Assembly (NCBI GenBank): GCA_030650275.1 | Contig: JAUSEK010000019.1 | Coordinates: 144 to 64,143 of the forward strand | Length of the DNA stretch: 64,000 nucleotides | Direction of reading: 5' to 3' | From: Candidatus Omnitrophota bacterium | GTDB lineage: Bacteria > Omnitrophota > Gorgyraeia > Zapsychrales > Fredricksoniimonadaceae | Shown: piece after piece, positions 1-64,000 of the stretch | Numbering within the stretch: the stretch's first letter is position 1 | How the letters are laid out: each line of letters begins with the position of its first letter | Notes under the pieces: model-generated | Told to the model about the DNA's origin: nothing | Seen by the model: the letters and a program-made list of their open reading frames with translations, nothing else | Database searches by the model: none | Position numbers and translations under genes: made by a program

Positions 1-1
1 G

Positions 2-3000
2 CTGGCCACCAATCCTTATGGCGATGCGCGCACCAAGGTGCTGGTTTTCCATGCCGAGATCCAGCAAAGGCCGTCGCATAATGAATTTTTGGGCACGGGC
101 GGGTCGCTGTATTTCCTTAAACACAAGGAGATCATCCAGGGCAGCGACAAGATCCGTTTGGAGGTGAGGGACAGGGTCACGGGTCTTCCCATCGGCAGCA
201 AGGTCATGAAAAACGGCGCGGACTATGAACTCGACGAGGGCGAAGGCAGGATCCTGTTCTGGCAGCCGGTCTCCATGATCGTCAAGGCGGAGTCCATCGT
301 CTCTGACGGGCTTTTGGAAGGCAATCCTGTTTACGTGGTCACGGATTATGAATACGCGGTCAAGGACAAACTGACTGAATCCAGCGAGGGTGGGCGCGTC
401 GCTCAAGCCGTGGGGGACAATGTTGTTGTGGGCGGCACCTATGTCAGGGAAACCCAGGCCGATAAGAATTATGAATTAAAAGGCGCGGACGTGACCGTCC
501 ATCTCGGGCCTGACGCGACCGTGAAAGCCGAGACCGCGCAGACCAGCGCGTCGAGCACCAGTTCATTCGTTTCCACCGACGGCGGCATCACGTTCACGAC
601 ATTGTCCACGGGCAACCTGGAAACCGGTTTGGCCTACGGCATCAAGGGCGACGCGCGCCTCTTTGACCGGCTGGGCTTAAGCAGTTATTACAAATGGATC
701 AGCAATGACTTTGCCACGACGGATTCCAGTTCACAGCAGGGCAAAGAATTGACCGGCATGACATTGACCTTTGACCTGACGCCGGTGACGCGTTTGACCG
801 CCCGTCGGGACATCCAGCGGCTTATGCAAAACAGCAACTTGCAGACCCAGGCGCAGGTCGGGGCCACGGAAACATCGACGACCATGGTGCAGATCGTGCA
901 TGAGGCCCAGCGCTTGAAACTGACCGGCGAATACCAGTTGACGCAGGTCAGAGAAAAGAAAGACGGGTTTGAAACAGCCACTAATCAGGAGCAGGCCGTT
1001 GTCGCGGGTAAGGCTGAATATTCGCTCACCGACCGCGTTGATGTGTTCTTGACCCAGCAGCTGGATATCAAGGACGCGTCCAAAGCCGTGACCACCGCCG
1101 GAGCGCAGGCGCGCCTCACGGACAAACTCACGCTGCGCGGCCAGGAGGCCTTCAGCAAGGAAGGCACGGCCATCAGCGCGGGACTGACGGCCAATGTGAC
1201 AGAGAAGCTGGCCCTTTCCTCCGATTATACGATCGCCCGCATGAACACAGGGGGAGTTGACAGGACCATGACCATCGGCGCCGAGCAGAAGGTCAATGAC
1301 AATATTTTTGCCTCCGGTTCAGTCGCAATGACGGAGTCCTCGACGGGGGACAAAACCACAACCGGTTCTCTGGGGACAAAGATGAAATTGTCCGACGCCA
1401 CATCATTGCAAGCGGCCATCGGCCAGACCCAGGCGGGCGGGGCCCAAGCCAAGAACGTGGCCTCTTTGCAGGCGACCACCCAGGTGGACAAGGATTCAAC
1501 GCTGTCCACCGCCTATCAGGTCAGCGGTGATGCCGCGACGGGGCAGACCAAGTCCCTCATCGTGGATGCCAGCCGCAAAGTGGATGACAAGACCTCCAGT
1601 TCTTCCAAGATGCAGGTGGATGAGGGCGCCGCGGGAGGCAAAACCACGACGCTGTCCTTCACCGATACCACAAAGATCAATGACCAGTTGCAGGCCGTGT
1701 CCGAGCGCACCTTCGGGATCGGGACCACCGGCATACAGCAGAATGCCAAATATGCCATCGTCCGCGACAAAGACGGCAAGAAACTGGAAGGCAGTTTGAC
1801 CCGCCAGCTTTCCCAGGACCAGACCGCCGTCACGCAATCGAATATTTTCGGCCTGTCGGGCGACGTCAACGACAGGGTGGCTTTGCTGGGCACCATTGAA
1901 AAAGGCCGTGTCCAGAACCTCGACGGGACGAGCACCAACCGCAGTGCGTTCACGCTGGGTACGGGATACGTGCTCAAGGACGTTGAAACGGCCGTCGAGC
2001 GCCTGACGAATTCCGCCAAGGTCGAACTGCGCCTGGACAATGGCGTTGAAAACAAACGCCAGTTTGTTTTTTATAACGCCCTGGAGGGCAAGCTCACGGA
2101 CAATCTCTCGGCGTCCGCCAAACTCCAGTATGACATCACCCAAAACATGACCACCAGGCAGGTTGAGGCCAGGCACAAGGAAATTATCCTCGGCACCGCG
2201 TACCGGCCCGTTAATTTTGACCGGTTGAACCTCATCGCCCAATATACGTATAAGGAAAATGTCGGCCCGTCGGGGCAGGTGAACGAGGCCGCCACGGATG
2301 TGACAGCCACCCGCGCGCAGGTTTTCTCCGGCGAAGCGGTGTATGATGTGGACGAGAACTGGCAGTTGGCCGAGAAATTCGCCCTGCGCATCAACGAGGA
2401 GAAGGTCACCGGTTTTGAGTTCAACAAGACGCACACCTGGCTTATGATCCACCGCATCAATTACCGCGTGGACCGCAACTGGCAGGTCAGCGGCGAATAC
2501 AGGCGGCTGACGCAGGCGGAGGCGAAGGACAGCAAGCAGGGCTTCCTGCTGGAAGCCACCCGCAACATCAACGACAACGCCCAGTTGGGGATCGGGTGGA
2601 ACTTCACCAATTTCAGCGACGATCTGACGTCGCTGAGTTATACATCCCAGGGGCCGTTCTTGCGCATGACCGGCAAGATGTATGACCGCACGCCGCAAGA
2701 AAAAGCGCGCGCCCGCGCCAAGTGGCTGGATGACCGGATCACGGAGTGGTCGTGGATCATGGTCAAAAAGGAATTGGCCAAACCCGGCAGCAAGGTCACC
2801 GCGGAACTCAATAATATGTTCGTCCTGGCCCAACAGGCGCAGAAAGCCGGCCGTTATGAGGAATCCAGACAGATCTATAAAGATGTGATCATGGCCGGAC
2901 AGATGATGTTTGATGAGGCCTCGCAGTATATCCGTTCCAAGATCGCTTTTGAGGAGAAATTGGAGGAATACAACAAGGCCGCGCAGGAGTATTTCAAAGG

Positions 3001-3073
3001 CGGCGAATATATCAAGGCCCGTAAATTATGGGAGAAAATAGTGGAAGACGCCCAAAAGCGTGTGATACAATAA
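2..3073 (+). CDS. Large envelope-associated protein, truncated at its 5' end. The body is Thr/Ser/Gly/Asp-rich and looks like an outer-membrane beta-barrel; the C-terminal tail is TPR-like and helical.
   Basis: The reading frame is open from the window edge; the GTG at 38 is only the track's first start. Long alternating beta-strand-like segments end in aromatic residues (..GIGWNFTNFSDDLT..). They are followed by a helical tail (EYFKGGEYIKARKLWEKI) resembling the repeat unit of the next gene. Confidence 0.35.
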   Translation: MATNPYGDARTKVLVFHAEIQQRPSHNEFLGTGGSLYFLKHKEIIQGSDKIRLEVRDRVTGLPIGSKVMKNGADYELDEGEGRILFWQPVSMIVKAESIVSDGLLEGNPVYVVTDYEYAVKDKLTESSEGGRVAQAVGDNVVVGGTYVRETQADKNYELKGADVTVHLGPDATVKAETAQTSASSTSSFVSTDGGITFTTLSTGNLETGLAYGIKGDARLFDRLGLSSYYKWISNDFATTDSSSQQGKELTGMTLTFDLTPVTRLTARRDIQRLMQNSNLQTQAQVGATETSTTMVQIVHEAQRLKLTGEYQLTQVREKKDGFETATNQEQAVVAGKAEYSLTDRVDVFLTQQLDIKDASKAVTTAGAQARLTDKLTLRGQEAFSKEGTAISAGLTANVTEKLALSSDYTIARMNTGGVDRTMTIGAEQKVNDNIFASGSVAMTESSTGDKTTTGSLGTKMKLSDATSLQAAIGQTQAGGAQAKNVASLQATTQVDKDSTLSTAYQVSGDAATGQTKSLIVDASRKVDDKTSSSSKMQVDEGAAGGKTTTLSFTDTTKINDQLQAVSERTFGIGTTGIQQNAKYAIVRDKDGKKLEGSLTRQLSQDQTAVTQSNIFGLSGDVNDRVALLGTIEKGRVQNLDGTSTNRSAFTLGTGYVLKDVETAVERLTNSAKVELRLDNGVENKRQFVFYNALEGKLTDNLSASAKLQYDITQNMTTRQVEARHKEIILGTAYRPVNFDRLNLIAQYTYKENVGPSGQVNEAATDVTATRAQVFSGEAVYDVDENWQLAEKFALRINEEKVTGFEFNKTHTWLMIHRINYRVDRNWQVSGEYRRLTQAEAKDSKQGFLLEATRNINDNAQLGIGWNFTNFSDDLTSLSYTSQGPFLRMTGKMYDRTPQEKARARAKWLDDRITEWSWIMVKKELAKPGSKVTAELNNMFVLAQQAQKAGRYEESRQIYKDVIMAGQMMFDEASQYIRSKIAFEEKLEEYNKAAQEYFKGGEYIKARKLWEKIVEDAQKRVIQ

Positions 3074-3081
3074 TTAAAATT

Positions 3082-6000
3082 ATGCGTTTTATCTCTATAT
3101 TATTTTTTATAAGTATCGGCCATTTTGTATGGGCCGAGGAGCCGCGCTCTGCTTTGGACAATACCCCTTCTGTGGAGACCGCGGCGGTCCCGGCTTCCAA
3201 GGCCGCAACTCCCGGAATAACTCCTGGCGCATCCGCCCCTGCCATCCAGGAACAGGCTCCGTCCAGTTACGTTTACGATCTTAAGAAACTCATCATCCAG
3301 TCCCGCGAAAATATCAAGCGCGTCAACGCAAAGATCAAAGACCAGGCCGTCATCAAGCGCAACCAGAAGCGTGAAGAACGGGCCAGGGAATATTATCAGC
3401 GCGGGATGCAATTGACCGACGAGGGAAAACTCGACGAAGCGCGTGAGTATTTTGAAAAGGCCGTGCGCATCACCGATCATCCTGAAATGATCGGCTATAT
3501 TAAGGAAAGCGAACGGCGGTTGAAACTGCAGGAACAGGCGATCAAGCACCAAGAGGTGCAGTACCTCAAACAGGAACAACAGGACGAGCGTTCCAAACAG
3601 GAGGACGCCCAGAACGCCTACCGGGAGGCCGTGGCCCTTTATAAAGAGAAAAAATATCAAGCCGCCAAAGACCAGTTTGAACATATTGATGCGCTGCTGC
3701 CCGATTACAAGGCCGTGCGCAGTTATCTGCGCATCCTGGACCAGGACATCATTGGGCAGGAAGCCCTGAATATCAAACAACAAAAGGTGGAGATCGAGCG
3801 CCAGAACAAGGAAGCCGAGATCGCCCGTGCGCGCGAGAAGGAGGTCTGGCGCCAGGAGATCGACCGCAAGGAAAAGGAACGCAAAGTCCAGGTCAACCAG
3901 CAGGCCGACAAGGTCTATAACGAAGCCGTCGCGCTTTATAAGGACAGGAAGTTTGCCGCGGCCAAAGAGAAATTTCAGGAAGTCGAATGGGTGGTCCCTG
4001 ATTACAAGGCCGGCCGGAATTATTTAAAGAACATTGATAAGGACATTGCCGACGAAGAAAAACGAACGGCTGTGCAGAGAGAAAAGGACCTGGAAAAACA
4101 GAAGTGGGAAGAAGAGGTCGCGCGCAAGAAAGAAGAGACCCAGCTCAAAGAGATCGAGGGGCAAAGGGAGAAAGAGCACCGCAAGCAGTTGGAAGAAGAG
4201 GCCCAGTTTGTTTATCAGGCAGCCCTGACATTATTTGACAAGGGGCTTTTGGACGAGGCTTTGGAGAAATTCAATGACATTGAGAAAACAGCGCCCGGTT
4301 TTAAGTCAACGCGTATTTATATCGCCAAGGTCGCGCAATTGAAAGAGAAGGAAAAACGGCGTCAGGACGAAGCGGCGGCCCAACAGGCACGTCAGAAGGT
4401 CCTCACCGATGAGAAAGCCAAACGGGACGCCGAAGAAGCCCAGCGCCGTCAATCGGCCCAGGACAAGGCGGCGAAAGAGAAGAAGGACCACGAAGCGCCT
4501 TTGGCGAAAAAACGCGCTGAATTGGAAGAGACCAGACGCCGCACACAGGAGGCCCAGCGGTCGTATGATGAGGGTATTGCTTTATACCGTCAAAAACAAT
4601 TTTTGCCTGCGAAAGAAAAATTTATGGCCGTGGCCAAAATTTTTCCGGATTTCAAGGACGCCAAAGAATATCTGAAGAAATCAGACGCGCAAGCTGTTGT
4701 CATTGTCTTACAACCGCCTCCCAAGCCGGCACGGCCTCCCAAGCCGGTACAGGTTCCCAAGCCCCAGCAGAATGCATCCAAAGAAGAACAGATGAAAGAG
4801 GCCCGGACCATCGCGGAATTGGCCCAGAGGTCCGCGGCGTTATATAAACAGATCTCCGCTTTGACCAGTGACCGCTATACCGTTACTGCCAAACGTAAAC
4901 TATCCAAGGTGGAAGACGTTTTAAACGGCCTTAAAGCGCAGAAAGAACATTTGTTGCGCCAGATGCGTGAGGAAGAAGAGCGCGCCCATCGCGCCCAGGT
5001 CGCGCAAGTGTACGATGAGGGCATCGTTGCTTTGAGGAACCATGATTTTGACGGGGCCAGGACCAAATTCCTGGAATTGGAAAATACGTCGCCGGATTAC
5101 AAGGCCACCCGTTCGTATTTGCAGCGGATCGAACAGGACAGGGAGCGCGCCGGACAGCAGGCGGTCCTGGAACGCACCCGGGCGGAAGAGACGCGTGCCA
5201 AGGAACTTGAGGAAAAACAACGGCGGGAAGAAACCGCGCGCGCGGCCGCTGAAGAAGACCGCAAACGCCAGTTGCGTCAGGCGCAGGAAGAAGAGATCCG
5301 TGGTTTTGCGGAGAAGGCCGCCATCCTTAATGATGATATCCTTAGGCTTGCCAAGGAACACAATTTTGACGAGGCCAAGGCCAAATTTGAAGAATTAGAG
5401 AAAGTGGTGGTTTCTTTAAAAGCCACCAAGGAAGCCATGGAATCAGGCCAGGCCAAAGAACAAGAAGCAAAGAAGCTGGCCCAGGACACACACCAGCTCA
5501 AAGAGACCCGGAAAACCGCGCGGGAAAAAGAACAGGCGCGTCAGAAAAAATTGATCAATGCCCTTGAGGTCCAGAAGAAAGAGATGGAAGGCCAGCGTCG
5601 GCAGGAGCGTTTGAATCCGAAGGAAGAGCTGACCCCCAAAGAGAGCCAGGAACGGATCGATCTTTCCAATAAGCGCAAGAAATATTTGGAGCGGGAAGAA
5701 CAGCGCAAGCAGGAAATGGAGCGCCGCCGTCAGGAAGCCGAACGCCTGGAGCGCGAACGTCAGGGGAGGTCTTCGGATGCCCCCAAAGCCGGTCAGATGC
5801 AAAAGAAACTGGAGGCCGAACGCGCCGTTTTGCGCAAACAGCTGGAAGACGGGGTGGAGGCCTTATACCAGGAAGCCATAGTTTTGTATAAAGCGGGCAA
5901 ATACATCGACGCTATCGAGAGATTCAATGATGTGCAGGATATTATCCCTGATTACAAACAATCCAAAGACCTTATGAAAAAAGCCATACAATTTTCAGTA

Positions 6001-6084
6001 AAGCCCCAGGAAAATATTCCCGGCGTGTCCCGCAATAAAGCCGTCAAAAACGCCCTCGACCGTTTCGAACCCAATGTCCGTTAA
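3082..6084 (+). CDS. Secreted protein of about 1000 aa made of charged (KEKE-type) coiled coil interrupted by a roughly 40-aa TPR-like unit repeated 6-7 times, plus a Pro-rich [17 protein letters not shown] linker. TolA-like or fibrous periplasm-spanning architecture.
   Basis: The ATG at 3082 gives an N-terminal signal peptide, [18 protein letters not shown]. The motif [AV]Y.EA[VI]ALYK..K[YF].AAK..F........PDYKA.R.YL..I recurs at about aa 197, 290, 390, 505, 660, 940. Long Glu/Lys/Arg/Gln runs lie between copies. Confidence 0.45.
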
Positions 6085-8125
6085 TCGGCTTGGAGCTGAA
6101 CAAAGTCCGTATCTGCTCCAGCACTCTAATAACCCGGTGTTCTGGTATCCATGGGGCCCGCAGGCCTTTGCCGCGGCTGTTGGCGCGGACAAGCCCATCC
6201 TTTTATCCATCGGATATTCCACCTGCCATTGGTGCCATGTCATGGCGCATGAGTCCTTTGAAAATGAAGATATCGCGAATGTCCTCAATGACCATTTTAT
6301 AGCGGTCAAGGTGGACCGCGAAGAGCGGCCGGATGTGGACCATGTGTATATGGCGGCCGTTGTTGCCATGACCGGACAGGGCGGATGGCCGCTGACGGTA
6401 TTTTTGACCCCCGACGGGAAACCATTTTACGGGGGCACGTATTTTCCTCCTTATGCCCAAAGCGGGTCACAGGGGTTTAAAGATATCCTGCTGTCCGTTG
6501 CCGATGCCTGGCGCAACAACCGTGAGGGCATCTTATCGTCTTCGGATGAGATCACACGATCGTTGAACGTAGGGGCACGGCATGCCGTGCCCCTACAGGA
6601 TGAATTATCGGGATCGGTACTGGATGCGGCATTCCGCCAGATGTCCGCCCATTTTGACGCGGCCAACGGCGGTTTCGGTTCCAGCCCCAAATTTCCCATG
6701 CCGCACGGACTTGGGTTCTTATTGCGCCATCATCACCGCACTAAGGATCAAAAGGCGCTGGTCATGGTCGAACAGACGCTCGCGGCCATGGCCCGCGGCG
6801 GGATCTGGGACCATATCGGTTTCGGTTTTCATCGTTATTCGACGGATGCCCGATGGCATGTCCCGCATTTTGAGAAAATGCTTTATGACCAGGCCCTTTT
6901 GGCCCGCGTTTATCTGGAGGCGTTCCAGGTCACGGGTCAAAAAACATACGCTGATATTGCCGAAAATATTTTTACTTATGTTTTAAGGGACATGCGTCAG
7001 CCCGAAGGCGGTTTTTATTGCGCTGAAGATGCAGATAGCCCTGTAGGGGCGATTCCTGCCTGCCGGCAGGCAGGAATAATCGCCCATACAATCAATAAGG
7101 AAGGCGCATTCTACGTCTGGACCCACAAAGAGATCATTGAAATTCTGGGCCCCAAAGAGGCAGATGCATTTTGCGCGTGGTATGGCGTCAAGCCCGACGG
7201 CAACGCGGCCTTCGATCCCCACGGTGAGTTTGTCGGCAAGAATATTCTTTTTCTTTCCAAAGATCCCGAGGATGAACACATGGCGACCCTTTGCCGTCAA
7301 CAGCTGTTTGAACGTCGGCAGACGCGTCCGCGGCCGCATTTGGATGATAAGGTCATCGTTGACTGGAACGGGCTTATGATCTCTGCTCTGGCTTTCGGCG
7401 GGCGCGTTTTGGGCAAAGAGCGATACGTGGATGCTGCCCGGGCAGCTGCTGATTTCATTTTATCCCATCTCGTGGATGATGGACGGCTTGTCCATCGCTG
7501 GAGACAGGGACAGGCGGGGATCCCGGCCACGCTGGAGGACTATGCGTTTTTTATGACAGGTCTCATTGACTTGTATGAGGCGTCTTTTGAGGGAAAATAT
7601 CTGGAGCAAGCCAGACGTTTGGCCCGTGTGATGCAGGAATTGTTTGAAGATGATGTTAACGGCGGTTTTTACATGACCGCCCGCGATGCCCAAACCCTGA
7701 TCACGCGGCCCAAAGAGATCTACGACGGGGCCATCCCGTCGGGTAATTCAGCGTCGGCGCTGGCCTTGCTGCGTTTGCACGCGTTGACCGGCGAAGAGGG
7801 GTTTTACGCAAGCGCATCGCGCATCTTCGCGTGTTTTTCCGGCGCTATCAGCCAGGCGCCGTCTGCTTACACACTGGCCCTGTGCGCTTATGATTTTTAC
7901 CGCGAGGGAGCGACACAGGTGGTGTTGTCAGGGCCGCCCGGCGAAGCCATTGCCAAAATGACGAAAGTGTTGTATAAACATTTTGTTCCAAATAAGTCCG
8001 TGGTTCACGAAGCAGGGGCGCCAAGGGTCATGGTACGCGTTTGTAAAGGAAGGACATGCCTGACCCCGACGGACGATCCCGCGGTCCTGGAACGCCAGAT
8101 CGGAGATGTTCATGAAGGCCGTTAA
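6074..8125 (+). CDS. Thioredoxin-domain protein of the DUF255/YyaL family, with an N-acyl-glucosamine-epimerase-like alpha/alpha-toroid C-terminus.
   Basis: The N-terminus [23 protein letters not shown]...[15 protein letters not shown] is the hallmark of YyaL/spermatogenesis-associated-20-like proteins. Length 683 aa. Confidence 0.8.
6569..6596. repeat. Palindromic element GTAGGGGCACGGCATGCCGTGCCCCTAC, a perfect 28-bp palindrome, flanked by ACGT...AGGA and embedded in-frame inside the yyaL-like CDS.
   Basis: Read directly. Related copies lie at 30646-30673 and 62569-62596. Confidence 0.8.
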
Positions 8126-9104
8126 ATTTTTTTTTCTTGCCTTAGGGATCCTTTTCGTTGTCGTTGCCATTGCCGCGTTCATTTTTATCAAAACATTCAA
8201 TGTGAATACGTATTTGCCCCAGATCACCAAAGCCGCCTCCGACGCCTTGGGGCGCGAGGTGAGCATCGCCGCCGCAGGCCTCGATTTTTCCTGGCAGGGG
8301 ATCGCCGTGGATGTTTTTGACATCCGCGTGGCCGGAGAGCCTTCCATTGAGGCGGGCAAAGCCAGCGTGCAGATGGGGCTCATGCCGCTCTTAAGACAGC
8401 GCAAGGTCCATGTCACTCATATCATTATTTCAGACATCAGGGTCAATGCCGGTGATGCACAGACACCTTTGGACATACGGATCCCGAAGCTGGAGGCCCA
8501 TGTCAATGACCTGTCTTTGGATGCCCCTTTGCCTGTCAGCGGGGAGGCGTTCTTTACCGACGGCCGTCTGGAGAATTTCAATGTCCTTAAGGCCGTGCTG
8601 GGTCGTATCAATGTCATTCCCGGCTTGGGAGAACAGATCGAGGGTTTGTTGTCGGAAACGCTCAGGGAAAAATTAGGGGGCGATACCACCGCCCTGGATA
8701 GGGTGCGGGTAAAATTCACGCTCCGCCAGGGGCAAATTTTGATCGATGATGCCGTGGTCCAATCCCCGCTCTTCGAGGCCGGGATCAAAGGCACGGCCGG
8801 TTTTGACGGGAACGTCAGCATGGATGTGTCTTTTTATGCGGCCAAGGACCTGTCGCAGGAGATCACGCGTTTCATTACACCGCTTCAGGGCATTCTGGAC
8901 CAGGACGGGCGTTTATATGTTCCCGGCAAACTCATCGGTCAGGCGCCGAAGGTCCGTTATGTTCCGAACGCCGGCTATCTGGCCAAAAAGATCGTGACCG
9001 GCGAGGGGATCAAGCAGATCAGCCAACAGTTGGAGAAAGTGCTGGATAAGAACCCCGAAGTCAAAGAGATCCTCAACAGTGTCCTTAACGGTATTTTTAA
9101 ATGA
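8106..9104 (+). CDS. AsmA-like or DUF748-type protein with an N-terminal membrane anchor.
   Basis: The N-terminal TM helix [22 protein letters not shown] is followed by a beta-rich domain of the kind seen in the AsmA family. Assignment is by general resemblance only. Confidence 0.4.
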
Positions 9105-9208
9105 CCATGACGGGTAAGACAAAATTCAGCGGGGCCGTCGTTGTCGTGGTCATTTTAGCCATGGCGATCGCGTATTATCTGGTTTTTCGTCACGCTGTAA
9201 TTAAGTAG
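9101..9208 (+). CDS. Possible small (35 aa) single-TM membrane protein.
   Basis: The ATG overlaps the preceding stop (ATGA). The hydrophobic core is AVVVVVILAMAIAYYLVF. It lies below the ORF-track size cutoff. Confidence 0.2.
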   Translation: MTMTGKTKFSGAVVVVVILAMAIAYYLVFRHAVIK

Positions 9209-9290
9209 CCACCTATTATGGGGACACCCACCGTAACCTTAATTAAAGCGGGGACATGGCCGTAATTAAGGTTACGGTGGGTGTCCCCAG
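9197..9290. repeat. Nested palindromic element. A 27-bp-arm hairpin (GGGGACACCCACCGTAACCTTAATTAA / TTAATTAAGGTTACGGTGGGTGTCCCC, loop AGCGGGGACATGGCC) is preceded by GTAATTAAGTAGCCACC.
   Basis: Read directly, with a 26/27 arm match. It shares TTATGGGGACA with the element at 34441 and AATTAAGGTTACGG.GGGTG with the element at 22101. Confidence 0.8.
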
Positions 9291-9305
9291 ACTGGGTACT
9301 CATTT

Positions 9306-9731
9306 ATGCCTTGTTCCGACAGCACTTCCGGTTTGAATATCACGCTGGACGCCCACGAGCGTTTGGTCAAATTTGAATTCGCCAAGATCACCTGTTCCAG
9401 CGAGATCGCGGGAAATACGGGTTTGTCCAAATTTTGCGCGGGCAAGACCATCCAGGAAATTCTGGATCTGGATTTTTATATGCTGGCTTCCGCGCTTGAC
9501 CTCAACACGGAGGAAGAAAGGCAGTTTATCCTGTATTTGGAACTTGATGCTTTAAAGGCGGGGTTGGCGCAATACCTTGGAGTGGACCATCCGTCGGTGG
9601 ACCGCGAACGCTGCCGCATCACGTCCATTGAATATGCGCCTGATCTTATTGAAATTGCCGAAGTGATCTTACCGCCGAAGGAACTTCCGAAGATCTTGCC
9701 CTGCAGTTTGAAAGACAGGCCCGTGGTTTAG
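9306..9731 (+). CDS. Hypothetical protein.
   Basis: A 141-aa ORF in an otherwise unexplained gap, converging on ilvN. No recognisable motif. Confidence 0.3.
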   Translation: MPCSDSTSGLNITLDAHERLVKFEFAKITCSSEIAGNTGLSKFCAGKTIQEILDLDFYMLASALDLNTEEERQFILYLELDALKAGLAQYLGVDHPSVDRERCRITSIEYAPDLIEIAEVILPPKELPKILPCSLKDRPVV

Positions 9732-10228
9732 GTTTCTTTTTTACCCTTGGCCATTAAAATTTTGCCCGTCCGCACCATCTCCACCACACCGTATTTTTTC
9801 GCCATGGCCTCAAATTCGTTCAACTGGGCGGTGGTCCCGGTCTGTTCAATGATGTAATATTTTTCGGAAGAATCATCGATCTTGACGTGGAATTTGCGCG
9901 CGGCCTTGGTGACAAAGGCCTTGACCGCGGGCGACGCCTTCAATTTGACCAGGGACAGTTCTTTTTCAACGCTGTGGGCCATGTCATGTTCGCCGCAATG
10001 GATGACGTCCACCAATTTGCCCGCGTTCTTGATGATCTGGTCCAGGGTTTCCAGGTTTCCCCTGGCCGTGAGGGTCATGCGTGAATATTTCGGGTTGACC
10101 GTGGGGGAGACCACCAGAGAGTCAATGTTATAACCGCGCCGGGCAAAGACCAAAGCGATGCGCACCAGCACTCCGGGCTTATTGGCCACGAGCACGCTGA
10201 TCGTATGGGAAGGGTCGGTATTTTTCAT
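9728..10228 (-). CDS. ilvN: Acetolactate synthase small (regulatory) subunit with an ACT domain.
   Basis: SVLVANKPGVLVRIALVFARRGYNIDSLVV is the ACT-domain signature of IlvH/IlvN. It sits directly downstream of the large subunit. Confidence 0.85.
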   Translation of the reverse strand: MKNTDPSHTISVLVANKPGVLVRIALVFARRGYNIDSLVVSPTVNPKYSRMTLTARGNLETLDQIIKNAGKLVDVIHCGEHDMAHSVEKELSLVKLKASPAVKAFVTKAARKFHVKIDDSSEKYYIIEQTGTTAQLNEFEAMAKKYGVVEMVRTGKILMAKGKKET

Positions 10229-10237
10229 ATTGGTCCC

Positions 10238-11992
10238 CTACGTAGAACCGGTCGGTTTTTCCAATTTCCCCGTCGGTTTTTCAATGATCATGTGAAAGGC
10301 GCTTTTGCCCGCCGGGACCATGGGATACACGTTGCCTTCCTTGATGACCTCCGCGTGGATGACGCAGGGGCCGGGATATTCCATGGCCTGTTTCATCACG
10401 TCATGGCAGCGTTCCACCGTGTTGATGTGAAAACCTTTGATGCCGTAGGCCTCGGCGAGTTTGACGAAATCCGGGTTGCCTTCCAGGTCCACGCCGGAAA
10501 GCCGGTTCTCAAAAAACAGCTCCTGCCACTGGCGCACCATCCCCAGATATTTGTTGTCAATGATGAGCACCTTCACCGGTAATTTGTGGATGAACATGGT
10601 TGAAAGTTCGGAGAGCGTCATTTGGAAACCGCCGTCGCCCACGATGGCCACGACCAGGTTTTTGGGTTTGCCGAACTGCGCGCCGATGGCGGCCGGAAAG
10701 CCGAAGCCCATGGTGCCCGCGCCGCCCGAGGAGATCCAGTGGTCGCCCCTACCGGAGAGGTAGAACTGCGCGGCCCACATCTGGTGTTGGCCCACGTCGG
10801 TGGTGACAATGGCGCGGCCGTTGGTCACCTTGTAACAGGTATCAAGGACGTACTGGGCGGTGAGGCCTTTGTCATTTTCGTATTTGAGCGGGAATTCTTT
10901 GCGGTAAAAGGCCAGTTCCGCCAGCCATTCCTTGGTATCCAGCGGCGCGACGTGTTTGATGAGCTCTTCCACGGTTTCCCTGGCATCGGCCACCACCCAG
11001 GCATCGGGTTTGACGATCTTGTTGATCTCGGAGAAATCCGCGTCAATGTGCAGTTTTTTGGCTTTCACGCAGAATTCGCGGTTGTCGCCGTTGATGCGGT
11101 CGTCCCAGCGCGAGCCGATGGACAGGATGAGGTCGCAATTGATGATCGCCTTGTTGGCATAGGCGGTGCCGTGCATGCCCAGCATTCCCAAAGACAAGGG
11201 ATGGGTTTCGGGGAATTCCCCTTTGCCAAGAAGCGTGTTGGTCACGGGCGCGTTGAGTTTTTCCGCCAGTTTCTTGATGGCGTCCCCGGCGCGCGCGATC
11301 ACAGCACCATGCCCCACCAGCAAAAGCGGCTTTTTGGAGCCCTTGAACATTCCGGCCATCTTCAGGACATCGTGTTGATTGGGTTTGGGCAGTTCCTTGT
11401 AACCCGGAATGTCCATTTCAGGATTGAGGGTGCCGCCGGTGAACGGGGCGGACGTGATGTCCTTGGGCAGATCGATGAGCACAGGCCCGGGCCGTCCGGT
11501 CTGGCAGATATGCCAGGCCTCTTTGATGACGCGCGGGATGTCATTGGTGTTTTTGACCAGATAACTGTGTTTGACGATGGGCATGGTGATGCCCACGATG
11601 TCCGCTTCCTGGAAAGCGTCCTTGCCGAGCATGGAGGTGATGGTCTGGCCCGTGAGCACGATGATGGGCACGGAATCCATATGGGCGGTCAAAATGCCGG
11701 TCACCGTGTTGGTAGCGCCGGGGCCCGAGGTCACCAGGACGACACCGGGCCTGCCCGTGGCCCGGGCATAACCGTCGGCCATGTGGGTGGCGCCCTGTTC
11801 ATGGCGGGTCAAAATGAGCTTGATCTTGGAGCCCACCAGGGCATCAAAAATAGGGATGGCCGCACCGCCGGAAAGGCCCCAAATGTACTCAACGCCGAAA
11901 TTCTCCAGGCATTGGACAAGGGCTTGGGCGCCGTTGATGGGCTGTGGTTTTTTGGTCGCTGTTTTAGTCATCATGAAGCCGTATCTTATCAC
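10238..11992 (-). CDS. ilvB: Acetolactate synthase large (catalytic) subunit, ThDP-dependent.
   Basis: Carries ThDP-enzyme motifs (GDGGFQM..., the GLSGGAA N-domain) and is 584 aa long. Confidence 0.85.
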   Translation of the reverse strand: MIRYGFMMTKTATKKPQPINGAQALVQCLENFGVEYIWGLSGGAAIPIFDALVGSKIKLILTRHEQGATHMADGYARATGRPGVVLVTSGPGATNTVTGILTAHMDSVPIIVLTGQTITSMLGKDAFQEADIVGITMPIVKHSYLVKNTNDIPRVIKEAWHICQTGRPGPVLIDLPKDITSAPFTGGTLNPEMDIPGYKELPKPNQHDVLKMAGMFKGSKKPLLLVGHGAVIARAGDAIKKLAEKLNAPVTNTLLGKGEFPETHPLSLGMLGMHGTAYANKAIINCDLILSIGSRWDDRINGDNREFCVKAKKLHIDADFSEINKIVKPDAWVVADARETVEELIKHVAPLDTKEWLAELAFYRKEFPLKYENDKGLTAQYVLDTCYKVTNGRAIVTTDVGQHQMWAAQFYLSGRGDHWISSGGAGTMGFGFPAAIGAQFGKPKNLVVAIVGDGGFQMTLSELSTMFIHKLPVKVLIIDNKYLGMVRQWQELFFENRLSGVDLEGNPDFVKLAEAYGIKGFHINTVERCHDVMKQAMEYPGPCVIHAEVIKEGNVYPMVPAGKSAFHMIIEKPTGKLEKPTGST

Positions 11993-12303
11993 AAACCCAA
12001 AAGTTTCGCCAGCTCGCCGTTCTCGTGCATTTCGGTGATGATGTCACAGCCGCCGACGAACTGGCCTTTGATGAAGATCTGGGGGATGGTGGGCCAGTCG
12101 GTGAATTCCTTGACGCCCTGGCGCAGTTCTTCGCTGGCCAGAATGTCATGGCTTTTGATGGGAAGGTTGTAGGATCGCAGGATCTGCACGGACCTGGCCG
12201 AAAACCCGCACTGGGGCGCGTCCGGCGTGCCTTTCATGTAGATCACGATCGGATTGGTCTTGATCTCGTTTTCAATGTCCTGCCGCATTTTATCTGATAA
12301 CAT
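11989..12303 (-). CDS. grxD: Monothiol glutaredoxin (Grx4 family).
   Basis: The CGFS active site (PQCGFSARSVQIL) within a 104-aa protein. Confidence 0.85.
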   Translation of the reverse strand: MLSDKMRQDIENEIKTNPIVIYMKGTPDAPQCGFSARSVQILRSYNLPIKSHDILASEELRQGVKEFTDWPTIPQIFIKGQFVGGCDIITEMHENGELAKLLGL

Positions 12304-12341
12304 AATCGTCTCCTAAATGACCCCGCCGTCGGCGGGGGAAT

Positions 12342-12620
12342 TTAAAAACCGTATTGTGATTTGACGTCCTCCCACTTGGCAGGGGTGAAAGTTTTTAAGG
12401 CCAAAGCGTGCACAGCGCCGGCGAGCGCTCCTTTGAGCGGCGCCATGACCATTTGATGTTGCTGTATCAACGTTTTCCCCTCAAAGGCCGGGGCAATGAC
12501 AAAGGCCTGCAGATGCTGTCCATCGTTCATGGGGTCGAGAACATGCGCGGCGGCCCCGGGGATGGAGCGTTCAATAGCGTTCTTGATTTCCTGGACCGTC
12601 ATTTGTTTTTCTTGAACCAC
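12342..12620 (-). CDS. ibaG: BolA-family protein of IbaG/YrbA type.
   Basis: Its C-terminus HALALKTFTPAKWE....YGF parallels the IbaG C-terminus. It is adjacent to grxD, its classical partner. Confidence 0.65.
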   Translation of the reverse strand: MVQEKQMTVQEIKNAIERSIPGAAAHVLDPMNDGQHLQAFVIAPAFEGKTLIQQHQMVMAPLKGALAGAVHALALKTFTPAKWEDVKSQYGF

Positions 12621-12829
12621 TCAATGATATCTGATGATTCATAGAGCGCTTTGCCGTTGATGACCAGACACGGCACTTGGGTCTTGCCGCCGATCTTGAT
12701 GAGTTCATCGCGGAAAGAAGGGTTTGCGTGGGTATCTTTCATGGGCACGCTGATATTTTCTTTGGACAGAAAGTCGCGCACGCGGCCGCAATACGGACAG
12801 CCCTGAAAATGATAAAGGGTCAATGGCAT
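12599..12829 (-). CDS. Glutaredoxin (dithiol CPYC type).
   Basis: CPYC active site and a 76-aa thioredoxin fold. Confidence 0.75.
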   Translation of the reverse strand: MPLTLYHFQGCPYCGRVRDFLSKENISVPMKDTHANPSFRDELIKIGGKTQVPCLVINGKALYESSDIIEWFKKNK

Positions 12830-12839
12830 AGTTGAGTCC

Positions 12840-13808
12840 TTATTTTACAGATTTTTCGACGAAATCAATGACTTTTTCCTGCAGAGCGACGTTATACAGG
12901 CGGTTCATTTCCTGCATGCAGGTCGGGGAGGTGACGTTGACCTCGATCAAAAACCCGCCGATGATGTCAATGCCGACGAAATAAAGCCCCAAACGCAGCA
13001 GATGCTCTTTGAGGACGCCGATGATGTGGCTGTCGCGGGCCGTGAGCTGGGCCGCGTGCGGTTTACCGCCGGCAAAGAAATTATTACGGTGGTCGCCTTC
13101 CTCGTGCACGCGCAGCACGGCGCCCAGCGGTTCGCCGTTTAACAGCAAAATGCGTTTGTCCCCGCTCTCTGCGTCCGGCACGTAACGCTGGAGGACAACG
13201 GGCACCGACCAGCGCCGGGAGAGGTTTTCCAGAATGACCTTGGTGTTGGTGTCCCCGGGCTTGATATGAAAGACCGCGTGCCCGCCGAACGCGTTGGTCG
13301 GTTTGGCAATGACGCCGTTTCCGCCGGAGGCGGATCCGCCTTTGGCGGACTTTTCTTTGGCGATGAAATCCAGAAGGTCAGGACGCCTGCAGGAAATGAG
13401 GGTTTTCGGAGTGATGTCCGTAAATTGCGCGGCCCAGATCTTTTCATTGACGGTGCGTATGCCCGACGGTTTGTTGATGACGAGGACGTTGGGGGGCAGC
13501 TGGTCCAAAAGCCATGTGTTCATCAGGTATTGTTCGTCCACCGGAGGGTCGGGACGCACGAACACGGCGTGGACCTGGTCTTGCGTCAGGGTGGCCGCGT
13601 GTTCTTCAATGAACGGCTCATGGACGATTAGTTGCGGCTTGACCTTGACGACGTGAAAATGCACCTTGCCGTCTTTGAGCGCGATGCCGTCCTCGGCCAG
13701 GAAATACACGTCATGCCCGCGCGCGTGCGCGCCGACCATGAGGATGAAGGTGGTGTCTTTTTCCATCGCCACTGTTTCCAGCGGGTCCATCAAAAAGAGG
13801 AATTTCAT
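12840..13808 (-). CDS. gshB: Glutathione synthetase (ATP-grasp).
   Basis: The N-terminus KFLFLMDPLE... with ATP-grasp motifs is typical of GshB. Length 322 aa. Confidence 0.75.
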   Translation of the reverse strand: MKFLFLMDPLETVAMEKDTTFILMVGAHARGHDVYFLAEDGIALKDGKVHFHVVKVKPQLIVHEPFIEEHAATLTQDQVHAVFVRPDPPVDEQYLMNTWLLDQLPPNVLVINKPSGIRTVNEKIWAAQFTDITPKTLISCRRPDLLDFIAKEKSAKGGSASGGNGVIAKPTNAFGGHAVFHIKPGDTNTKVILENLSRRWSVPVVLQRYVPDAESGDKRILLLNGEPLGAVLRVHEEGDHRNNFFAGGKPHAAQLTARDSHIIGVLKEHLLRLGLYFVGIDIIGGFLIEVNVTSPTCMQEMNRLYNVALQEKVIDFVEKSVK

Positions 13809-14998
13809 CGGGCCTGGCTCTCCAATTCCCGGGTCTCGCGTCCCGCCGCCACTCCGGCGATGCGGGCGAGGATCCGGTAGATGTCAAAGATGTTCATGTT
13901 GTGTTTGACCCCGCAGTCCTGGCCGTATTTGTCCAAATGGGGACATACCTTTTGGAAAGCCATGCCGCCGGGGGAATTCAGGTTCTCGCGCGGGCTCTTG
14001 CCGGTATGATAACGGTAAAACCCGCCGATGAGATTGTTGTCGACTTGATAAATGCATACTTCGCAGGGGCTTTGTTCGATGCGCTGGATGGTGGGCACGC
14101 CTTCCTGCAATAGAAAACGCGTGACCGGTTGTCCGCTTTTGCCGCGCAAAAGGTCATTGCGTTTTTTGCGGTTGAGTTCCAGGATCTGCGCCGGGTCCTC
14201 GATGGGCACGACCCCCATGCCGTAGGTGCCGCTGTCGGCCTTGATGAAGGCAAAGGGCTTTTCGTTGATCTTGTGTTCTTTGTATTTCGCGCGCACACCG
14301 TCAAACAACCGGACCGCGGCGTCATGCAGTTTTTGATGCCCCTCGTCGCTGTTGATGTCCACGTCGTCCACGGCCTCAAAGAGGCAGGAAAAAAGCCACG
14401 GGTCCAGACCTACGATGCGGGCGAATTCTTCGGCAAGCCGGCCGGTTTGGATGAAATGTCCGGATTTCAACCGCGCGTGCCAGCCCGCGTGCATGGACGG
14501 GAACACCGGGACATTGGACTTTTTAAGCGCGTCGGGAATACCGGAGGAAAGGTCATTGTTCATGACGATCAGGTCGCATTGCGTGCACGCGGTCTTGATG
14601 TCTTCGGGAAAGGCCACGCTGACCTCAAATCCCGCTTTACGGATGATGTCCTGCAGGATGCGCACATTTTCCAGATAGGCGGTGTTCCGGGTGTGCTCTT
14701 CGGTGACGATGAGGATCTTGCGTGCCCCAGGCACACGCTTGAGGATGGCTTCGCGGATAAAATGCGAGGCGTCGGCAATGCCGTGTTCGCACAGGTTATT
14801 GAACCCGGCGGGAAAAAGGTTGGTGTCCACCACCGTCATTTTAAATCCCGCGTCGCGGATATCAACGGAGGAATAGAAGGGTGTCTCCTTTTTTTCATGG
14901 CCCAACAGCCATTGATGGACCTCTTCCTGCTTGCTTTGGATGCAGGGCACGCAGAAACTTCCGGTGAAATTATTTTGGACGGTCAGTGATTTACGCAT
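13805..14998 (-). CDS. Glutamate--cysteine ligase-like carboxylate-amine ligase, probably GshA of the short-form group.
   Basis: A 397-aa protein overlapping gshB by 4 nt. The assignment is supported mainly by the operon context with gshB. Confidence 0.45.
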   Translation of the reverse strand: MRKSLTVQNNFTGSFCVPCIQSKQEEVHQWLLGHEKKETPFYSSVDIRDAGFKMTVVDTNLFPAGFNNLCEHGIADASHFIREAILKRVPGARKILIVTEEHTRNTAYLENVRILQDIIRKAGFEVSVAFPEDIKTACTQCDLIVMNNDLSSGIPDALKKSNVPVFPSMHAGWHARLKSGHFIQTGRLAEEFARIVGLDPWLFSCLFEAVDDVDINSDEGHQKLHDAAVRLFDGVRAKYKEHKINEKPFAFIKADSGTYGMGVVPIEDPAQILELNRKKRNDLLRGKSGQPVTRFLLQEGVPTIQRIEQSPCEVCIYQVDNNLIGGFYRYHTGKSPRENLNSPGGMAFQKVCPHLDKYGQDCGVKHNMNIFDIYRILARIAGVAAGRETRELESQAR

Positions 14999-15021
14999 AT
15001 TGGATGTGCTACAATGATCGC

Positions 15022-15273
15022 ATGGATCGAATATCTCTTGAGCGTATTTTGCGCGAACATTTCCAGCCGTCCGCGCTTGAAGTGATCGACGATTCTCCTT
15101 TGCATGCCGGCCACGCCGGGGCGGGTCAGGGCGGCCATTACCGCGTCGTCATCGTCGCTGAAGCGTTCAAGGGGCAAACATCCCTAAAAAAACACCGCAT
15201 GATCTACGACGCCCTGTCTTCCCATTGGCATGGCAATATCCACGCTTTGTCCATTCGGGCCTCATGTCCGTAA
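15022..15273 (+). CDS. bolA: BolA family transcriptional regulator.
   Basis: FQPSALEVIDDSPLHAGH....HYRVVIVAEAFKGQTSLKKHRMIYDAL....IHALSI aligns motif-for-motif with E. coli BolA. Confidence 0.8.
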   Translation: MDRISLERILREHFQPSALEVIDDSPLHAGHAGAGQGGHYRVVIVAEAFKGQTSLKKHRMIYDALSSHWHGNIHALSIRASCP

Positions 15274-15274
15274 T

Positions 15275-16663
15275 TTATATCCCATTTTGAATTTTAAGTG
15301 CCGCCTCGGCCTTGCGCGCGCTGTTGCGCACGATCTCCGGCAGGGCGGGGTGAATGTAGATCATGTTGAGAAGATCATCCAGCGTGCCGTTCTTGTTCAT
15401 GAAGGCAATGACCATGTGGATCATGTCCGAGGCCTCATCCCCGATGATATGACAACCCAGGATCCTGCGGGATTTGCGCTCGACCAATAGTTTACAAAAA
15501 CCATGGTCAGATAGCAAGGCCATACCCATGGCACTGCTTTTGTAGGGATTAAGCCCGACGACATAGTCTGCGCCCTCGTCTTTGAGTTGCTCCTCGGTTT
15601 TTCCCACACCCGCGATCTGCGGATGCGCGAAGATCGCGTGAGGCATGGGCGGATATTGGATGGGGCGTTTGGGACTGTTGCCGAACAGCGCATGGAACAG
15701 GTATTCGCCCTCAAAATTAACGCTGTGCCTGAAAAAATAACGGCCGATGCAATCGCCCAAAGCATAAACACCATCGGCAGATGTTTGCAGAAAATCGTCC
15801 ACGGCGATGAAGGCACGGTTGTTGAGGCGTATGCCGGCATTTTCAAGATGCAAGGTATCCGCGTTGGAGACAATGCCTGTGGCGACTAAGAGTGCCTCGG
15901 CGGAGATCTTTTGGTTTTGGTTGTTTTGGGTGTAATGCACGGTGAATTGCCCGTCGCCATGCTCCACGCGCGCGGGCACGGCGCCAAGGCGTATGTCGTG
16001 GCGTTGGGAAAAGACCCGGACAAATTCAGCAGCTACTTCGGCGTCTTCGTTTCGCAGCATGGAGGAGCGCACCAGAAAACACGTTTTGGTCCCCAGCGCC
16101 CCATAGGCATGGCCCAGTTCAGCCGCGATATACCCGCCGCCTAAAATGATCATGCTTTTGGGCAAGGCTGTGCTGCGCAGGGCCTCGGTGCTGGTCATAA
16201 AAGGCGTTCCGGCCAGACCCGGGATATCGGGAATGTGGGGCCGGGTACCGATGGCGATAAAGATTTTTGGCGCTGTCATGCGTTCGCCGTTGACCTCAAT
16301 AGTTTTGTTATCAATGAATTTGGCTTCGCCTTTGATAGAGGTGATATTGGGGTGTTTGCTGTAACTGGCCGCGATCTTGTCGGAATCATTGTCCACGGTC
16401 TGCGAAATGCGGGTGACGAGTTTGGCAAAATCCACCGTGAAGTTGGGATCATTGTGCAGATCAAATTTGCGGGCCTCTTTGATGGCCAGGGCCACGTCCG
16501 CCGGATGGATGAGCATTTTGGAGGGGATGCATCCGCGGTTAAGACAAGTGCCACCCAGGCGGTCTTTTTCAATGACCGCGACCTTATGGCCCAGGGAGGC
16601 GGCCGGAGAGGTGATCTTGGCCCCGCCGCCGGAGCCGATTGTAATGACATCAAAAGTTTTCAT
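15275..16663 (-). CDS. FAD-dependent pyridine-nucleotide disulfide oxidoreductase of the Lpd/glutathione-reductase family. It has no lipoyl domain, and the context suggests a thiol-disulfide reductase.
   Basis: Redox-active disulfide GGTCLNRGCIPSK, an FAD GxGxxG motif at the N-terminus, and a C-terminal HPALPE dimerisation-interface motif. Confidence 0.7.
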   Translation of the reverse strand: MKTFDVITIGSGGGAKITSPAASLGHKVAVIEKDRLGGTCLNRGCIPSKMLIHPADVALAIKEARKFDLHNDPNFTVDFAKLVTRISQTVDNDSDKIAASYSKHPNITSIKGEAKFIDNKTIEVNGERMTAPKIFIAIGTRPHIPDIPGLAGTPFMTSTEALRSTALPKSMIILGGGYIAAELGHAYGALGTKTCFLVRSSMLRNEDAEVAAEFVRVFSQRHDIRLGAVPARVEHGDGQFTVHYTQNNQNQKISAEALLVATGIVSNADTLHLENAGIRLNNRAFIAVDDFLQTSADGVYALGDCIGRYFFRHSVNFEGEYLFHALFGNSPKRPIQYPPMPHAIFAHPQIAGVGKTEEQLKDEGADYVVGLNPYKSSAMGMALLSDHGFCKLLVERKSRRILGCHIIGDEASDMIHMVIAFMNKNGTLDDLLNMIYIHPALPEIVRNSARKAEAALKIQNGI

Positions 16664-17631
16664 ATTTTAGATAAACTTTCTTCTAGATATTTTTCTAAAC
16701 GTGCAATGGTCGGCTCCAGCGTCGTGTATTGCATTAATTCCATACGCACTTGGGCAATGTTCGCCAGGCCTTTGAGATAGCCCGCGTAATGTTTGCGGAA
16801 GGTGATGACCCCGCCTTTTTCGCCTTTGTGCGCCACGTTGAGTTTCAGATGTTCCATGCAGGTCTGGATACGTTCTTCAACGGACGGTTCCGGCAAATGG
16901 GAGCCGGTTTTCAGATAATATTTGGTTTGCTTGAAGATCCACGGATTGGCGATGGCGCCGCGGCCGATCATGACCCCGTCGCATCCGGTCGCGAACATGG
17001 CCTGGACGTCCTCGGGGGAGGCGATGTCCCCGTTGCCGATGACAGGGATCTTAACGGCTTTTTTAATTTTCTCCAGCCAGGACCAGTCGGCAAAACCGTT
17101 ATGGGCTTGGGCACGGGTGCGGCAGTGCAGGGTGAGCGCCTGCGCGCCGGCATCCTCCACCATCTTTGCCACGTCGGTGATGACGATGCTTTCCTCGTCC
17201 CACCCTAAGCGTGTTTTGACCGTGACCGGCAATTTCGTGCCCTTGACCGTGGCTTTGACAATGGCCTCAAACAGGGGAAGGTCGCGCAAAAGTCCGGCGC
17301 CTTCATTGCGCGCCACGTGGTTTTTGACCCAGCATCCGCAATTGACGTCAATAAAATCCGGTTTGAGGCGTTCAATGGCCTGGGCCGCGCCGGACATGGC
17401 CTCGGGCCGTCCGCCGAATATCTGGATGGCCACCGGCCGTTCCTCATCGCAGATCTCTATTTTTTCCATGATGCGGGGGATGTCGCGGATGATCCCCTCG
17501 GAAGAGGTGAATTCCGTATACACGATGTCCGCGCCCAGGCGTTTGCAGATGACGCGAAACGGCATTTCCGTCACGTCTTCCATGGGCGCCAGGCACAGGG
17601 GTTTGTCGATGGTCAGGGAACCGATTTTCAT
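16660..17631 (-). CDS. tRNA-dihydrouridine synthase.
   Basis: DKPLCLAPMEDVTEMPFR is the Dus family N-terminal motif. Confidence 0.8.
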   Translation of the reverse strand: MKIGSLTIDKPLCLAPMEDVTEMPFRVICKRLGADIVYTEFTSSEGIIRDIPRIMEKIEICDEERPVAIQIFGGRPEAMSGAAQAIERLKPDFIDVNCGCWVKNHVARNEGAGLLRDLPLFEAIVKATVKGTKLPVTVKTRLGWDEESIVITDVAKMVEDAGAQALTLHCRTRAQAHNGFADWSWLEKIKKAVKIPVIGNGDIASPEDVQAMFATGCDGVMIGRGAIANPWIFKQTKYYLKTGSHLPEPSVEERIQTCMEHLKLNVAHKGEKGGVITFRKHYAGYLKGLANIAQVRMELMQYTTLEPTIARLEKYLEESLSKI

Positions 17632-17678
17632 AACGCGCTATTATAACTAAATTTACTTTTTATGCAAATCTAGTATAA

Positions 17679-18938
17679 TTGGGCCCTATGGCCATTGTTT
17701 TGGATATTAGAGAAGACGCCATCCGCAGGGGCATAAGGACTGTTGGGGTGGGTAAGAAGGGCAGTAAGTCCTTAAGCGGTCCATTAGCCCAAGAGATCGC
17801 GGAAGATCTTAAAGCAGGCAAGGTGACGCCCGCGTCTGCCGGCGCTTTTTTTGCCGGGCTTTTTTATAAAGGCACGACACCGGACGAAGAGGTCTTGGAC
17901 AGCGCTTTTGAAACGCCGGGCGCGCTCAAAGACCCGCGGCTTTTGGTCAAGGCCTTAGCTTCGGATGCCCCGGATTTTGTGCAGGACATTTGCCTGCGGC
18001 TTTTGTCCGGCCAGACGCTGGATAAGAATACCGCTTATCGTCTGGGTCAATTTTTATTGTCTGATGCGTCCGGTGATGGGGCCAGGGGCTTGATCGCCAG
18101 TTTGCTGCGGGTGCGCTATGAGACCGATGATGAATATGAAGGTTTGCTCACAGCCATCAATGAAACCATCGTGCCCGCGTTCCGCGCGCTCGTGCCGTCG
18201 GGAGAGCCGATCATCCAAATGGCTGAACCGTTTGACGGCAATGACCATTCCTATATGGTCACGCCTTTGTTGGGCAGGTATGCGCAGGGACTGGGTTACA
18301 GGGTTGTCCATTTAACGGGCCGCAACAGCGGGCCGAAATCGGTTTATAATCTTTTGGATGTTGCCGATGCGCTGGCTGTGCCTTACGCGCGGGGGAATGC
18401 GGATCTAGGAAATCCGAAACCGGAATACGGCCGGTTCATCCGCCAGCAAGACCTGTCCCCGGCCGTGGACCGCTGGGTGGACATCCGCCGTCAGACCATC
18501 AAGCGTCCGTTCTTGGCGACGCTGGAGAAATTTTTAAACCCTGCGGCTGCGCGCGTTGTCGTGACTTCGGCCTTCCATCCGCCGTACGGCGAGAAAATGC
18601 GGACAGTGTCCGAACGCGCGGGTTTCGCGGGAATTGTCGTTGTCCGCAACGGCATGGAAGGCGGTTTGGGTTTTCCGCTGATGCGTCCGGCGAAGATTTT
18701 GTTGTCCGCGCGTCAAAAAGACGGTTCTTATCTGCGTCATGAAATGGATTTTGACGCCGGTGTTAAAATAGAAGTTGAGGAAAAAAGGGAATGCCTTTTG
18801 GCGTCGGAAAACGCCCGGCTCATTGAACAATATGCCCGCGCGGGTTCAAGCGGGGACAGACATTTTGACCTAAGGACCAGGGCCACGTGCGCGGGTTTCC
18901 ATCAGGCCCTGGAATGGTTGAAAAGGAGCGGAATATGA
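17679..18938 (+). CDS. Divergent glycosyltransferase-family-3 / anthranilate phosphoribosyltransferase (TrpD)-like protein lacking the canonical GTGGD motif.
   Basis: An N-terminal helical domain resembling Glycos_trans_3N (..AGAFFAGLFYKGTTPDEE..). The core ..DGNDHSYMVTPLL..YAQGLGYRVVHLTGRNSGPKS.VYNLLDV.DALAV parallels the TrpD phosphate-binding region. Confidence 0.4.
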   Translation: MGPMAIVLDIREDAIRRGIRTVGVGKKGSKSLSGPLAQEIAEDLKAGKVTPASAGAFFAGLFYKGTTPDEEVLDSAFETPGALKDPRLLVKALASDAPDFVQDICLRLLSGQTLDKNTAYRLGQFLLSDASGDGARGLIASLLRVRYETDDEYEGLLTAINETIVPAFRALVPSGEPIIQMAEPFDGNDHSYMVTPLLGRYAQGLGYRVVHLTGRNSGPKSVYNLLDVADALAVPYARGNADLGNPKPEYGRFIRQQDLSPAVDRWVDIRRQTIKRPFLATLEKFLNPAAARVVVTSAFHPPYGEKMRTVSERAGFAGIVVVRNGMEGGLGFPLMRPAKILLSARQKDGSYLRHEMDFDAGVKIEVEEKRECLLASENARLIEQYARAGSSGDRHFDLRTRATCAGFHQALEWLKRSGI

Positions 18939-19900
18939 TGTCTTTGCAAATACGCATGGCACTTTTGGTGGCGGCTCTGTTCGCTATTGTTTACGCGGCC
19001 ATTGTCCTGATCGGAACGGCCATGGGGATGAACGATTTTTATTTTTATCTGATCATTTCCGTGGGGTTGATGTGGTTGCAATTCATGATCGGCCCCAAGA
19101 TCATTGAATGGACCATGCAGTTAAAATACATCAAGCGCGAAGATGACCCGAAACTCTGGAGTATGGTCGAGGAGATGGCCCGCAAGGCCAATATCCCCAT
19201 GCCGCGCGTGTGCATTTCACCGTCGCAGGTGCCCAATGCGTTCGCGTTCGGCCGTGGTCAGCGCGACGGGCGCGTGTGCGTTTGCCAGGGCATCCTGCGC
19301 CTGCTGGACGAGGAAGAATTAAAAGCGGTTTTAGGCCATGAATTGACCCATCTTAAAAACCGCGATGTGGTCGTCATCACCTTATTGTCGGTGGTCCCCA
19401 TGATCATGTACCGCCTGGCCTGGCATTTCATGTGGTACGGCGGCGGACGCAGGAATGACCGCAACGCGCCCAGCGGCCTTGTCATCGGGTTGGCCGCGTT
19501 CCTGTTTTATTTCATCACCAATCTTCTGGTGCTCTACGGTTCGCGCATCCGGGAATATTACGCGGACAAGGGCTCCGTTGAATTAGGCAATAAACCATCA
19601 GCTTTAGCGTCGGCATTGTATAAACTGGTCTATGGCTCCGCGCGCATGGCCAACACCGAAGACCTCAAGCAGGTTGAAGGGATGAAAGCATTTTTTCTCA
19701 ATGACCCGTCGCAGGCCATGAATGAGATCAAAGACCTCGCTCAATTGGATATCAACAAAAGCGGCACCATTGACACCAATGAACTGTTCCGCTTGAGGAA
19801 CAAGACGGTCACCCTGTCCACGGGCGAGAAAATGATGGAATTGCTGGGCACGCACCCGAACATGCTCAAGCGCATCAAACATTTATCAGATCTCAAATGA
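18935..19900 (+). CDS. htpX: M48 family zinc metalloprotease (HtpX-like).
   Basis: HExxH in GHELTHLKNRD and N-terminal TM helices. The start was chosen at the ATG at 18935, which is preceded by an AAAAGGAG RBS and overlaps the upstream stop (ATGA). Confidence 0.75.
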   Translation: MMSLQIRMALLVAALFAIVYAAIVLIGTAMGMNDFYFYLIISVGLMWLQFMIGPKIIEWTMQLKYIKREDDPKLWSMVEEMARKANIPMPRVCISPSQVPNAFAFGRGQRDGRVCVCQGILRLLDEEELKAVLGHELTHLKNRDVVVITLLSVVPMIMYRLAWHFMWYGGGRRNDRNAPSGLVIGLAAFLFYFITNLLVLYGSRIREYYADKGSVELGNKPSALASALYKLVYGSARMANTEDLKQVEGMKAFFLNDPSQAMNEIKDLAQLDINKSGTIDTNELFRLRNKTVTLSTGEKMMELLGTHPNMLKRIKHLSDLK

Positions 19901-21171
19901 AAATTTCTTTTTACACATTGGGCTGCCGGCTCAATCAAAGCGAGACCGCCTCCATCCGCAATTCCTTTGAGGTCGGCGGCTATACCGTTGTTGATTTTGA
20001 CAAGCCATCAGACATCGCGGTCATCAATACCTGCACCGTGACCGAAGGGGGAGACACGGACACGCGGCGTCTGGTCCACCGCGTCAATCGCCTCAACCCC
20101 AATGCCCGTATCGCCTTGGTTGGCTGTCAGGCCCAGGTGCAAAAGGAGCGATTAGCGACCTTACCCAACGTGCGCTGGATCGTCGGCAATCAGAAGAAAA
20201 TGGACCTGGTGGATGTGTTCCGCCGCTATCCCGACCCTGTGCAGGCCGAAGTGATCACGCCGACCATTGAACGCGAAGCATTCACCATCGCGGTTTCATC
20301 CGTAGATGACCGGCATACCCGCGCCAATATCAAAATTCAGGATGGCTGTGACTTTTTCTGTTCATTCTGCGAAATTCCTTACGCGCGCGGCCGGGCCCGT
20401 AGCCGTGTCTTTGACGACATTATTAAGGAAGCGCGCATTTTGGCGCAAGCAGGCCGCCGTGAGATCGTTTTGACCGGTATCAATATCGGCACTTACGGCC
20501 ATGAAGGCAAAAAATTGATGGATGTCATCGCGCGCTTAGAAGGCATCGCCGGCATTGACCGCATCCGCATATCGTCTATTGAACCGACCACCATTCCTTT
20601 GGAAATATTCGGCCGCATGGGCCAGGGCAAATTATGCCGCTATCTGCACATCCCCTTGCAAAGCGGCCATGATGATATTTTGTCCGCCATGAAGCGCAAA
20701 TACACGACGGGTGAGTTCAGAAATTTTATCCGCGGGGCTTACGCGCAAGTGCCGCAGATCTGCATCGGCACCGACGTGATCGTTGGTTTTCCGGGAGAAA
20801 CCGACGCGCAGTTCGCGGATGCCGAGGCGTTTTTGAGGCAAGAGCCCATCCATTATTTTCACGTGTTCAGTTATTCCCAACGGCAAATGGCTAAAAGTAA
20901 GGACATGGGGGAGGTTGTTGCCCCGCAAACCATCAGCAAGCGCAGTCAAATTTTACGCGACCTAAGCCAGCGCAAACGCCTCATGTTTTATGGATCGCTC
21001 ATCGGCACCACACAGGCGGTTTTGTTTGAAGAACAAAAAGGCGGATTCTGGACCGGCCTGACCGACAATTATGCGCGGGTCAAGGTCAGATCCGACACTG
21101 ACCTCCACAATCAATTAGTCCCTGTCCGTTTGGAAAAAATGGACGGGCAGGCTATTTACGGGGAGTATTGA
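19897..21171 (+). CDS. mtaB: Radical-SAM tRNA methylthiotransferase of the MiaB-like family, MtaB type.
   Basis: N-terminal MTTase domain FYTLGCRLNQSET, a radical SAM cysteine cluster, and a TRAM-like C-terminus. Confidence 0.65.
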   Translation: MKISFYTLGCRLNQSETASIRNSFEVGGYTVVDFDKPSDIAVINTCTVTEGGDTDTRRLVHRVNRLNPNARIALVGCQAQVQKERLATLPNVRWIVGNQKKMDLVDVFRRYPDPVQAEVITPTIEREAFTIAVSSVDDRHTRANIKIQDGCDFFCSFCEIPYARGRARSRVFDDIIKEARILAQAGRREIVLTGINIGTYGHEGKKLMDVIARLEGIAGIDRIRISSIEPTTIPLEIFGRMGQGKLCRYLHIPLQSGHDDILSAMKRKYTTGEFRNFIRGAYAQVPQICIGTDVIVGFPGETDAQFADAEAFLRQEPIHYFHVFSYSQRQMAKSKDMGEVVAPQTISKRSQILRDLSQRKRLMFYGSLIGTTQAVLFEEQKGGFWTGLTDNYARVKVRSDTDLHNQLVPVRLEKMDGQAIYGEY

Positions 21172-21172
21172 T

Positions 21173-21559
21173 ATGTCTGAATCGCAAGCCAGAAATGTAT
21201 TGGGAGGAAAGCTCGAGCCCTGCTGCAAATTCCCGATGACGGGGTTTTACCGCGACGGGTATTGCAACACCGGCCCGGAGGATCTGGGCCGGCATACGGT
21301 GTGCATCCGGGTCACGGAGGAATTCCTGGCATTTTCCAAGGACGCCGGCAATGATCTTTCCACACCGCAACCGGAGTCCGATTTTTCGGGCTTGATCGCG
21401 GGCGACCAGTGGTGTTTATGCGCCTTGCGCTGGCAGGAGGCCTTTGAAGTCGGCGCCGCGCCGCAAGTCGTTCTGGGATCCACCCATGAGGCAACACTTC
21501 AAGTCGTCAAACTGGAAGACCTCAAAGCCCATGCCGTCCGTGAAAGTAAAAAATTTTAA
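21173..21559 (+). CDS. DUF2237 family protein.
   Basis: GGKLEPCC..PMTGFYRDGYC matches DUF2237 proteins. Confidence 0.5.
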   Translation: MSESQARNVLGGKLEPCCKFPMTGFYRDGYCNTGPEDLGRHTVCIRVTEEFLAFSKDAGNDLSTPQPESDFSGLIAGDQWCLCALRWQEAFEVGAAPQVVLGSTHEATLQVVKLEDLKAHAVRESKKF

Positions 21560-21571
21560 AAGGAGGGTCAT

Positions 21572-21766
21572 ATGGTTTATGAAAAACAAACGGCTTTGAA
21601 AGTGGCAGGGGCGTTCTTTTTATTGATCGCCATTGTGCATTTCCTAAGGGTGATTTTTGGGTGGGGAGTTATTATTAACGGTCTTATGATGCCTTTGTGG
21701 GTCAGTGTCATCGCGGGCCTTATTACGTTCACCCTGTCGATGTGGATGTTTAGATCAACGCGTTAA
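21572..21766 (+). CDS. Small two-TM membrane protein.
   Basis: Strong RBS AAGGAGGG 8 nt upstream; two hydrophobic helices. Confidence 0.45.
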   Translation: MVYEKQTALKVAGAFFLLIAIVHFLRVIFGWGVIINGLMMPLWVSVIAGLITFTLSMWMFRSTR

Positions 21767-21808
21767 TTGCTTAAATGTTTGGAGGACGCCAACGGTAACC
21801 TATAAAAG

Positions 21809-21845
21809 TTTGTCATTCCCGAATGCTTGTGTCGGGAATCCAGAC
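21809..21845. repeat. Hairpin repeat unit TTGTCATTCCCGAATGCTTGTGTCGGGAATCCAGAC (stem ATTCCCGA/TCGGGAAT).
   Basis: A second near-identical copy at 34488-34523 shares the upstream TAAAAG. Confidence 0.75.
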
Positions 21846-22100
21846 GAGGCTAATGATAGACCCCCGACTGAAACATTCGGGGGTGACAGTTTTGGGACAG
21901 GTTCTAGTCTGTGCATTTTTTGCACATACTGAGAATTTAGTTATCTGGAATTTCCGGATAACTGAAGGAAATTCAGTATGTTCCATTTTGGAACATGGTG
22001 AACTGTTGCAAAATTTGCAATAGTTGGGTTTGTATAAGAGAGTCAGCCAAAAGAAAAAGGTATCATTGTGCCTTTGGTGGTAAACTTGATCAATAAATTG

Positions 22101-22133
22101 AATTAAGGTTACGGCGGGTGGCTACTTAATTTT
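22101..22133. repeat. Short member of the AATTAAGGTTACGG.GGGTG / GGTGGCTACTTAATT palindromic family, followed by a tandem CTACTTAATTTTA x2.
   Basis: It is the reverse complement of the outer parts of the 9197-9290 element, with the central TATTATGGGGACACCCA segment absent. Confidence 0.7.
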
Positions 22134-22146
22134 ACTACTTAATTTT

Positions 22147-23460
22147 ATGAAAATATTTTTGGAAACATACGGCTGTCAGATGAACGAGTACGACTCCGAA
22201 CTCGTGCGCACGATCTTGGCCCGTGAGAAGTATGAGTTTGTGCCCGACGAGCATCAGGCGGACATTGTCATGCTCAACACCTGCGCTATCCGCGAGCACG
22301 CGCATCGCAAGGTGTATGGCCGTGTTCATTCCATACGCCACGCCCGCCCCAAGGACAAGCCGGTCATGATAGGGATATTGGGGTGCATGGCCACCAATTT
22401 ACGCCAGGACTTGTTTGAAGACCGCAGCATGAAAATTGACTTCATTGCCGGGCCCGACAGTTACAAACGCCTGCCGGATCTGATCCGCGAGGCGGGTCAG
22501 GATGGGCAAAAGGCCTATGACGTCACCCTGTCCGAATTTGAAACCTATTCCGACATCACCCCCAGCCGCAAACAAGGCGTTAATGCGTGGATCGCCGTCA
22601 TGCGCGGGTGCAATAATTTCTGCACGTTTTGCGTCGTACCCTACACGCGCGGCCGCGAGCGCAGCCGCTCGGTGGAAAATGTGGTTGAAGAGGTCAAACA
22701 TCTGGCCGCCGAAGGATTCAAACAAGTCACCTTGCTGGGCCAAAACGTGAATTCCTATCACCATGAAGGCAAGGATTTTGCGGACCTGATGCAGGCGGTC
22801 AGCCGCGTGCACGGCATTGAGCGCATCCGTTTCACATCACCTCACCCGAAAGATTTTCCGGTCCGTTTTCTTGACCTGATGGCGTCCAACCCAAAGATCT
22901 GCAAACAGATCCATTTGCCTTTGCAGGCGGGCAATAACCGCGTTTTGGACATGATGAACCGTACTTATACTAAGGAAGAGTTCCTCGCCCTGGCCGCGGA
23001 CATGCGCAAGCGCATCCCGGGCTTATGCCTGTCCACCGACGTCATTGTGGGTTTTCCGACGGAAACCGACGCGGAATTTGAAGACACGTTGAGCGTCATG
23101 CGCGAAGTGCGTTTTGATTCGGCCTTCACGTTCAAATACTCCGAGCGCAAAGGCACCATTGCCTCCAAGAAACACCCCGACGATGTGGCTGAAGCCGTTA
23201 AAACCCAACGCATCATGCGGCTCAATGACCTGCAAAAACAGATCTCCTACGAAAAGAACCTCGCCCATGTCGGCGAAACCCATACGGTCCTGGTGGAATC
23301 CCTGGCCACGGCCAGGTCCTCCGACGAATGTCAGGGCAGGACAGACGGCAATAAACTCGTCATTCTACCCAGCGGTCCATATAAGGTAGGGGACATGCTC
23401 CAGGTCCGCATCACCCATGCCACACCCCATGCTTTACGCGGTGGGCCTTTCGGAGTATAA
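22147..23460 (+). CDS. miaB: tRNA-2-methylthio-N6-dimethylallyladenosine synthase.
   Basis: MKIFLETYGCQMNEYDSE is the canonical MiaB N-terminus; radical SAM and TRAM domains present. Confidence 0.85.
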   Translation: MKIFLETYGCQMNEYDSELVRTILAREKYEFVPDEHQADIVMLNTCAIREHAHRKVYGRVHSIRHARPKDKPVMIGILGCMATNLRQDLFEDRSMKIDFIAGPDSYKRLPDLIREAGQDGQKAYDVTLSEFETYSDITPSRKQGVNAWIAVMRGCNNFCTFCVVPYTRGRERSRSVENVVEEVKHLAAEGFKQVTLLGQNVNSYHHEGKDFADLMQAVSRVHGIERIRFTSPHPKDFPVRFLDLMASNPKICKQIHLPLQAGNNRVLDMMNRTYTKEEFLALAADMRKRIPGLCLSTDVIVGFPTETDAEFEDTLSVMREVRFDSAFTFKYSERKGTIASKKHPDDVAEAVKTQRIMRLNDLQKQISYEKNLAHVGETHTVLVESLATARSSDECQGRTDGNKLVILPSGPYKVGDMLQVRITHATPHALRGGPFGV

Positions 23461-23519
23461 TTGCAATAGGATAGTTTTTGCAAATTAACGCGTTTAGGTA
23501 TATAGTTTATTTTTAATAT

Positions 23520-24554
23520 ATGCTGAAAACCACGCACATCACAGCCGAAGACCTCTACGAAAAACTTAAGAACATTAAGGTCGGGGGGACCGTGTGTCAT
23601 TATTCGCTTAAGAAATGCGAAGAACTGACCCCCATTATCAATGAAATTAATGAACTTAAGGAAGAGAAGAACGCCGTCATTCTGGCGCATTCCTACATCA
23701 GCCCCGAGATCATTTACGGGGTCAGCGATTTCGTCGGGGATTCCTACAAATTAAGCCGTGATGCCATGACCACCAAGGCCTCGACCATTGTCTTTACCGC
23801 GGTGCGGTTCATGGGCGAGACAGCCAAGATCCTCAACCCTGAAAAAGAGGTCTTGATCCCGGCACCCTTGGACGGATGCACGCTGGCGGATTCCATCAAC
23901 GCATCCCAGGTCCGCGATCTGCGCAAACAATATCCGGGCTATACCTTCGTCTGCTACATCAATACCACCGCCGAGGTCAAAGCCGAATGCGATGTCTGTG
24001 TCACGTCGTCCAACGTTTATAAGATCGTTGAAAATATCGCCAATGACAAAATTTATTTCCTGCCGGACAAGCTCATGGGCCAGAATCTTAAGAACGCCAT
24101 GGAACGCCGCGGCATCAAAAAGGACATCCGTTTTTACAGCGGTACTTGCTACGTGCACGAGACGTATAACATTGAGGACATTTTGAAGATCCGCCTGGAA
24201 TACCCCCTTGCCAAGATCGTCAGCCATCCCGAATGCAACGCCGCGGTGGTGGACAATTCCGATTTCGTGGGAAGCACCGAGCAAATGCTCGGATTCATGC
24301 GCGAAACCGAGACCAAAGAATTTTTGATGCTCACCGAATGCGGCCTGTCCAGCCGCCTGCAGTCGGAATTCCCCGACAAGAAACTGGTCGGCAGCTGCAC
24401 CATGTGCAAATACATGAAATCCAACACCCTTGAGGACATCCTGCGGGTCCTTAAAGATCCGTTGCCCAAAGACCGCGTCGTTTTCAACGAGGATATCCGC
24501 CTGCGCGCCCTCAAAAGCATTGAGGCGATGTTCCGTTACGCCCAACCCTCTTAA
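23520..24554 (+). CDS. nadA: Quinolinate synthase.
   Basis: NadA triple-repeat fold motifs (..VILAHSYISPEI.., ..CYINTTAEVKA..). Confidence 0.8.
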   Translation: MLKTTHITAEDLYEKLKNIKVGGTVCHYSLKKCEELTPIINEINELKEEKNAVILAHSYISPEIIYGVSDFVGDSYKLSRDAMTTKASTIVFTAVRFMGETAKILNPEKEVLIPAPLDGCTLADSINASQVRDLRKQYPGYTFVCYINTTAEVKAECDVCVTSSNVYKIVENIANDKIYFLPDKLMGQNLKNAMERRGIKKDIRFYSGTCYVHETYNIEDILKIRLEYPLAKIVSHPECNAAVVDNSDFVGSTEQMLGFMRETETKEFLMLTECGLSSRLQSEFPDKKLVGSCTMCKYMKSNTLEDILRVLKDPLPKDRVVFNEDIRLRALKSIEAMFRYAQPS

Positions 24555-25669
24555 TGAACGACTCGTTCGTCGAACCTCAATATTTTACGTTCGGTCATCC
24601 CCCGGATGAACTGGTCCTTAAAAGCGGGCTCAAACTCGGGCCCGTCACCCTGGCCTATGAGACCTATGGGCGGCTTAACACCGCCAAGAGCAATGCCATC
24701 CTTGTTTTTCACGCTTTGACCGGTGACGCCCACGCGGCAGGGGTGCATAAGGATTCCAAAAACCCCGGCTGGTGGGACGCGATGATCGGGCCGGGCAAGG
24801 CCTTTGACACGGCCAAGTATTTTGTCATTTGCGTCAATGTCATCGGCGGATGCAAGGGAAGCACGGGCCCGGCGTCCATCAATCCCGCCACCAACAAGCC
24901 CTACGGTTTGAGTTTTCCCGTCGTGACCATTGAAGACATGGTGGCGGCCCAAAAGCGGCTCATTGACCATCTGGGCATCAAGCAATTGCTCTGCGTCACC
25001 GGCGGGTCCATGGGAGGTCTGCAGGCCCTGAAATGGTCTTTGCTTTACCCGGACACCGTGCGCTCGGCCATTTTGATCGCCACCAATTACCGTCACACCG
25101 CCCAGCAGATCGCTTTGCACGAGGTGGCGCGTCAGGCCATCATGTCCGACCCGGACTGGCAGGGCGGCGATTATTACGGCAAAAGCGTCCCGGCCCGGGG
25201 CCTGGCGGTCTCGCGCATGATAGGTCACATCACCTACATGAGCGAGCGGTCCATGGATGAAAAATTCGGCCGCAAACTCAAAGGGAAGGAAAAACTCGGC
25301 TACGATTTTTCGCATGATTTTGAGGTGGAAAGCTATCTCAAATACCGCAGTGACAATTTCGTCCAGCGTTTTGACGCCAACAGTTATCTGTACATTTCCA
25401 AGGCGCTGGATTATTTTGACATCGCTGAGGATTCAGACCTGCCGCAGGCGTTCAAGGCCGCGGCTTGCAAATTCCTGATCATCACCTTCACGTCGGACTG
25501 GCTGTATCCGTCGTATCAAAGCAAAGAAATGGTCAAGGCCATGAAAGCCAACCATCTGGACGTGTCGTTCATCGAAATAGAGACCGATTACGGCCATGAT
25601 TCGTTTTTGGTGGAAATTGAAGGCCAGTCAAAATTAGTCAAAAGCTTTTTGGGGAATTTGCCTGTTTAA
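24554..25669 (+). CDS. metX: Homoserine O-acetyltransferase.
   Basis: Alpha/beta-hydrolase fold with nucleophile GGSMGG. The N-terminus matches MetX, and metW lies downstream. Confidence 0.85.
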   Translation: MNDSFVEPQYFTFGHPPDELVLKSGLKLGPVTLAYETYGRLNTAKSNAILVFHALTGDAHAAGVHKDSKNPGWWDAMIGPGKAFDTAKYFVICVNVIGGCKGSTGPASINPATNKPYGLSFPVVTIEDMVAAQKRLIDHLGIKQLLCVTGGSMGGLQALKWSLLYPDTVRSAILIATNYRHTAQQIALHEVARQAIMSDPDWQGGDYYGKSVPARGLAVSRMIGHITYMSERSMDEKFGRKLKGKEKLGYDFSHDFEVESYLKYRSDNFVQRFDANSYLYISKALDYFDIAEDSDLPQAFKAAACKFLIITFTSDWLYPSYQSKEMVKAMKANHLDVSFIEIETDYGHDSFLVEIEGQSKLVKSFLGNLPV

Positions 25670-26256
25670 TGGAAACCTTGCGCGCTGACCACAAACTCAT
25701 TTTAGAAATGATCGAACCCGACAGCCATGTGCTGGATCTGGGCTGCGGGGACGGCGAACTTTTGTCCTTGCTCATGAAGCGCCGGCATTGCCGGGCCACG
25801 GGCATTGAGATCAATGAGAAAGCCATTTACAAATGCATTGAACACGGAGTCACGGTGTCGCACGGGGACATTGATTCGGGTCTGGAGGATTACGGGGACC
25901 AGCGTTTTGATTATGTCATTCTCAACGAAAGTTTACAGGAGGTCTTAAATCCCGACAAAGTCATCAAGGAGGCCCTGCGGGTGGGAAAGAAGGTCATCGT
26001 CGGCATCCCGAATTTCTGCCATATCTCGGCGCGCCTGCAGATCTTTTTTCTGGGCAAGGTGCCGGTGACCAAGGGTTTGCCTTATAAGTGGTACAATACG
26101 CCCAACTTGCGTTTTTTGAGCATCAAGGACTTCCGTCAGTTTTGCGCGGAGCGGGGGATCATCGTGGAGCGCGAGAGGGCCATCGGGGCCAGCCGGGAAG
26201 TGTTCTTTGCGCGCAACATTTTCGCGTACGCCGCGATCTTCCTCTTGCGCAAATGA
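25669..26256 (+). CDS. metW: Methionine biosynthesis protein MetW.
   Basis: A 195-aa protein with a SAM-MTase-like fold (VLDLGCGDGELL), immediately after metX. Confidence 0.8.
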   Translation: METLRADHKLILEMIEPDSHVLDLGCGDGELLSLLMKRRHCRATGIEINEKAIYKCIEHGVTVSHGDIDSGLEDYGDQRFDYVILNESLQEVLNPDKVIKEALRVGKKVIVGIPNFCHISARLQIFFLGKVPVTKGLPYKWYNTPNLRFLSIKDFRQFCAERGIIVERERAIGASREVFFARNIFAYAAIFLLRK

Positions 26257-26257
26257 T

Positions 26258-26488
26258 TCAGGCCGCGAGTTTTTTGTGGCTGCCGTCGCAGAACGGTTTA
26301 TTGCCGCTTGTTTTACAGCCGCACCAGGCCACCTGTTTTTCTTCCGTGATCTCCACGAACATCGGCCTCATATTTGTGGAGGAGTGCGACCCGTCGCAGA
26401 ACGGCTGTTTTTGCGACAGCCCGCAGGCGCACCAGACGTAGCGGCCCGGCTTTAGGGTCATGACATAAGGATGATTGTGGTTGTCCAT
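26258..26488 (-). CDS. CDGSH iron-sulfur domain protein.
   Basis: Two C..C....FCDGSH motifs. Confidence 0.8.
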   Translation of the reverse strand: MDNHNHPYVMTLKPGRYVWCACGLSQKQPFCDGSHSSTNMRPMFVEITEEKQVAWCGCKTSGNKPFCDGSHKKLAA

Positions 26489-26531
26489 GAACTTAGATTA
26501 ACGATTTTTGCGGTATCATTCAAGTCCATTT

Positions 26532-27725
26532 ATGCCTAAATACGATTTTATCATCATCGGCGCTGGCATCATCGGCCTGACAACGGCCCACGCGCTCAAA
26601 ACCCGCAAGCTTTCGGCCCGCATTGTCGTCATTGACAAGGAAAACGCTCCGGCTTTTCACGCGTCGGGGCGTAACAGCGGAGTTTTGCACGCCGGGTTTT
26701 ATTACACCGCCGACAGTTTAAAAGCCAAATTCACCGTTGAGGGAAACCGGCAGATGAAGGCCTATGCGCGCTCCAAGGGTCTTGCTGTTAATGAATGCGG
26801 CAAATTGGTCGTTGCCCAAAATGAATATGAATTGGGCCAGCTCGACGAGTTATTGCTCCGCGGTCAGCGCAATGGGGCCAATGTGCGTTTGATCGACGAG
26901 TACAAAGCGCGCGAACTGGAACCCAATGTGCGCACCCATCAAAAGGCCCTGCATTCGCCGGACACCGCCAGCATTGACCCTAAAGCGGTGTGCCGGGCCT
27001 TGAAAGAAGACCTCACCGGAGCCGGGGTGGAGTTTGTGTTCGGCGCAAAATATTTAAGCCATACCGGTCATGTCATTCACACCACGGAGGGGGATTTTGA
27101 GGCCCAAAGGATCATCAATTGCGCCGGGCTGTACGCGGACAAGATCGCGCAGGATTTCGGTTTCGGGAAAAAATACACCATGATCCCCTTTAAGGGCCTG
27201 TATTTGAAATACACCAAGAACAAGACGGACGTGCGCATGCATATTTATCCGGTGCCCAATTTGAAAAACCCGTTTTTGGGGGTGCATTTTACCAAGACCG
27301 TGGACGGCACCATCAAAATAGGCCCGACCGCCATCCCGGCGCTGTGGCGGGAGAATTATGACCTTAAAACCGGTTTTCAGCCCACGGAAATGGCCAAGGT
27401 GCTCTTTTATGAAAGCAAATTATTTCTGACCAATGCCTTTGGGTTTCGGGACCTGGCTTTGGAAGAGACCCGTAAATATGATAAAAAATATTTTATAGGG
27501 TTGGCCGCCCAAATGGTACAGAACATTGATCCCAAAGGATTCACGGAATTCACCCCGCCCGGGATCCGGGCCCAATTGCTGGACAAGGAAACCCTTTCCC
27601 TGGTCCAGGATTTCGTTGTGGAAGGGGACAGCGTCAGCACCCACGTCTTAAACGCCGTATCGCCTGCCTTTACCTGTGCCTTCCCATTCTCTAAGTACAT
27701 TGTAGATCAATACCTTGGCGCATAA
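26532..27725 (+). CDS. lhgO: FAD-dependent oxidoreductase, L-2-hydroxyglutarate oxidase (LhgO)-like.
   Basis: DFIIIGAGIIGLTTA Rossmann motif in a protein of about 400 aa with DAO-family layout. Confidence 0.55.
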   Translation: MPKYDFIIIGAGIIGLTTAHALKTRKLSARIVVIDKENAPAFHASGRNSGVLHAGFYYTADSLKAKFTVEGNRQMKAYARSKGLAVNECGKLVVAQNEYELGQLDELLLRGQRNGANVRLIDEYKARELEPNVRTHQKALHSPDTASIDPKAVCRALKEDLTGAGVEFVFGAKYLSHTGHVIHTTEGDFEAQRIINCAGLYADKIAQDFGFGKKYTMIPFKGLYLKYTKNKTDVRMHIYPVPNLKNPFLGVHFTKTVDGTIKIGPTAIPALWRENYDLKTGFQPTEMAKVLFYESKLFLTNAFGFRDLALEETRKYDKKYFIGLAAQMVQNIDPKGFTEFTPPGIRAQLLDKETLSLVQDFVVEGDSVSTHVLNAVSPAFTCAFPFSKYIVDQYLGA

Positions 27726-27808
27726 CCACGCCTAATTAATTCTTGTCACGGTATAGCTTTTATGTTATCCTATATACGTCAGAATTAGAAGTATATGAGG
27801 AGGTCAAA

Positions 27809-28363
27809 ATGGACATCAGGATCTTGATCCAAAGCACGCCGAACCCGAACGCTTTGAAGTTCGTGCTCAATATCCCGGTTAAAACCGAGGGTAAGGTCAC
27901 GTATAAAAACGCTGACCAGGCCGGGCAAAATCCTATGGCCGCGGCGATCTTTACCGTGCCCAATGTCACGGAAGTGTATTTTTTTGACAATTATGTCACG
28001 GTCACCCAGGACGGCAACGCCGATTGGGACGCCATTGAAGAGCAGATCAAGCGCCTGATCCTTGACCATGCTGAAAATCATGACCCGGATTTTAAGGTGG
28101 AAGAGGCCCAGAAACCGGCCCCGGTATCGGACAACCCGGACATTCAGAAGATCAATGAGATCCTGGACCGCACCATCCGTCCGGCCCTGCAGATGGACGG
28201 CGGGGACCTGCACGTGATCAGTTACGACGGGAGCGTGCTGGGGGTCACTTATCAGGGCGCTTGCGGGTCATGCCCCAGTTCTTCCGCGGGAACGTTAAAG
28301 GCCATTGAAAATATTTTAAAGGACGAGTTCAGTCCCGGGATCACCGTGGAGATCGCGAGTTAA
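27809..28363 (+). CDS. nfuA: NifU/Nfu family Fe-S cluster carrier, with an Nfu_N domain and a NifU C-terminal CxxC domain.
   Basis: The C-terminal ..QGACGSCPSS.. motif. A GAGGAGG RBS lies before the ATG at 27809. Confidence 0.75.
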   Translation: MDIRILIQSTPNPNALKFVLNIPVKTEGKVTYKNADQAGQNPMAAAIFTVPNVTEVYFFDNYVTVTQDGNADWDAIEEQIKRLILDHAENHDPDFKVEEAQKPAPVSDNPDIQKINEILDRTIRPALQMDGGDLHVISYDGSVLGVTYQGACGSCPSSSAGTLKAIENILKDEFSPGITVEIAS

Positions 28364-28366
28364 TAT

Positions 28367-28714
28367 ATGGAACTGGCCAAGAAAAAATGTTTGCCGTGCG
28401 AAGGGATCGGACGCGCGTTTGACCGCGCCGAGGCCCAGGCGGGCTTGAAGGAAATACCCGGGTGGTATTTGTCGGATGACGCCAAAAGCATCTGGCGGGA
28501 ATTTGTCATGAAGGATTTTGTCGCTGCGGTGGAGTTTGTCAATGCCATAGCACCCATCGCCGAGGCCGAAGGCCATCATCCGGACCTTCATTTGACCGGT
28601 TACCGCAAACTGCGCATTGACCTAAATACGCATGCGCTTGGCGGGATTACGGAGAATGACCTCATTTTGGCGGCAAAGATCAACACGCTTAGTCCTCGAC
28701 TGGCAAAGGGGTGA
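28367..28714 (+). CDS. Pterin-4a-carbinolamine dehydratase (PCD/DCoH).
   Basis: The EGHHPDL motif in a 115-aa protein. Confidence 0.75.
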   Translation: MELAKKKCLPCEGIGRAFDRAEAQAGLKEIPGWYLSDDAKSIWREFVMKDFVAAVEFVNAIAPIAEAEGHHPDLHLTGYRKLRIDLNTHALGGITENDLILAAKINTLSPRLAKG

Positions 28715-28717
28715 GAT

Positions 28718-29179
28718 ATGTTTAAAATAAACCGTAAATTGGAGTACGCGCTCATCTCCCTGCGGCACATGAGCGCCAAGGCGCCGGGGCAATTGACGTC
28801 GGCCAAGGAGATCTGCGACATTTACAATACGCCGTTTGACCCGACCTCGCGCGTTTTACAGATCATGGCCCAGCACGAGATCGTGCGCGCCGAGCAGGGC
28901 GCCCATGGCGGGTATCAGATCCTCAAAGACCTTTCCAAGGTCAGTCTGCAGGACCTCACACAGATGATCGAGGGGCCTCTGGAGATCGTCAACTGTTTCC
29001 ACGGCAATTATTCGCATTGCGACATTACGGCCAGCTGTAACGTGATCTCGCCGATGCTGAATCTCAACGAGAGGATCGCGGGATTCTTTAAGAACATCAA
29101 CGTTCAGGAACTCATTCAATCGCGCAATCAGGGCGAAAAACAGATCCGCAGCAAGCCTATCGCTGTGGGTCAGGAATAA
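28718..29179 (+). CDS. Rrf2 family transcriptional regulator (IscR/SufR-like), the likely regulator of the downstream suf operon.
   Basis: [18 protein letters not shown] is the Rrf2 wHTH N-terminus, and C-terminal Cys residues are present. Confidence 0.8.
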
Positions 29180-29183
29180 AGAT

Positions 29184-30644
29184 ATGAGCGACATCGTCAA
29201 ACAAAAAGAGTTGGAAGACAACAAACTCTCGGGCGGCGAGTACCGTTACGGCTTTTTTACGGACATTGAGGCCGAAACCGTGCCCAAGGGCCTTAACGAA
29301 GAAACTGTGCGTCTGATCTCCGCCAAAAAGAAAGAGCCGGAATGGATGCTCGAGTGGCGCTTGAAGGCCTTTCGCCACTGGCAGAAAATGACCGAGCCCC
29401 AATGGCCCAATTTTGAGTATGGCCCCATTGATTATCAGGACCTGTATTATTACTCGGCGCCCAAGCAGAAAAATGAAAATCCTAAGAACCTGGGGGAGGT
29501 TGACGAGGAATTGCTCAAGACCTTTGACCGTCTTGGTATCCCTTTGACCGAACAGAAGCGTTTGACCGGGGTGGCCGTGGACGCGGTTTTTGACAGCATT
29601 TCCGTGGGGACAACCCATCAAAGTGAATTGGCCAAGTTGGGGGTCATTTTTTGCTCCATGTCCGAGGCCGTCTTGAACCATCCTGATCTGGTCAAAAAAT
29701 ATATGGGCTCTGTCGTGCCCGCGGCTGACAATTTCTTCGCGGCGCTCAACTCCGCGGTTTTCAGCGATGGGTCATTCTGCTACATTCCCAAAGGCGTGCA
29801 TTGTCCTTTGGAACTCTCAACGTATTTTCGCATCAACGCGGAAAACACCGGGCAGTTTGAACGCACCCTGATCGTGGCCGAAGATGACAGTTATGTCAGT
29901 TATCTGGAAGGGTGCACCGCGCCCATGCGCGACACCCATCAATTGCACGCCGCGGTCGTGGAGCTGGTGGCTTTGAACAATGCCGAGATCAAATATTCCA
30001 CGGTGCAAAACTGGTATTCCGGCGACAAAGAGGGCAAGGGCGGCATTTACAATTTCGTGACCAAGCGCGGCAAATGCGTGGGGGTCAATTCCAAGATCTC
30101 CTGGACCCAGGTGGAAGCGGGCAGTGCCATCACCTGGAAATATCCCTCGGTCATTCTGCAGGGGGACAATTCCGTCGGGAAATTCTATTCGGTGGCCCTG
30201 ACCAGCCATCGCATGACCGCGGACACCGGCACCAAGATGATCCATATCGGCAAAAATACCAAAAGCACCATTGTGTCCAAGGGCATCGCTTCCGAATATG
30301 CCAACAACAGTTACCGGGGTTTGGTTAAGATCATGCCGTCGGCCGAAGGGGCGCGCAATTTTTCCCAATGCGACTCCATGCTGGTGGGCAACCGCTGCAG
30401 CGCCAATACCTTTCCTTATATTGAGGTGAAAAACAACACCGCGGTGGTGGAGCATGAGGCCTCAACATCCAAGATCAACGCCGAACAGATGTTTTATCTG
30501 CGTTCGCGCGGGCTGGACTTGGAAGAGGCGATCTCGCTCATCATCAACGGATTTTGCAAGGATGTTTTTAAGGAATTGCCGCTTGAGTTTTCCGTTGAGG
30601 CGATCAAATTACTGGAAATGAAATTGGAAGGCAGCGTAGGTTAA
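29184..30644 (+). CDS. sufB: Fe-S cluster assembly protein SufB.
   Basis: A 486-aa protein with the conserved SufB core. Confidence 0.9.
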
Positions 30645-30645
30645 C

Positions 30646-30673
30646 GTAGGGGCACGGCATGCCGTGCCCGTAC
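30646..30673. repeat. Second copy of the GTAGGGGCACGGCATGCCGTGCCC(G)TAC palindrome, with ACGT...AGGA flanks, lying between sufB and sufC.
   Basis: Read directly; one arm mismatch relative to the 6569 copy. Confidence 0.8.
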
Positions 30674-30688
30674 AGGAAAGGAATTGTA

Positions 30689-31441
30689 ATGTTGGAAATT
30701 AAGGATTTACACGCAGGCATAGAAGGCAAAGAGATCCTGGCAGGGGTCAACCTTAAGGTCAATGCCGGCGAGGTGCACGCCATCATGGGCCCCAACGGGT
30801 CGGGCAAAAGCACCTTGTCCAAGGTGTTGGCCGGCCATCCGCAGTATCAGGTGACGTCGGGGACCATCACGTATGAGGTCAATTTCAAGAAGATCAATTT
30901 GACCGAACTTGAGCCGGACCAGCGCGCGCTGGAAGGCATATTTCTGGCTTTTCAGTATCCTGTGGAGATCCCTGGCGTGCCGACATCGGTGTTTTTAAGG
31001 GCCGCGTTCAATGCCATTTGCCGCCATCAGGGCGCCAATGAAATGGACCCCATTGATTTTGACAAATATTTGCGCGAAAAAATGAAACTCCTGCACATGG
31101 ATGAGCAGTACATTGACCGTCCGGTGAACGTGGATTTTTCCGGCGGGGAGAAAAAGCGCAATGAGATCCTGCAGATGGCGGTCCTGAATCCGCGTCTGGC
31201 TGTTCTGGACGAGACCGATTCGGGGCTGGACATTGATTCCATGAAGATCGTGGCGGACGGCGTCAATAAATTGCAGCGCAAGGACAATGCCATTGTCCTC
31301 ATCACCCATTATCAGCGGCTTTTGAATTACATACAGCCCGATTTTGTCCACATCATGATCGATGGAAAGATCGTCAGGTCCGAGGGCAAGGAACTGGCCC
31401 TGGAAGTGGAAAGCCGCGGCTATGACTGGTTGGTTAAATAA
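30689..31441 (+). CDS. sufC: Fe-S cluster assembly ATPase SufC.
   Basis: Walker A GPNGSGKST and an ABC signature. The start is at MLEIKDL. Confidence 0.9.
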   Translation: MLEIKDLHAGIEGKEILAGVNLKVNAGEVHAIMGPNGSGKSTLSKVLAGHPQYQVTSGTITYEVNFKKINLTELEPDQRALEGIFLAFQYPVEIPGVPTSVFLRAAFNAICRHQGANEMDPIDFDKYLREKMKLLHMDEQYIDRPVNVDFSGGEKKRNEILQMAVLNPRLAVLDETDSGLDIDSMKIVADGVNKLQRKDNAIVLITHYQRLLNYIQPDFVHIMIDGKIVRSEGKELALEVESRGYDWLVK

Positions 31442-31443
31442 AT

Positions 31444-32763
31444 ATGATGACTCAAGAACGGCGATATCCTTTGCGCATTGATGGCCTGGACGAATACCAG
31501 GAAAAGCTGATCGATGCTTCCCCGGCATGGCTCAAAGCCCTGCGCCGTCGGAGTGTGGCCCTTTTTACCGAAGCAGGCCTGCCCACGGTCAAGGAGGAGG
31601 AATGGAAGTATACGCCTCTGGTGGATGTTTTTAACCGTCATTTGCGCGTGGCTGTTGACCCTGTGTCCGTGGATGAGGCGAAGTTGCACGTTTATCAGGA
31701 TGAAGGCGATATCCACGTTGTTTTGGTCAATGGGGTCTTCAACGCCCAACTCTCCGGATTAGACCGCCTGCCTAAGGGGCTGTCCATTTTGTCTTTCCAT
31801 GAAGCCGCCGGCCGTCACTCGCAAGAAATGGAACTGCTCACCGCGCGGCTGACACCCAATGACTCCAAGGCCTTTGTTTCTTTGAACCACGCGCTTTTTA
31901 CTGACGGTGTTTTTGTGCGTGTTGAGGAGAATGCCGTCATTGAACCGCTCATCCATATCATCCACGCGACGGCCTGCGATGAGCCGGATGTCATGGTTTT
32001 TCCGCGCTGCATGGTCATCGTGGGCAAGAACGCGCAGGCCTCCATCATGGAAAGCCACGTTTCCCTGGACGCGGAAGTGTATGTCAGTGACGCGCTCACC
32101 GATATCCGCATCGGCGAGGGGGCCGTTGTCCACTATTGCAAGGCCGAAGCCGAAAATGCCGGCTCTGTCCATATCGCCGCGACCCGCATCTGGCAGGAGG
32201 GCGCCAGCACCCTGGAATCGTTTGCCTTTGCCCACGGGGCGCTGTTGACGCGCAACAATCTTTCCATCCTGCTTAAAGGCGAGGGGGCCAACACCGTGAT
32301 GAACGGATTTTACGCCATTGACGGTCAACAGCACGTGGACAATCACACGTTTTTGGACATCCAGCATCCTAATTGCACCACTTTTCAATTCTATAAAGGG
32401 CTTCTCAATGGCGCCGGCCACGCGGTGTTCAACGGCAAGATCTATGTGCATCCCGAAGCGCAGAAGACCAACGCGTATCAGTTGAACAAACATTTGTTGT
32501 TAGGGGCCGAGGCGCGGGTGGACACCAAACCCCAACTGGAGATCTTTGCCGACGACGTCAAATGCACCCACGGCGCCACCATCGGCCAGTTGAGCGAGGA
32601 CGAGGTCTTTTATCTGCAAAGCCGCTGTATCAACCGGACCAAGGCGGTGCAGTTATTGTCCAAAGGGTTCATGGACGATATCATCAATACGGTCAAGTCC
32701 TTGCCCATCCGCCGCAAACTGAATAAACTTTTGTCCGTCAAATTTCCGGAAGTTAAACTTTAG
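31444..32763 (+). CDS. sufD: Fe-S cluster assembly protein SufD.
   Basis: SufB-paralogous beta-helix protein, positioned after sufC. Confidence 0.85.
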   Translation: MMTQERRYPLRIDGLDEYQEKLIDASPAWLKALRRRSVALFTEAGLPTVKEEEWKYTPLVDVFNRHLRVAVDPVSVDEAKLHVYQDEGDIHVVLVNGVFNAQLSGLDRLPKGLSILSFHEAAGRHSQEMELLTARLTPNDSKAFVSLNHALFTDGVFVRVEENAVIEPLIHIIHATACDEPDVMVFPRCMVIVGKNAQASIMESHVSLDAEVYVSDALTDIRIGEGAVVHYCKAEAENAGSVHIAATRIWQEGASTLESFAFAHGALLTRNNLSILLKGEGANTVMNGFYAIDGQQHVDNHTFLDIQHPNCTTFQFYKGLLNGAGHAVFNGKIYVHPEAQKTNAYQLNKHLLLGAEARVDTKPQLEIFADDVKCTHGATIGQLSEDEVFYLQSRCINRTKAVQLLSKGFMDDIINTVKSLPIRRKLNKLLSVKFPEVKL

Positions 32764-32776
32764 AAGGGTCAAGACC

Positions 32777-34003
32777 ATGTCTGCCCTCGATGTTAAAAAG
32801 ATCCGCTCGGACTTCCCTAACCTGCACATTCAGGTGCACGGCAAGCCGCTGGTATATCTGGACAATGCGGCCACCACGTTCAAACCCCATTGTGTGATAG
32901 AGGCCATGGATGCCTATTACTCGCAAGGCACGTCCAACGTGCATCGCGGCGTGCATTATTTGAGCGAGCACGCCACCCAGGCGTTTGAAGAGGCCCGCAA
33001 GACCGTGGCGGAATTCCTGAATGCCGCCAAGCCGCAGGAGATCATTTTTACCCGCGGGGCCACGGAATCCATCAACCTTGTGGCCCAGAGTTATGGCCGC
33101 GCGTTTCTTAAACCCGGCGATGAAATTCTCATTTCCCACATGGAGCATCATTCCAATATCGTGCCCTGGCAGATCTTGTGCCAGCAAACAGGATGCGTGT
33201 TAAAGGTCGCACCCATCAACCGTCAGGGAGAGATCATTTGGGAAGAATTTTTGCGTTTGCTTGGGCCCAAGACAAAGATCGTTTCCGTCGTATGGGTGTC
33301 CAACTCTTTGGGCACGGTCAATCCCGTTGAAAATATCATTAAAGAAGCGCATCAACGCGGGGCTGTGGTGCTGGTTGACGGCGCGCAGGCGGTCACGCAT
33401 GCTCCGGTGGATGTGAAGGCCCTGGATTGCGACTTTTTTGTCTTTTCCGGGCATAAAATTTTTGGGCCCACAGGTGTCGGCGTTCTGTACGGCAAGGAGA
33501 AATTGTTGGACGCCATGCCTCCGTATCAGGGCGGGGGAGACATGATCGCTTCTGTGACTTTCGCCAAAACAACGTATAATGTTCTGCCCTATAAATTTGA
33601 GGCAGGCACGCCTGCCATTGCCGAGGTCATCGGCTTGGGCGAAGCCCTGCGTTACGTGCAAAGCATCGGTTTTGCGGACATGGCCGCGCAGAAAAAAGAA
33701 TTGCTGGAATACGGCACGCAGGTACTTTCCGCCATCCCCGGTGTGACCCTCATCGGCACGGCCAAGGAAAAGACATCCATCATCTCTTTTATCGTGGAGG
33801 GCATACACCCGCATGACCTGGGGACCCTCGTGGACGAAGAGGGTGTGGCCATACGCACCGGGCATCATTGCACCCAGCCGGTGATGGATTTCTTCGGTGT
33901 GCCCGCGACCGCCCGCGCGTCCATGGCTTTCTATAACACCAAAGAAGAATTAGACGTTTTGGCCAAGGCCATCCATAAAGCGAAAGAAGTTTTCCATGCG
34001 TGA
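32777..34003 (+). CDS. sufS: Cysteine desulfurase, SufS type.
   Basis: Class V aminotransferase fold with the PLP lysine in the ..SGHK.. motif and the catalytic Cys loop HHC. Confidence 0.85.
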   Translation: MSALDVKKIRSDFPNLHIQVHGKPLVYLDNAATTFKPHCVIEAMDAYYSQGTSNVHRGVHYLSEHATQAFEEARKTVAEFLNAAKPQEIIFTRGATESINLVAQSYGRAFLKPGDEILISHMEHHSNIVPWQILCQQTGCVLKVAPINRQGEIIWEEFLRLLGPKTKIVSVVWVSNSLGTVNPVENIIKEAHQRGAVVLVDGAQAVTHAPVDVKALDCDFFVFSGHKIFGPTGVGVLYGKEKLLDAMPPYQGGGDMIASVTFAKTTYNVLPYKFEAGTPAIAEVIGLGEALRYVQSIGFADMAAQKKELLEYGTQVLSAIPGVTLIGTAKEKTSIISFIVEGIHPHDLGTLVDEEGVAIRTGHHCTQPVMDFFGVPATARASMAFYNTKEELDVLAKAIHKAKEVFHA

Positions 34004-34439
34004 CGAACTCTACCAACAGACAATCATTGAACACAACCGTCACCCGCGCAATTTCCGCAAGATCGCGGGCGCGACCCACGCGGCCGAGGGCTACAATCCT
34101 TTGTGCGGGGACCATTTGTGGGTCTATATGAACGTTGCTGACGGCATCATCAAGGACGCGGCGTTCGAGGGCTCCGGGTGCGCCATTTCCAAGGCCTCAT
34201 CATCCATGATGACAGAGGCCTTAAAAGGCAAGACCATTGCCCAAGCCAAGGCCTTGTTTGACGAATTCCATCGCTTAGTCATCGGTGAATTGAAGCCCGA
34301 CGGCAAGACCGATCATCTGGACAAACTTGCTGTTTTTTCCGGCATCTGGCAATACCCCTCGCGCGTCAAATGCGCGTCGCTGTCCTGGCACACCATGAAT
34401 GGCTCGCTGGACAAGGTTAAAACCATTTCAACCGAGTGA
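33996..34439 (+). CDS. sufU: SUF-system NifU/IscU-like scaffold (SufU).
   Basis: CGD...GSGCAIS Cys ligands. Confidence 0.8.
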   Translation: MRDELYQQTIIEHNRHPRNFRKIAGATHAAEGYNPLCGDHLWVYMNVADGIIKDAAFEGSGCAISKASSSMMTEALKGKTIAQAKALFDEFHRLVIGELKPDGKTDHLDKLAVFSGIWQYPSRVKCASLSWHTMNGSLDKVKTISTE

Positions 34440-34440
34440 A

Positions 34441-34477
34441 TTATGGGGACATGTACTTGTTACGTGTCCCCATAATT
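34441..34477. repeat. Palindrome TTATGGGGACATGTA-CTTG-TTACGTGTCCCCATAA with 15-bp arms, immediately after the sufU stop.
   Basis: Read directly. It shares the TTATGGGGACA end with the 9216 element. Confidence 0.8.
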
Positions 34478-34487
34478 CCTAAAAGGA

Positions 34488-34523
34488 TTGTCATTCCCGA
34501 ATGCTTTTGTCGGGAATCCAGAC
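34488..34523. repeat. Second copy of the ATTCCCGAATGCTT.TGTCGGGAATCCAGAC hairpin unit, in the moaA leader.
   Basis: Read directly. Confidence 0.75.
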
Positions 34524-34526
34524 ACT

Positions 34527-35543
34527 ATGTCCACACTCGATCAACTTAATCGCCCACTAAGAGACCTGCGCATCTCCGTCATTGACCGCTGCAATTTTCG
34601 CTGTCCGTACTGCATGCCCGCGGAACAGTTCCACCGCACCTACGAATTTCTGAACAAAAACGAATGGCTGTCCTTTGATGAAATTGATCGGCTGGCGCGC
34701 GTTTTTGTTTCTTTAGGCGTCAAAAAACTGCGCCTCACCGGCGGCGAGCCCTTGTTGCGGCCCAACATTGACGAACTGGTCCGCAAATTATCCACCATTG
34801 AAGGGGTAGAAGACCTGGCCCTGACCACCAACGGTTCCATGCTGGCCGAATGGGCAGGGCGCTTAAAAGCCGCGGGCCTCAAACGCCTGACCGTGAGTTT
34901 GGATACCTTGGACCCGGACGTCTTTAAGCAAATGAACGGCAATCGGGGCAAGGTGGAGGATGTGCTGGACGGCATCAAAGCCGCCGAGGCGGCCGGTTTT
35001 AAACGCATCAAATTCAATGTCGTCATCCAACGCGGGGTCAATGACCATACCATTCTGGACCTGGTGCGGCATTTCCGCGGCACCGGCCACGTCCTGCGTT
35101 TCATTGAATACATGGACGTGGGCAATCAAAACCGCTGGGAATACAAGTATGTGGTGCCTTCGTCCGAAATTGTCCAAATGATCCAGGACGTCTATCCTTT
35201 GGAACGCTTTGACGGCACCCAGGACGGGGAAACCTCCGAGCGCTACCGTTTCAAGGACGGGCAGGGGGAGATCGGGTTTGTTTCCTCGGTCAGCCACGCT
35301 TTTTGCGGCACCTGTAACCGCCTGCGCCTCTCCGCCGACGGCAAAATGTACACCTGCCTTTTTGCCACCCACGGCACCGACCTGCTGGCGAACCTGCGCA
35401 ACGGCGCCGACGATGCCTTCCTGGCCCATCTCATCCGCGTCACCTGGATGAAGCGCGAAGACCGTTATTCCGAACTGCGGTCCGAACATCGCCAATCTAA
35501 TAGGAATATTCCTAAGGTTGAGATGTATCATATAGGTGGATGA
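34527..35543 (+). CDS. moaA: GTP 3',8-cyclase (molybdenum cofactor biosynthesis MoaA).
   Basis: LRISVIDRCNFRCPYCMP matches the MoaA N-terminal radical-SAM cluster, and C-terminal second-cluster cysteines are present. The last ~15 aa (NRNIPKVEMYHIGG) run into the AT-rich island and may be junction-derived. Confidence 0.85.
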   Translation: MSTLDQLNRPLRDLRISVIDRCNFRCPYCMPAEQFHRTYEFLNKNEWLSFDEIDRLARVFVSLGVKKLRLTGGEPLLRPNIDELVRKLSTIEGVEDLALTTNGSMLAEWAGRLKAAGLKRLTVSLDTLDPDVFKQMNGNRGKVEDVLDGIKAAEAAGFKRIKFNVVIQRGVNDHTILDLVRHFRGTGHVLRFIEYMDVGNQNRWEYKYVVPSSEIVQMIQDVYPLERFDGTQDGETSERYRFKDGQGEIGFVSSVSHAFCGTCNRLRLSADGKMYTCLFATHGTDLLANLRNGADDAFLAHLIRVTWMKREDRYSELRSEHRQSNRNIPKVEMYHIGG

Positions 35544-35549
35544 TGAGAA

Positions 35550-36605
35550 ATGAATAATTGGCCAATACCAGAGTTTACAAAAAGCCAAGTCAGTAAGGCC
35601 GGGGAAACATTAATTAACCCTACCTCTCCATTACAACAGGTAATGGCATTTCGAATACTCAATAATTGGCGTTCTTGTCACGGGTATCCAATTAATACTT
35701 TTCAATCTACTTTAAGGAAGAAGCTTGTTGCGATTGGAGTTCCTAAAGCTATCGTCGCGCAACGTTTAAAAAGAACACCTTCAATTATTAGAAAATTGAA
35801 AAGATTTAAGCATATGCAGCTTTCAAGAATGCAAGATATTGGAGGACTAAGAGCAGTGGTTAGGAATTTAGAGCAACTTCGTGCTTTGGAGAGTAATTAT
35901 GCTAAAAGCCGATTTGAGCATTTTTTTGTAAGTAAAGATGATTATATTCTCTCCCCCAAGAAATCAGGGTATCGGGGGGTTCATATTATTTATAAATATC
36001 GTAATAAAAAAGTGCCTGTATACGATGGTTTATTGCTCGAACTTCAAATTAGAACTGATTTACAACACGCCTGGGCAACAGCGGTAGAGACAATTGATAC
36101 ATTTTTAGAATTTTCATTAAAAGCAAGCGAAGGACCAAGAAGATGGCTTAAGTTTTTTGCTTTAGTAGGATCAGCATTTGCGCATTTAGAAGAAACAACA
36201 CCAGTTCCTGAGTATGGGCATTTATCAAAACGTGAAACATTTCTGGAGGTTGTACAGGCGGCTAAAGGGCTTGGTGTACGTCATAAATTAAGTGCTTTCT
36301 CTATTGTTGCAAATCATATTTTGACTGATGAGAAAACCAGTAGCTACCATTATCATTTAATCGAATTAAATCCTGCTGAGAAAACTGTTAGCCTTCGATC
36401 ATTTGGGCGGGATCAGGTTGAGTTAGCTAATGAGGAATATTCCAAGAAAGAGCAGCGTATTTTAAAAGGTGAAAAGTTGCAAATTGTTCTTGTTTCAGCG
36501 GGAAATATTGAAACATTAAAGCGGGCCTATCCTAATTATTTCTTGGATACCAAGAATTTTGTTCAAAGGTTAGATGAAATTGAGACATTAGTTGGAAAAC
36601 TATAA
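35550..36605 (+). CDS. RelA/SpoT-domain (alarmone-synthetase fold) protein of 351 aa with a ~160-aa C-terminal extension. Candidate CapRel-like fused toxSAS toxin-antitoxin defense protein.
   Basis: Synthetase motifs appear in order: basic Syn1 (..AIGVPKAIVAQRLKRTPSIIRKLKR..), DIGGLRAVV, GYRGVHIIY and ELQIRTDLQHAWA. There is no separate small antitoxin ORF beside it. The gene is AT-rich and sits at the island edge next to a Type I R-M system. Confidence 0.7.
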   Translation: MNNWPIPEFTKSQVSKAGETLINPTSPLQQVMAFRILNNWRSCHGYPINTFQSTLRKKLVAIGVPKAIVAQRLKRTPSIIRKLKRFKHMQLSRMQDIGGLRAVVRNLEQLRALESNYAKSRFEHFFVSKDDYILSPKKSGYRGVHIIYKYRNKKVPVYDGLLLELQIRTDLQHAWATAVETIDTFLEFSLKASEGPRRWLKFFALVGSAFAHLEETTPVPEYGHLSKRETFLEVVQAAKGLGVRHKLSAFSIVANHILTDEKTSSYHYHLIELNPAEKTVSLRSFGRDQVELANEEYSKKEQRILKGEKLQIVLVSAGNIETLKRAYPNYFLDTKNFVQRLDEIETLVGKL

Positions 36606-36660
36606 GAAATAGTAATTCTGATCAATAATGCCCAGCGGATTTGTTAAGGGAGAAAGCATA

Positions 36661-38235
36661 ATGACTGAAAAACAAAGAAAGAAGAACATTAAAAGTATTG
36701 AAGAAACCTTGTGGGATTCGGCAAATAAGCTCCGTGGTTCGGTTGAGCCATCAGAATACAAGCATGTGGTGCTGGGACTGATATTCCTGAAGTTTGCCAG
36801 CGACAAGTTTGAGGAACGCAAGCAGGAATTGATTGCCGAGGGCAAAAAGAAGTATTTAGACATGGTGGAGTTTTACACCAGCAAGAATGTGTTCTATCTA
36901 GCTGAAATCTCACGCTGGAGTTATTTGATCGGAAATGCCAAGCAAGACGACATTGCCATAAAGATTGATACAGCCCTTTTTACCGTTGAGAAGAACAACC
37001 CTGCTCTCAAAGGCGCTTTGCCTGACAATTATTATTCACGAATGAATCTGGATGGAAGCAAGCTGGCGGCTTTGCTCGACACCATCAACAATATTAACAC
37101 CCTTAAAGACAAGCAGCAGGACATTGTAGGCAGGGTGTATGAATACTTCTTGAGTAAGTTCGCCATTGCAGAAGGAAAAGGCAAAGGAGAATTCTACACT
37201 CCCAAGAGTATTGTAAACCTGATTGCAGAGATGATTGAGCCTTACAAAGGGAAGATTTATGACCCTTGTTGCGGTTCGGGCGGCATGTTTGTGCAGAGCA
37301 TGAAGTTTATTGAAAGCCATCACGGAAATAAAAAAGACATTTCCATCTACGGGCAGGAAGCAATTACCACTACTTACAAGTTGGCAAAAATGAATTTAGC
37401 CATTCGGGGCATCAGTGCCAACCTAGGCGATGTGGCAGAGAATACTTTCTTTCGTGATCAGCACAAAGATCTGAAAGCCGATTACATCATGGCTAACCCA
37501 CCTTTCAATCAAAGCCAGTGGCGGGCAGACAACGAACTTACTAACGATCCGCGATGGGCTGGCTACGATGTTCCGCCAACAAGCAATGCTAACTATGCGT
37601 GGATTCTAAACATGGTGAGTAAACTATCTGAAAACGGTGCGGCTGGTTTTGTTTTGGCGAATGGTGCATTGAGTGCCGACGGAACGGAGAAAGCTATTCG
37701 CAGAAAATTGATCGAGAATAATTTGGTGGAAGCAATCATGGTTTTACCTAAAGGCATGTTTTATACAACACCAATTAGCGTTACACTTTGGTTTATGAAT
37801 AGAAATAAAAAAGCAAGAACTATTGAACTAAATGGTGAAATTAAGAAATATCGCAACCGAGAGAGAGAAATCTTATTTTTTGATTTAAGAAAGGTGGGGG
37901 AACCTTTTGAAAAGAAATTCGTGCAGTTTTCAGAAACCGCTATTAAGCAAATAACCGATACCTTTCATAATTGGCAACAGGCTGGTTTTGAGAAAACATA
38001 TCAGAATACGCCAGAGTTTTGCCGCAGCGTATCATTTGAGGAAATAGAGAAGAAAGATTTCTCACTGGTACCAAGCAAGTATATTGAGTTTGTAAATCGT
38101 GATGAGAATATTGACTTTGACGATAAGATGCAGAGTTTACAAACGGAATTTGCCAACCTGCTGAAAATCGAAGAAGAGTCGAAGAAAGATCTATTAATCG
38201 TTTTTAAAGAATTGGGCTATGAAATTAAATTATAA
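36661..38235 (+). CDS. hsdM: Type I restriction-modification system, DNA methyltransferase subunit.
   Basis: HsdM N-terminal domain, an N6-MTase fold with catalytic NPPF (MANPPFNQSQW), and a SAM motif. The ATG at 36661 is preceded by an AAGGGAG RBS. Confidence 0.9.
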   Translation: MTEKQRKKNIKSIEETLWDSANKLRGSVEPSEYKHVVLGLIFLKFASDKFEERKQELIAEGKKKYLDMVEFYTSKNVFYLAEISRWSYLIGNAKQDDIAIKIDTALFTVEKNNPALKGALPDNYYSRMNLDGSKLAALLDTINNINTLKDKQQDIVGRVYEYFLSKFAIAEGKGKGEFYTPKSIVNLIAEMIEPYKGKIYDPCCGSGGMFVQSMKFIESHHGNKKDISIYGQEAITTTYKLAKMNLAIRGISANLGDVAENTFFRDQHKDLKADYIMANPPFNQSQWRADNELTNDPRWAGYDVPPTSNANYAWILNMVSKLSENGAAGFVLANGALSADGTEKAIRRKLIENNLVEAIMVLPKGMFYTTPISVTLWFMNRNKKARTIELNGEIKKYRNREREILFFDLRKVGEPFEKKFVQFSETAIKQITDTFHNWQQAGFEKTYQNTPEFCRSVSFEEIEKKDFSLVPSKYIEFVNRDENIDFDDKMQSLQTEFANLLKIEEESKKDLLIVFKELGYEIKL

Positions 38236-39445
38236 CAAACTTGGTCAGTATATTAAGGAAGTAAATGAAAGAAATAGTGATTTGGCTATTACCAAACTTA
38301 TTGGCGTAAGTATGGAGAAAACATTTATTTCTTCCGTTGCTAATATTGTTGATACAGATATGTCCGTTTATAAGATTCTAAAGAAAGGACAACTTGCTTG
38401 TAAGTTGATGAGTGTAGGAAGAGATGAAAAGCTTCCTGTGGATTTATATAAAAATGATGAACCTGCCATCGTTTCGTCTGCTTATTATGTTTTTGAACCA
38501 ATAGACAACAAGATTCTATTGTCAGAATATTTATTTATGTGGTTATGCCGTCCGGAGAATGATAGATACATTGGTTTTATAAGTGGTGGAGATGTCAGAG
38601 GAGGCATATCATGGGAAACATTTTGTGATATTCCTATTAAAGTTCCCCACCCTGCAAAACAAAAAGAAATTGTAAAAGAATACAACGCCATTGTAAAACG
38701 CATAGCTTTCAACAGTCAGTTTATTCAGAAATTAGAAGAAACAGCACAGGCAATTTACAAGCAATGGTTTGTTGATTTTGAATTTCCTAATGAGAGTAGA
38801 AAGCCCTACAGATCCAATAATGGTGAAATGGAATTTAATGAAAAATTAGAAAGAGAAATCCCAAAGGGGTGGAAAGTTGATGTAATTTCAAAGCTAGTAA
38901 CGGTAAAAGATGGCACACATGATTCACCCGAACCTACAGAGGTTGGTCATCCCTTGGTTACTTCAACGCACTTGAATCTATACGACCTTTCTTTGAATGA
39001 AACCTATAATATTAGCGCAGAAGATTTCAATCAAGCTAATAAACGGAGCAAAGTTGATAAGCACGACATTCTTTTTAGTATGATTGGCACGATTGGTTTA
39101 GTTAATTATGTTTTATATGACAATATAAATTTTGCAATTAAAAATGTGGGGCTTTTTAAGACATCTGAGAGAAAAGAAGTCGCAGAATACATTCTTTATT
39201 TCTTAAAGAGTGACTATTTGAAGTTACACATTCAATCAAGTTTATTAGGAAGCACTCAAAACTATGTAACATTAGACTTTTTAAGGACAATTCCTATTTT
39301 GATTCCTTCCAATAATATTTTTATACAATTTGAAGAATGTGCTGGGAAGATTGTTAATAATATTTATTTAAAAGTAAAAGAAAACAATGCTCTTAAAACA
39401 GTAAAGAATTTATTGCTTTCAAAACTTGCGACTATAGAGAATTAA
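38219..39445 (+). CDS. hsdS: Type I restriction-modification system, specificity subunit.
   Basis: Two target-recognition domains separated by conserved helical repeats; sits between hsdM and hsdR. Confidence 0.85.
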   Translation: MKLNYNKLGQYIKEVNERNSDLAITKLIGVSMEKTFISSVANIVDTDMSVYKILKKGQLACKLMSVGRDEKLPVDLYKNDEPAIVSSAYYVFEPIDNKILLSEYLFMWLCRPENDRYIGFISGGDVRGGISWETFCDIPIKVPHPAKQKEIVKEYNAIVKRIAFNSQFIQKLEETAQAIYKQWFVDFEFPNESRKPYRSNNGEMEFNEKLEREIPKGWKVDVISKLVTVKDGTHDSPEPTEVGHPLVTSTHLNLYDLSLNETYNISAEDFNQANKRSKVDKHDILFSMIGTIGLVNYVLYDNINFAIKNVGLFKTSERKEVAEYILYFLKSDYLKLHIQSSLLGSTQNYVTLDFLRTIPILIPSNNIFIQFEECAGKIVNNIYLKVKENNALKTVKNLLLSKLATIEN

Positions 39446-39448
39446 AAA

Positions 39449-42400
39449 ATGTTCAACGAGGAATCATTAGAAAAAGCCGTCATTGAGCTATTTGCAGGGC
39501 AACAAATCCCGCACTGCAAAGGTGAGACCATTCATAAAGAAATGAGTGATGTCTTGCTTCGCGATGATTTGAAGAAGTTTTTGCTCAATCAATACGCTGC
39601 TGAAGATATTACTCAGCAGGAAATTGAAAGCATCATCCGTAGTTTAGACTTTTTTCCAAGTTCAGCTTTATACGAAAGTAATAAAGCCATCATAAAATTA
39701 TTGGCAGATGGCTTTACAATAAAGAGGGCAGACCGTAGTAAGAAGGATCTCCGCATTCATCTGATAGACTTTGTAACAGACAATAACATTTATAAGTTCG
39801 TGAACCAATTGGAAATATTAGGTTACGAAAAACGTATCCCTGACGGCATTGTTTATATCAATGGCTTGCCATTAGTAGTAATCGAATTTAAAAGCGCAGT
39901 AAAAGAAAATACCACCGTCAAAGATGCCTACACTCAGTTAACGGTTCGCTACCGTAGGGATATTCCAGAGTTGTTTAAATACAATGCTTTTTGTGTAATA
40001 AGCGATGGCGTGAATAACAAAATAGGCTCTCTTTTTGCTCAATATGATTTCTTTTACGCATGGCGGAAAGTAAATCCTGAAGATGAAGCGGTAGATGGCA
40101 TCAATTCGCTTTATAGCATGGTGCAGGGCTTGTTTAACAAACAGCGCCTAAAAGATGTAATTCGTAACTTCATTTATTTCCCTGACACAGCTAAAGACGA
40201 TATAAAGATTGTATGCCGCTATCCGCAATACTACGCCGCTAACAAATTGTTTGATAGCGTTAAGTTGAATATGCGACCACACGGAAGCGGAAAGGGCGGA
40301 ACTTATTTCGGGGCAACTGGCTGCGGCAAAAGTTTCACCATGCTATATCTCACGCGGTTGCTCATGAAAAGCCCACACTTTGCAAGCCCGACCATTGTAT
40401 TGATCACCGATCGAACTGATTTAGACGACCAGCTATCAACACAATTTACCAATGCCAAAAGTTTTATTGGCGATGAAAATGTCATCAGCGTAGAAACCCG
40501 TGCCGAACTTAAAACACTGTTACAGAACAGAAAAAGTGGCGGTGTTTTTCTTACCACCATTCACAAGTTTACAGAAAGCACTGAGTTGCTCACCGATAGA
40601 TCAAATGTGATTTGTATTTCAGACGAAGCGCACCGTTCACAGATCAACCTTGACCAAAGAATAGAAGTTACCGATCAAGGGGTAGCTAAGAAATTCGGCT
40701 TTGCCAAGTACCTGCACGATTCTTTACCACAGGCTACTTACGTGGGCTTCACCGGTACGCCTATTGATGCAACGCTCGATGTGTTTGGTGAGGTAGTAGA
40801 TGCCTACACCATGAAGGAATCAGTGAACGATGAAATTACCGTTAGAATCGTTTATGAAGGCAGAGCCGCTAAAGTATTACTCAATGAGCAGAAACTGAAA
40901 GAGATTGAAGAATATTACAAGAAGTGTTCGGAAGAAGGCGCGAATGAATATCAGGTGGAAGAAAGTAAAAGAGTCGTTACGCAAATGGAAGTTATTTTGG
41001 GCGACCCAAAGCGATTGAAATTAGTAGCCGCAGACTTTGTGGAACATTACGAAAAGCGCATTGAAGAAGGATCTACCATAAGAGGCAAAGCAATGTTTGT
41101 AGCCAGTAGCCGCCCCATTGCTTACGATTTGTATAAAGAAATCATTGCCTTACGACCAGAGTGGGCTGAAGCAAAAGAATGCGAGGAAGGCGTAGAATTG
41201 ACTGCAGAAGAAAAGAGAGAGCTAAAGCCCATTGAGAAAATCAAAATGGTCATGACTCGGCATAGAGATGATCCAAAAGAGCTGTATGACATGCTTGGAA
41301 CAAAAGAAAGCAGAAAAGAGCTAGACCGGCAATTTAAGATTACAAAATCGAATTTCAAAATTGCAATAGTCGTTGATATGTGGATAACCGGCTTTGATGT
41401 TCCATTTTTAGATACTATGTATATCGATAAGCCCATTCAGCAACATTCATTGATACAAACAATCTCCCGAGTGAATCGTGTGTACGAAGGCAAAGAAGCG
41501 GGATTGGTGGTGGACTACATTGGAATTAAAACCAATATGAATATTGCTTTGGCGAAATATACAAAAGTTGGTAGTGATGATTTTGAAGATGTAGGCAAAG
41601 CGGTTGTAATTGTAAAAGATCAGCTGGACTTGCTTGCAAAGCTCTTTCACAAGTTTGATCTACAACCTTTCTTTAACGGGACAGCAATGCAGCAGCTAAG
41701 TTGCCTTAATAACGCAGCAGAGTTTGTCCAGTTGACAGATGAAATGGAAAAGCGTTTTATTGGATTAACCAAGAAGTTACGATCTGCGTATAGCCTTTGC
41801 TGCAGCAGCGAAGGGCTTAGCGCTAAAGAAAGAGACCACATCCATTTTTATTTTGCCGTTAAAGCCATTATCCACAAATTAACAAAAGGCGATGCGCCCG
41901 ATACGGCACAGATGAATGACAAAGTGAGGGAAATGATTAAAGAGGCCTTGATCAGCGATGGCGTAGAAGAGATTTTCAAGCTAGATAAGAACGACCCAAA
42001 GAACAGTACAGATATTTTCAGCGATGAATACATGGCAAAGATAGAGAAAATTACATTGCCGAATACTAAAATCAAGTTGCTTCAGAAATTGCTGATTCAA
42101 GCAATTGAGGAATTTAAGAAGGTAAACAGAATTAAAGGTGTTGATTTTACCAAGAAGATGAAAAAGCTGGTTGATCTGTATAATGAAAGAAAAGATTTTC
42201 AGGCAATGCAAAGCGATGTGTTGGACGATGTAGCCGAACAGTTTGCGAAGCTGTATAGAGATTTGCAGAAGGAGCGCAACTCATTCATGGATTTAGGAAT
42301 TGATTTTGAAGAAAAGGCATTTTATGACATTCTGAAAGCCATTGCACTGAAATACAAGTTTGAATATCCCGAAGATAAATTGATTGTACTTTCACAAGCA

Positions 42401-42589
42401 GTTAAAAAGATTGTGGACGATAAAGCGAAATATACTGATTGGTCTCATCGTGATGACATCAAAGCAGAATTAAAGATGGATTTGATTTTAGTTCTCGCTG
42501 AACATGGTTACCCCCCAGTACCCAAAGATGAAGTTTTTAAAGAAATATTTGAACAGGCCGAGAATTTCAAGAAATATAGTGAATTATAA
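39449..42589 (+). CDS. hsdR: Type I restriction enzyme, R (endonuclease/translocase) subunit.
   Basis: A 1046-aa protein with an N-terminal PD-(D/E)xK-like nuclease region, SF2 motifs (GSGKS..., DEAH in ISDEAHRSQ), and a C-terminal helical domain. Confidence 0.9.
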   Translation: MFNEESLEKAVIELFAGQQIPHCKGETIHKEMSDVLLRDDLKKFLLNQYAAEDITQQEIESIIRSLDFFPSSALYESNKAIIKLLADGFTIKRADRSKKDLRIHLIDFVTDNNIYKFVNQLEILGYEKRIPDGIVYINGLPLVVIEFKSAVKENTTVKDAYTQLTVRYRRDIPELFKYNAFCVISDGVNNKIGSLFAQYDFFYAWRKVNPEDEAVDGINSLYSMVQGLFNKQRLKDVIRNFIYFPDTAKDDIKIVCRYPQYYAANKLFDSVKLNMRPHGSGKGGTYFGATGCGKSFTMLYLTRLLMKSPHFASPTIVLITDRTDLDDQLSTQFTNAKSFIGDENVISVETRAELKTLLQNRKSGGVFLTTIHKFTESTELLTDRSNVICISDEAHRSQINLDQRIEVTDQGVAKKFGFAKYLHDSLPQATYVGFTGTPIDATLDVFGEVVDAYTMKESVNDEITVRIVYEGRAAKVLLNEQKLKEIEEYYKKCSEEGANEYQVEESKRVVTQMEVILGDPKRLKLVAADFVEHYEKRIEEGSTIRGKAMFVASSRPIAYDLYKEIIALRPEWAEAKECEEGVELTAEEKRELKPIEKIKMVMTRHRDDPKELYDMLGTKESRKELDRQFKITKSNFKIAIVVDMWITGFDVPFLDTMYIDKPIQQHSLIQTISRVNRVYEGKEAGLVVDYIGIKTNMNIALAKYTKVGSDDFEDVGKAVVIVKDQLDLLAKLFHKFDLQPFFNGTAMQQLSCLNNAAEFVQLTDEMEKRFIGLTKKLRSAYSLCCSSEGLSAKERDHIHFYFAVKAIIHKLTKGDAPDTAQMNDKVREMIKEALISDGVEEIFKLDKNDPKNSTDIFSDEYMAKIEKITLPNTKIKLLQKLLIQAIEEFKKVNRIKGVDFTKKMKKLVDLYNERKDFQAMQSDVLDDVAEQFAKLYRDLQKERNSFMDLGIDFEEKAFYDILKAIALKYKFEYPEDKLIVLSQAVKKIVDDKAKYTDWSHRDDIKAELKMDLILVLAEHGYPPVPKDEVFKEIFEQAENFKKYSEL

Positions 42590-42647
42590 AAATAGGGTCC
42601 TATTTTAAGTGCCAGTTCTTTTATTAATTTATTAAGGATTTTTTATT

Positions 42648-42676
42648 AGAAATAGTAACAGGCGCTAATTTTTTTA
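42648..42676. repeat. Junction motif AGAAATAGTAACAGGCGCTAATTTTTTTA.
   Basis: A near-identical copy at 49313-49340 directly abuts the mazG-like start codon. Confidence 0.7.
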
Positions 42677-42733
42677 AGATGAACACTATGAGTGTTTAGC
42701 GAAATGGACGTGATTTGGTAAGGGCGGTATAAA

Positions 42734-44380
42734 TTGGGAACGAAAATAAGAAAATATAATCTCAAGGAACTCGTTCGTTTTATCGAGTCGAAGCATGTTG
42801 CTGTCCCAGAGTTTCAGCGCGGGTTTGTCTGGAAAACGGGACAGGTTAAGAAGCTTTTCGATAGTCTCATAAAACAATATCCTGTGGGTAGTTTTATTCT
42901 TTGGGAAACAAACAAGCATATCGATGCCCGAACTTTGGATGGTGAAAAATTGCCTCAAAGAAAGTTCTTGATATTAGATGGGCAACAGAGAATGGCAAGT
43001 ATATATTACCTTTGTCGCCAAAAGAAATTTGTTGAGCCTCGTGTGAAAGATAAGTTTCATGAAACCTGCGATAATCGCGAACGTCAAGTTATTGACTTCG
43101 AGAAGTTTTATATCGACAGAAACAAAAAGGGACCGGTTCTGGAATATGCTCGGGAAAGTTCGTGTGAATTGGATTTTAATAAATTCTCTCGTCTCGTTCG
43201 AAATAGCTATCGGGTGCCTGTAATAACTATTTCATTGAACGACTATCACCACGCGATAGAAGTATTTGAGCGTATCAATCAGGCGGGCACTCGTATTTCA
43301 ACGGAATCAATATTCTTATCAGAGACTTGGAATCAGCATTCCAATATTGGTAAAATTTTGAGAACATGGAAAAGGCAAAACAGAGAAGCTCTTACCAGCG
43401 GAATAGACACTGTTATCTTTATACATGTTTTCGCGATAATTTTACAGTTAGAGAAACGGAAGCAACAAACAGTCGAGATAGGAATTACTACGCTAAAAAA
43501 GATAGCCGAAGAAGTTCATCAGCATACAAGTAACACATATAACAAGATTTTTAAAGATGTCGTAGATTCAGTGGCCCGCGCAGTTACTCATTTAAAAGAA
43601 GAATATGAGATCGTTTCCCTTAGCGATTTGCCTTCGCAGACAATGATTACGATTTTAGCGGTATTTTCTTACTATCGAAAAAGAGCACCTACTAAGAAGC
43701 AGGCAACTGAGTTGAGAAAATGGTTCTGGCGATCGTCACTTTCTAATCGGTATATCGGTTCTGGCTACTCGCAACATATTGGCATGGATGCTAAGAAGAT
43801 GCGTGATTTGGCTGAGCATAATCGCGACTTGAAAATCTCCCCAGCGGATATAAAAATATTTGCGAAAGTTAAAGGTGTTGATATACGTGCTGGTCGTTCG
43901 ACTTACCGTAATATTATTAAACAGGCTCTTTGGCAACAAACCCCAATTTTTATAAATGGAAAAAAGATAAGTCGGGATGATGTTGAATCCGGCCAGCATA
44001 AACCAGAAGATGACCATTTTTTCCCTTATGATTTATATCGAAAAGGTATCTCTGGACAAGAAATCAATAATATATTGAATATTCATTTTTTGAATGGAGA
44101 CGAGAATAGCAGAAAAAAGAATCGTTTACCATCGGAGTGGTTACAAGAACAGATTGACGATATTGGAGCAAATGCTAGCATAGTCGAAAAATATTTTTCC
44201 AGTCAGCTGCTGCCATTTAGAAATTTGAAAGATCTTCGCAGATATGAGCGTGCCTTTAAAGAAAAAGGGATGCGGGCGAAACAGAGTAAGTTTGCGCGTA
44301 GTTATCAGAGTTTTTTATGGCGTAGATTTAAGCTGTTTGAAAAAACGCTTAATCGCCTACAAAATGGCCGATTGAAATAG
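42734..44380 (+). CDS. GmrSD-family protein (DUF262 N-terminal ParB/Srx-like NTPase domain plus DUF1524 His-Me finger C-terminus). A type IV modification-dependent restriction endonuclease-like protein.
   Basis: The DUF262 hallmark DGQQR (ILDGQQRMASIYY) and a C-terminal H..EDDHFFPY His-Me-finger-like motif. TTG start per the track; AT-rich. Confidence 0.75.
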   Translation: MGTKIRKYNLKELVRFIESKHVAVPEFQRGFVWKTGQVKKLFDSLIKQYPVGSFILWETNKHIDARTLDGEKLPQRKFLILDGQQRMASIYYLCRQKKFVEPRVKDKFHETCDNRERQVIDFEKFYIDRNKKGPVLEYARESSCELDFNKFSRLVRNSYRVPVITISLNDYHHAIEVFERINQAGTRISTESIFLSETWNQHSNIGKILRTWKRQNREALTSGIDTVIFIHVFAIILQLEKRKQQTVEIGITTLKKIAEEVHQHTSNTYNKIFKDVVDSVARAVTHLKEEYEIVSLSDLPSQTMITILAVFSYYRKRAPTKKQATELRKWFWRSSLSNRYIGSGYSQHIGMDAKKMRDLAEHNRDLKISPADIKIFAKVKGVDIRAGRSTYRNIIKQALWQQTPIFINGKKISRDDVESGQHKPEDDHFFPYDLYRKGISGQEINNILNIHFLNGDENSRKKNRLPSEWLQEQIDDIGANASIVEKYFSSQLLPFRNLKDLRRYERAFKEKGMRAKQSKFARSYQSFLWRRFKLFEKTLNRLQNGRLK

Positions 44381-44388
44381 GATTCAGT

Positions 44389-44492
44389 TGGAAACAATTT
44401 CACAATCATAAGGATGTGGCGTTGTCCCTAGTTTTGCAGGCGGCGGAGGTGCTGGAGCATTTCTAGTGGAAATCGCCGCAAGAGGTCAAGAA
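44389..44492 (+). pseudogene. Degenerate fragment of a MazG-like gene, corresponding to residues ~20-54 of the intact copy at 49341, with an in-frame TAG.
   Basis: About 88% nucleotide identity to 49397-49502. Its translation KQFHNHKDVALSLVLQAAEVLEHF*WKSPQEVK compares with the intact KQFHNHKDVALSLVLEAAEVLEHFQWKSPQEVK. Confidence 0.8.
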
Positions 44493-44766
44493 AGTAGCTA
44501 AGAGTTTACTTGCGACGCTTAAACATGGGCAGTGAGTGCTTGATTGGTGTAAAAGACAACAAACGCGAGCAGCTGTCCGTGTGGCTATTGGCCGGGTCTC
44601 GGATGAATTATCGCAACGTTATGGTTGCGATCTTTTTGAATCAAAGTGTGAGGTCATTTATTGACACATTTATGATAGTTATTTTGGTGAGGGAAGAAGT
44701 TATTTTGTAAGAAATTGAGTTTTTATATGAAAAATGCAACAGACCTAAACTATATAAAGACTCGCG

Positions 44767-47700
44767 ATGATTCCTAAATTCAACAAAGGCGACCAGGTTC
44801 AGCGTACAAACGACTCCAGTCGTATCGGGGTTATTGTTGATGTGGATGTTTTACATGGTGGAATTCAATATTATAAAGTTTTTTTTGATGGAGAAGAACG
44901 TCCGGTTCTTTCAGAGTTTGATATTCGGCCCCACATAGAGGGGGTTTCGCCAGTGGATGTCTTAAGGCTGGGGCACTTGGGATTTTTCGAAGAATTTCAG
45001 TTGAACATCCTTTATCAGAAGCTTTCTAAGATTAATATCCTTACAAATAACCTTTATTCATTTAATGCCTCCCGAACCAATTTTTATCCGTATCAGTTCA
45101 AGCCACTTCTCAAGTTTCTGGATTCTTTCAACAATCGCGTTCTTATTGCGGATGAGGTAGGTCTTGGTAAAACTATTGAGGCGGGTCTTATTTTTCAGGA
45201 ATTAAAAGCGAGGCAAAATCTCCAACGGATTCTTGTCGTTTGCCCGTCAGGTCTGAAAGACAAATGGAAGATGGAAATGGAACATCGCTTTGGGGAAGAA
45301 TTTAATATTTGGCGTCGGCCAGACCTCATGCGTTTCTTGGATAAGCTTGAGGAGTCTTATGCGGTTCAGTCCTTGAAGGTTATTATTCCACTTGAAACTA
45401 TTCGCTACAGGGGTGTAGTTGAACGAATAGAAGAGATCGGTCCTGCATTTGATTTGGTGATCATTGATGAAGCGCATCATATGCGAAATCAGACAACGCT
45501 GAACCATAGGACTGGAAAAGTTTTGAGCGATTTTGCAGATGCTATGGTTATGTTAACGGCAACCCCAGTGCAAATGGGGAATAGAGATCTTTTTAATTTA
45601 TTGCATATTTTAGATGATGAGAACTTTTCAAATCATCAAGTTTCGGAGGAACTCTTTACTCAAAATGAACCTGTTGTCTTGGCCCAAACATGTTTGAGCC
45701 ATATTCCCGCAGATCTTGAAAGAGCTGGGGAGTTGTTAACCGATTTTTTTGCGGATTTAGATAAGGCAAGGAAGCCTTATCAGCATAATCTTTGTTTGGA
45801 TGTTATTGATCGGATGAAGCAGCTCAAGGCAGTTGATCAGCGATTGCCAGAATATCGTCGCCAGTTAGTCGATATTCAGAGGAATGTGTCGGAATTAAAC
45901 TTTCTAGGACATATTCTAAATCGCACTCGCAAGAGAGATGTTAAAGAAAAGATCGTGTTACGACAGGCTAAAACTGTGAAGGTGGATCTATCTGATAAGG
46001 AGAAGGTGTTTTATAAGGCTGTAGAGGCCTTTGTGCGGGCGGATGCAAAGAGGCGGGGCATTGATTCAAGGGTGATTGGATGGATGCTGATCAATCCGTT
46101 AAGACGTACGGCTTCGTGTATATCAGCTATGGTGGAGCATTATAAGCAGCATTTAGATAATTCTGAAGTTGAGGATGATGATCCTCTAGATGATGAGAGT
46201 GATGAGAAAACAGAGTCAAAAAGCTCAGGTTTTGAATTGGCGCGTAATAATCTTTTGGAAATTATTAACACTTGGGGAGGGTCTACTGAAGATACGAAAT
46301 TTCAAAAGTTTATGGAGGCTATTCAGAAGTTAAAGAAAGAGGATGGGAAGCTCAAAATAATGGTTTTTGCTTTTTATAAGGCAACCTTACGTTATCTTTC
46401 TAAAAAATTGAAAGCTGCGGGGATAAAAAATCTTATTATTTCAGGAGACGTGCCTTATAAAGAGCGAGCGGCATTGATTAATCAATTTAAGGACGAAAAT
46501 TCTTCTATAGAAGTGTTGTTGTCATCAAGGGTCGGCAGTGAAGGTTTAGATTTTCAATTTTGCGATACCATGGTTAATTATGATCTTCCATGGAACCCAA
46601 TGGAGGTTGAGCAGAGAATAGGACGCCTTGATCGTATTGGGCAGCGCTCCCAAAAGATCAGAATTTATAACATGTCTTTGGCGGATACAATAGAGGATCG
46701 GGTGCTTATGCGGCTTTATGAACGGATCGGGATTTTTGAACGTTCGATAGGAGGATTGGAGCCTATTATGGGCGCGCAGATCCAGGAACTTGTTACTGAG
46801 GTGTTGACCAAAGAGCTTTCTGCTAAAGAGCAGGAGGATCTTGTTGAACGCAAGGCATTGATTTTGGAGAAGAAAGAACGGGAGATGCGTGAGCTGGAGG
46901 AAAAATCGGCAAAATTTATTGGGGTAGATACTTATTTTGAAGATGAGATTGCAAGAATACAGAAAACAAGAAGATATATAACTCCGCAGCAGTTGAAAAA
47001 GTTTATTCTTTATTTTTTAGAGCGGTTCTTCCCAAAGACTCGCTTTGAATATTCCGAAAAGACTTGCCTAGGGAAGATTGTGGCTGATCAAGCGTTGCAA
47101 GGTTTTATCTCAAAATGTGAAAAGTCACATGATTTATCAAGATTTTATTCTACGGATGGGGTTGAAATTACCTTTGATTCTGATACGGCTTTGCAGAATC
47201 CCAGTATAGAGTTTCTAAATAATACGCATCCACTAACAGCTCTTATCTTAAGGTATTATCAAGAAAATCCGATTCATCACAATAATGCTTATTTTGTTAA
47301 ACTTGATACGAATATTGCGCCTAAGGGGAAATATTTTTTTTATGTATTCCGACTTAAAATCGAAGCGGCGCGACACACCAACACGATTGAGACAGTTTTT
47401 ATTGATGAAACCCTTAATGAGATTTGCCCAGGAGAAGATTCCGAGGTTTTGTTAGGTGAGATGCTAGAGAGCGGGCGGAGATCGGAAGATGGAAGCTCTT
47501 TTTCTATTGATCCAGGTTATTTGGATCAGTCCCATCGTATGGCGCTAGGGACATTTTTAAAGAATAAGGAACAAAGAAAATCTGATGCGGAACGGAGCAA
47601 TAACCTTTTGATTGAAGGTCGAGTAGCCAGTATTCGATTAAATTTTGAAAAGAAGATTAAACAGAAACAGAAATTATTAGAAAGGGGTATTCAGGGGAAT

Positions 47701-47847
47701 AAGAAAAAGAGTTATCTTACGATGCTAGAGGGGGAGATTAGGAAATATAGAAATCAAATGGAGGCTGGCATCACTTTGGAGGAGACCAAACGGAGCGTCA
47801 GTTGTTCGCATGTTGAAATTGCTGCAGGGATTCTGGAGATCGTGTAG
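44767..47847 (+). CDS. SNF2-family (Swi2/Snf2, RapA/HepA-like) helicase/translocase of 1026 aa with an N-terminal Tudor/SH3-like domain.
   Basis: Motif I DEVGLGKTIEAG, motif II DEAHHMRN, and a helicase-C region (..LSSRVGSEGLDFQFCDTMVNYDLPWNP...QRIGRLDRIGQ). The N-terminus KGDQVQR...RIGVIVDV....YYKVFFDG resembles the RapA N-terminal Tudor-like fold. Confidence 0.85.
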   Translation: MIPKFNKGDQVQRTNDSSRIGVIVDVDVLHGGIQYYKVFFDGEERPVLSEFDIRPHIEGVSPVDVLRLGHLGFFEEFQLNILYQKLSKINILTNNLYSFNASRTNFYPYQFKPLLKFLDSFNNRVLIADEVGLGKTIEAGLIFQELKARQNLQRILVVCPSGLKDKWKMEMEHRFGEEFNIWRRPDLMRFLDKLEESYAVQSLKVIIPLETIRYRGVVERIEEIGPAFDLVIIDEAHHMRNQTTLNHRTGKVLSDFADAMVMLTATPVQMGNRDLFNLLHILDDENFSNHQVSEELFTQNEPVVLAQTCLSHIPADLERAGELLTDFFADLDKARKPYQHNLCLDVIDRMKQLKAVDQRLPEYRRQLVDIQRNVSELNFLGHILNRTRKRDVKEKIVLRQAKTVKVDLSDKEKVFYKAVEAFVRADAKRRGIDSRVIGWMLINPLRRTASCISAMVEHYKQHLDNSEVEDDDPLDDESDEKTESKSSGFELARNNLLEIINTWGGSTEDTKFQKFMEAIQKLKKEDGKLKIMVFAFYKATLRYLSKKLKAAGIKNLIISGDVPYKERAALINQFKDENSSIEVLLSSRVGSEGLDFQFCDTMVNYDLPWNPMEVEQRIGRLDRIGQRSQKIRIYNMSLADTIEDRVLMRLYERIGIFERSIGGLEPIMGAQIQELVTEVLTKELSAKEQEDLVERKALILEKKEREMRELEEKSAKFIGVDTYFEDEIARIQKTRRYITPQQLKKFILYFLERFFPKTRFEYSEKTCLGKIVADQALQGFISKCEKSHDLSRFYSTDGVEITFDSDTALQNPSIEFLNNTHPLTALILRYYQENPIHHNNAYFVKLDTNIAPKGKYFFYVFRLKIEAARHTNTIETVFIDETLNEICPGEDSEVLLGEMLESGRRSEDGSSFSIDPGYLDQSHRMALGTFLKNKEQRKSDAERSNNLLIEGRVASIRLNFEKKIKQKQKLLERGIQGNKKKSYLTMLEGEIRKYRNQMEAGITLEETKRSVSCSHVEIAAGILEIV

Positions 47848-49309
47848 AGTTTTTTTTCAAAAAAAGTCGTTATCTGGTCAGAAAGTCAAACCGGAAGATC
47901 AGACCGAAAGTCCTGCCGCTGCGCCTGCAATTATCAAGACATCATCTGGGAAGCTTCCCATTCATGTTGGTATTGATTTTGGAACAAGTTGTTCTAAAGC
48001 GTGTTATCAAATCCAAGATGGAAGGGAGAAGGTTTACTTAATTGATTTTAAACATCAGTTAAAGTCTTTTCCTTCATACGTTATTCCTTCAGTTCTTATT
48101 GGTGATGAGCAAAATCGGATATATATAGGTGAAGAGGCAGGTGAGGCTGTAGAAGCAGGAAAATGGGGATTAGGGTTAAGAAATTTTAAAACACTCTTAG
48201 CGTCAGTTCAGAATGAGGATTTTGTTGACAAAGTTTCCGCATCTCATTTCAAGGAAAATTTACAACTATTAGGTCTTGATAAGGAGGGCGTTGGAGTATC
48301 AGAAGTTACGTCTCTTTATGTTGCCTATATGATGCACCGATGCAGAGATTTTCTAAAGCGTCAATATGTAGGCAGAGAATTGCATATTAATTATAATGTG
48401 TGTATTCCTATCGATTATGCTGAAGATAATCTCGTAAGAAAAGACTTTGAAAAAATGTTGGCTGTAGCTCAGGAACTCTACAGATTTTGGGAACGAGAGA
48501 AAGGTGAGTCGCGCAGTTTATTACGTCTTGCCAGTGAATTAAAAAGCCAGTGTGTATATGATGAAACTCAAATGAATGTTTTTGCTATTCCTGAGGCTGT
48601 CGCAGAACTGGTTGGTTATCGTAAGTCTGCGGATAGGGAGGCAGGCTTGTACGCTCTTATTGATATTGGTTCGGGAACAACCGACGTATCGATTTTTAGA
48701 CTTGACCGAGGTTTGAAAGAGCGTGCTGTGTGGTTGTCATCAGATGCTATACCTATGGGCATGTATCAATTAGAGAAATTAGTTGTGAAAGCTTTGAGGA
48801 AACAAGGACATGATGATTCGTTGGGTGAAGTTTATAGAGCTTTCGAGAATTTTAAGGAAATTTCAACCGGGCTTCAGGAGGATGTGTTCTTAAGAATAAG
48901 AAAGAGGATTAGGGCTTTTATTAGAAGTGATGAGTATAAAAGACCTTGGAGATCTGCTCATATCAAATTGAGGAAACAAAGAAGAGAGAGTTTGGATGAT
49001 ATAAAGATTGTTTTTCTCGCAGGAGGAGGAGCAAAGATTGCCTTGGCCAAAGGCATGAATTTTCTTTTTAGTTCATCGCCGCTTGCTTCATCGGCGGTTT
49101 CTAAAAAGCCCTATAACTTGTCAGCGTTGTCCTGTTCTCCCAATCTAGAGGGTGCTTTGGTTTCTGATTTTTGGCGCCTATCCGTGGCTTATGGATTAAG
49201 TTTTCCAGCACCAAAGTTGGGAGAATATAAGCTTCCGAAAGATTTTCCAGAGGATAATCCGCCTTCTTTACCAATACAGGATTGGCCGGATAGGGATGAT
49301 ACGCGGTAA
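47810..49309 (+). CDS. Hsp70/actin-fold (ASKHA superfamily) ATPase of 499 aa. Its start overlaps the 3' end of the SNF2 gene by 38 nt.
   Basis: Phosphate-1 motif HVGIDFGTSCSKA (compare DnaK IGIDLGTTNS), a connect motif VFAIPEAVAELVGY, and phosphate-2 ALIDIGSGTTDVSIF (compare DnaK DLGGGTFDVS). Confidence 0.75.
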   Translation: MLKLLQGFWRSCRVFFQKKSLSGQKVKPEDQTESPAAAPAIIKTSSGKLPIHVGIDFGTSCSKACYQIQDGREKVYLIDFKHQLKSFPSYVIPSVLIGDEQNRIYIGEEAGEAVEAGKWGLGLRNFKTLLASVQNEDFVDKVSASHFKENLQLLGLDKEGVGVSEVTSLYVAYMMHRCRDFLKRQYVGRELHINYNVCIPIDYAEDNLVRKDFEKMLAVAQELYRFWEREKGESRSLLRLASELKSQCVYDETQMNVFAIPEAVAELVGYRKSADREAGLYALIDIGSGTTDVSIFRLDRGLKERAVWLSSDAIPMGMYQLEKLVVKALRKQGHDDSLGEVYRAFENFKEISTGLQEDVFLRIRKRIRAFIRSDEYKRPWRSAHIKLRKQRRESLDDIKIVFLAGGGAKIALAKGMNFLFSSSPLASSAVSKKPYNLSALSCSPNLEGALVSDFWRLSVAYGLSFPAPKLGEYKLPKDFPEDNPPSLPIQDWPDRDDTR

Positions 49310-49340
49310 AAAGAAATAGAGTGACAGGCGCTAATTTTTA

Positions 49341-49688
49341 ATGGCAGAAATCAAAACAATCACCGCAAAAATAAGAAAATTCCGCGATGAGCGGGATTGG
49401 AAGCAATTCCACAATCATAAGGACGTGGCGCTGTCTTTGGTCTTAGAGGCGGCAGAAGTGCTGGAGCATTTCCAGTGGAAATCGCCGCAAGAGGTCAAGG
49501 AACATGGCGAGGCCTGCAGGTCCGAGATCTCGGATGAGCTGGCGGATGTTGCCGTGTATTTATTTGAACTCGCGGATAATCTCGGGATCGATTTGTCAAA
49601 GGCCATTGATATCAAAATGAAGAAAAATGCCCTGAAATACCCGGTTGAGAAAGCCAGGGGCAGGCATACGAAATACAACAATCTTTAG
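49341..49688 (+). CDS. MazG-like nucleoside triphosphate pyrophosphohydrolase (small all-alpha NTP-PPase).
   Basis: EEA.E..E motifs in ..LEAAEVLEHF.. and ..ELADVAVYLFELA.. characteristic of MazG/HisE-type NTP-PPases; 115 aa. Confidence 0.75.
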   Translation: MAEIKTITAKIRKFRDERDWKQFHNHKDVALSLVLEAAEVLEHFQWKSPQEVKEHGEACRSEISDELADVAVYLFELADNLGIDLSKAIDIKMKKNALKYPVEKARGRHTKYNNL

Positions 49689-49692
49689 GTAG

Positions 49693-49775
49693 AAATTAAA
49701 CATTTGAAAATCGCGCCAGGAATCATTAGAATCATCCTTAGTCAAGCAGGGCTTCCCCGGCCGTAGTCTGTTTGA
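49693..49775 (+). promoter_or_regulatory. Repeat unit R1: near-consensus sigma70 promoter (TTGAAA-17nt-TAGAAT, with -35 at 49704-49709 and -10 at 49727-49732) plus a conserved leader GTCAAGCAGGGCTTCCCCGGCCGTAG, upstream of the ORF6N gene.
   Basis: Read directly; a 17-nt spacer. Copies R2 (50399-50482) and R3 (51801-51900) match at roughly 85-95%. Confidence 0.65.
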
Positions 49776-49828
49776 CAAAAATCCCCTGTAGTAAATCTAT
49801 TAACTTTTAATCTACAAGGGGGTATTCC

Positions 49829-50371
49829 ATGTTCAAGAAATCAGAAACTGTCGCATCGGTCGAGATCATTCAAAACAAGATCTTTTTGATCCGGGGCCGG
49901 AAGGTCATGCTGGATAGGGATCTAGCGGAATTATACGGAGTGCCGACAAAAAGGTTTAATGAACAGGTCAAGAGAGGCATAAAGAGGTTTCCAGCAGATT
50001 TTATGTTTCAATTGACCCAGGAAGAATATGAAAACTTGAGGTCGCAAATTGCGACCTCAAGTTGGGGAGGAAGACGGTACCTGCCTTATGTATTTACCGA
50101 TTACGGTGTAGCAATGCTTTCCAGCGTGTTAAATAGTGACCGAGCTGTTGAGGTTAATATACAGATCATGCGGGCTTTTGCCAGATTGAGGGAGATGATT
50201 ATTTCCCACAAAGATCTGGCTCGCAAGATCGAAGACCTGGAGCGGAATTTTAAAGACCATGATAAGAAGTTTGTTGAGGTTTTTGAGGCGATCAGGCGGT
50301 TGCTGCAGAAAAAAGAAGAGCCGCCCAAGCCCAAGATACCGATCGGGTTTCATCCGCCAATGAAGCCGTAA
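49829..50371 (+). CDS. ORF6N-domain protein (phage antirepressor-type DNA-binding N-domain) with a coiled-coil C-terminus.
   Basis: IRGRKVMLDRDLAELYGV.TKRFNEQVKRGIKRFPADFMFQLTQEE matches the ORF6N domain consensus. Confidence 0.75.
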   Translation: MFKKSETVASVEIIQNKIFLIRGRKVMLDRDLAELYGVPTKRFNEQVKRGIKRFPADFMFQLTQEEYENLRSQIATSSWGGRRYLPYVFTDYGVAMLSSVLNSDRAVEVNIQIMRAFARLREMIISHKDLARKIEDLERNFKDHDKKFVEVFEAIRRLLQKKEEPPKPKIPIGFHPPMKP

Positions 50372-50398
50372 AAAATATAAAACTCCAGCCGTTGGTTG

Positions 50399-50482
50399 GA
50401 GAAATTAACATTTGAAAACCGCGCCAGGAATCATTAGAATCATCCTTAGTCAAGCAGGGCTTCCCCGGCCGTGATCTGCTTG
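50399..50482 (+). promoter_or_regulatory. Repeat unit R2: TTGAAA (50412-50417) -17nt- TAGAAT (50435-50440) plus the conserved leader, upstream of the AbiEii gene.
   Basis: Read directly. Confidence 0.65.
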
Positions 50483-50617
50483 GTAAATTCCCCTCCAAGT
50501 GAGGACATTGATACGATTCTTCAAGGTGCCAATTTGGCTCCCCATGCGGAGCATCAGTCTTCTTGATACAATTTGACAATACTACTTATGAGTAGTATAC
50601 TTTCAGTGAGGCCAAAG

Positions 50618-51313
50618 ATGAAAAACAAGATCGCCTATATAAAGAAAGAGCAGAAAAGAATCACCGGATTAGTCGCTCGCAAATTCAAGGACTATTACTT
50701 GACCGGCGGCACGGCGCTGGCTTTTTATGTCCGGCACCGTTTCTCGGAGGATTTAGATTTTTTTAGCCAAAAGTATGACAAGAAAACACCGGAAAAGATC
50801 ATGGCCTATATTTCCCAAGAAACCGGATTTGATTATCAACTGGATGCCGAGCAGGATGATCCTAAATTAATTCCGATGAAGGTTTATTTTATGGAATTAA
50901 AGGGTGGTGAAGTATTGAAGATAGATTTTGTTAAGGATTATGTCGCAAATGTCCATCCAATCAAGAACGGTATGCACTCCATGGATGATATTTACTACAG
51001 GAAGATCTGTGCGGCGATAGGGGGCCAGGAAAAACAAGGCGAGGCAGGGCAGGTCGTGGCCACGGGCCGGCGAAGCGTTAAAGACCTGTTTGATATTTAC
51101 TATCTTTCTTCTCATTACAAGTCGTTGGCGGATTTTTTCTTTGAATATTTTGCGTACAACCATACAGAACGCCTTGAAGCCTGGTACAGAGGGTTTGACC
51201 GGACAGAAGCAAAATTGGCTTTGATGGACCTGGTTCCCAAGGTGGACACGGGGAAGGTTTTTAAGTATTTGGATGGGCAAATATTAAAACTGATCCCTGG
51301 AAAACTGTTGTGA
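50618..51313 (+). CDS. AbiEii/AbiGii-family nucleotidyltransferase toxin (DUF1814).
   Basis: GGTALAFYVRHRFSEDLDFF matches the AbiEii NTase motif (GG[ST]AL ... R.S.D[IL]D). The start was taken at MKNKIAYI (50618). Confidence 0.7.
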   Translation: MKNKIAYIKKEQKRITGLVARKFKDYYLTGGTALAFYVRHRFSEDLDFFSQKYDKKTPEKIMAYISQETGFDYQLDAEQDDPKLIPMKVYFMELKGGEVLKIDFVKDYVANVHPIKNGMHSMDDIYYRKICAAIGGQEKQGEAGQVVATGRRSVKDLFDIYYLSSHYKSLADFFFEYFAYNHTERLEAWYRGFDRTEAKLALMDLVPKVDTGKVFKYLDGQILKLIPGKLL

Positions 51314-51320
51314 GGCATCT

Positions 51321-51788
51321 ATGAAGATCAATTGGTTGTGGGACACAACGCTGAACAAGGTGCGGGTCAAGAAGATCCTGCATAATGAAAGAGACCCGCG
51401 TTTTTACATTTATGCGGAGAAGTTGTTTTCCCGTGTCGACGATCCCAAGGAGGCCTTTAGTTATGTTTCTAAAGAAGCTTTTTGCCGTCAATGGCCTGTT
51501 GTCAGAAAAAGGATCGCAAAAGATGCCTGGGCAAGAGAGAGGGCGGGTTTCTGGCAGGGTATCTATGAACAGACGTTGAGTATCCCGCCAGAGCGATTAA
51601 GTGTTGCCCAACGGATCAAAGAATTAAGGGTCCATATGGGGTATACCCAAAAGGAAATGGCTAAAAGATTGGGTGTTATTCAGCAGTACGTTTCCCGTTT
51701 GGAAGCCGGCCGGGAGAATTTGACCTTGGATACCTTAAAACGGATAGCCCAAGTTTTTGATAAAGATCTGATCGTTCAATTGAATTAA
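51321..51788 (+). CDS. XRE-family HTH protein (C-terminal HTH_XRE, novel N-terminal domain); candidate cognate antitoxin or regulator for the upstream AbiEii.
   Basis: The C-terminus QRIKELRVHMGYTQKEMAKRLGVIQQYVSRLEAGRENLTLDTL is a classic HTH_3. The gene starts 8 nt after the AbiEii stop. Confidence 0.6.
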   Translation: MKINWLWDTTLNKVRVKKILHNERDPRFYIYAEKLFSRVDDPKEAFSYVSKEAFCRQWPVVRKRIAKDAWARERAGFWQGIYEQTLSIPPERLSVAQRIKELRVHMGYTQKEMAKRLGVIQQYVSRLEAGRENLTLDTLKRIAQVFDKDLIVQLN

Positions 51789-51800
51789 TTCGAGTGGCAC

Positions 51801-51900
51801 GTTATGAGGTTTGGGTGAGGGAAGTTTTTGAAAACTGCACCAGGAATCATTAGGATCATTCTTAGTTAAGCAGGGCTTCCCCGGCCATAGTTTGCTTGCT
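51801..51900 (+). promoter_or_regulatory. Repeat unit R3: TTGAAA (51828-51833) -17nt- TAGGAT (51851-51856) plus the conserved leader, upstream of the Bro-N gene. It is preceded by the motif TTATGAGGTTTGGGTGAGGG.
   Basis: Read directly. Confidence 0.6.
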
Positions 51901-51945
51901 CCCCGTAGCACAAGCGTTATAATCTATTAAACAGAAGGGGGCATC

Positions 51946-52788
51946 ATGTCTCAAGAAATGATCTCAACCAAAATTGCCATTTTTAAGGGTAAACAGATCA
52001 GGAGAACCATTCATAATAATGAATGGTGGTTTTCAGTTGTGGATATCGTAGGGTCTCTGACGGATAGTGAAAATCCCAGGGATTATTGGTATAAAATGAA
52101 GGTTCGTGAAAAAGATGATGCGGGTGTTGAACTGTCGACATTTTGTCGACAGTTGAAATTAGTCGCACCGGATGGCAAGAATAGGGAAACTGACTGCGCT
52201 GATACAGAGGGCATATTCCGTATTATCCAATCCATCCCATCACCCAAAGCTGAACCTTTTAAGCGTTGGCTGGCCAAGGTCGGTTATGAGCGTATTCAAG
52301 AGATAGAAAATCCCGAGCTTGCGGCTAAACGGATGCGGTTGCTCTATAAGCTAAAGGGATATAGCGATGACTGGATCGAAAAGCGCATGCGCGGCATTGT
52401 CATCCGGGAAGAATTAACGGATGAATGGCAGAAGCGTGGCGCACAGGAAGACAAAGATTACGAGGTTTTGACCGCCGAAATAGCCAAAGCCACGTTTGGC
52501 ATCACTCCTAGTGAGTACAGGAAGTTAAAAGGGTTAAAGCGTGAAAATCTGCGGGATCATATGGATGATTTTGAGCTGATCTTTACGATGCTGGGAGAGC
52601 GTTCTACAACGGAAATCCACCGCACCGAAGATTCCAAAGGTATGGCTAAATTAAAAGATGACTCAAAAGCCGGTGGGGACATTGCCGGGGGCGCCCGCCA
52701 ACAGTTGGAAAAAAGGCTTGGGCGGTCGGTTGTTTCAAAAGAGAATTATTTAAATAAGCCACAGAATAAGAAGTTGCCTAGGAAATAA
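51946..52788 (+). CDS. Bro-N domain protein (phage antirepressor-like N-domain) with a charged C-terminal region.
   Basis: The N-terminus ..FKGKQIRRTIHNNEWWFSVVDIVGSL.. fits the Bro-N fold consensus (F.F....iR.....e.wF...Dv...LG). Confidence 0.6.
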   Translation: MSQEMISTKIAIFKGKQIRRTIHNNEWWFSVVDIVGSLTDSENPRDYWYKMKVREKDDAGVELSTFCRQLKLVAPDGKNRETDCADTEGIFRIIQSIPSPKAEPFKRWLAKVGYERIQEIENPELAAKRMRLLYKLKGYSDDWIEKRMRGIVIREELTDEWQKRGAQEDKDYEVLTAEIAKATFGITPSEYRKLKGLKRENLRDHMDDFELIFTMLGERSTTEIHRTEDSKGMAKLKDDSKAGGDIAGGARQQLEKRLGRSVVSKENYLNKPQNKKLPRK

Positions 52789-52794
52789 AAAAAT

Positions 52795-53016
52795 ATGTCT
52801 AAACTACAGGATTTGATCGAATGGGATTATTTGGGGTCGCATTATAGCGTGTACATCAAGCATTTTACGGACGATGACGGCAAGAGGGGGATGACGATGG
52901 TTTTTGAGGACGTGACCCGGGAAAAGGTCACGGAAATGACCGTTCCCTCGCGCAAATTCCCCGCGTTCCTGAAAGCGGTTAACGGCGGTGCAGAGCCGTA
53001 TAGAGGGATCTTTTGA
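52795..53016 (+). CDS. Hypothetical small protein.
   Basis: A 73-aa ORF 6 nt after the Bro-N stop; no motif recognised. Confidence 0.3.
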   Translation: MSKLQDLIEWDYLGSHYSVYIKHFTDDDGKRGMTMVFEDVTREKVTEMTVPSRKFPAFLKAVNGGAEPYRGIF

Positions 53017-53203
53017 GGTCCACCTATTTTTACCCGGCAATTTGATTGACAGGGGGTTGCCCGGTGATATATTGAAAACAGATGTATCGGAGAGTCCTGT
53101 GTTGAAGGGGGAACCTGGACTATAAAAAAAGTAAAACCTTCGCAAGGTCAGATGGCTGACTCGGCGGGGTTTTTTTATTTATATCAAACGAAAGGACAGG
53201 ATT

Positions 53204-53953
53204 ATGGAAACGGGAAAGATCTTCAGGGATTCACAGATCATTGTTTTGGGTGTTTGCATTGCGGTGGCCACCGTCGCGGCGAGTTTGATATTGGCCAAAG
53301 GGTTTATGGCGGTGGTCAAATTCAACCAGCAGGTGGTGACGGTGACCGGGTCGGCGCAAAAGAACATTAAAAGCGATAAAATTGTCTGGAAGGCGATCTT
53401 CAGCCGCCGCGAACGCGACCTGCCCAGCGGCTATAAAAAGGTCCAGGAAGACCTGGATAAGGTGAAAAAATATCTGATGAACCAGGGTGTGGTGGATAGC
53501 GAGATCATTATTCAGCAGATCGTCAGCGACAAAGTATACAAGAAAACTTCGCAGGGCAAGGACACCAATGAAATTGATTATTACGCCTTGATCCAGCCCA
53601 TTGAGGTGTGGTCCAATCAGGTGGATAAGGTGACGGCGGTGTCGCGCGGCTCAACGGAGCTGATCAATCAAAACATCGCCTTTGAATCCGGCGCGCCGGA
53701 GTATTACTATACAAAACTCGACGAACTTAAGATTGAAATGCTGGCGTTGGCCACCGAGAACGCGAAACGGCGGGCCGAGAACATGGTCAAGGCCACGGGC
53801 AATAAGATCGGGTTTATCCGTTCGGCGAGGATGGGGATATTCCAGATCACGCCGGTCAATTCCACCGAGGTTTCCGACTACGGCGTGAATGACACCACAT
53901 CGCTGGAGAAAAAAGTGACGGCGGTGGTGAATGCGGGGTTTAGTATTGAATGA
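53204..53953 (+). CDS. SIMPL-domain (DUF541) periplasmic or membrane-anchored protein.
   Basis: An N-terminal TM/signal anchor, then ..VTVTGSAQ.., the typical first strand of SIMPL domain proteins. Recognised by overall pattern. Confidence 0.5.
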   Translation: METGKIFRDSQIIVLGVCIAVATVAASLILAKGFMAVVKFNQQVVTVTGSAQKNIKSDKIVWKAIFSRRERDLPSGYKKVQEDLDKVKKYLMNQGVVDSEIIIQQIVSDKVYKKTSQGKDTNEIDYYALIQPIEVWSNQVDKVTAVSRGSTELINQNIAFESGAPEYYYTKLDELKIEMLALATENAKRRAENMVKATGNKIGFIRSARMGIFQITPVNSTEVSDYGVNDTTSLEKKVTAVVNAGFSIE

Positions 53954-54016
53954 AAATCTTTGTGAAAACGCATCCCAAGGCCAGGAAAATACAGGTGCTT
54001 GCCAGGGATGCGGCCC

Positions 54017-54075
54017 ATTATGAGGTTTGGGTGAGGGCCAGGCGGTCATTGAGATCGATGATTAGTTTACCAAAA
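54017..54075. repeat. Degenerate fourth copy of the left part of the R repeat (ATTATGAGGTTTGGGTGAGGG ... TCATTGAGATCGATGATTAG). It lacks the promoter hexamers and abuts the murB stop.
   Basis: Read directly. A fifth partial relative (TTTTGGTGAGGGAAG) lies at about 44680-44695. Confidence 0.55.
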
Positions 54076-54996
54076 CCCCTGCTCATTGGCTCCGGGTGCG
54101 TTTTGGAACTTGCCGGCGAAGCGCACTTCGCGGTTTAAGACCAGATCAAATTTTGCCTTGACCAGCAGGGCCATTTTCAGCGATAGGTCGTGCACGTTTT
54201 GCGCTGTGCAGTGAGGGCCTTTGATGATGATATTGGCGTGTTTTTCAAAAATTTGGGCCCCGCCGACTTTTAAGTTTTTCCCGCCCGCCTGCTCCAAAAA
54301 CCATCCCGCGGCCTGACGGCGTTCGGCTTTGGAGGTGGGCTCAATGTTACGGAAAAAACTGCCGGCGCATGGATGGGTGACCAGGTCAGGATGCTTTTCA
54401 GCGCGCGTTTTCAGGATGGCGGCGCGTTCCGTCGCCAGTGCAACACAGTCGCCCGGTTTGAGGGCAAAGGTGACGTCCAGGACGATCTCGCCGGTTTCTT
54501 TCAGGCGCGAGTGGCGGTAAGCGAAGGCAAAGTAGTCCGGACCGACGGTCTTGGCATTGCCTTTGTGGTCCAGGATGGTCGCGGATTTAAGCACATCGCC
54601 CACTTGTTTGCCCCAGGCGCCGGCATTGCCCACCACAGCCCCGCCTACGGTGCCTGGAATGCCCGTGGCGTAATTTAACCCTTCCAGGCCCTCTTCCACC
54701 ATGTTCAGGGCCAGCGCGTCCAAAGACGTGCCGCCGGACACTGTCACGTCATCGTTGCTGCGTTTGATGAGCGGGGTAGGACTGACAAAACGCACCACCG
54801 CAGCGTCCAGGCCCTCGTCCGAAACAACCAAATTGGACCCGCCGCCGATGAGCACGAACGGTGTTTTGTCAGCCGCCAGTTGTTTCACGGCCTGTTTGAC
54901 TTCATCAGGCGTTTGGCAATCCAGCAAATACCGGCAAGGGCCGCCCAGGCGGAACGTCGTATAATCCGCCAGCAGGGCGTCGGGGATGCTTTTCAT
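54067..54996 (-). CDS. murB: UDP-N-acetylenolpyruvoylglucosamine reductase.
   Basis: LADYTTFRLGGP N-terminal FAD-binding motif; 309 aa. Confidence 0.85.
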   Translation of the reverse strand: MKSIPDALLADYTTFRLGGPCRYLLDCQTPDEVKQAVKQLAADKTPFVLIGGGSNLVVSDEGLDAAVVRFVSPTPLIKRSNDDVTVSGGTSLDALALNMVEEGLEGLNYATGIPGTVGGAVVGNAGAWGKQVGDVLKSATILDHKGNAKTVGPDYFAFAYRHSRLKETGEIVLDVTFALKPGDCVALATERAAILKTRAEKHPDLVTHPCAGSFFRNIEPTSKAERRQAAGWFLEQAGGKNLKVGGAQIFEKHANIIIKGPHCTAQNVHDLSLKMALLVKAKFDLVLNREVRFAGKFQNAPGANEQGFW

Positions 54997-55313
54997 TATT
55001 TCGGGAGGCCTTCTAAATACGCGTTGACCGAGGCGATGCCGTTATTGACGGACACGGCATTGTATCCTTCGGCCTGAAGGAGTTCGGCCACGTGATGGCT
55101 GCGGCCGCCTTTGGCGCAGAAGATGAGATAGGACGTGTCCTTGCTCAAGACATCTTTGTTCAAAGGAAATCCGGAACAGGGCATGCACAGATGTTCAGCC
55201 TGCGCGGGCCATTCCCGGATCTCTTCGTCCTCGCGCACGTCCACGAGTGCGTATTTTTTGAAATCCTCCGGGGAAATGCTGTGGATGTCAATGTCAATAT
55301 CTGCTGGATTCAT
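54996..55313 (-). CDS. Rhodanese-like (sulfurtransferase) domain protein.
   Basis: Active-site loop CAKGGRSHH; 105 aa. Confidence 0.8.
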   Translation of the reverse strand: MNPADIDIDIHSISPEDFKKYALVDVREDEEIREWPAQAEHLCMPCSGFPLNKDVLSKDTSYLIFCAKGGRSHHVAELLQAEGYNAVSVNNGIASVNAYLEGLPK

Positions 55314-55741
55314 ACTTTCACCTCGTGTTGACAGCCGCGCACCCAGTCGGAAGTCCCATCCGCGAAGAATTCTTTTTTCCAGATGAGCAGGCGTTTTTTA
55401 ACTTCTTCAATAATGTAGCGCGAGGCCTTAAAGGCCTCGTCCCGGTGGCTGGCCCAGACGCCGATCCATATTGCTGTTTCCCCGACGTTGAGTTTGCCCA
55501 CGCGCTGGACGCATACCGCGCGCGTGACGGGAAAAAGAGACAGGGCCTCGGCCATGATCTTTTTGCCTTCTGTTGTGCAGGCCGGCGTATCAGCGATGTA
55601 TTGCAGAACGCTGACCTTGCCGCTGCCGTGTTGGTCGGCGCGGACAATGCCCTCAAAGGTCACCAGCGCGCCGTCGGCGTCGTTGGCGCCGGTATTTTTG
55701 AAAGAGGCGATGTCAATGGAGCTTTCCTGAAGGATGAACAT
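55310..55741 (-). CDS. moaE: Molybdopterin synthase catalytic subunit.
   Basis: GALVTFEGIVR...(HR)..AF.A....I..VK..L.IWKKE pattern characteristic of MoaE. The start was taken at MFILQESS. Confidence 0.75.
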   Translation of the reverse strand: MFILQESSIDIASFKNTGANDADGALVTFEGIVRADQHGSGKVSVLQYIADTPACTTEGKKIMAEALSLFPVTRAVCVQRVGKLNVGETAIWIGVWASHRDEAFKASRYIIEEVKKRLLIWKKEFFADGTSDWVRGCQHEVKV

Positions 55742-55995
55742 CAATAAGTCACCTTGACAATGCCACCGAGGATCTTGCACTGGCATCCGAGGCGGTGATT
55801 GCGGTCCTGGCCCAGGGCCGATTCCTCTTCATTCAGTTCGTTGAGGTTTTCGGCGCCTTCAAGCACTTCGATCTGGCAGGTGCCGCAGACCCCGGAGTTG
55901 CAGGAAAAGGGGATGCCGGCGGTTTCGCACGCTTCCGCGATCTGTTTGCCGTCGGGGACTTCGTATTCAATATTGTCAATGAAGAGTTTGGCCAT
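55741..55995 (-). CDS. [2Fe-2S] ferredoxin-like protein.
   Basis: CNSGVCGTCQIEV... and a later ..LGCQC.. cysteine pattern. Its stop overlaps the moaE start. Confidence 0.6.
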   Translation of the reverse strand: MAKLFIDNIEYEVPDGKQIAEACETAGIPFSCNSGVCGTCQIEVLEGAENLNELNEEESALGQDRNHRLGCQCKILGGIVKVTY

Positions 55996-56053
55996 AAATG
56001 AGCCCCACAGGGCGAATTTATCTCGAGTCCCGCTATGCGGGACGAGAGATCTC

Positions 56054-56980
56054 TTATTCCTTAAACTGCAGCACCGGAAAAACAATATTTTTTTCCGGAT
56101 TAGGGAATTCCTGCACGCTTGTGCCGGGATAGGCGTTTTGGATCTTTTCAATGATGGTGTCCACCAGATAACGGGGGACGGACGCCCCGGAACTTAAACC
56201 GACCTTACTTTTATTTTTAAAGATACTGACATCCAGTTCTTCCGCCGTGTCCACGATATGGCTTTCAACGCCCTGGCCTTCGCCGGTTTCCCGCAGGCGG
56301 TTGCTGTTGGACGAATGCGGCGAGCCGCAGATGATGATGATGTCGCAGGTCTTGGCCAATTCCTTGACCGCGTCCTGGCGGTTCTGGGTGGCATAACAAA
56401 TGTCCGAGCGCGACGGGCCCACGAGTTTGGGAAATCTTTTCTGGAGTTTGGCAATGATGCCCTTGGTCTCATCCACCGACAAGGTGGTTTGGGTGATATA
56501 GGCCACGGTCTTGCCGGGGGCTATGTCCAGATCGTCCACGTCATCTTCATCTTCCACAATATGCAAAAAGTCGGGACGGACATAGCCCGATGTGCCCACC
56601 AGTTCCTGATGCCCGACGTGCCCGATGAGCACGGTGTCAATGTTCTGGCTGGAAAATTTCACCGCTTCTTTGTGGACCTTGGTGACTAAGGGGCAGGTGG
56701 CATCCACGTATTTCAATTGACGGGTCTTGGCCTGGTCAATGAGGGTCGGGGGAATGCCGTGGGCGCTGAAAATGATGCGGCTGCCTTCGGGAACGTCGTT
56801 AAGGTCTTCAACGAAAATAACGCCCCGCTCGCGCATGTCATTGACCACCGACGTGTTGTGCACGATGTCGTGATAGACATAAAGCGGCGTGCCGTAGGTT
56901 TGCAGGGCCAATTCCACGATATCAATGGCGCTGGCCACCCCGGCGCAAAACCCCTGTGTCCTGGCTAGAAAGATTTCCAT
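56054..56980 (-). CDS. ispH: 4-hydroxy-3-methylbut-2-enyl diphosphate reductase.
   Basis: The N-terminus LARTQGFCAGV matches IspH/LytB. Confidence 0.85.
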   Translation of the reverse strand: MEIFLARTQGFCAGVASAIDIVELALQTYGTPLYVYHDIVHNTSVVNDMRERGVIFVEDLNDVPEGSRIIFSAHGIPPTLIDQAKTRQLKYVDATCPLVTKVHKEAVKFSSQNIDTVLIGHVGHQELVGTSGYVRPDFLHIVEDEDDVDDLDIAPGKTVAYITQTTLSVDETKGIIAKLQKRFPKLVGPSRSDICYATQNRQDAVKELAKTCDIIIICGSPHSSNSNRLRETGEGQGVESHIVDTAEELDVSIFKNKSKVGLSSGASVPRYLVDTIIEKIQNAYPGTSVQEFPNPEKNIVFPVLQFKE

Positions 56981-57126
56981 ATATTGCTTTTTTGGCTGAT
57001 GTTCCTTATAATACGCCGTCAATTATAGCATTTTTGCTTGAGGTGTAAATGACTCCTTGCATTCTCCCTTGTGGGAGTCATCCTGAGCGAGGCTGAGCGA
57101 AGTCGAAGCCGAGTCGAAGGATTCTC

Positions 57127-58335
57127 ATGATCAAACGTCGTCAAACACCTGTTGTAGTTGTCGGCCCGGTTCTTTTGGGCGCTGGCCAGCCGGTGCGCAT
57201 CCAGTCCATGACCGATACGCCCACCGCGGACGTTGAGGCCACGTTGGCCCAGACCAAGTCGCTCATTGAGGCCGGCTCTGAATTGGTGCGCTGGACCATC
57301 AATGACAATGACGCGGCCAAAGGAGCGGCCGAGGCCATACGCCGCCTGCGCAGTGAGGGCATCACCACACCCATCATCGGTGATTTTCATTTCAACGGCC
57401 ACACGCTTTTGAACAAACATCCCGAAACCGCCCGTTTGCTGGACAAATACCGCATCAATCCCGGCAATGTGGGTAAGGGCAAAATGCACGACGACAATTT
57501 CGCGCAGATCGTCAAGATCGCCGTGGATAACGGCAAGGCCGTGCGCATCGGCGTCAACTGGGGGTCCTTGGACCAGGAGCTTTTGACGGCAATGATGGAT
57601 GCCAATGCGCGTCTGGCTAACCCTAAGGATTTCCGCGATGTGACCATTGATGCCATGATCCAAAGCGCTTTGCGCTCGTCGGAATACGCCATTAAATTGG
57701 GTTTGCCCAAGGAAAAAATTGTCTTGAGCGTGAAAATGTCGGTTCTGCAGGACATGGTCGCGGCGTATCGCCGTCTGGCCGCATCCTGCGATCTTGCTTT
57801 GCATTTGGGATTGACCGAGGCCGGGGCTGATGTCAAAGGCGTGGCGTCGAGCGCCGCGGCCTTGTCCATTTTATTGCAGGAAGGCATCGGCGATACCATC
57901 CGCGTTTCCCTGACGCCCCAGCCCAATGTGCCGCGCGCCAAAGAAGTGGAAGTGTGCAAAGAGGTCTTGCAGGCCATGGGGTTTCGGCATTTTGCGCCGA
58001 GCGTCACCAGTTGTCCCGGATGCGGCAGGACGTCGAGCGATTATTTTCAGTATCTGGCCCGCGACATCAATGACCATATCAAATTGAAAATGCCGGCGTG
58101 GAAAAGCAGGTATCCGGGCATTGAGCAATTAAAGATCGCGGTGATGGGATGTGTTGTCAACGGTCCCGGCGAGAGCAGGCACGCGGATATCGGCATCAGT
58201 CTGCCCGGTACCTCCGAGACGCCCATCGCGCCCGTTTACGTGGATGGCAAAGAATCCGTGACGCTCAAAGGCGGGAGAATTAAGGAAGAGTTTATTGATA
58301 TTCTTGAGAATTACATCAAAAAGCGGTATGCGTAA
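57127..58335 (+). CDS. ispG: (E)-4-hydroxy-3-methylbut-2-enyl-diphosphate synthase (flavodoxin).
   Basis: IspG/GcpE TIM-barrel N-terminus VRIQSMTDT and a C-terminal 4Fe-4S Cys cluster SCPGCGRT. Confidence 0.85.
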   Translation: MIKRRQTPVVVVGPVLLGAGQPVRIQSMTDTPTADVEATLAQTKSLIEAGSELVRWTINDNDAAKGAAEAIRRLRSEGITTPIIGDFHFNGHTLLNKHPETARLLDKYRINPGNVGKGKMHDDNFAQIVKIAVDNGKAVRIGVNWGSLDQELLTAMMDANARLANPKDFRDVTIDAMIQSALRSSEYAIKLGLPKEKIVLSVKMSVLQDMVAAYRRLAASCDLALHLGLTEAGADVKGVASSAAALSILLQEGIGDTIRVSLTPQPNVPRAKEVEVCKEVLQAMGFRHFAPSVTSCPGCGRTSSDYFQYLARDINDHIKLKMPAWKSRYPGIEQLKIAVMGCVVNGPGESRHADIGISLPGTSETPIAPVYVDGKESVTLKGGRIKEEFIDILENYIKKRYA

Positions 58336-58336
58336 T

Positions 58337-58834
58337 ATGGAATCTTCCGACAAGAAGTCGCTGATGCAGCTTCACCCCAGAAGGGTTGACATTGTCCTTC
58401 TGATCCTCACTTCAGCCGTATTGCTTTATAAGGGTTTTCAACTCCCTGTCCTGACGGTAAGAAAGTTGTGGGAAAAGAACACCTTTTCGATCCTTTCAGG
58501 CATTGATAATCTTTGGGCGGAAGAGTATTATTTTCTGGCAGCTCTCATTTTTTTCTTTTCGGTTGCTTTTCCTGTTGTAAAATTATTTTTTCTTGCGGTG
58601 ATCTGGTTTGTGAAGTTAGGGAATGAGCTGAGAAGAAAAATGCTTTTTTGTCTGGAAGTTTTGGGCAGATGGTCGATGCTGGATGTTTTTATCGCCGCTG
58701 TTCTGGTCGTGACCGTCAAATTAGGCGCTTTGGCATCGGCCAATCTGGAAGACGGGATCTATTTTTTCGGAATGTCCATTTTGCTGGCCATGATCGCCAC
58801 TAATTTAGTGGATTATTTGGCGCGCCGCGTTTAA
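58337..58834 (+). CDS. PqiA-family (paraquat-inducible protein A-like) integral membrane protein, single-domain form.
   Basis: Four predicted TM helices with the conserved ..GRWSMLDVF..A..V.. region typical of PqiA repeats. Confidence 0.55.
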   Translation: MESSDKKSLMQLHPRRVDIVLLILTSAVLLYKGFQLPVLTVRKLWEKNTFSILSGIDNLWAEEYYFLAALIFFFSVAFPVVKLFFLAVIWFVKLGNELRRKMLFCLEVLGRWSMLDVFIAAVLVVTVKLGALASANLEDGIYFFGMSILLAMIATNLVDYLARRV

Positions 58835-59295
58835 TCATATTTTCTCCACGTCTTTGTCTTGCCGTCGTAAATCTCTTTCACACGTTGATCAGCGGGTAAT
58901 CCATCCTCCAGCGGCCAGGCCGTGACTTCCAGTTTATTCCCGTCAATATCGTAGAAATACAGTGACCAGCTTTTTTCGCGTTTTTTGGCGTATTCAATGG
59001 TGACGCCATGTTCTTCCAGACGCTTGATCATGGGTCCAAAATCGTCGGAGTGGACGCGGAACGAAAAATGATTGGCACCCAAGCCCTCATGAGCAAAAGG
59101 GTGCGCATCGTCAAGGTTCTTAGCTTGGATGATCCCCAGCAAGGAGGGGCCGCAGTCCAAAAAGTATTCAATCCCGGGTTTGGATGGTTCGCGCGCGGTG
59201 ATTTTTAAGCCGATCACCTTCGTGTAGAACTCAACCGACTTGTCTAAGTCGCGCACGTTCAAAGCCACGTGATCTATGCCCTGAATTCTGATCAT
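58831..59295 (-). CDS. VOC/glyoxalase-family protein.
   Basis: IDHVALNVRDLDKSVEFYTKVIGL is the VOC N-terminal metal-binding module. Confidence 0.75.
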   Translation of the reverse strand: MIRIQGIDHVALNVRDLDKSVEFYTKVIGLKITAREPSKPGIEYFLDCGPSLLGIIQAKNLDDAHPFAHEGLGANHFSFRVHSDDFGPMIKRLEEHGVTIEYAKKREKSWSLYFYDIDGNKLEVTAWPLEDGLPADQRVKEIYDGKTKTWRKYD

Positions 59296-60095
59296 ATTTT
59301 GACTGTCCGTTCGATCTTACGCTGTTTGAAAATAAGATATTCGTTGTACCCGATGGACTTGGCCAGATCAACGGCCTTGTCAAAATCGCGGCCCACGTCC
59401 TTGGGGTCATGCGCGTCCGAGCCGAAGGTGAGCGGCACACCGGCTTCGTGATAAATTTTCAGGCAGGCGGGGGCAGGGTACATTTCCTTGACGGGTTTTC
59501 TTAGGCCCGAGGTGTTGATCTCAACAGCAACGCCGGTTTCCTTGAAGACCTTGGCCGTGGCTTTGACCTCGTCGGTCAGGTCCGCGGTCGGCCTGTAGCC
59601 GAATTTTTTGGGCAGATCGCAGTGGCCGATGATATTAAAGAAGCCGGTTTTGGCGCTTTGGCGCAACAGGGCGTAGTAATCACGGTAGATTTGGTTGATG
59701 TCCTTTGTTTTCCATTCTTCAACGGTGGCGGGGTCATCCACAGCCCAGCCGTTGATAAAGTGCACGGACCCGATGATATAGTCGTACGGATAGCCGTCAA
59801 TGATGGCCTTGGTCTTGGCTTCAAAGCCGGGGATAAAATCCGATTCCAGCGCCGTCTTGATGGTGATCCGGCCGGCGTACTTGGCACGTACTTCTTCGAT
59901 CATGCGATGGTAGAGGGGCAGTTCGTCGAGGTCCATGGTGATGCCCGGCATGGGCTCATGGACCATGGGCGCGTGGTCGGAAAAACCTATTTCCTTGAGG
60001 CCCGCCTTGAGCCCAAAGCCAACGTATTCTTCGGGACTGCCAACGGCATGCCCGCAAAGAGGGGTGTGCATGTGATAATCGGTCTGGGGCAACAT
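59292..60095 (-). CDS. PHP-family histidinol-phosphatase.
   Basis: DYHMHTPLCGH is the PHP motif I; a 267-aa HisJ/HisK-type protein. Confidence 0.75.
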   Translation of the reverse strand: MLPQTDYHMHTPLCGHAVGSPEEYVGFGLKAGLKEIGFSDHAPMVHEPMPGITMDLDELPLYHRMIEEVRAKYAGRITIKTALESDFIPGFEAKTKAIIDGYPYDYIIGSVHFINGWAVDDPATVEEWKTKDINQIYRDYYALLRQSAKTGFFNIIGHCDLPKKFGYRPTADLTDEVKATAKVFKETGVAVEINTSGLRKPVKEMYPAPACLKIYHEAGVPLTFGSDAHDPKDVGRDFDKAVDLAKSIGYNEYLIFKQRKIERTVKI

Positions 60096-60162
60096 AAGCG
60101 TTGATTATAGCAGAGCTTTGCCAATTTACAATGGTAGACAGCGTCCGGCAGCTGTGTTATGA

Positions 60163-60711
60163 TTGGCACTTATGGATGAATTTTTCCGCAAAATGATCGA
60201 AAGCATCGGGGAAGACCCCAAGCGCGAAGGCCTGCTCAAGACGCCTCACCGCGCGGCGCGGGCTTTTGAATTCATGACCCAGGGGTACAAGACAGACGTC
60301 AAGGAGATCGTCAATAACGCGGTCTTCACGTCCGATAATGACGAAATGGTCATCGTCAAGGACATTGAAATGTATTCCCTGTGCGAGCACCATATGCTGC
60401 CGTTTTTCGGCCGGGCCCACATCGGTTATATTCCCAACGGCAAGATCATCGGTCTTTCCAAAATAGCCCGCATCGTGGACATGTATGCCCGGCGCCTGCA
60501 GGTGCAGGAAAATCTGACCAAGGAGATCGCGCAAACCCTGATGCACGTCACCGGCGCTTTGGGTGTCGGGGTCGTTATCGAGGCCCAACATTTGTGCATG
60601 ATGATGCGCGGGGTTGAAAAACAGAACTGCTGCATGAAAACATCCTGCATGCTGGGCGCGTTCCGTAAAGACGCTTCCACCCGCACGGAATTCTTGAGTT
60701 TAATCAAATGA
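60163..60711 (+). CDS. folE: GTP cyclohydrolase I.
   Basis: ..[19 protein letters not shown].. and ..[10 protein letters not shown].. motifs. Confidence 0.85.
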
Positions 60712-61424
60712 CATTCAAAGGCACGGCTCTGGTGACCGGCGCGGCCAAACGTTTGGGCGCGGCTGTTGCTTTGCATTTGGCAGGGCAGGGGCATCACGTC
60801 GCTTTGCATTATAACCGTTCCAAGACAGAGGCCATGAAAACAGCCCAGGCCATTTATAAAACAGGCGTGCGCTGTGAATTGTTCGCCTGCGACTTGTCCG
60901 ATGAAAAAGCCGTGTCGGGCCTTGTCGGCCAGGTCCACCGGTCCATGCCGAACTTAAATCTTTTGGTCAACAGCGCTTCCATGTTCATCCCCGGCCGTTT
61001 CGGGGGGGACATGGGTTTATTTAAAACGCACTGGGACATCAATTTTAAAGCGCCCTATATCCTGTCCTGCGCTTTTGTCCGGATGGTCAAAAAGGGGCAC
61101 ATCATCAATTTTATTGATACCAACGTGGCCAAGAACGTCACCCGTTATGAGGATTACCTTTTGACTAAAAAGACCTTGTATGCGTTCACCAAAATGGCCG
61201 CGGCCGCGTGGGGTCCGCATATCCGCGTTAACGGCATCTCTCCGGGCATGATTCTTTCGCCGGTGAATCACCCGTCGGATGACCGCGCCCGTCGCGCGAA
61301 AAAGATCCCGTTGCAGAGGGTCGGGCATCCCAAATACATCGTGCAGACCCTGCAATTCCTGCTGGACAACGATTATCTCACCGGCCAGATCATTGCCACG
61401 GACGGCGGAGAGGGGTTGGTTTAA
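60708..61424 (+). CDS. SDR-family reductase, pteridine reductase / FolM-like.
   Basis: [11 protein letters not shown] Rossmann motif and a YxxxK catalytic dyad. It sits between folE and folB. Confidence 0.6.
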
Positions 61425-61786
61425 TGATGGCTACCATACGCATCAACGATCTTCGCCTGCGCGCCTTCATCGGCACCCACCCTTGGGAACGCAGGAACAA
61501 ACAGGACCTCATCCTGAATTTGGCCATCTGCTACGATGCTTCCAAAGCGTCCAAGTCCGACCGCCTGAAGGATGCCCTGGATTACGAAGCCCTGACTGAA
61601 AGGGTGGGCCGCACGGTCCAGCGTTCCCGGCACTATCTATTAGAGAAGCTGGCGGCCAAGGTGCTGGACGTGGTGCTTGCGGCTGACCCCAGGGTCAGCG
61701 GCGCCTGGGTGCGTCTGGACAAGCCCCATGCCATCGGCGAAGCCCGTTCGGTGTCTTTTGAGCTTGCGCGCGCCTTGAAAAAATAA
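61424..61786 (+). CDS. folB: Dihydroneopterin aldolase.
   Basis: FolB fold; the start IRINDLRLRAFIGTHPWER is typical. Confidence 0.8.
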   Translation: MMATIRINDLRLRAFIGTHPWERRNKQDLILNLAICYDASKASKSDRLKDALDYEALTERVGRTVQRSRHYLLEKLAAKVLDVVLAADPRVSGAWVRLDKPHAIGEARSVSFELARALKK

Positions 61787-61827
61787 ATTTTCCTTGCACC
61801 CGACACAGGCATTGGTAATATAGCCCT

Positions 61828-62565
61828 ATGTTCAAAGATCAGGTGGTTTTGGTGACCGGGTCCACCCGGGGCATCGGCAAAGAGATCGCCAAGGCCTTTG
61901 CCGGTCAGGGGGCGAGTGTCATTGTGATCGGCCGTGACGCCGGACAGGCGGGCCAGGCAGCTGCTGAAATCATTGCAAACGGCGGTTCGGCAGACGGTTA
62001 CGCGTGCGACGTAACGGATGGCAACAGCGTCCAAGAAACGGTCAATAAAATTCTTGACAAACATAAGCGCATTGATATATTAGTCAACAACGCCGGCATC
62101 ACGCGTGACAATCTGCTCTTGAGGATCGACGAGTCCGATTGGGACGAGGTCATCAGGGTCAATCTCAAGGGCGTTTTTAATGTCACCAAGGTGATTGCCA
62201 GGGCGATGCTCAAAGCCAAAAAGGGCAAGATCATCAGCATCGCATCGGTCATTGGAATTACGGGGAACGCGGGACAGGCCAATTACGCGGCGAGCAAGGC
62301 CGGCATCATCGGTTTTTCCAAGTCCGTCGCCAAAGAACTGGCGTCCCGGGGCATCACGGTCAACGTCGTGGCGCCCGGATACATCCTCACCGACATGACC
62401 GCCCGGCTTTCCCAGGCGGTCCAGGATGGTATCATGAAGGACATCCCCTTGCAGCATTTTGGCAGTCCCCGCGATGTGGCCGGCGTATGCATGTTTTTGG
62501 CCTCACCGGCGGCGGACTATATCACCGGCCAGACCATCGTCGTTGACGGCGGTTTGACGCTTTAA
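61828..62565 (+). CDS. fabG: 3-oxoacyl-[acyl-carrier-protein] reductase.
   Basis: Classical SDR with VTGSTRGIG and a YAASKAG catalytic motif, upstream of acpP. Confidence 0.85.
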   Translation: MFKDQVVLVTGSTRGIGKEIAKAFAGQGASVIVIGRDAGQAGQAAAEIIANGGSADGYACDVTDGNSVQETVNKILDKHKRIDILVNNAGITRDNLLLRIDESDWDEVIRVNLKGVFNVTKVIARAMLKAKKGKIISIASVIGITGNAGQANYAASKAGIIGFSKSVAKELASRGITVNVVAPGYILTDMTARLSQAVQDGIMKDIPLQHFGSPRDVAGVCMFLASPAADYITGQTIVVDGGLTL

Positions 62566-62568
62566 GGG

Positions 62569-62596
62569 TAGGGGCGGGGTAACCCCGCCCGTACAG
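62569..62596. repeat. Variant of the GTAGGGG...CCC(G)TACAGGA palindrome family, with interior GCGGGGTAACCCCGC, lying between fabG and acpP.
   Basis: Read directly. Confidence 0.7.
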
Positions 62597-62620
62597 GAGT
62601 AATAACAAGGAGGTTTCTCA

Positions 62621-62857
62621 ATGGCAGCACAAGACAAGATCAAATCGATCATTGCCGAACAATTGGGTGTCAAACCGGAAGAGGTCACTCCCGGCGCGTC
62701 GTTCGTGGACGATCTGGGGGCGGATTCTCTGGACACCGTTGAATTGATCATGGCCCTGGAAGAGGAATTCAACATTGAGATCCCCGATGAGGACGCTGAA
62801 AAGATGAAGACGGTGGGGGACGCGATCAAATACATTGAAGAAAAAGCCAGCGTTTAA
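62621..62857 (+). CDS. acpP: Acyl carrier protein.
   Basis: DLGADSLD phosphopantetheine-attachment motif; 78 aa. Confidence 0.9.
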
Positions 62858-62887
62858 GTTTTGGTCCAGGCGTTCTTTGTTTCACCT

Positions 62888-62916
62888 TTGCCCCGGCTTT
62901 GAGGTCGGGGCAAAAT
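62888..62916 (+). terminator. Stem-loop TTGCCCCG-GCTTTGAGGT-CGGGGCAA followed by AATTTTA; candidate attenuator or terminator between acpP and fabF.
   Basis: Read directly. An acpP-fabF intergenic hairpin is a common arrangement. Confidence 0.45.
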
Positions 62917-62934
62917 TTTAATAGGGGTTTTTGA

Positions 62935-64000
62935 ATGCATAAAAAACGTGTGGTCGTCACCGGCATGGGGGCGCTTAGCCCGGTCGGCAGCGGCACAGAA
63001 AAGTTTTGGAAAGCATTGGTCGCGGGCCAAAGCGGCATACGCCCCATCACGCATTTTGATGCCTCTGCTTTTGATTCGCGCATCAACGGCGATGTCATTG
63101 ACTATGACCCTTTGCAGCATTTTTCCACCAAGGATGCCCGTAATCTGTCACGGTTCATCCAGTTCGGTGTGGTCGCGGCCAATGAAGCCATGGCGCATTC
63201 CAAACTGGAGATCAAGAACATGGACCCTTACCGCGTCGGGGTCATCGTGGGCTCGGGCATCGGCAGCATGGCTTCCGCCGAGGAGGAGTATGAGAAATTT
63301 TTGGCCAAGGGCCCCGGCCGCATTACACCGTTCTTTATCCCCAAGATGATCATCAACGAGGCCGCGGGCCAGATCTCCATCAATTTAGGCGCCAGAGGCC
63401 ATTGTTCAGCGGTGGTCACCGCCTGCTCGACAGGCAATAATTGTATCGGCGATGCTTTTCGCATGATCCAGCACGGGGAAGCCGAGGCGATGATCGCCGG
63501 CGGCGCTGAAAGCGCCACGTCTGTTTTGGGTCTTGGCGGATTTTGCGCTCTGAAGGCCTTGTCCAAATGCAATGACGCGCCCCAGAAAGCAAGCCGGCCT
63601 TTTGATCTTAACCGCGACGGTTTTGTCATGGCCGAAGGCGCGGGGATCGTTATTTTGGAAGAATTGGGATTCGCGAAAAAACGGGGGGCCCGCATTTTGG
63701 CCGAGGTGGTTGGTTACGGCTCCACCGCCGACGCGTATCATATCACCGCGCCGCATGAAGAGGGGGAAGGGGCGGTGAAGTCCATGGAATTCGCGCTCAA
63801 GGACGCGGGATTGACCGTCCAGGACATTTCTTACATCAATGCCCACGGCACGTCAACGAAACTCAATGACCAGATCGAGACCCTGGCGATCAGGAAGGTC
63901 TTTAAGGACAGGGCCAAGAAAGTCCCCATTTCTTCAACCAAGTCCATGACCGGCCATTTGCTGGGCGCTGCCGGCGCCATTGAACTCATTGCCTGTATCA
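62935..64000 (+). CDS. fabF: 3-oxoacyl-[acyl-carrier-protein] synthase II, truncated at its 3' end by the window edge.
   Basis: My own translation from the ATG at 62935 gives [44 protein letters not shown]..., the KAS II N-terminus. It is absent from the ORF track because no stop falls within the window. Confidence 0.8.

Follow-up and report, generated by a model that had tools for sequence, protein, structure and literature searches.

In eukaryotes, the INO80, SWR1 and SWI/SNF-RSC remodelers combine an SNF2 motor with a dedicated ASKHA-fold subunit, actin or an Arp. In bacteria, E. coli RapA (HepA) is an RNA-polymerase-recycling SNF2 ATPase, and DrmD of class 1 DISARM, BrxHII of type 3 BREX, ArmA of ARMADA and HmaA of Hma belong to a single SNF2 subfamily that resides in defence islands and shares a single Tudor domain, a motor core and RapA-like C-terminal domains; this single-Tudor layout has been described for BrxHII (PMC12839542). 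Chaperone-fold ATPases are also found in predicted defence: operons joining SNF2 and GHKL proteins (MORC/paraMORC) are predicted restriction-modification (RM)-like systems (Iyer et al., 2008; PMC2292703), and type III CoCoNuT uses, together with McrB-type GTPases, the Hsp70-like protein CnuD, which has both a nucleotide-binding domain (NBD) and a substrate-binding domain and whose ATPase motifs are degenerate (PMC11090510).

Here we describe two overlapping genes, for a RapA-like SNF2 protein and an Hsp70-like ATPase, in a 64,000-nucleotide window (the whole stretch of DNA analysed) from a Candidatus Omnitrophota bacterium. The pair is apparently undescribed so far: no description was found in Pfam, NCBIfam, PADLOC v2 or the full-text literature searched.

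Organization of the locus

Both reading frames and their overlap lie exactly where the initial annotation had placed them (Table 1). To the left, the cassette is bounded by a mazG-like remnant, an 87% identical copy of positions 49397-49502 within the intact MazG-like gene (repeat search; spacing 5009 nt); read in frame, it gives ...WKQFHNHKDVALSLVLQAAEVLEHF*WKSPQEVK and matches MazG residues ~19-54. A terminator-like hairpin stands between the GmrSD gene plus remnant and the pair; its terminator function is putative, since it was found by pattern match alone. The AT-rich region that follows contains TTGACA at ~44662, and the promoter assigned to it is likewise presumptive because a consensus scan returned no promoter-like site there, the nearest on the + strand being 44337-44365 and 44850-44879.

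The GC content is 0.40 at the pair vs 0.52-0.58 outside the island, and the flanks (Pfam/PADLOC) encode GmrSD_N upstream and MazG-like, ORF6N, AbiEii, HTH and Bro-N proteins downstream, which bears out the earlier description of AT-rich genes in a defence island. The island also includes type I RM genes and the PADLOC candidates PDC-S33, S05 and S13. MazG is not conserved beside the pair in other loci, and the MazG-like gene of the window is a neighbour and boundary marker.

Table 1. Features of the SNF2-ATPase locus (window coordinates)
Feature	Position	Strand	Basis
mazG-like gene remnant, left boundary, 106 nt	44388..44493	+	repeat search, family D1
Terminator-like hairpin followed by T-run	44610..44631	+	consensus scan, pattern match only
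AT-rich region upstream of pair, presumed own promoter and 5' UTR	44632..44766	+	sequence read
SNF2 gene, RapA/DrmD/BrxHII-type, 1026 aa, ATG start	44767..47847	+	ORF list, Pfam, PADLOC, RapA match
Single N-terminal Tudor-like beta-barrel, aa ~8-57	44788..44937	+	RapA alignment, AF2 model
SNF2 motor core, aa ~105-660, motifs I, II, III, VI intact	45079..46746	+	alignment, Pfam
RapA-like C-terminal region, aa ~661-1026	46747..47844	+	AF2 secondary structure, full-length Foldseek alignment to RapA
Gene overlap, 38 nt, ATPase start inside SNF2 gene end	47810..47847	+	ORF coordinates
Hsp70-NBD-like ASKHA ATPase gene, 499 aa, ATG start	47810..49309	+	ORF list, AF2 model, Foldseek, family profile
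Conserved basic amphipathic N-terminal helix, MLKLLQGFWRSCRVFFQKK	47810..47866	+	family consensus, model, hydrophobic moment
Disordered linker of variable length, aa ~20-46	47867..47947	+	pLDDT, alignment
Hsp70-type nucleotide-binding fold, aa ~47-488	47948..49273	+	invariant columns, alignment to Kar2/BiP
Intact MazG-like gene directly downstream of pair	49341..49688	+	Pfam MazG-like, repeat D1

The SNF2 protein

The SNF2 protein has the full RapA architecture common to DrmD, BrxHII and ArmA and is a member of this already known family; its PADLOC label would be orphan DrmD. It matches Pfam SNF2-rel_dom, Helicase_C and ResIII and, over its full length, the PADLOC DrmD profile PDLC02623 (547 bits), scoring 354 bits against NCBIfam DISARM_DrmD (cutoff 610) and 251 bits against the RapA equivalog model (cutoff 576). 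RapA is its closest sequence match and its sole full-length structural match in the PDB (Foldseek, E 3e-35). A RapA-like N-terminal Tudor domain, suspected from the outset, is confirmed: the first ~55 residues align to the second RapA Tudor domain (RapA residues 55-110), and the AF2 model places strands at 10-55 in a small beta-barrel. Motifs I (DEVGLGKT, residues 129-136), II (DEAH, 234-237), III (ATP, 265-267) and VI (QRIGRxDRxGQ, 616-626) are invariant in the alignment of the ATPase-linked SNF2 subfamily, in keeping with the intact motifs I/II and helicase-C region noted initially. The C-terminal region is modelled by AF2 as a helical linker, an alpha+beta domain and a long helical hairpin; it is poorly conserved, and its alignment contains no PD-(D/E)xK-type or other conserved nuclease motif.

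The Hsp70-like ATPase

The AF2 model of the ATPase (pLDDT 84) retrieves the BiP and DnaK NBDs as top Foldseek hits (E ~1e-13), and all of its top 50 PDB matches are Hsp70-family NBDs. The profile of the family, which comprises 720 clusters (50% identity) at E<=1e-30, matches Hsp70 NBDs with E 4e-6 and aligns phosphate-1, catalytic-Lys, catalytic-Glu, phosphate-2 and adenosine motifs with theirs; the three ASKHA motifs claimed earlier (phosphate-1, connect, phosphate-2) are all present and align likewise. Pfam matches are to MreB-like_C and FtsA. Invariant columns and a residue-by-residue comparison with Kar2/BiP identify conserved catalytic equivalents at D56, K127, E262, D285, T290/T291 and G405-G406, which we take to map to DnaK D8/K70/E171/D194/T199. 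A degraded housekeeping dnaK or rapA copy is rejected by the low model scores (just ~20-25 bits for the Hsp70 and HscA models on the ATPase; the RapA score is given above) and by the invariant catalytic motifs of both ATPases.

Residues ~47-488 are all nucleotide-binding fold with insertions, and a substrate-binding domain is absent; the long divergent C-terminus noted initially is part of this fold, not an extra domain. The N-terminal extension of ~45 residues does exist, but it is not peculiar to this gene: a basic amphipathic helix leading into a disordered linker is a family feature, which validates the overlapping ATG start. The helix (consensus MxxLxxFWKxFxK; residues 3-17 in the AF2 model) has a hydrophobic moment of 0.54 vs 0.36 for interior windows and a net charge of ~+2.5; in residues 17-44 pLDDT falls below 50, and the linker differs in length and sequence among homologues. 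This helix is found in part of the family (56/151 by strict motif), other N-terminal adaptors being a WD40 propeller, a Zn-ribbon and a coiled-coil-like extension (cyanobacterial loci); the ATPase with the WD40 adaptor still adjoins SNF2. An effector domain is absent from both proteins of the pair (Pfam, alignments).

Conservation and mobility of the pair

The SNF2-ATPase pairing is not due to chance, since the adjacency recurs in ~37 loci spread over more than 12 phyla, one archaeon among them; the two genes, proposed as partners from a single locus, are thus immediate neighbours across very distant taxa. In the 18 genome loci whose ATPase homologue is full-length, an SNF2 gene of ~1030 aa is without exception the immediate same-strand neighbour, and the adjacency is repeated in loci L022, L023, L104-L106 and L108-L110. 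In the reverse test, the ATPase is present in 11/11 metagenome loci with an SNF2 protein of at least 623 bits and downstream sequence, vs 0/65 with SNF2 at or below 615 bits. The pair-linked SNF2 proteins form a distinct clade defined by the ATPase partner; in the nearest SNF2 clade, the downstream slot is filled by a sacsin/GHKL (Hsp90-like), TmtA-like ATPase. SNF2 and ATPase have diversified together (Mantel r = 0.90 for 29 pairs, reached in 0/2000 permutations), a correlation which alone is no proof of physical interaction because any co-inherited genes co-diversify. Tight coupling, suggested initially by the overlap in the window, extends across loci, where short overlaps or few-base gaps are the rule (e.g., L001, L009, L011, L016, L018, L022, L108, L109). 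Clustering of neighbour genes revealed no third conserved gene.

Signs of mobility are the AT-rich island, the duplicated mazG segment that brackets the window cassette and the scattered taxonomy, including the archaeon; in L110, the pair lies in an integrase island. A search of 72,556 plasmids gave 0 matches, and 2.9 million viral contigs gave a single weak match, without SNF2.

Proposed function and alternatives

Most annotated loci of the pair have recurring defence-gene neighbours, so that the defence context noted in the window holds elsewhere: type I RM, BREX, Hma and ARMADA/DISARM-like genes are detailed below, GmrSD flanks the pair in L001 and L110 as well, and Tiamat, Lamassu, CBASS, Mokosh, DarG or MADS-like hits lie nearby in 11 further loci. 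The pair is probably a self-contained, horizontally mobile two-gene conflict module, from this context most likely directed against phages or other mobile genetic elements, and as such is a good candidate for a new immune module in bacteria and archaea. An analogy is offered by the nearest SNF2 clade, with its sacsin/GHKL ATPase downstream, and by the SNF2-GHKL operons predicted to be RM-like (PMC2292703).

In such a module, the genes would be co-transcribed and translationally coupled, and their products would function together in a complex. The Hsp70-like subunit would be an ATP/ADP-driven switch whose variable N-terminal module and cleft might sense a cue or localise the complex; the window-type amphipathic helix on its flexible tether may, as a conjecture, anchor to the membrane or dock a partner. 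Once switched, this subunit would license the SNF2 motor, with its dsDNA-translocase core and non-catalytic C-terminal alpha+beta/helical region, to translocate on invading DNA and displace or stall RNA polymerase, the replisome or similar protein-DNA machines; alternatively, the DNA could be handed to neighbouring restriction complexes. Interference is proposed to be remodelling, not cleavage, because neither protein has a recognisable nuclease.

The pair might instead be non-autonomous, a possible but less probable reading. It would then serve methyltransferase-based restriction-like systems (type I RM, BREX, Hma, ARMADA/DISARM) as an interchangeable helicase component, in the role of BrxHII, DrmD, HmaA or ArmA; equally tentatively, the Hsp70-like protein would be a loader or regulator, and the neighbouring system would provide the effector and tell self from non-self. 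The full-length DrmD-profile match and BrxHII/RapA architecture of SNF2 fit this reading, as does the absence of a nuclease or methylase from the pair itself. So do several loci: brxC and pglX (BREX) enclose the pair in L005; its SNF2 comes immediately after HmaB and HmaC in L002, with no other SNF2-family ORF in the 21.4-kb locus; type I RM adjoins it in the window, L004, L022 and L110; and it sits within ARMADA/DISARM-like arrays in L003, L016, L018 and L106. However, L003 and L018 hold a separate BrxHII-like SNF2, so the pair there looks like an embedded extra system, and such embedding typifies independent defence genes (bioRxiv 10.1101/2024.01.29.577857). Moreover, the neighbouring systems are heterogeneous, with none conserved throughout; recognisable defence neighbours are absent at L012, L023 (where the pair adjoins ftsZ), L108 and L109 (where it lies among metabolic genes); and in the window the hairpin and mazG remnant set the pair apart from hsdR and GmrSD.

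Several loci without defence neighbours, the missing effector domain, the MreB-like_C and FtsA hits and the standing of RapA as the nearest relative of known structure across the whole protein would suit a non-defensive role, either as an RNAP-recycling factor with a dedicated chaperone-like ATPase (transcription/DNA maintenance) or in mobile-element maintenance, e.g., as an actin-like partition protein with a helicase. Such a role is improbable: the pair is patchily distributed and has moved laterally, residing in AT-rich or integrase-bearing islands, the RapA equivalog score is far under its cutoff, defence genes recur in most annotated loci, and the plasmid and viral searches were all but empty; the ATPase is Hsp70-like, not ParM/MreB-like, in its structural matches and its conserved Hsp70-specific catalytic Lys. 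The PADLOC call of DrmD and the island rearrangement marked by the mazG pseudogene fragment might also recall a decayed DISARM class 1 or BREX type 3 remnant, with an orphan DrmD/BrxHII beside an unrelated ASKHA gene. This last origin is highly improbable, being essentially refuted by the co-occurrence data, in both test directions and across phyla; neither ORF is disrupted and the catalytic motifs are invariant, NCBIfam DrmD models score far below cutoffs, and the annotated island ORFs include no DrmA, DrmB, DrmC, DrmMI, PglZ, BrxC or PglX.

Comparison with known systems

The pair is neither DISARM, BREX nor RapA. DISARM, BREX, ARMADA and Hma share its SNF2 subfamily and sometimes physically contain or adjoin it, but they lack an Hsp70-like component, and all other genes that define these four systems are missing from the window; for DISARM class 1, the SNF2 protein is also under the NCBIfam DrmD cutoffs. 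RapA, the best match in sequence and structure, shares the Tudor-SNF2-C-terminal layout at ~19% identity but has two Tudor domains instead of one and no such partner, whereas the SNF2 protein described here is accessory, island-borne, laterally mobile and tied to its ATPase. Eukaryotic SNF2-Arp remodelers, whose Sth1-Arp7-Arp9 complex is among the PDB structural hits of the SNF2 core, have an actin-like rather than an Hsp70-like partner, and the likeness is an analogy, not a tested homology; no HSA-type helix was identified with the pair.

None of the helicase-containing defence systems named in the initial annotation is known to combine a helicase with an Hsp70-like ATPase, and the searches found no description of the pair, but Hsp70-like ATPase domains do have precedents in predicted defence, CoCoNuT CnuD/CnuCD (PMC11090510) and PDC-M61B. 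The latter is the only PADLOC model touching the ATPase (E 1e-9), and most family members match it weakly or not at all; unlike CnuD, the ATPase consists of the NBD only, with intact catalytic residues, and is partnered by SNF2. SNF2-GHKL operons and the sister clade with sacsin/TmtA-like (Tiamat-related) partners follow the same plan as the pair, a RapA-like SNF2 and then a chaperone-fold ATPase, and the sister-clade SNF2 matches the same PADLOC DrmD profile. MORC-type operons usually add nucleases and methylases, which the pair has not, and, because the fold is Hsp70/ASKHA here vs GHKL/Hsp90 there, the ATPase partner is a non-homologous replacement.

Conservation of the Pair Across Genomes

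The SNF2 gene and the gene for an Hsp70-NBD-like ATPase form a strictly conserved, co-diversifying and laterally mobile pair. When one genome per GTDB species was scanned starting from the ATPase, 21 loci were found, and all 18 with a full-length ATPase have an SNF2 gene as the immediate same-strand neighbor, which bears out the two-gene unit proposed in the initial annotation. The neighboring SNF2 proteins (1025-1060 aa) are 25-43% identical to that of the window; their genes lie upstream of the ATPase in 16 of these loci and downstream in both cyanobacterial ones. Hosts include a Methanosarcinaceae archaeon, Alpha-, Beta-, Gamma- and Deltaproteobacteria, Synergistota, Victivallales, Verrucomicrobia, Cyanobacteria, Gemmatimonadota, Myxococcota and Acidobacteriota, and the same adjacency is seen in seven more metagenome or genome loci, one form being fused to WD40. 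The ATPase family comprises 720 clusters (50% identity) at E<=1e-30 and 2402 at E<=1e-10; among the homologs listed, most are unnamed and the rest are called "hypothetical protein."

In the SNF2-first test, SNF2 and ATPase profiles were run on 80 metagenome loci: the ATPase adjoins SNF2 in 11/11 loci in which SNF2 reaches at least 623 bits and downstream sequence is kept (four other high-scoring loci end at a contig edge), and in 0/65 loci with SNF2 at 615 bits or below. SNF2 and ATPase distance matrices for 29 pairs correlate with r = 0.90, a value reached in 0/2000 permutations. Clustering of all neighboring ORFs revealed no third conserved gene; GmrSD occurs in only three loci and MazG in none. 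In most loci the two genes overlap or lie a few bases apart, consistent with co-translation. A phage or plasmid origin was rejected: no match to the pair was found among 72,556 plasmids, and 2.9 million viral contigs yielded only one weak match, without SNF2. On a 707-kb long-read contig (L023:6953-10038), the SNF2 of the pair is split into two ORFs of 575 and 450 aa, either through a frameshift sequencing error or because it is a pseudogene.

At 550-615 bits, the SNF2 loci carry a different downstream gene, encoding a protein of ~1000-1150 aa with a sacsin-type GHKL (Hsp90-like) ATPase domain and a partial match to the PADLOC TmtA model of Tiamat. Such sister-clade pairs, SNF2 followed by the GHKL gene, are found in metagenome loci L038-L054 (e.g., L039:3962-10127 and L046:3224-10174). 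They are a second conserved pairing of a RapA/DrmD-like SNF2 with a chaperone-fold ATPase, and an early prediction had cast SNF2-GHKL operons as restriction-modification-like systems (PMC2292703). Since the GHKL gene occupies the same downstream position, the Hsp70-like partner appears to be a case in which one chaperone-fold ATP switch has taken the place of another, non-homologous one, beside the same kind of motor.

The SNF2 Protein

Pfam detects SNF2-rel_dom, Helicase_C and ResIII in the SNF2 protein. Its top PADLOC model is the DrmD profile PDLC02623, matched end to end at 547 bits, and lesser, partial matches are to BrxHI/II, HmaA, DrmA and DpdE. Against curated NCBIfam cutoffs it scores 354/610 bits for DISARM_DrmD, 177/950 for DrmD_b, 209/500 for DpdE and 251/576 for RapA (NF003426). 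RapA is the closest solved relative by sequence. Identity with RapA itself, the housekeeping factor that recycles RNA polymerase, was rejected: the equivalog score is below cutoff, and of the tandem Tudor domains of RapA only the second, at which the alignment begins, is matched. In an AlphaFold2 model made with database homologs (pLDDT 79), one N-terminal beta-barrel is followed by a two-lobed motor, and a helical linker then leads to an alpha+beta domain and a long helical hairpin. Over its full length the model finds only RapA in Foldseek (E 3e-35), the remaining SNF2 proteins covering the core alone (E ~1e-16); the same domain layout has recently been reported for BrxHII and related helicases (PMC12839542; PMC12458937). 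Motor motifs I and II were read as intact in the window gene from the outset; motifs I, II, III and VI are invariant across the partner-linked subfamily. The C-terminal 330 residues show low conservation, and a conserved-motif search of the family alignments found no nuclease motif in this region or in the ATPase.

The Hsp70-Like Partner

Domain models barely recognize the partner: Pfam gives only a borderline MreB-like_C match, at 27.8 exactly at cutoff, and no PF00012, and NCBIfam gives only HscA models at ~20 bits versus cutoffs above 600. Foldseek of an AlphaFold2 model built from 37 homologs (pLDDT 84) returns exclusively Hsp70 NBDs (BiP, DnaK, Hsc70) as leading matches, with E ~1e-13 and TM up to 0.6 on the target, and the family profile finds Hsp70 NBDs among PDB sequences at E 4e-6. 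In the latter alignment GxDFGTS falls on the phosphate-1 loop, RxFK on the catalytic-lysine segment, PEAVA on the catalytic glutamate, DxGxGTTD on phosphate-2 and GGG on the adenosine motif, in agreement with the Hsp70/actin-fold phosphate-1 and phosphate-2 motifs noted earlier in this gene. Because D56, K127, E262, D285, T290/T291 and G405-G406 are fully or almost fully invariant in the family alignment and match Hsp70 motifs, the partner is predicted to be an active ATPase, of Hsp70 rather than actin type.

The model shows no substrate-binding domain; the entire chain is predicted to fold as an NBD and ends ~90 aa past the adenosine motif. What the initial annotation took for a long divergent C-terminus is, according to the model and Foldseek, NBD lobe II followed by a short proline-rich tail. 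The N-terminal extension of ~45 aa that it described does exist; rather than being peculiar to this gene, it is a trait of the family. It comprises a conserved, basic, amphipathic helix (consensus MxxLxxFWKxFxK; hydrophobic moment 0.54 versus 0.36 in interior windows; net charge ~+2.5) and, after it, a disordered linker whose length varies widely. Other members carry a WD40 propeller, a Zn-ribbon or a long coiled-coil-like extension in place of the helix, so that the N-terminal part has the character of an exchangeable adaptor. The WD40 propeller spans ~430 aa in the homologous proteins P0196, P0199, P0201 and P0191; at L104:1058-6816 (with the same genes in L105) the WD40 variant has the reversed gene order, ATPase then SNF2.

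Island and Gene Layout in the Window

The pair lies in an AT-rich island at ~35.5-54 kb, with a GC content of 0.34-0.48 inside versus 0.50-0.58 outside, bordered by a moaA-like gene on one side and a murB-like gene on the other; no tRNA gene was found in the window when the island borders were searched. The listed island genes, annotated with Pfam and PADLOC, are all on the plus strand. Both ORFs and their 38-nt overlap are exactly as the initial annotation gave them, and the defense-island setting it described was recovered, with GmrSD before the pair and MazG-like and AbiEii genes after it. On this contig, from a Candidatus Omnitrophota MAG, NCBI labels the SNF2 protein "helicase-related protein" and its partner "hypothetical protein."

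Features of the island around the SNF2-ATPase pair
Feature	Position	Strand	Remarks
RelA_SpoT protein	35550-36605	+	PADLOC candidate PDC-S33, full-length match, E 2.5e-121
Type I RM set hsdM-hsdS-hsdR, complete	36628-42589	+	hsdM at 36628-38235
GmrSD_N protein	42734-44380	+	Pfam
Direct repeat, 106 nt, 87% identity	44388-44493 and 49397-49502		Flanks cassette
Terminator-like hairpin	44610-44631		Upstream of pair
SNF2 gene	44767-47847	+	1026 aa
Hsp70-like ATPase gene	47810-49309	+	499 aa
MazG-like gene	After pair	+	
ORF6N protein	Downstream of MazG-like gene	+	PADLOC candidate PDC-S05
AbiEii nucleotidyltransferase with HTH partner	Island	+	
Bro-N protein		+	PADLOC candidate PDC-S13

The left copy of the 106-nt repeat, located between the GmrSD and SNF2 genes, is a piece of a mazG pseudogene and contains an in-frame stop; the right copy lies within the intact mazG that follows the ATPase gene. 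The repeat and the hairpin argue for arrival or shuffling of the pair as one unit, and the repeat suggests recombination between mazG copies as the event that inserted or shuffled the cassette. Direct repeats of 86 nt (91% identity, 49694-49779 and 50402-50487) bracket the ORF6N gene, and a 20-nt repeat (95% identity, 42654-42673 and 49320-49339) precedes the start codons of both GmrSD and mazG. The island thus has the appearance of having been put together from cassettes with common junction sequences.

The RelA_SpoT gene is the first of the island and lies immediately before the type I RM operon, whose hsdM is the sole methyltransferase of the island, and may be a defense gene of the small-alarmone-synthetase type. 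The GmrSD-like ORF has a TTG start; its Pfam match is confined to the N-terminal DUF262 half, PADLOC links it to the PDC-M55C and HEC-05/06 (BrxU-like) models, and a C-terminal His-Me motif was read by eye only.

Genomic Neighborhoods and Possible Roles

As the island setting in the window had suggested, known or candidate defense genes flank the pair elsewhere: a plain tally of loci comprises the window and the homologous loci L001-L005, L010, L015, L016, L018, L022, L106 and L110. The pair follows hsdR directly in L004 and L022, stands beside hsdR and GmrSD in an integrase-containing island in L110, lies directly behind a GmrSD gene on an archaeal contig (L001) and adjoins PDC-S68 in L015 and Tiamat in L010. 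In L010 (the Devosia rhodophyticola chromosome) a full-length TmtA homolog, two ORFs in the ORF call, lies at 11850-17411, 0.6 kb downstream of the pair, so that an Hsp70-partnered SNF2 and a GHKL/TmtA protein can co-occur. PADLOC matches among 80 neighbor ORFs pooled from 11 loci, not assigned per locus, include Lamassu, CBASS, Mokosh, DarG and MADS-like proteins.

The pair recurs in defense islands, often touching methyltransferase-based restriction systems, and both proteins appear from sequence to be ATPases with intact active sites and to carry no recognizable nuclease, methylase or toxin domain. We lean toward the view that it is an anti-invader two-gene module. The SNF2 and Hsp70-like proteins would form a complex, with the Hsp70-like subunit as a putative sensor, switch or anchor, and the RapA-like SNF2 would act as a motor on invading DNA that displaces proteins or feeds DNA to neighboring restriction complexes. 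A bolder form of this proposal, which we consider unlikely, sees in the pair an immune system that works autonomously, without a nuclease and by a new type of mechanism: an Hsp70-type switch with an exchangeable sensor or anchor would gate a RapA-like motor that strips or stalls polymerases on invader DNA. With the GHKL sister clade, it would then establish a wider class of defense modules, "SNF2 motor plus chaperone-fold ATPase," and be a prokaryotic functional counterpart of eukaryotic SNF2-actin/Arp modules.

It is rather unlikely that the pair is only an exchangeable helicase module of methyltransferase-based systems. The loci that bear on this are a BREX locus (L005:2672-20406; brxC, pglX, pglZ) with the pair between brxC and pglX; L002:22-11416, in which an HmaB methylase and an HmaC ATPase (two ORFs) precede the pair; and L003, L016, L018 and L106, where the pair lies in or next to arrays that contain another, BrxHII-like SNF2, methyltransferases of PglX-like or type IIG kind, DruE/YprA-like helicases, and MZB/DUF1998 and UvrD proteins. 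The 21.4-kb L002 locus has no other SNF2-family ORF, and the SNF2 of the pair may therefore replace HmaA there. The BREX locus harbors further embedded genes, Hypoth_Ymh and AAA_21, between pglX and pglZ.

The pair is also found on its own: in L023 it comes right after ftsA-ftsZ with defense genes absent nearby, in L109 it lies among metabolic genes behind a BrnT toxin, and L012 and L108 have no recognizable defense genes. We judge a non-defensive role quite improbable. That the window locus is a decayed DISARM or BREX remnant is scarcely credible. DrmD is the top PADLOC model of the SNF2 protein, but DISARM class 1 is defined by drmA (a helicase with DUF1998), drmB (DUF1998), drmC (PLD) and the adenine methyltransferase gene drmMI next to drmD, and drmA, drmB, drmC and DrmMI are unmatched by Pfam and PADLOC among the annotated island ORFs (35.5-54 kb). 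The BREX type 3 genes brxC, pglX(I), pglZ, brxA and brxF are absent among the window proteins scanned.

DISARM, BREX type 3, ARMADA and Hma all have a RapA-like SNF2 helicase among their core components. As an anti-invader module, the pair would be a minimal two-gene version that gives a far simpler handle on their immune role, and the known immune switches would gain an Hsp70-fold ATPase. It is widespread in bacteria and archaea, with hundreds of 50%-identity clusters, and the GHKL-partnered sister clade points to a general design rule in which a DNA motor is combined with a chaperone-type ATP switch. In annotation pipelines the helicase appears as an orphan "DrmD" or as a "helicase-related protein," and the partner as "hypothetical"; defining the pair would thus correct many genome annotations.

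Comparison With Known Systems

Neither a YprA-like helicase with a PglX-like methyltransferase, as in ARMADA, nor an HmaB methyltransferase with an HmaC ATPase, as in Hma, is present among the window proteins scanned, though the ARMADA set accompanies the pair in L003, L016, L018 and L106 and the Hma set in L002; with the companion genes absent, membership of the window locus in DISARM, BREX, ARMADA and Hma was rejected. The partner shares with canonical Hsp70 (DnaK/HscA/HscC) the catalytic Asp, Lys, Glu, Asp and Thr and the GG adenosine motif, but it is without the SBD and lid and falls below the Pfam HSP70 and NCBIfam models. A ParM/MreB/FtsA-type protein was likewise rejected: MreB-like_C is at cutoff, FtsA and ParM are below, plasmids give no match and the constant neighbor is SNF2. 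CnuD of CoCoNuT was ruled out as the same family by its McrB partner, SBD and degenerate motifs (PMC11090510). PDC-M61B, which appears to be only a weak relative, matches the partner weakly (35 bits) and does not match four of eight family members tested; PDC-M61A is not among the best 25 of 47 PADLOC matches of SNF2.

The full-text literature searched gave nothing on an SNF2-Hsp70 system apart from the items cited here, and no description of the pair was found there or in Pfam, PADLOC and NCBIfam. Because the membership tests fail and no description was found, the pair is read as a RapA-like SNF2 module with a novel partner: a candidate for a known kind, the RapA-like SNF2-based defense module, in which the new element would be the obligate Hsp70-fold partner.

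Follow-up and report, generated by a model that had tools for sequence, protein, structure and literature searches.

The window, the whole 64-kb stretch of DNA that was analysed, belongs to an Omnitrophota metagenome-assembled genome (MAG) and contains a defence hot spot of low GC content, flanked by moaA and the convergent murB gene. The GC content of the hot spot is 33%–49% compared with 52%–58% in the flanks. According to Pfam and PADLOC, it encodes a RelA/SpoT-like protein (PDC-S33), a type I restriction-modification system (hsdM, hsdS, hsdR), a GmrSD-like gene, a DrmD-like SNF2 helicase, an actin-like protein and a mazG-like gene, followed by a series of cassettes that are each headed by a copy of a repeat, termed R. 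The mazG-like gene encodes the same protein sequence as NCBI MDO8675480.1, an entry that comes from a Candidatus Omnitrophota MAG. HTH proteins are among the products of the island genes.

35550–54066, + strand: low-GC defence hot spot of 18.5 kb, between moaA (34488–35543) and convergent murB (54067–54996)
49341–49688, + strand: mazG-like gene (Pfam PF12643, E=2.9e-20), the stop codon followed directly by R1
49829–50371, + strand: cassette 1, ORF6N protein (Pfam PF10543, E=7e-37; PADLOC candidate defence gene PDC-S05, E=5e-63)
50618–51788, + strand: cassette 2, AbiEii nucleotidyltransferase (50618–51313; Pfam, PADLOC AbiEii) and HTH_3 protein (51321–51788; Pfam)
51946–52788, + strand: cassette 3, first gene, Bro-N protein (Pfam; PADLOC candidate PDC-S13, E=7e-119)
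52795–53016 and 53204–53953: later part of cassette 3, a 73-aa ORF and a SIMPL/DUF541 gene

Defence islands turn over fast at fixed hot spots. How genes slot into such sites and become expressed there without mobile-element genes is mostly unclear, and the present locus offers a testable case.

R occurs as three non-coding copies of 86–105 nt in the whole 64-kb window, all of them within 2.2 kb. The repeat search returned one direct-repeat family, 86 nt in three copies (49694–49779, 50402–50487 and 51818–51903), in which copies 2 and 3 are 91% and 77% identical to copy 1; the pairwise identity among R1–R3 is 77%–91%. A 19-nt core, GCAGGGCTTCCCCGGCC, is found three times in 64 kb when up to 3 mismatches are allowed, against 0.22 expected, a count reached by 0 of 100 shuffles. 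The −10 region, CCAGGAATCATTAGAATCATCCTTAG, is also found three times, against 0.00 expected. These counts, the repeat search and the hexamers, which are as described, bear out the three-copy repeat that had been noticed earlier by reading the sequence. The leader consensus proposed with it stands in part: the core recurs, but R2 reads GTGA after the core and not (G/A)TAG. An nhmmer profile built from six copies and spanning the spacer through the CCCC box detected no fourth copy in the 64-kb window.

49689–49790, + strand: R1 unit; −35 at 49704–49709, −10 at 49727–49732, predicted start ∼49739–49741; leader with hairpin 49741–49776, core 49744–49762 and CCCC box 49783–49786
50400–50497, + strand: R2 unit; −35 at 50412–50417, −10 at 50435–50440, predicted start 50447–50449; leader with hairpin 50449–50484, core 50452–50470 and CCCC box 50490–50493
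51825–51909 (51796–51909 with a DUF167 fragment), + strand: R3 unit; −35 at 51828–51833, −10 (TAGGAT) at 51851–51856, predicted start 51863–51865; leader with hairpin 51867–51898, core 51868–51886 and CCCC box 51901–51904

Open reading frames across R were considered on either strand and rejected: the forward frame is without a start codon, and in the reverse frame the changes between copies are mostly non-synonymous. The translated R frames and a 62-aa ORF gave no match in Pfam.

R1 and R2 carry the hexamers TTGAAA-17-TAGAAT (49704–49732 and 50412–50440, each a 10/12 match), and R3 carries TTGAAA-17-TAGGAT (51828–51856, a 9/12 match). The same hexamers as in the window copies are present in three copies from related loci, L024a, L047a and L046. 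Each R lies 46–136 nt upstream of a co-oriented gene, close to the roughly 50–130 nt of the earlier note, with ∼54 nt between the end of R1 and the ORF6N ATG (49829), 136 nt between R2 and the AbiEii ATG (50618), and 46 nt between R3 and the Bro-N ATG (51946); Pfam confirms the three genes. The hexamers, the 17-nt spacer and the position upstream of and in line with a gene agree with a sigma-70-type promoter, and the claim that one promoter heads functionally different modules holds to the extent that each copy is a good predicted promoter in the right place and orientation. Promoter-like sites with 10/12 matches are not rare, with six sites in 11 kb on both strands, and sites of at least 9/12 number 25 in these 11 kb, both strands, against 18.9 in shuffles. 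Since R1–R3 are homologous, the recurrence of their hexamers reflects shared ancestry and conservation, rather than three independent chance events. Among the few copies available, the hexamers are not measurably more conserved than the spacer between them. The direct repeats GAATCAT-TA-GAATCAT, which overlap the −10, are invariant or nearly so among the full-length, promoter-bearing copies. The AbiEii module has promoter signals of its own.

50573–50601, + strand: own promoter of the AbiEii module, TTGACA-17-TATACT, an 11/12 match
50579–50598, + strand: inverted repeat of 8 + 8 nt with a 4-nt centre, ATACTACT-TATG-AGTAGTAT, overlapping this promoter

By its sequence, this promoter is predicted to be stronger than that of R2 and has a putative palindromic operator, so that R2 would be redundant with it and is not the sole signal of the AbiEii module.

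In every copy of R a 5′ stem-loop is predicted, followed by the CCCC box. In R1 the box can pair with the Shine-Dalgarno sequence of the first cassette gene.

49783–49822, + strand: R1 leader hairpin, CCCCTGTAG...CTACAAGGGG, in which the CCCC box pairs with the ORF6N Shine-Dalgarno sequence AAGGGGG (49816–49822)

The fold of the R1 leader has a predicted energy of −29.6 kcal/mol (z −4.2). The same CCCC:Shine-Dalgarno stem is predicted in L024a and L046, with the sequence differences confined to the loop (z of the CCCC:GGGGG hairpin: R1, −4.2; L024a, −2.9; L046, −2.3), and the CCCC box of R3 (51901–51904) is predicted to pair with the Bro-N Shine-Dalgarno sequence at 51935–51941. The hairpins of R2 and R3 are no more stable than those of shuffled sequences (z −1.4 and 0.0). 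Covariation of the R hairpin is unsupported, with 87.9% of the cells paired and a score that was reached by 147 of 500 shuffles; the sole double change in the alignment comes from L024b, which is degenerate and poorly aligned. At the gathering score, a search of the whole window against Rfam gave no match, and at E≤5 the region 49600–52000 gave only two chance-level matches (E >4; a miRNA and a lncRNA), both outside R. Folding of the GC-rich leader, which the earlier note had singled out as a check, thus gave a mixed answer: a hairpin forms, but neither covariation nor a known RNA family accompanies it. The leader resembles 5′-terminal stabilising stem-loops and anti-SD leader hairpins, for example that of the ompA 5′ UTR, in that a stem-loop begins directly beside the predicted +1 or on it and a C-rich box pairs with the ribosome-binding site. 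Unlike in the ompA type, the function of the R leader is a prediction from modelled folds, covariation is absent and the sequence of the loop is invariant.

The 13-nt loop, GGCTTCCCCGGCC, is invariant or nearly so in the full-length, promoter-bearing copies. Such strict invariance of sequence suggests that the loop may be recognised sequence-specifically, rather than playing a purely structural role. The conservation of the loop and of the GAATCAT repeats, which is greater than a simple stem needs, could indicate that R is a cis-regulatory element by which the three cassettes are switched together, either as an operator (the GAATCAT repeats or the GC-rich segment from +1 to +25) for a shared repressor or as a leader RNA that senses, for example, infection. 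HTH proteins encoded in the island and the predicted ability of the leader to occlude the Shine-Dalgarno sequence are consistent with such control. The Rfam search, negative even at the permissive threshold, and the lack of covariation argue against it, as does the fact that no regulator can be assigned to R. This explanation appears improbable as an account of R, and it is compatible with the one favoured below.

The position of R was compared with that in related metagenome loci, whose core genes are 87%–93% identical to those of the window. The junction between mazG and R could be aligned in three lineages, with R following directly after the mazG stop codon, which indicates that mazG is the conserved left anchor. 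From moaA to murB the distance is 18.5 kb in the window; in L024 it is ∼4 kb and in L047 ∼7.9 kb, and the systems enclosed differ among the three; the locus is thus a core defence hot spot, with the same flanking core genes and different defence content. After the mazG–R junction, the window has ORF6N, L047 has a Gp49/HTH toxin-antitoxin (TA) pair, and L024 has the leftover start of ORF6N and then a CopG-type TA pair and a phosphoesterase. Because gene content between R copies differs among related genomes, R marks the boundaries of modules, in agreement with the claim that it heads separate ones. More distant mazG homologues (L041–L045, 83%–86% amino acid identity) have no R downstream. The core defence hotspots cDHS1/2 of Pseudomonas aeruginosa resemble the moaA–murB interval as sites fixed between core genes that receive varying defence systems, mostly without mobility genes (Johnson et al. 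2023, PMC10250203). They differ from it in that a conserved 100-nt R lies at the internal seams here, whereas the abstract on cDHS1/2 mentions no repeated promoter/leader unit at such junctions (PMC10250203).

The copies of R within one genome are not each other's nearest relatives. R2 is nearest to the mazG-linked L047a (94.7% over 94 nt, with the right half included), and R3 shares GCACC and GGCCATAG with L024a; on sequence grounds, this pattern fits exchange between lineages. All full-length copies (R1, R2, R3, L024a, L047a and L046) precede co-oriented genes, and the copies that are without the promoter half (L047b, L024b, L047c and R4 of the window) precede genes on the opposite strand. 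Among the six full copies there are four mazG-linked orthologues, so the association between orientation and promoter represents few independent cases.

Over the 65 nt from the −35 to the core, the window is 98.5%, 95.4% and 96.9% identical to the three lineages, compared with 78%, 88% and 86% at the third-codon positions of the adjoining mazG gene (Fisher p of 6e-5, 0.08 and 0.015, respectively). The better conservation of the centre of R indicates that it is under purifying selection. Part of this conservation could be due to recent transfer of mazG–R between lineages; mazG itself is 91%–95% identical between them, above moaA at 87%–88%.

The search for further copies placed R at this locus only, in the collections searched. 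Among metagenome contigs, an exact-match scan with the 19-mer recovered related copies, all of them at this locus. In species-representative genomes, the exact 19-mer scan gave 17 chance matches, in GC-rich genomes and with flanks at background identity; R was found neither in viral contigs by two exact-match scans nor in phage and plasmid records by distant blastn. The suggestion of the earlier note that the modules are mobile units carrying their own expression signal is not upheld, as R does not travel with the cassettes and was found only at one hot spot in this lineage. The restriction indicates instead that R is a property of the landing platform, the mazG–R junction, and not of the incoming genes. 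A dispersed repeat (MITE, Correia, REP/BIME) was rejected on the same grounds, with three copies in 64 kb and metagenome copies solely from this locus, and comparison of the ends of the R units revealed no terminal inverted repeats or flanking duplications. Correia elements, a kind of MITE, occur dispersed in hundreds of copies and carry terminal inverted repeats and TA duplications. Like R, those of Neisseria are repeats of ∼100 nt that lie upstream of unrelated genes and supply promoter hexamers and a 5′ UTR hairpin; unlike them, R is without terminal inverted repeats and was found at one locus only.

The origin of R can be traced in part to a DUF167 gene, a link that rests on the intact ortholog in related loci (PF02594, E=3e-18).

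51796–51824, + strand: DUF167 gene fragment, codons ∼22–31 (A-R-Y-E-V-W-V-R-E), fused to the left end of R3
53950–54066, + strand: "R4," a DUF167 pseudogene adjoining the stop codon of murB; codons 1–30 are intact, and three internal deletions follow

The fragment in R3 matches the intact DUF167 gene of L038 at 22 of 22 nt and positions 54018–54037 of the window at 20 of 20, and local alignment of R3 to four DUF167 genes gave z values of 8–12. R4, whose deletions were read by alignment to an intact SIMPL–DUF167–murB ortholog (L053), is 97.7% identical over 88 nt to the L038 gene and has neither core nor promoter hexamers. In L051, mazG and DUF167 form an overlapping gene pair. On whether R corresponds to the att repeats of an integrase-borne island, the observations point both ways: the 19-nt core comes after the stop codon of the intact DUF167 gene in L038 and L047, and R3 carries codons 22–31, but the complete gene is located downstream of the R copies. 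For the middle of R, descent from DUF167 is not significant alone, and the promoter half gives two competing alignments (codons 31–41 and codons 1–14), neither significant alone. At a minimum, part of R is what is left of a DUF167 gene together with its 3′ flank. An origin of the core and right arm from the QSregVF_b gene, which follows DUF167 in L051 and L052 (KQGFPGRDLLG compared with RKGYPKGLLG), was rejected at the DNA level (z≤2), at the protein level (p 0.1–0.27) and by Pfam. The 3′ end of murB is duplicated in L038.

Descent of part of R from DUF167 would also be expected if the copies were neutral scars, fragments of the pseudogene and its flank left by segmental duplication or Campbell-type insertions and devoid of present function. 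Other relics at the locus, namely a mazG fragment (44388–44493), the deleted DUF167 gene (53950–54066) and the duplicated murB 3′ end of L038, lend this explanation some weight. The conservation of the centre of R well above neighbouring third-codon positions across species-level divergence is difficult to reconcile with it, as is the retention of the promoter half only before co-oriented genes, and neutral scars are considered quite improbable. If the promoter were inactive, R would amount to ordinary recombination scars.

Repeats between cassettes raise the question of site-specific recombination, in which R would be mainly an att- or attC-like site whose 19-nt core and hairpin are read by an unlinked recombinase and at which cassettes go in or are excised, with the hexamers secondary or fortuitous. 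The core is near-invariant across lineages (the 19-mer is identical in 8 of 10 copies compared, L046 having one substitution and L024b being degenerate), its flanks are variable, and it lies within an imperfect palindrome. R1 and R2 are identical at 65 of 66 positions and then drop to ∼60% exactly from the right edge of the core, and in three truncated copies the breakpoint is no more than 4 nt away from an edge of the core (L047b after GGCCGTAG, L047c after GGCCAT and L024b just before AAGC). The co-oriented cassettes, separated by one repeat, also recall an integron array. Against this, the right half of R is not cassette-specific, its type-B form preceding three different contents, and the conservation continues leftwards from the core for 45 nt, through the promoter, where a core site alone needs none. 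No integrase or transposase was detected in the island and the ten flanking ORFs checked, nor a tyrosine or serine recombinase gene beside a repeat within the island of the window; the ORFs of L024 and L047 have no integrase or transposase domain in Pfam, several of them being without any Pfam match. A role as mainly a recombination site is rather unlikely.

A CALIN is a cluster of attC sites without an integrase. An attC site is an imperfect palindrome of 57–141 nt with extrahelical bases, bounded on the outside by the core sites R″ (RYYYAAC) and R′ (GTTRRRY). The R array shares with integron arrays and CALINs the co-oriented, unrelated small cassettes, many of TA or defence type, the hairpin-bearing repeat between them and a content that differs among close relatives. 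In R, the arms read GTCAAGC...GCTTGAC (GTC in R1 and R2, hence GTCAAGC and not GTTRRRY in two of the three copies) and are in the opposite order, the units hold no inverted repeat longer than this, and the hairpin occupies just 36 nt of a 100-nt unit, so that an attC site or CALIN was rejected. An integron was likewise rejected, as no Phage_integrase domain was found in the island ORFs and the ten neighbouring ORFs checked, although IntI is optional for a CALIN. Unlike an integron, the array is without IntI, the R′/R″ consensus and the bulged hairpin of attC, and is anchored to mazG and not to attI/Pc; R itself carries a promoter, sits as a 5′ leader and is partly a gene relic. Integrase-borne genomic islands accrete in tandem at the 3′ end of a target gene, for example as tmRNA-linked defence islands; there, as here, direct repeats derived from the 3′ end or flank of a gene delimit successive defence blocks (PMC12595487). 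Those islands have a tyrosine integrase and short 14-bp repeats, and their target gene stands intact on the upstream side (PMC12595487). The present locus has no integrase, its repeats are ∼100 nt long, and the DUF167 gene that is intact (in L047) lies at the downstream end.

The explanation favoured here, held with moderate confidence, is that R serves as a locus-specific portable promoter and leader and also as recombination homology at the cassette junctions. R1–R3 would be paralogous copies of a ∼100-nt, lineage-specific intergenic module of the moaA...mazG–R...murB defence hot spot, in part a decayed DUF167 gene with its 3′ flank, and retained, we propose, because it supplies expression signals. 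The near-consensus sigma-70 promoter would start transcripts at the foot of the conserved 5′ stem-loop, which may protect the 5′ end of the transcript, and in R1 and R3 the CCCC box, by pairing with the GGGGG Shine-Dalgarno sequence ahead of the first cassette gene, would dampen translation. As the only sequence common both to neighbouring cassettes and to the lineages, R would in addition offer homology for the addition, swap and loss of cassettes by recombination between its copies, within or between genomes, and we propose that such recombination has left each co-oriented cassette headed by its own copy. If so, the locus illustrates how the remnant of a pseudogene can turn, by a simple route, into a portable promoter/leader and an anchor for recombination, and R could be used as a sequence tag for cassette arrays in Omnitrophota metagenomes. 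A bolder form, speculative and doubtful, would make R the working part of a capture platform that resembles an integron but has no integrase; a module derived from a pseudogene would here serve at once as dedicated recombination site and as promoter/leader. A defence gene captured at mazG–R would gain its own copy and be automatically expressed and translationally throttled, with the 19-nt core and the loop recognised by an unlinked recombinase or RNA-binding factor.

The two degenerate relatives of R listed in the earlier note fared differently. The one at 54017–54075 is real, but it is the DUF167 pseudogene without the core; the other, near 44680, lies in a region where a trace of mazG is also found.

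44388–44493, + strand: mazG gene fragment, 87% identical to 49397–49502
44683–44697, + strand: "R0," a candidate remnant with 14 of 15 nt in common with the left end of R3, the part derived from DUF167 (TTTTGGTGAGGGAAG)

The fragment marks an older copy of mazG(–R), on the upstream side of the DrmD-like helicase module. The R0 match is weak (z 2.8), with 12 of 500 shuffles scoring as high. It lies ∼190 nt downstream of the mazG fragment (∼193), a spacing similar to the 188 nt between the corresponding points at mazG–R1.

The putative promoter-plus-leader unit R (∼100 nt) occurs three times in the window, heading three cassettes. A repeat search of the region recovered a family of three direct 86-nt copies (49694-49779, 50402-50487, and 51818-51903), the second and third being 91% and 77% identical to the first. 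The 17-nt core GCAGGGCTTCCCCGGCC is found three times in the 64-kb window with ≤3 mismatches, against an expectation of 0.22, and none of 100 shuffles reached three; the −10 region of R likewise occurs three times, beyond expectation. The repeat family and core count confirm the three repeated units described in the earlier note. Its hexamers are also as given (TTGAAA-17-TAGAAT in R1 and R2, TTGAAA-17-TAGGAT in R3), their threefold recurrence not being independent evidence for a promoter because the R copies are homologous, and Pfam confirmed the downstream ORF6N, AbiEii, and Bro-N genes. With an nhmmer profile of six copies, from the spacer through the CCCC box (a C-rich stretch 3′ of the 5′ hairpin), no further copy was detected in the window. 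The repeats lie inside an 18.5-kb low-GC block (33%–49% GC versus 52%–58% in the flanks) bounded by moaA (34488-35543) and the convergent murB (54067-54996), with the following features (PDC-S denotes PADLOC candidate defence genes).

Low-GC block, ahead of the R-headed cassettes: RelA/SpoT-like PDC-S33 protein (Pfam/PADLOC)
Low-GC block, ahead of the R-headed cassettes: type I R-M system
Low-GC block, ahead of the R-headed cassettes: GmrSD-like enzyme
Low-GC block, ahead of the R-headed cassettes: DrmD-like SNF2 helicase, actin-like protein, and mazG
About 49689-49790: R1 with conserved flanks
49829-50371: cassette 1, ORF6N, PDC-S05 (Pfam, PADLOC)
About 50400-50497: R2 with conserved flanks
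50618 (ATG) to 51313 and 51321-51788: cassette 2, AbiEii and an HTH_3 protein (Pfam)
About 51796-51909: R3 with conserved flanks
51946-52788: cassette 3, Bro-N, PDC-S13, then a 73-aa ORF and SIMPL (Pfam, PADLOC)

The product of the mazG-like gene (49341-49688) has an exact protein counterpart in a Candidatus Omnitrophota MAG (NCBI MDO8675480.1). Domain searches of the island and ten neighbouring ORFs revealed neither an integrase nor a transposase, and the window contains no tRNA and no Rfam match.

An exact scan of species-representative genomes for the 19-mer AAGCAGGGCTTCCCCGGCC returned chance matches only, and no R relative was found in viral contigs, phage records, or plasmid records. A metagenome scan gave four real relatives (loci L024, L026, L032, and L038), to which protein look-ups added L046-L050 and L053-L056. 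All represent the same moaA...murB locus in related organisms, with core-gene DNA 87%–93% identical to the window; beside more distant mazG homologues no R was found. In every lineage compared, a full R copy lies directly 3′ of the mazG stop codon, and the content beyond it differs. ORF6N follows in the window and in L046, with a 333-aa ORF disrupting the L046 gene. In L024 the R leader is retained as far as the ATG; a CopG-type toxin-antitoxin (TA) pair and a metallophosphoesterase come next, and then a degenerate R ahead of small opposite-strand ORFs. In L047 a Gp49/HTH TA pair is followed by a truncated R (−10 to core) and by the small opposite-strand ORFs also present in L024; an intact DUF167 gene, a further occurrence of the core, and a Gp49/HTH pair in inverted orientation then lead up to murB. 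The region upstream of mazG is also variable: L024 encodes DpnI there, L047 an SLFN-like helicase. This distribution indicates that R is a feature of the moaA...murB locus in this lineage. The suggestion that the units travel with the modules as their own expression signal did not hold, as R is not carried with ORF6N, AbiEii, or Bro-N and the relatives' copies all lie at the same locus.

L038 and L047 encode an intact 72-aa DUF167/YggU protein (PF02594, E = 3e-18), and the 19-nt core starts two bases 3′ of its stop codon. The window's 62-aa ORF (53950-54138) is the same gene, with 97.7% identity across its first 88 nt; alignment to L053, an ortholog with SIMPL-DUF167-murB intact, shows that it has lost three internal segments and continues directly into the murB stop codon. 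The "degenerate relative" previously noted at 54017 is therefore a real relative, but as part of this deleted DUF167 gene. The left end of R3 corresponds to DUF167 codons 22-31 (22/22 nt identical), and aligning R3 locally with each of four DUF167 genes gave z of 8–12, with a weak collinear extension towards the −10. In the more distant relative L051, mazG and DUF167 form an overlapping gene pair exactly where R sits in the window. Taken together, these findings indicate that a DUF167 gene, along with its 3′ flank, is at least a partial source of R. Aligned alone, the left (promoter) half shows no significant similarity to DUF167 in R1 and R2. Derivation of the core from QSregVF_b, the next gene of that operon, was tested and is unsupported.

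The other relative noted near 44680 is a weak match (14/15 nt, z 2.8). It lies ∼190 nt 3′ of a clear mazG fragment (44388-44493; 106 nt, 87% identical to 49397-49502), an arrangement suggestive of an older copy of mazG-R on the 5′ side of the helicase module. The fragment, just 3′ of the GmrSD-like gene, means that the DrmD-like helicase/actin-like/mazG module is bracketed by mazG sequences, as would be expected after Campbell-type insertion or segmental duplication.

R copies bound blocks of lineage-variable content, and copies from the same genome are not mutual closest relatives. Indeed, R2 is 94.7% identical to L047a, the mazG-linked copy of L047, over 94 nt, right half included, and R3 shares GCACC and GGCCATAG with L024a. 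R1 and R2 match at 65/66 positions up to the core's right edge, beyond which identity is about 60%. These features are consistent with recombination at R, by either homology or a site-specific event at the core. The clustering of breakpoints at core edges, within 4 nt in three truncated copies, keeps the site-specific route in play as a less probable rival. However, no recombinase was found in the island or the neighbouring ORFs checked, R lacks the attC characteristics, and conservation covers the whole promoter half, and homology-based exchange at R is therefore the favoured reading. Such exchange could have proceeded by Campbell-type insertion of R-bearing circles or, alternatively, by inter-lineage exchange with R and the core genes as anchors.

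Over the 65 nt spanning −35 to core end, L024, L047, and L046 share 98.5%, 95.4%, and 96.9% identity with the window, respectively, against 78%, 88%, and 86% at third-codon positions in the neighbouring mazG (Fisher p = 6e-5, 0.08, and 0.015). Co-oriented genes follow every full-length copy, and opposite-strand genes follow the copies without the promoter half (L047b, L024b, L047c, and the window pseudogene copy R4), a pattern in which four of the six full copies are orthologous. The predicted transcript would start at the foot of a stem-loop, GUCAAGCAG-GGCU-loop-GGCC-bulge-CUGYUUGAC, which RNA folding predicts in every copy (−9 to −15.8 kcal/mol), in R2 and R3 no better than in shuffles. Covariation gave the 5′ hairpin no support (score reached by 147/500 shuffles). 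The CCCC box, 3′ of this stem-loop, is predicted to pair with a GGGGG Shine-Dalgarno in R1, L024a, L046, and R3 (z of −4.2 in R1, −2.9 in L024a, and −2.3 in L046), and within this second hairpin R1 and L024a differ in the loop. That the 13-nt loop of the 5′ hairpin is invariant may reflect some form of sequence-specific recognition. Conservation, orientation, and predicted transcript features argue against R copies being neutral scars. Matches of 10/12 were common in the promoter scan, and the AbiEii module has a stronger promoter of its own 3′ of R2, with a putative inverted-repeat operator (50573-50601). These two points, the weak case for the 5′ hairpin, and the invariant loop call for caution in interpreting R.

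The arrangement works like an integron array or a core defence hot spot (PMC10250203), and the internal promoters resemble in kind those of Correia-type repeats. It belongs to none of these families: searches for attC features, an integrase nearby, terminal inverted repeats, dispersed copies, and an Rfam match were all negative. Integrase-borne, repeat-flanked defence islands carry an integrase and short repeats (PMC12595487); in contrast, no integrase was found with the window array, and its repeats are longer. Judged from sequence, R would be a locus-specific promoter/leader module, partly pseudogene-derived, that recurs at cassette seams and is restricted to a single lineage.

Further observations concern the relatives. 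In L038, a ∼25-nt direct repeat of the murB 3′ end (1053-1077 and 2143-2170; TTTGTCAAT...ATTACCAAAA) brackets the DUF167-core-Gp49/HTH segment, adding another type of junction repeat to those of the hot spot; L024 has one copy. A ∼230-nt GC-rich, hairpin-rich insert adjoins the truncated R in L038 (228-313, − strand) and follows it in L047, and is absent from L024 and the window; it matches the Rfam Clostridiales-2 RNA motif at 48.5 bits (E = 3.6e-10), below the gathering score of 58.6. L040 and L049 end inside the mazG-linked R copy; the end of L018, which shares its sample with L040, falls within Bro-N and not at an R copy. R repeats may fragment short-read assemblies, and R arrays are for that reason possibly under-represented in metagenome contigs.

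Within the window, ORF6N contains an inverted repeat with a 14-bp stem and 3-nt loop (50033-50063; AACTTGAGGTCGCAATTTGCGACCTCAAGTT), and in L046 (about 880-900) ORF6N is cut exactly at the centre of this palindrome; the 333-aa ORF that follows has no Pfam match and is possibly an unclassified transposase. The promoter at 50573-50601 (TTGACA-17-TATACT, 11/12), 17 nt upstream of the AbiEii ATG, overlaps an 8+8-nt inverted repeat with a 4-nt centre, ATACTACT-TATG-AGTAGTAT, probably the operator through which the AbiEii/HTH pair regulates itself. Here the toxin gene precedes the HTH gene, whereas the usual order is AbiEi-AbiEii. At 44767-49309 the full-length DrmD-like helicase (PADLOC DrmD, E = 2e-164), with no other DISARM genes nearby, lies beside an actin/MreB-like protein (MreB-like_C at the Pfam cut-off; PADLOC PDC-M61B), and the two may form an undescribed two-gene defence module. 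A near-consensus promoter, TTGACA-16-TATATT preceded by TG (53046-53073), lies upstream of the SIMPL/DUF541 gene. Because L053 also has SIMPL-DUF167-murB, this stretch may belong to the native locus and not to the Bro-N cassette.
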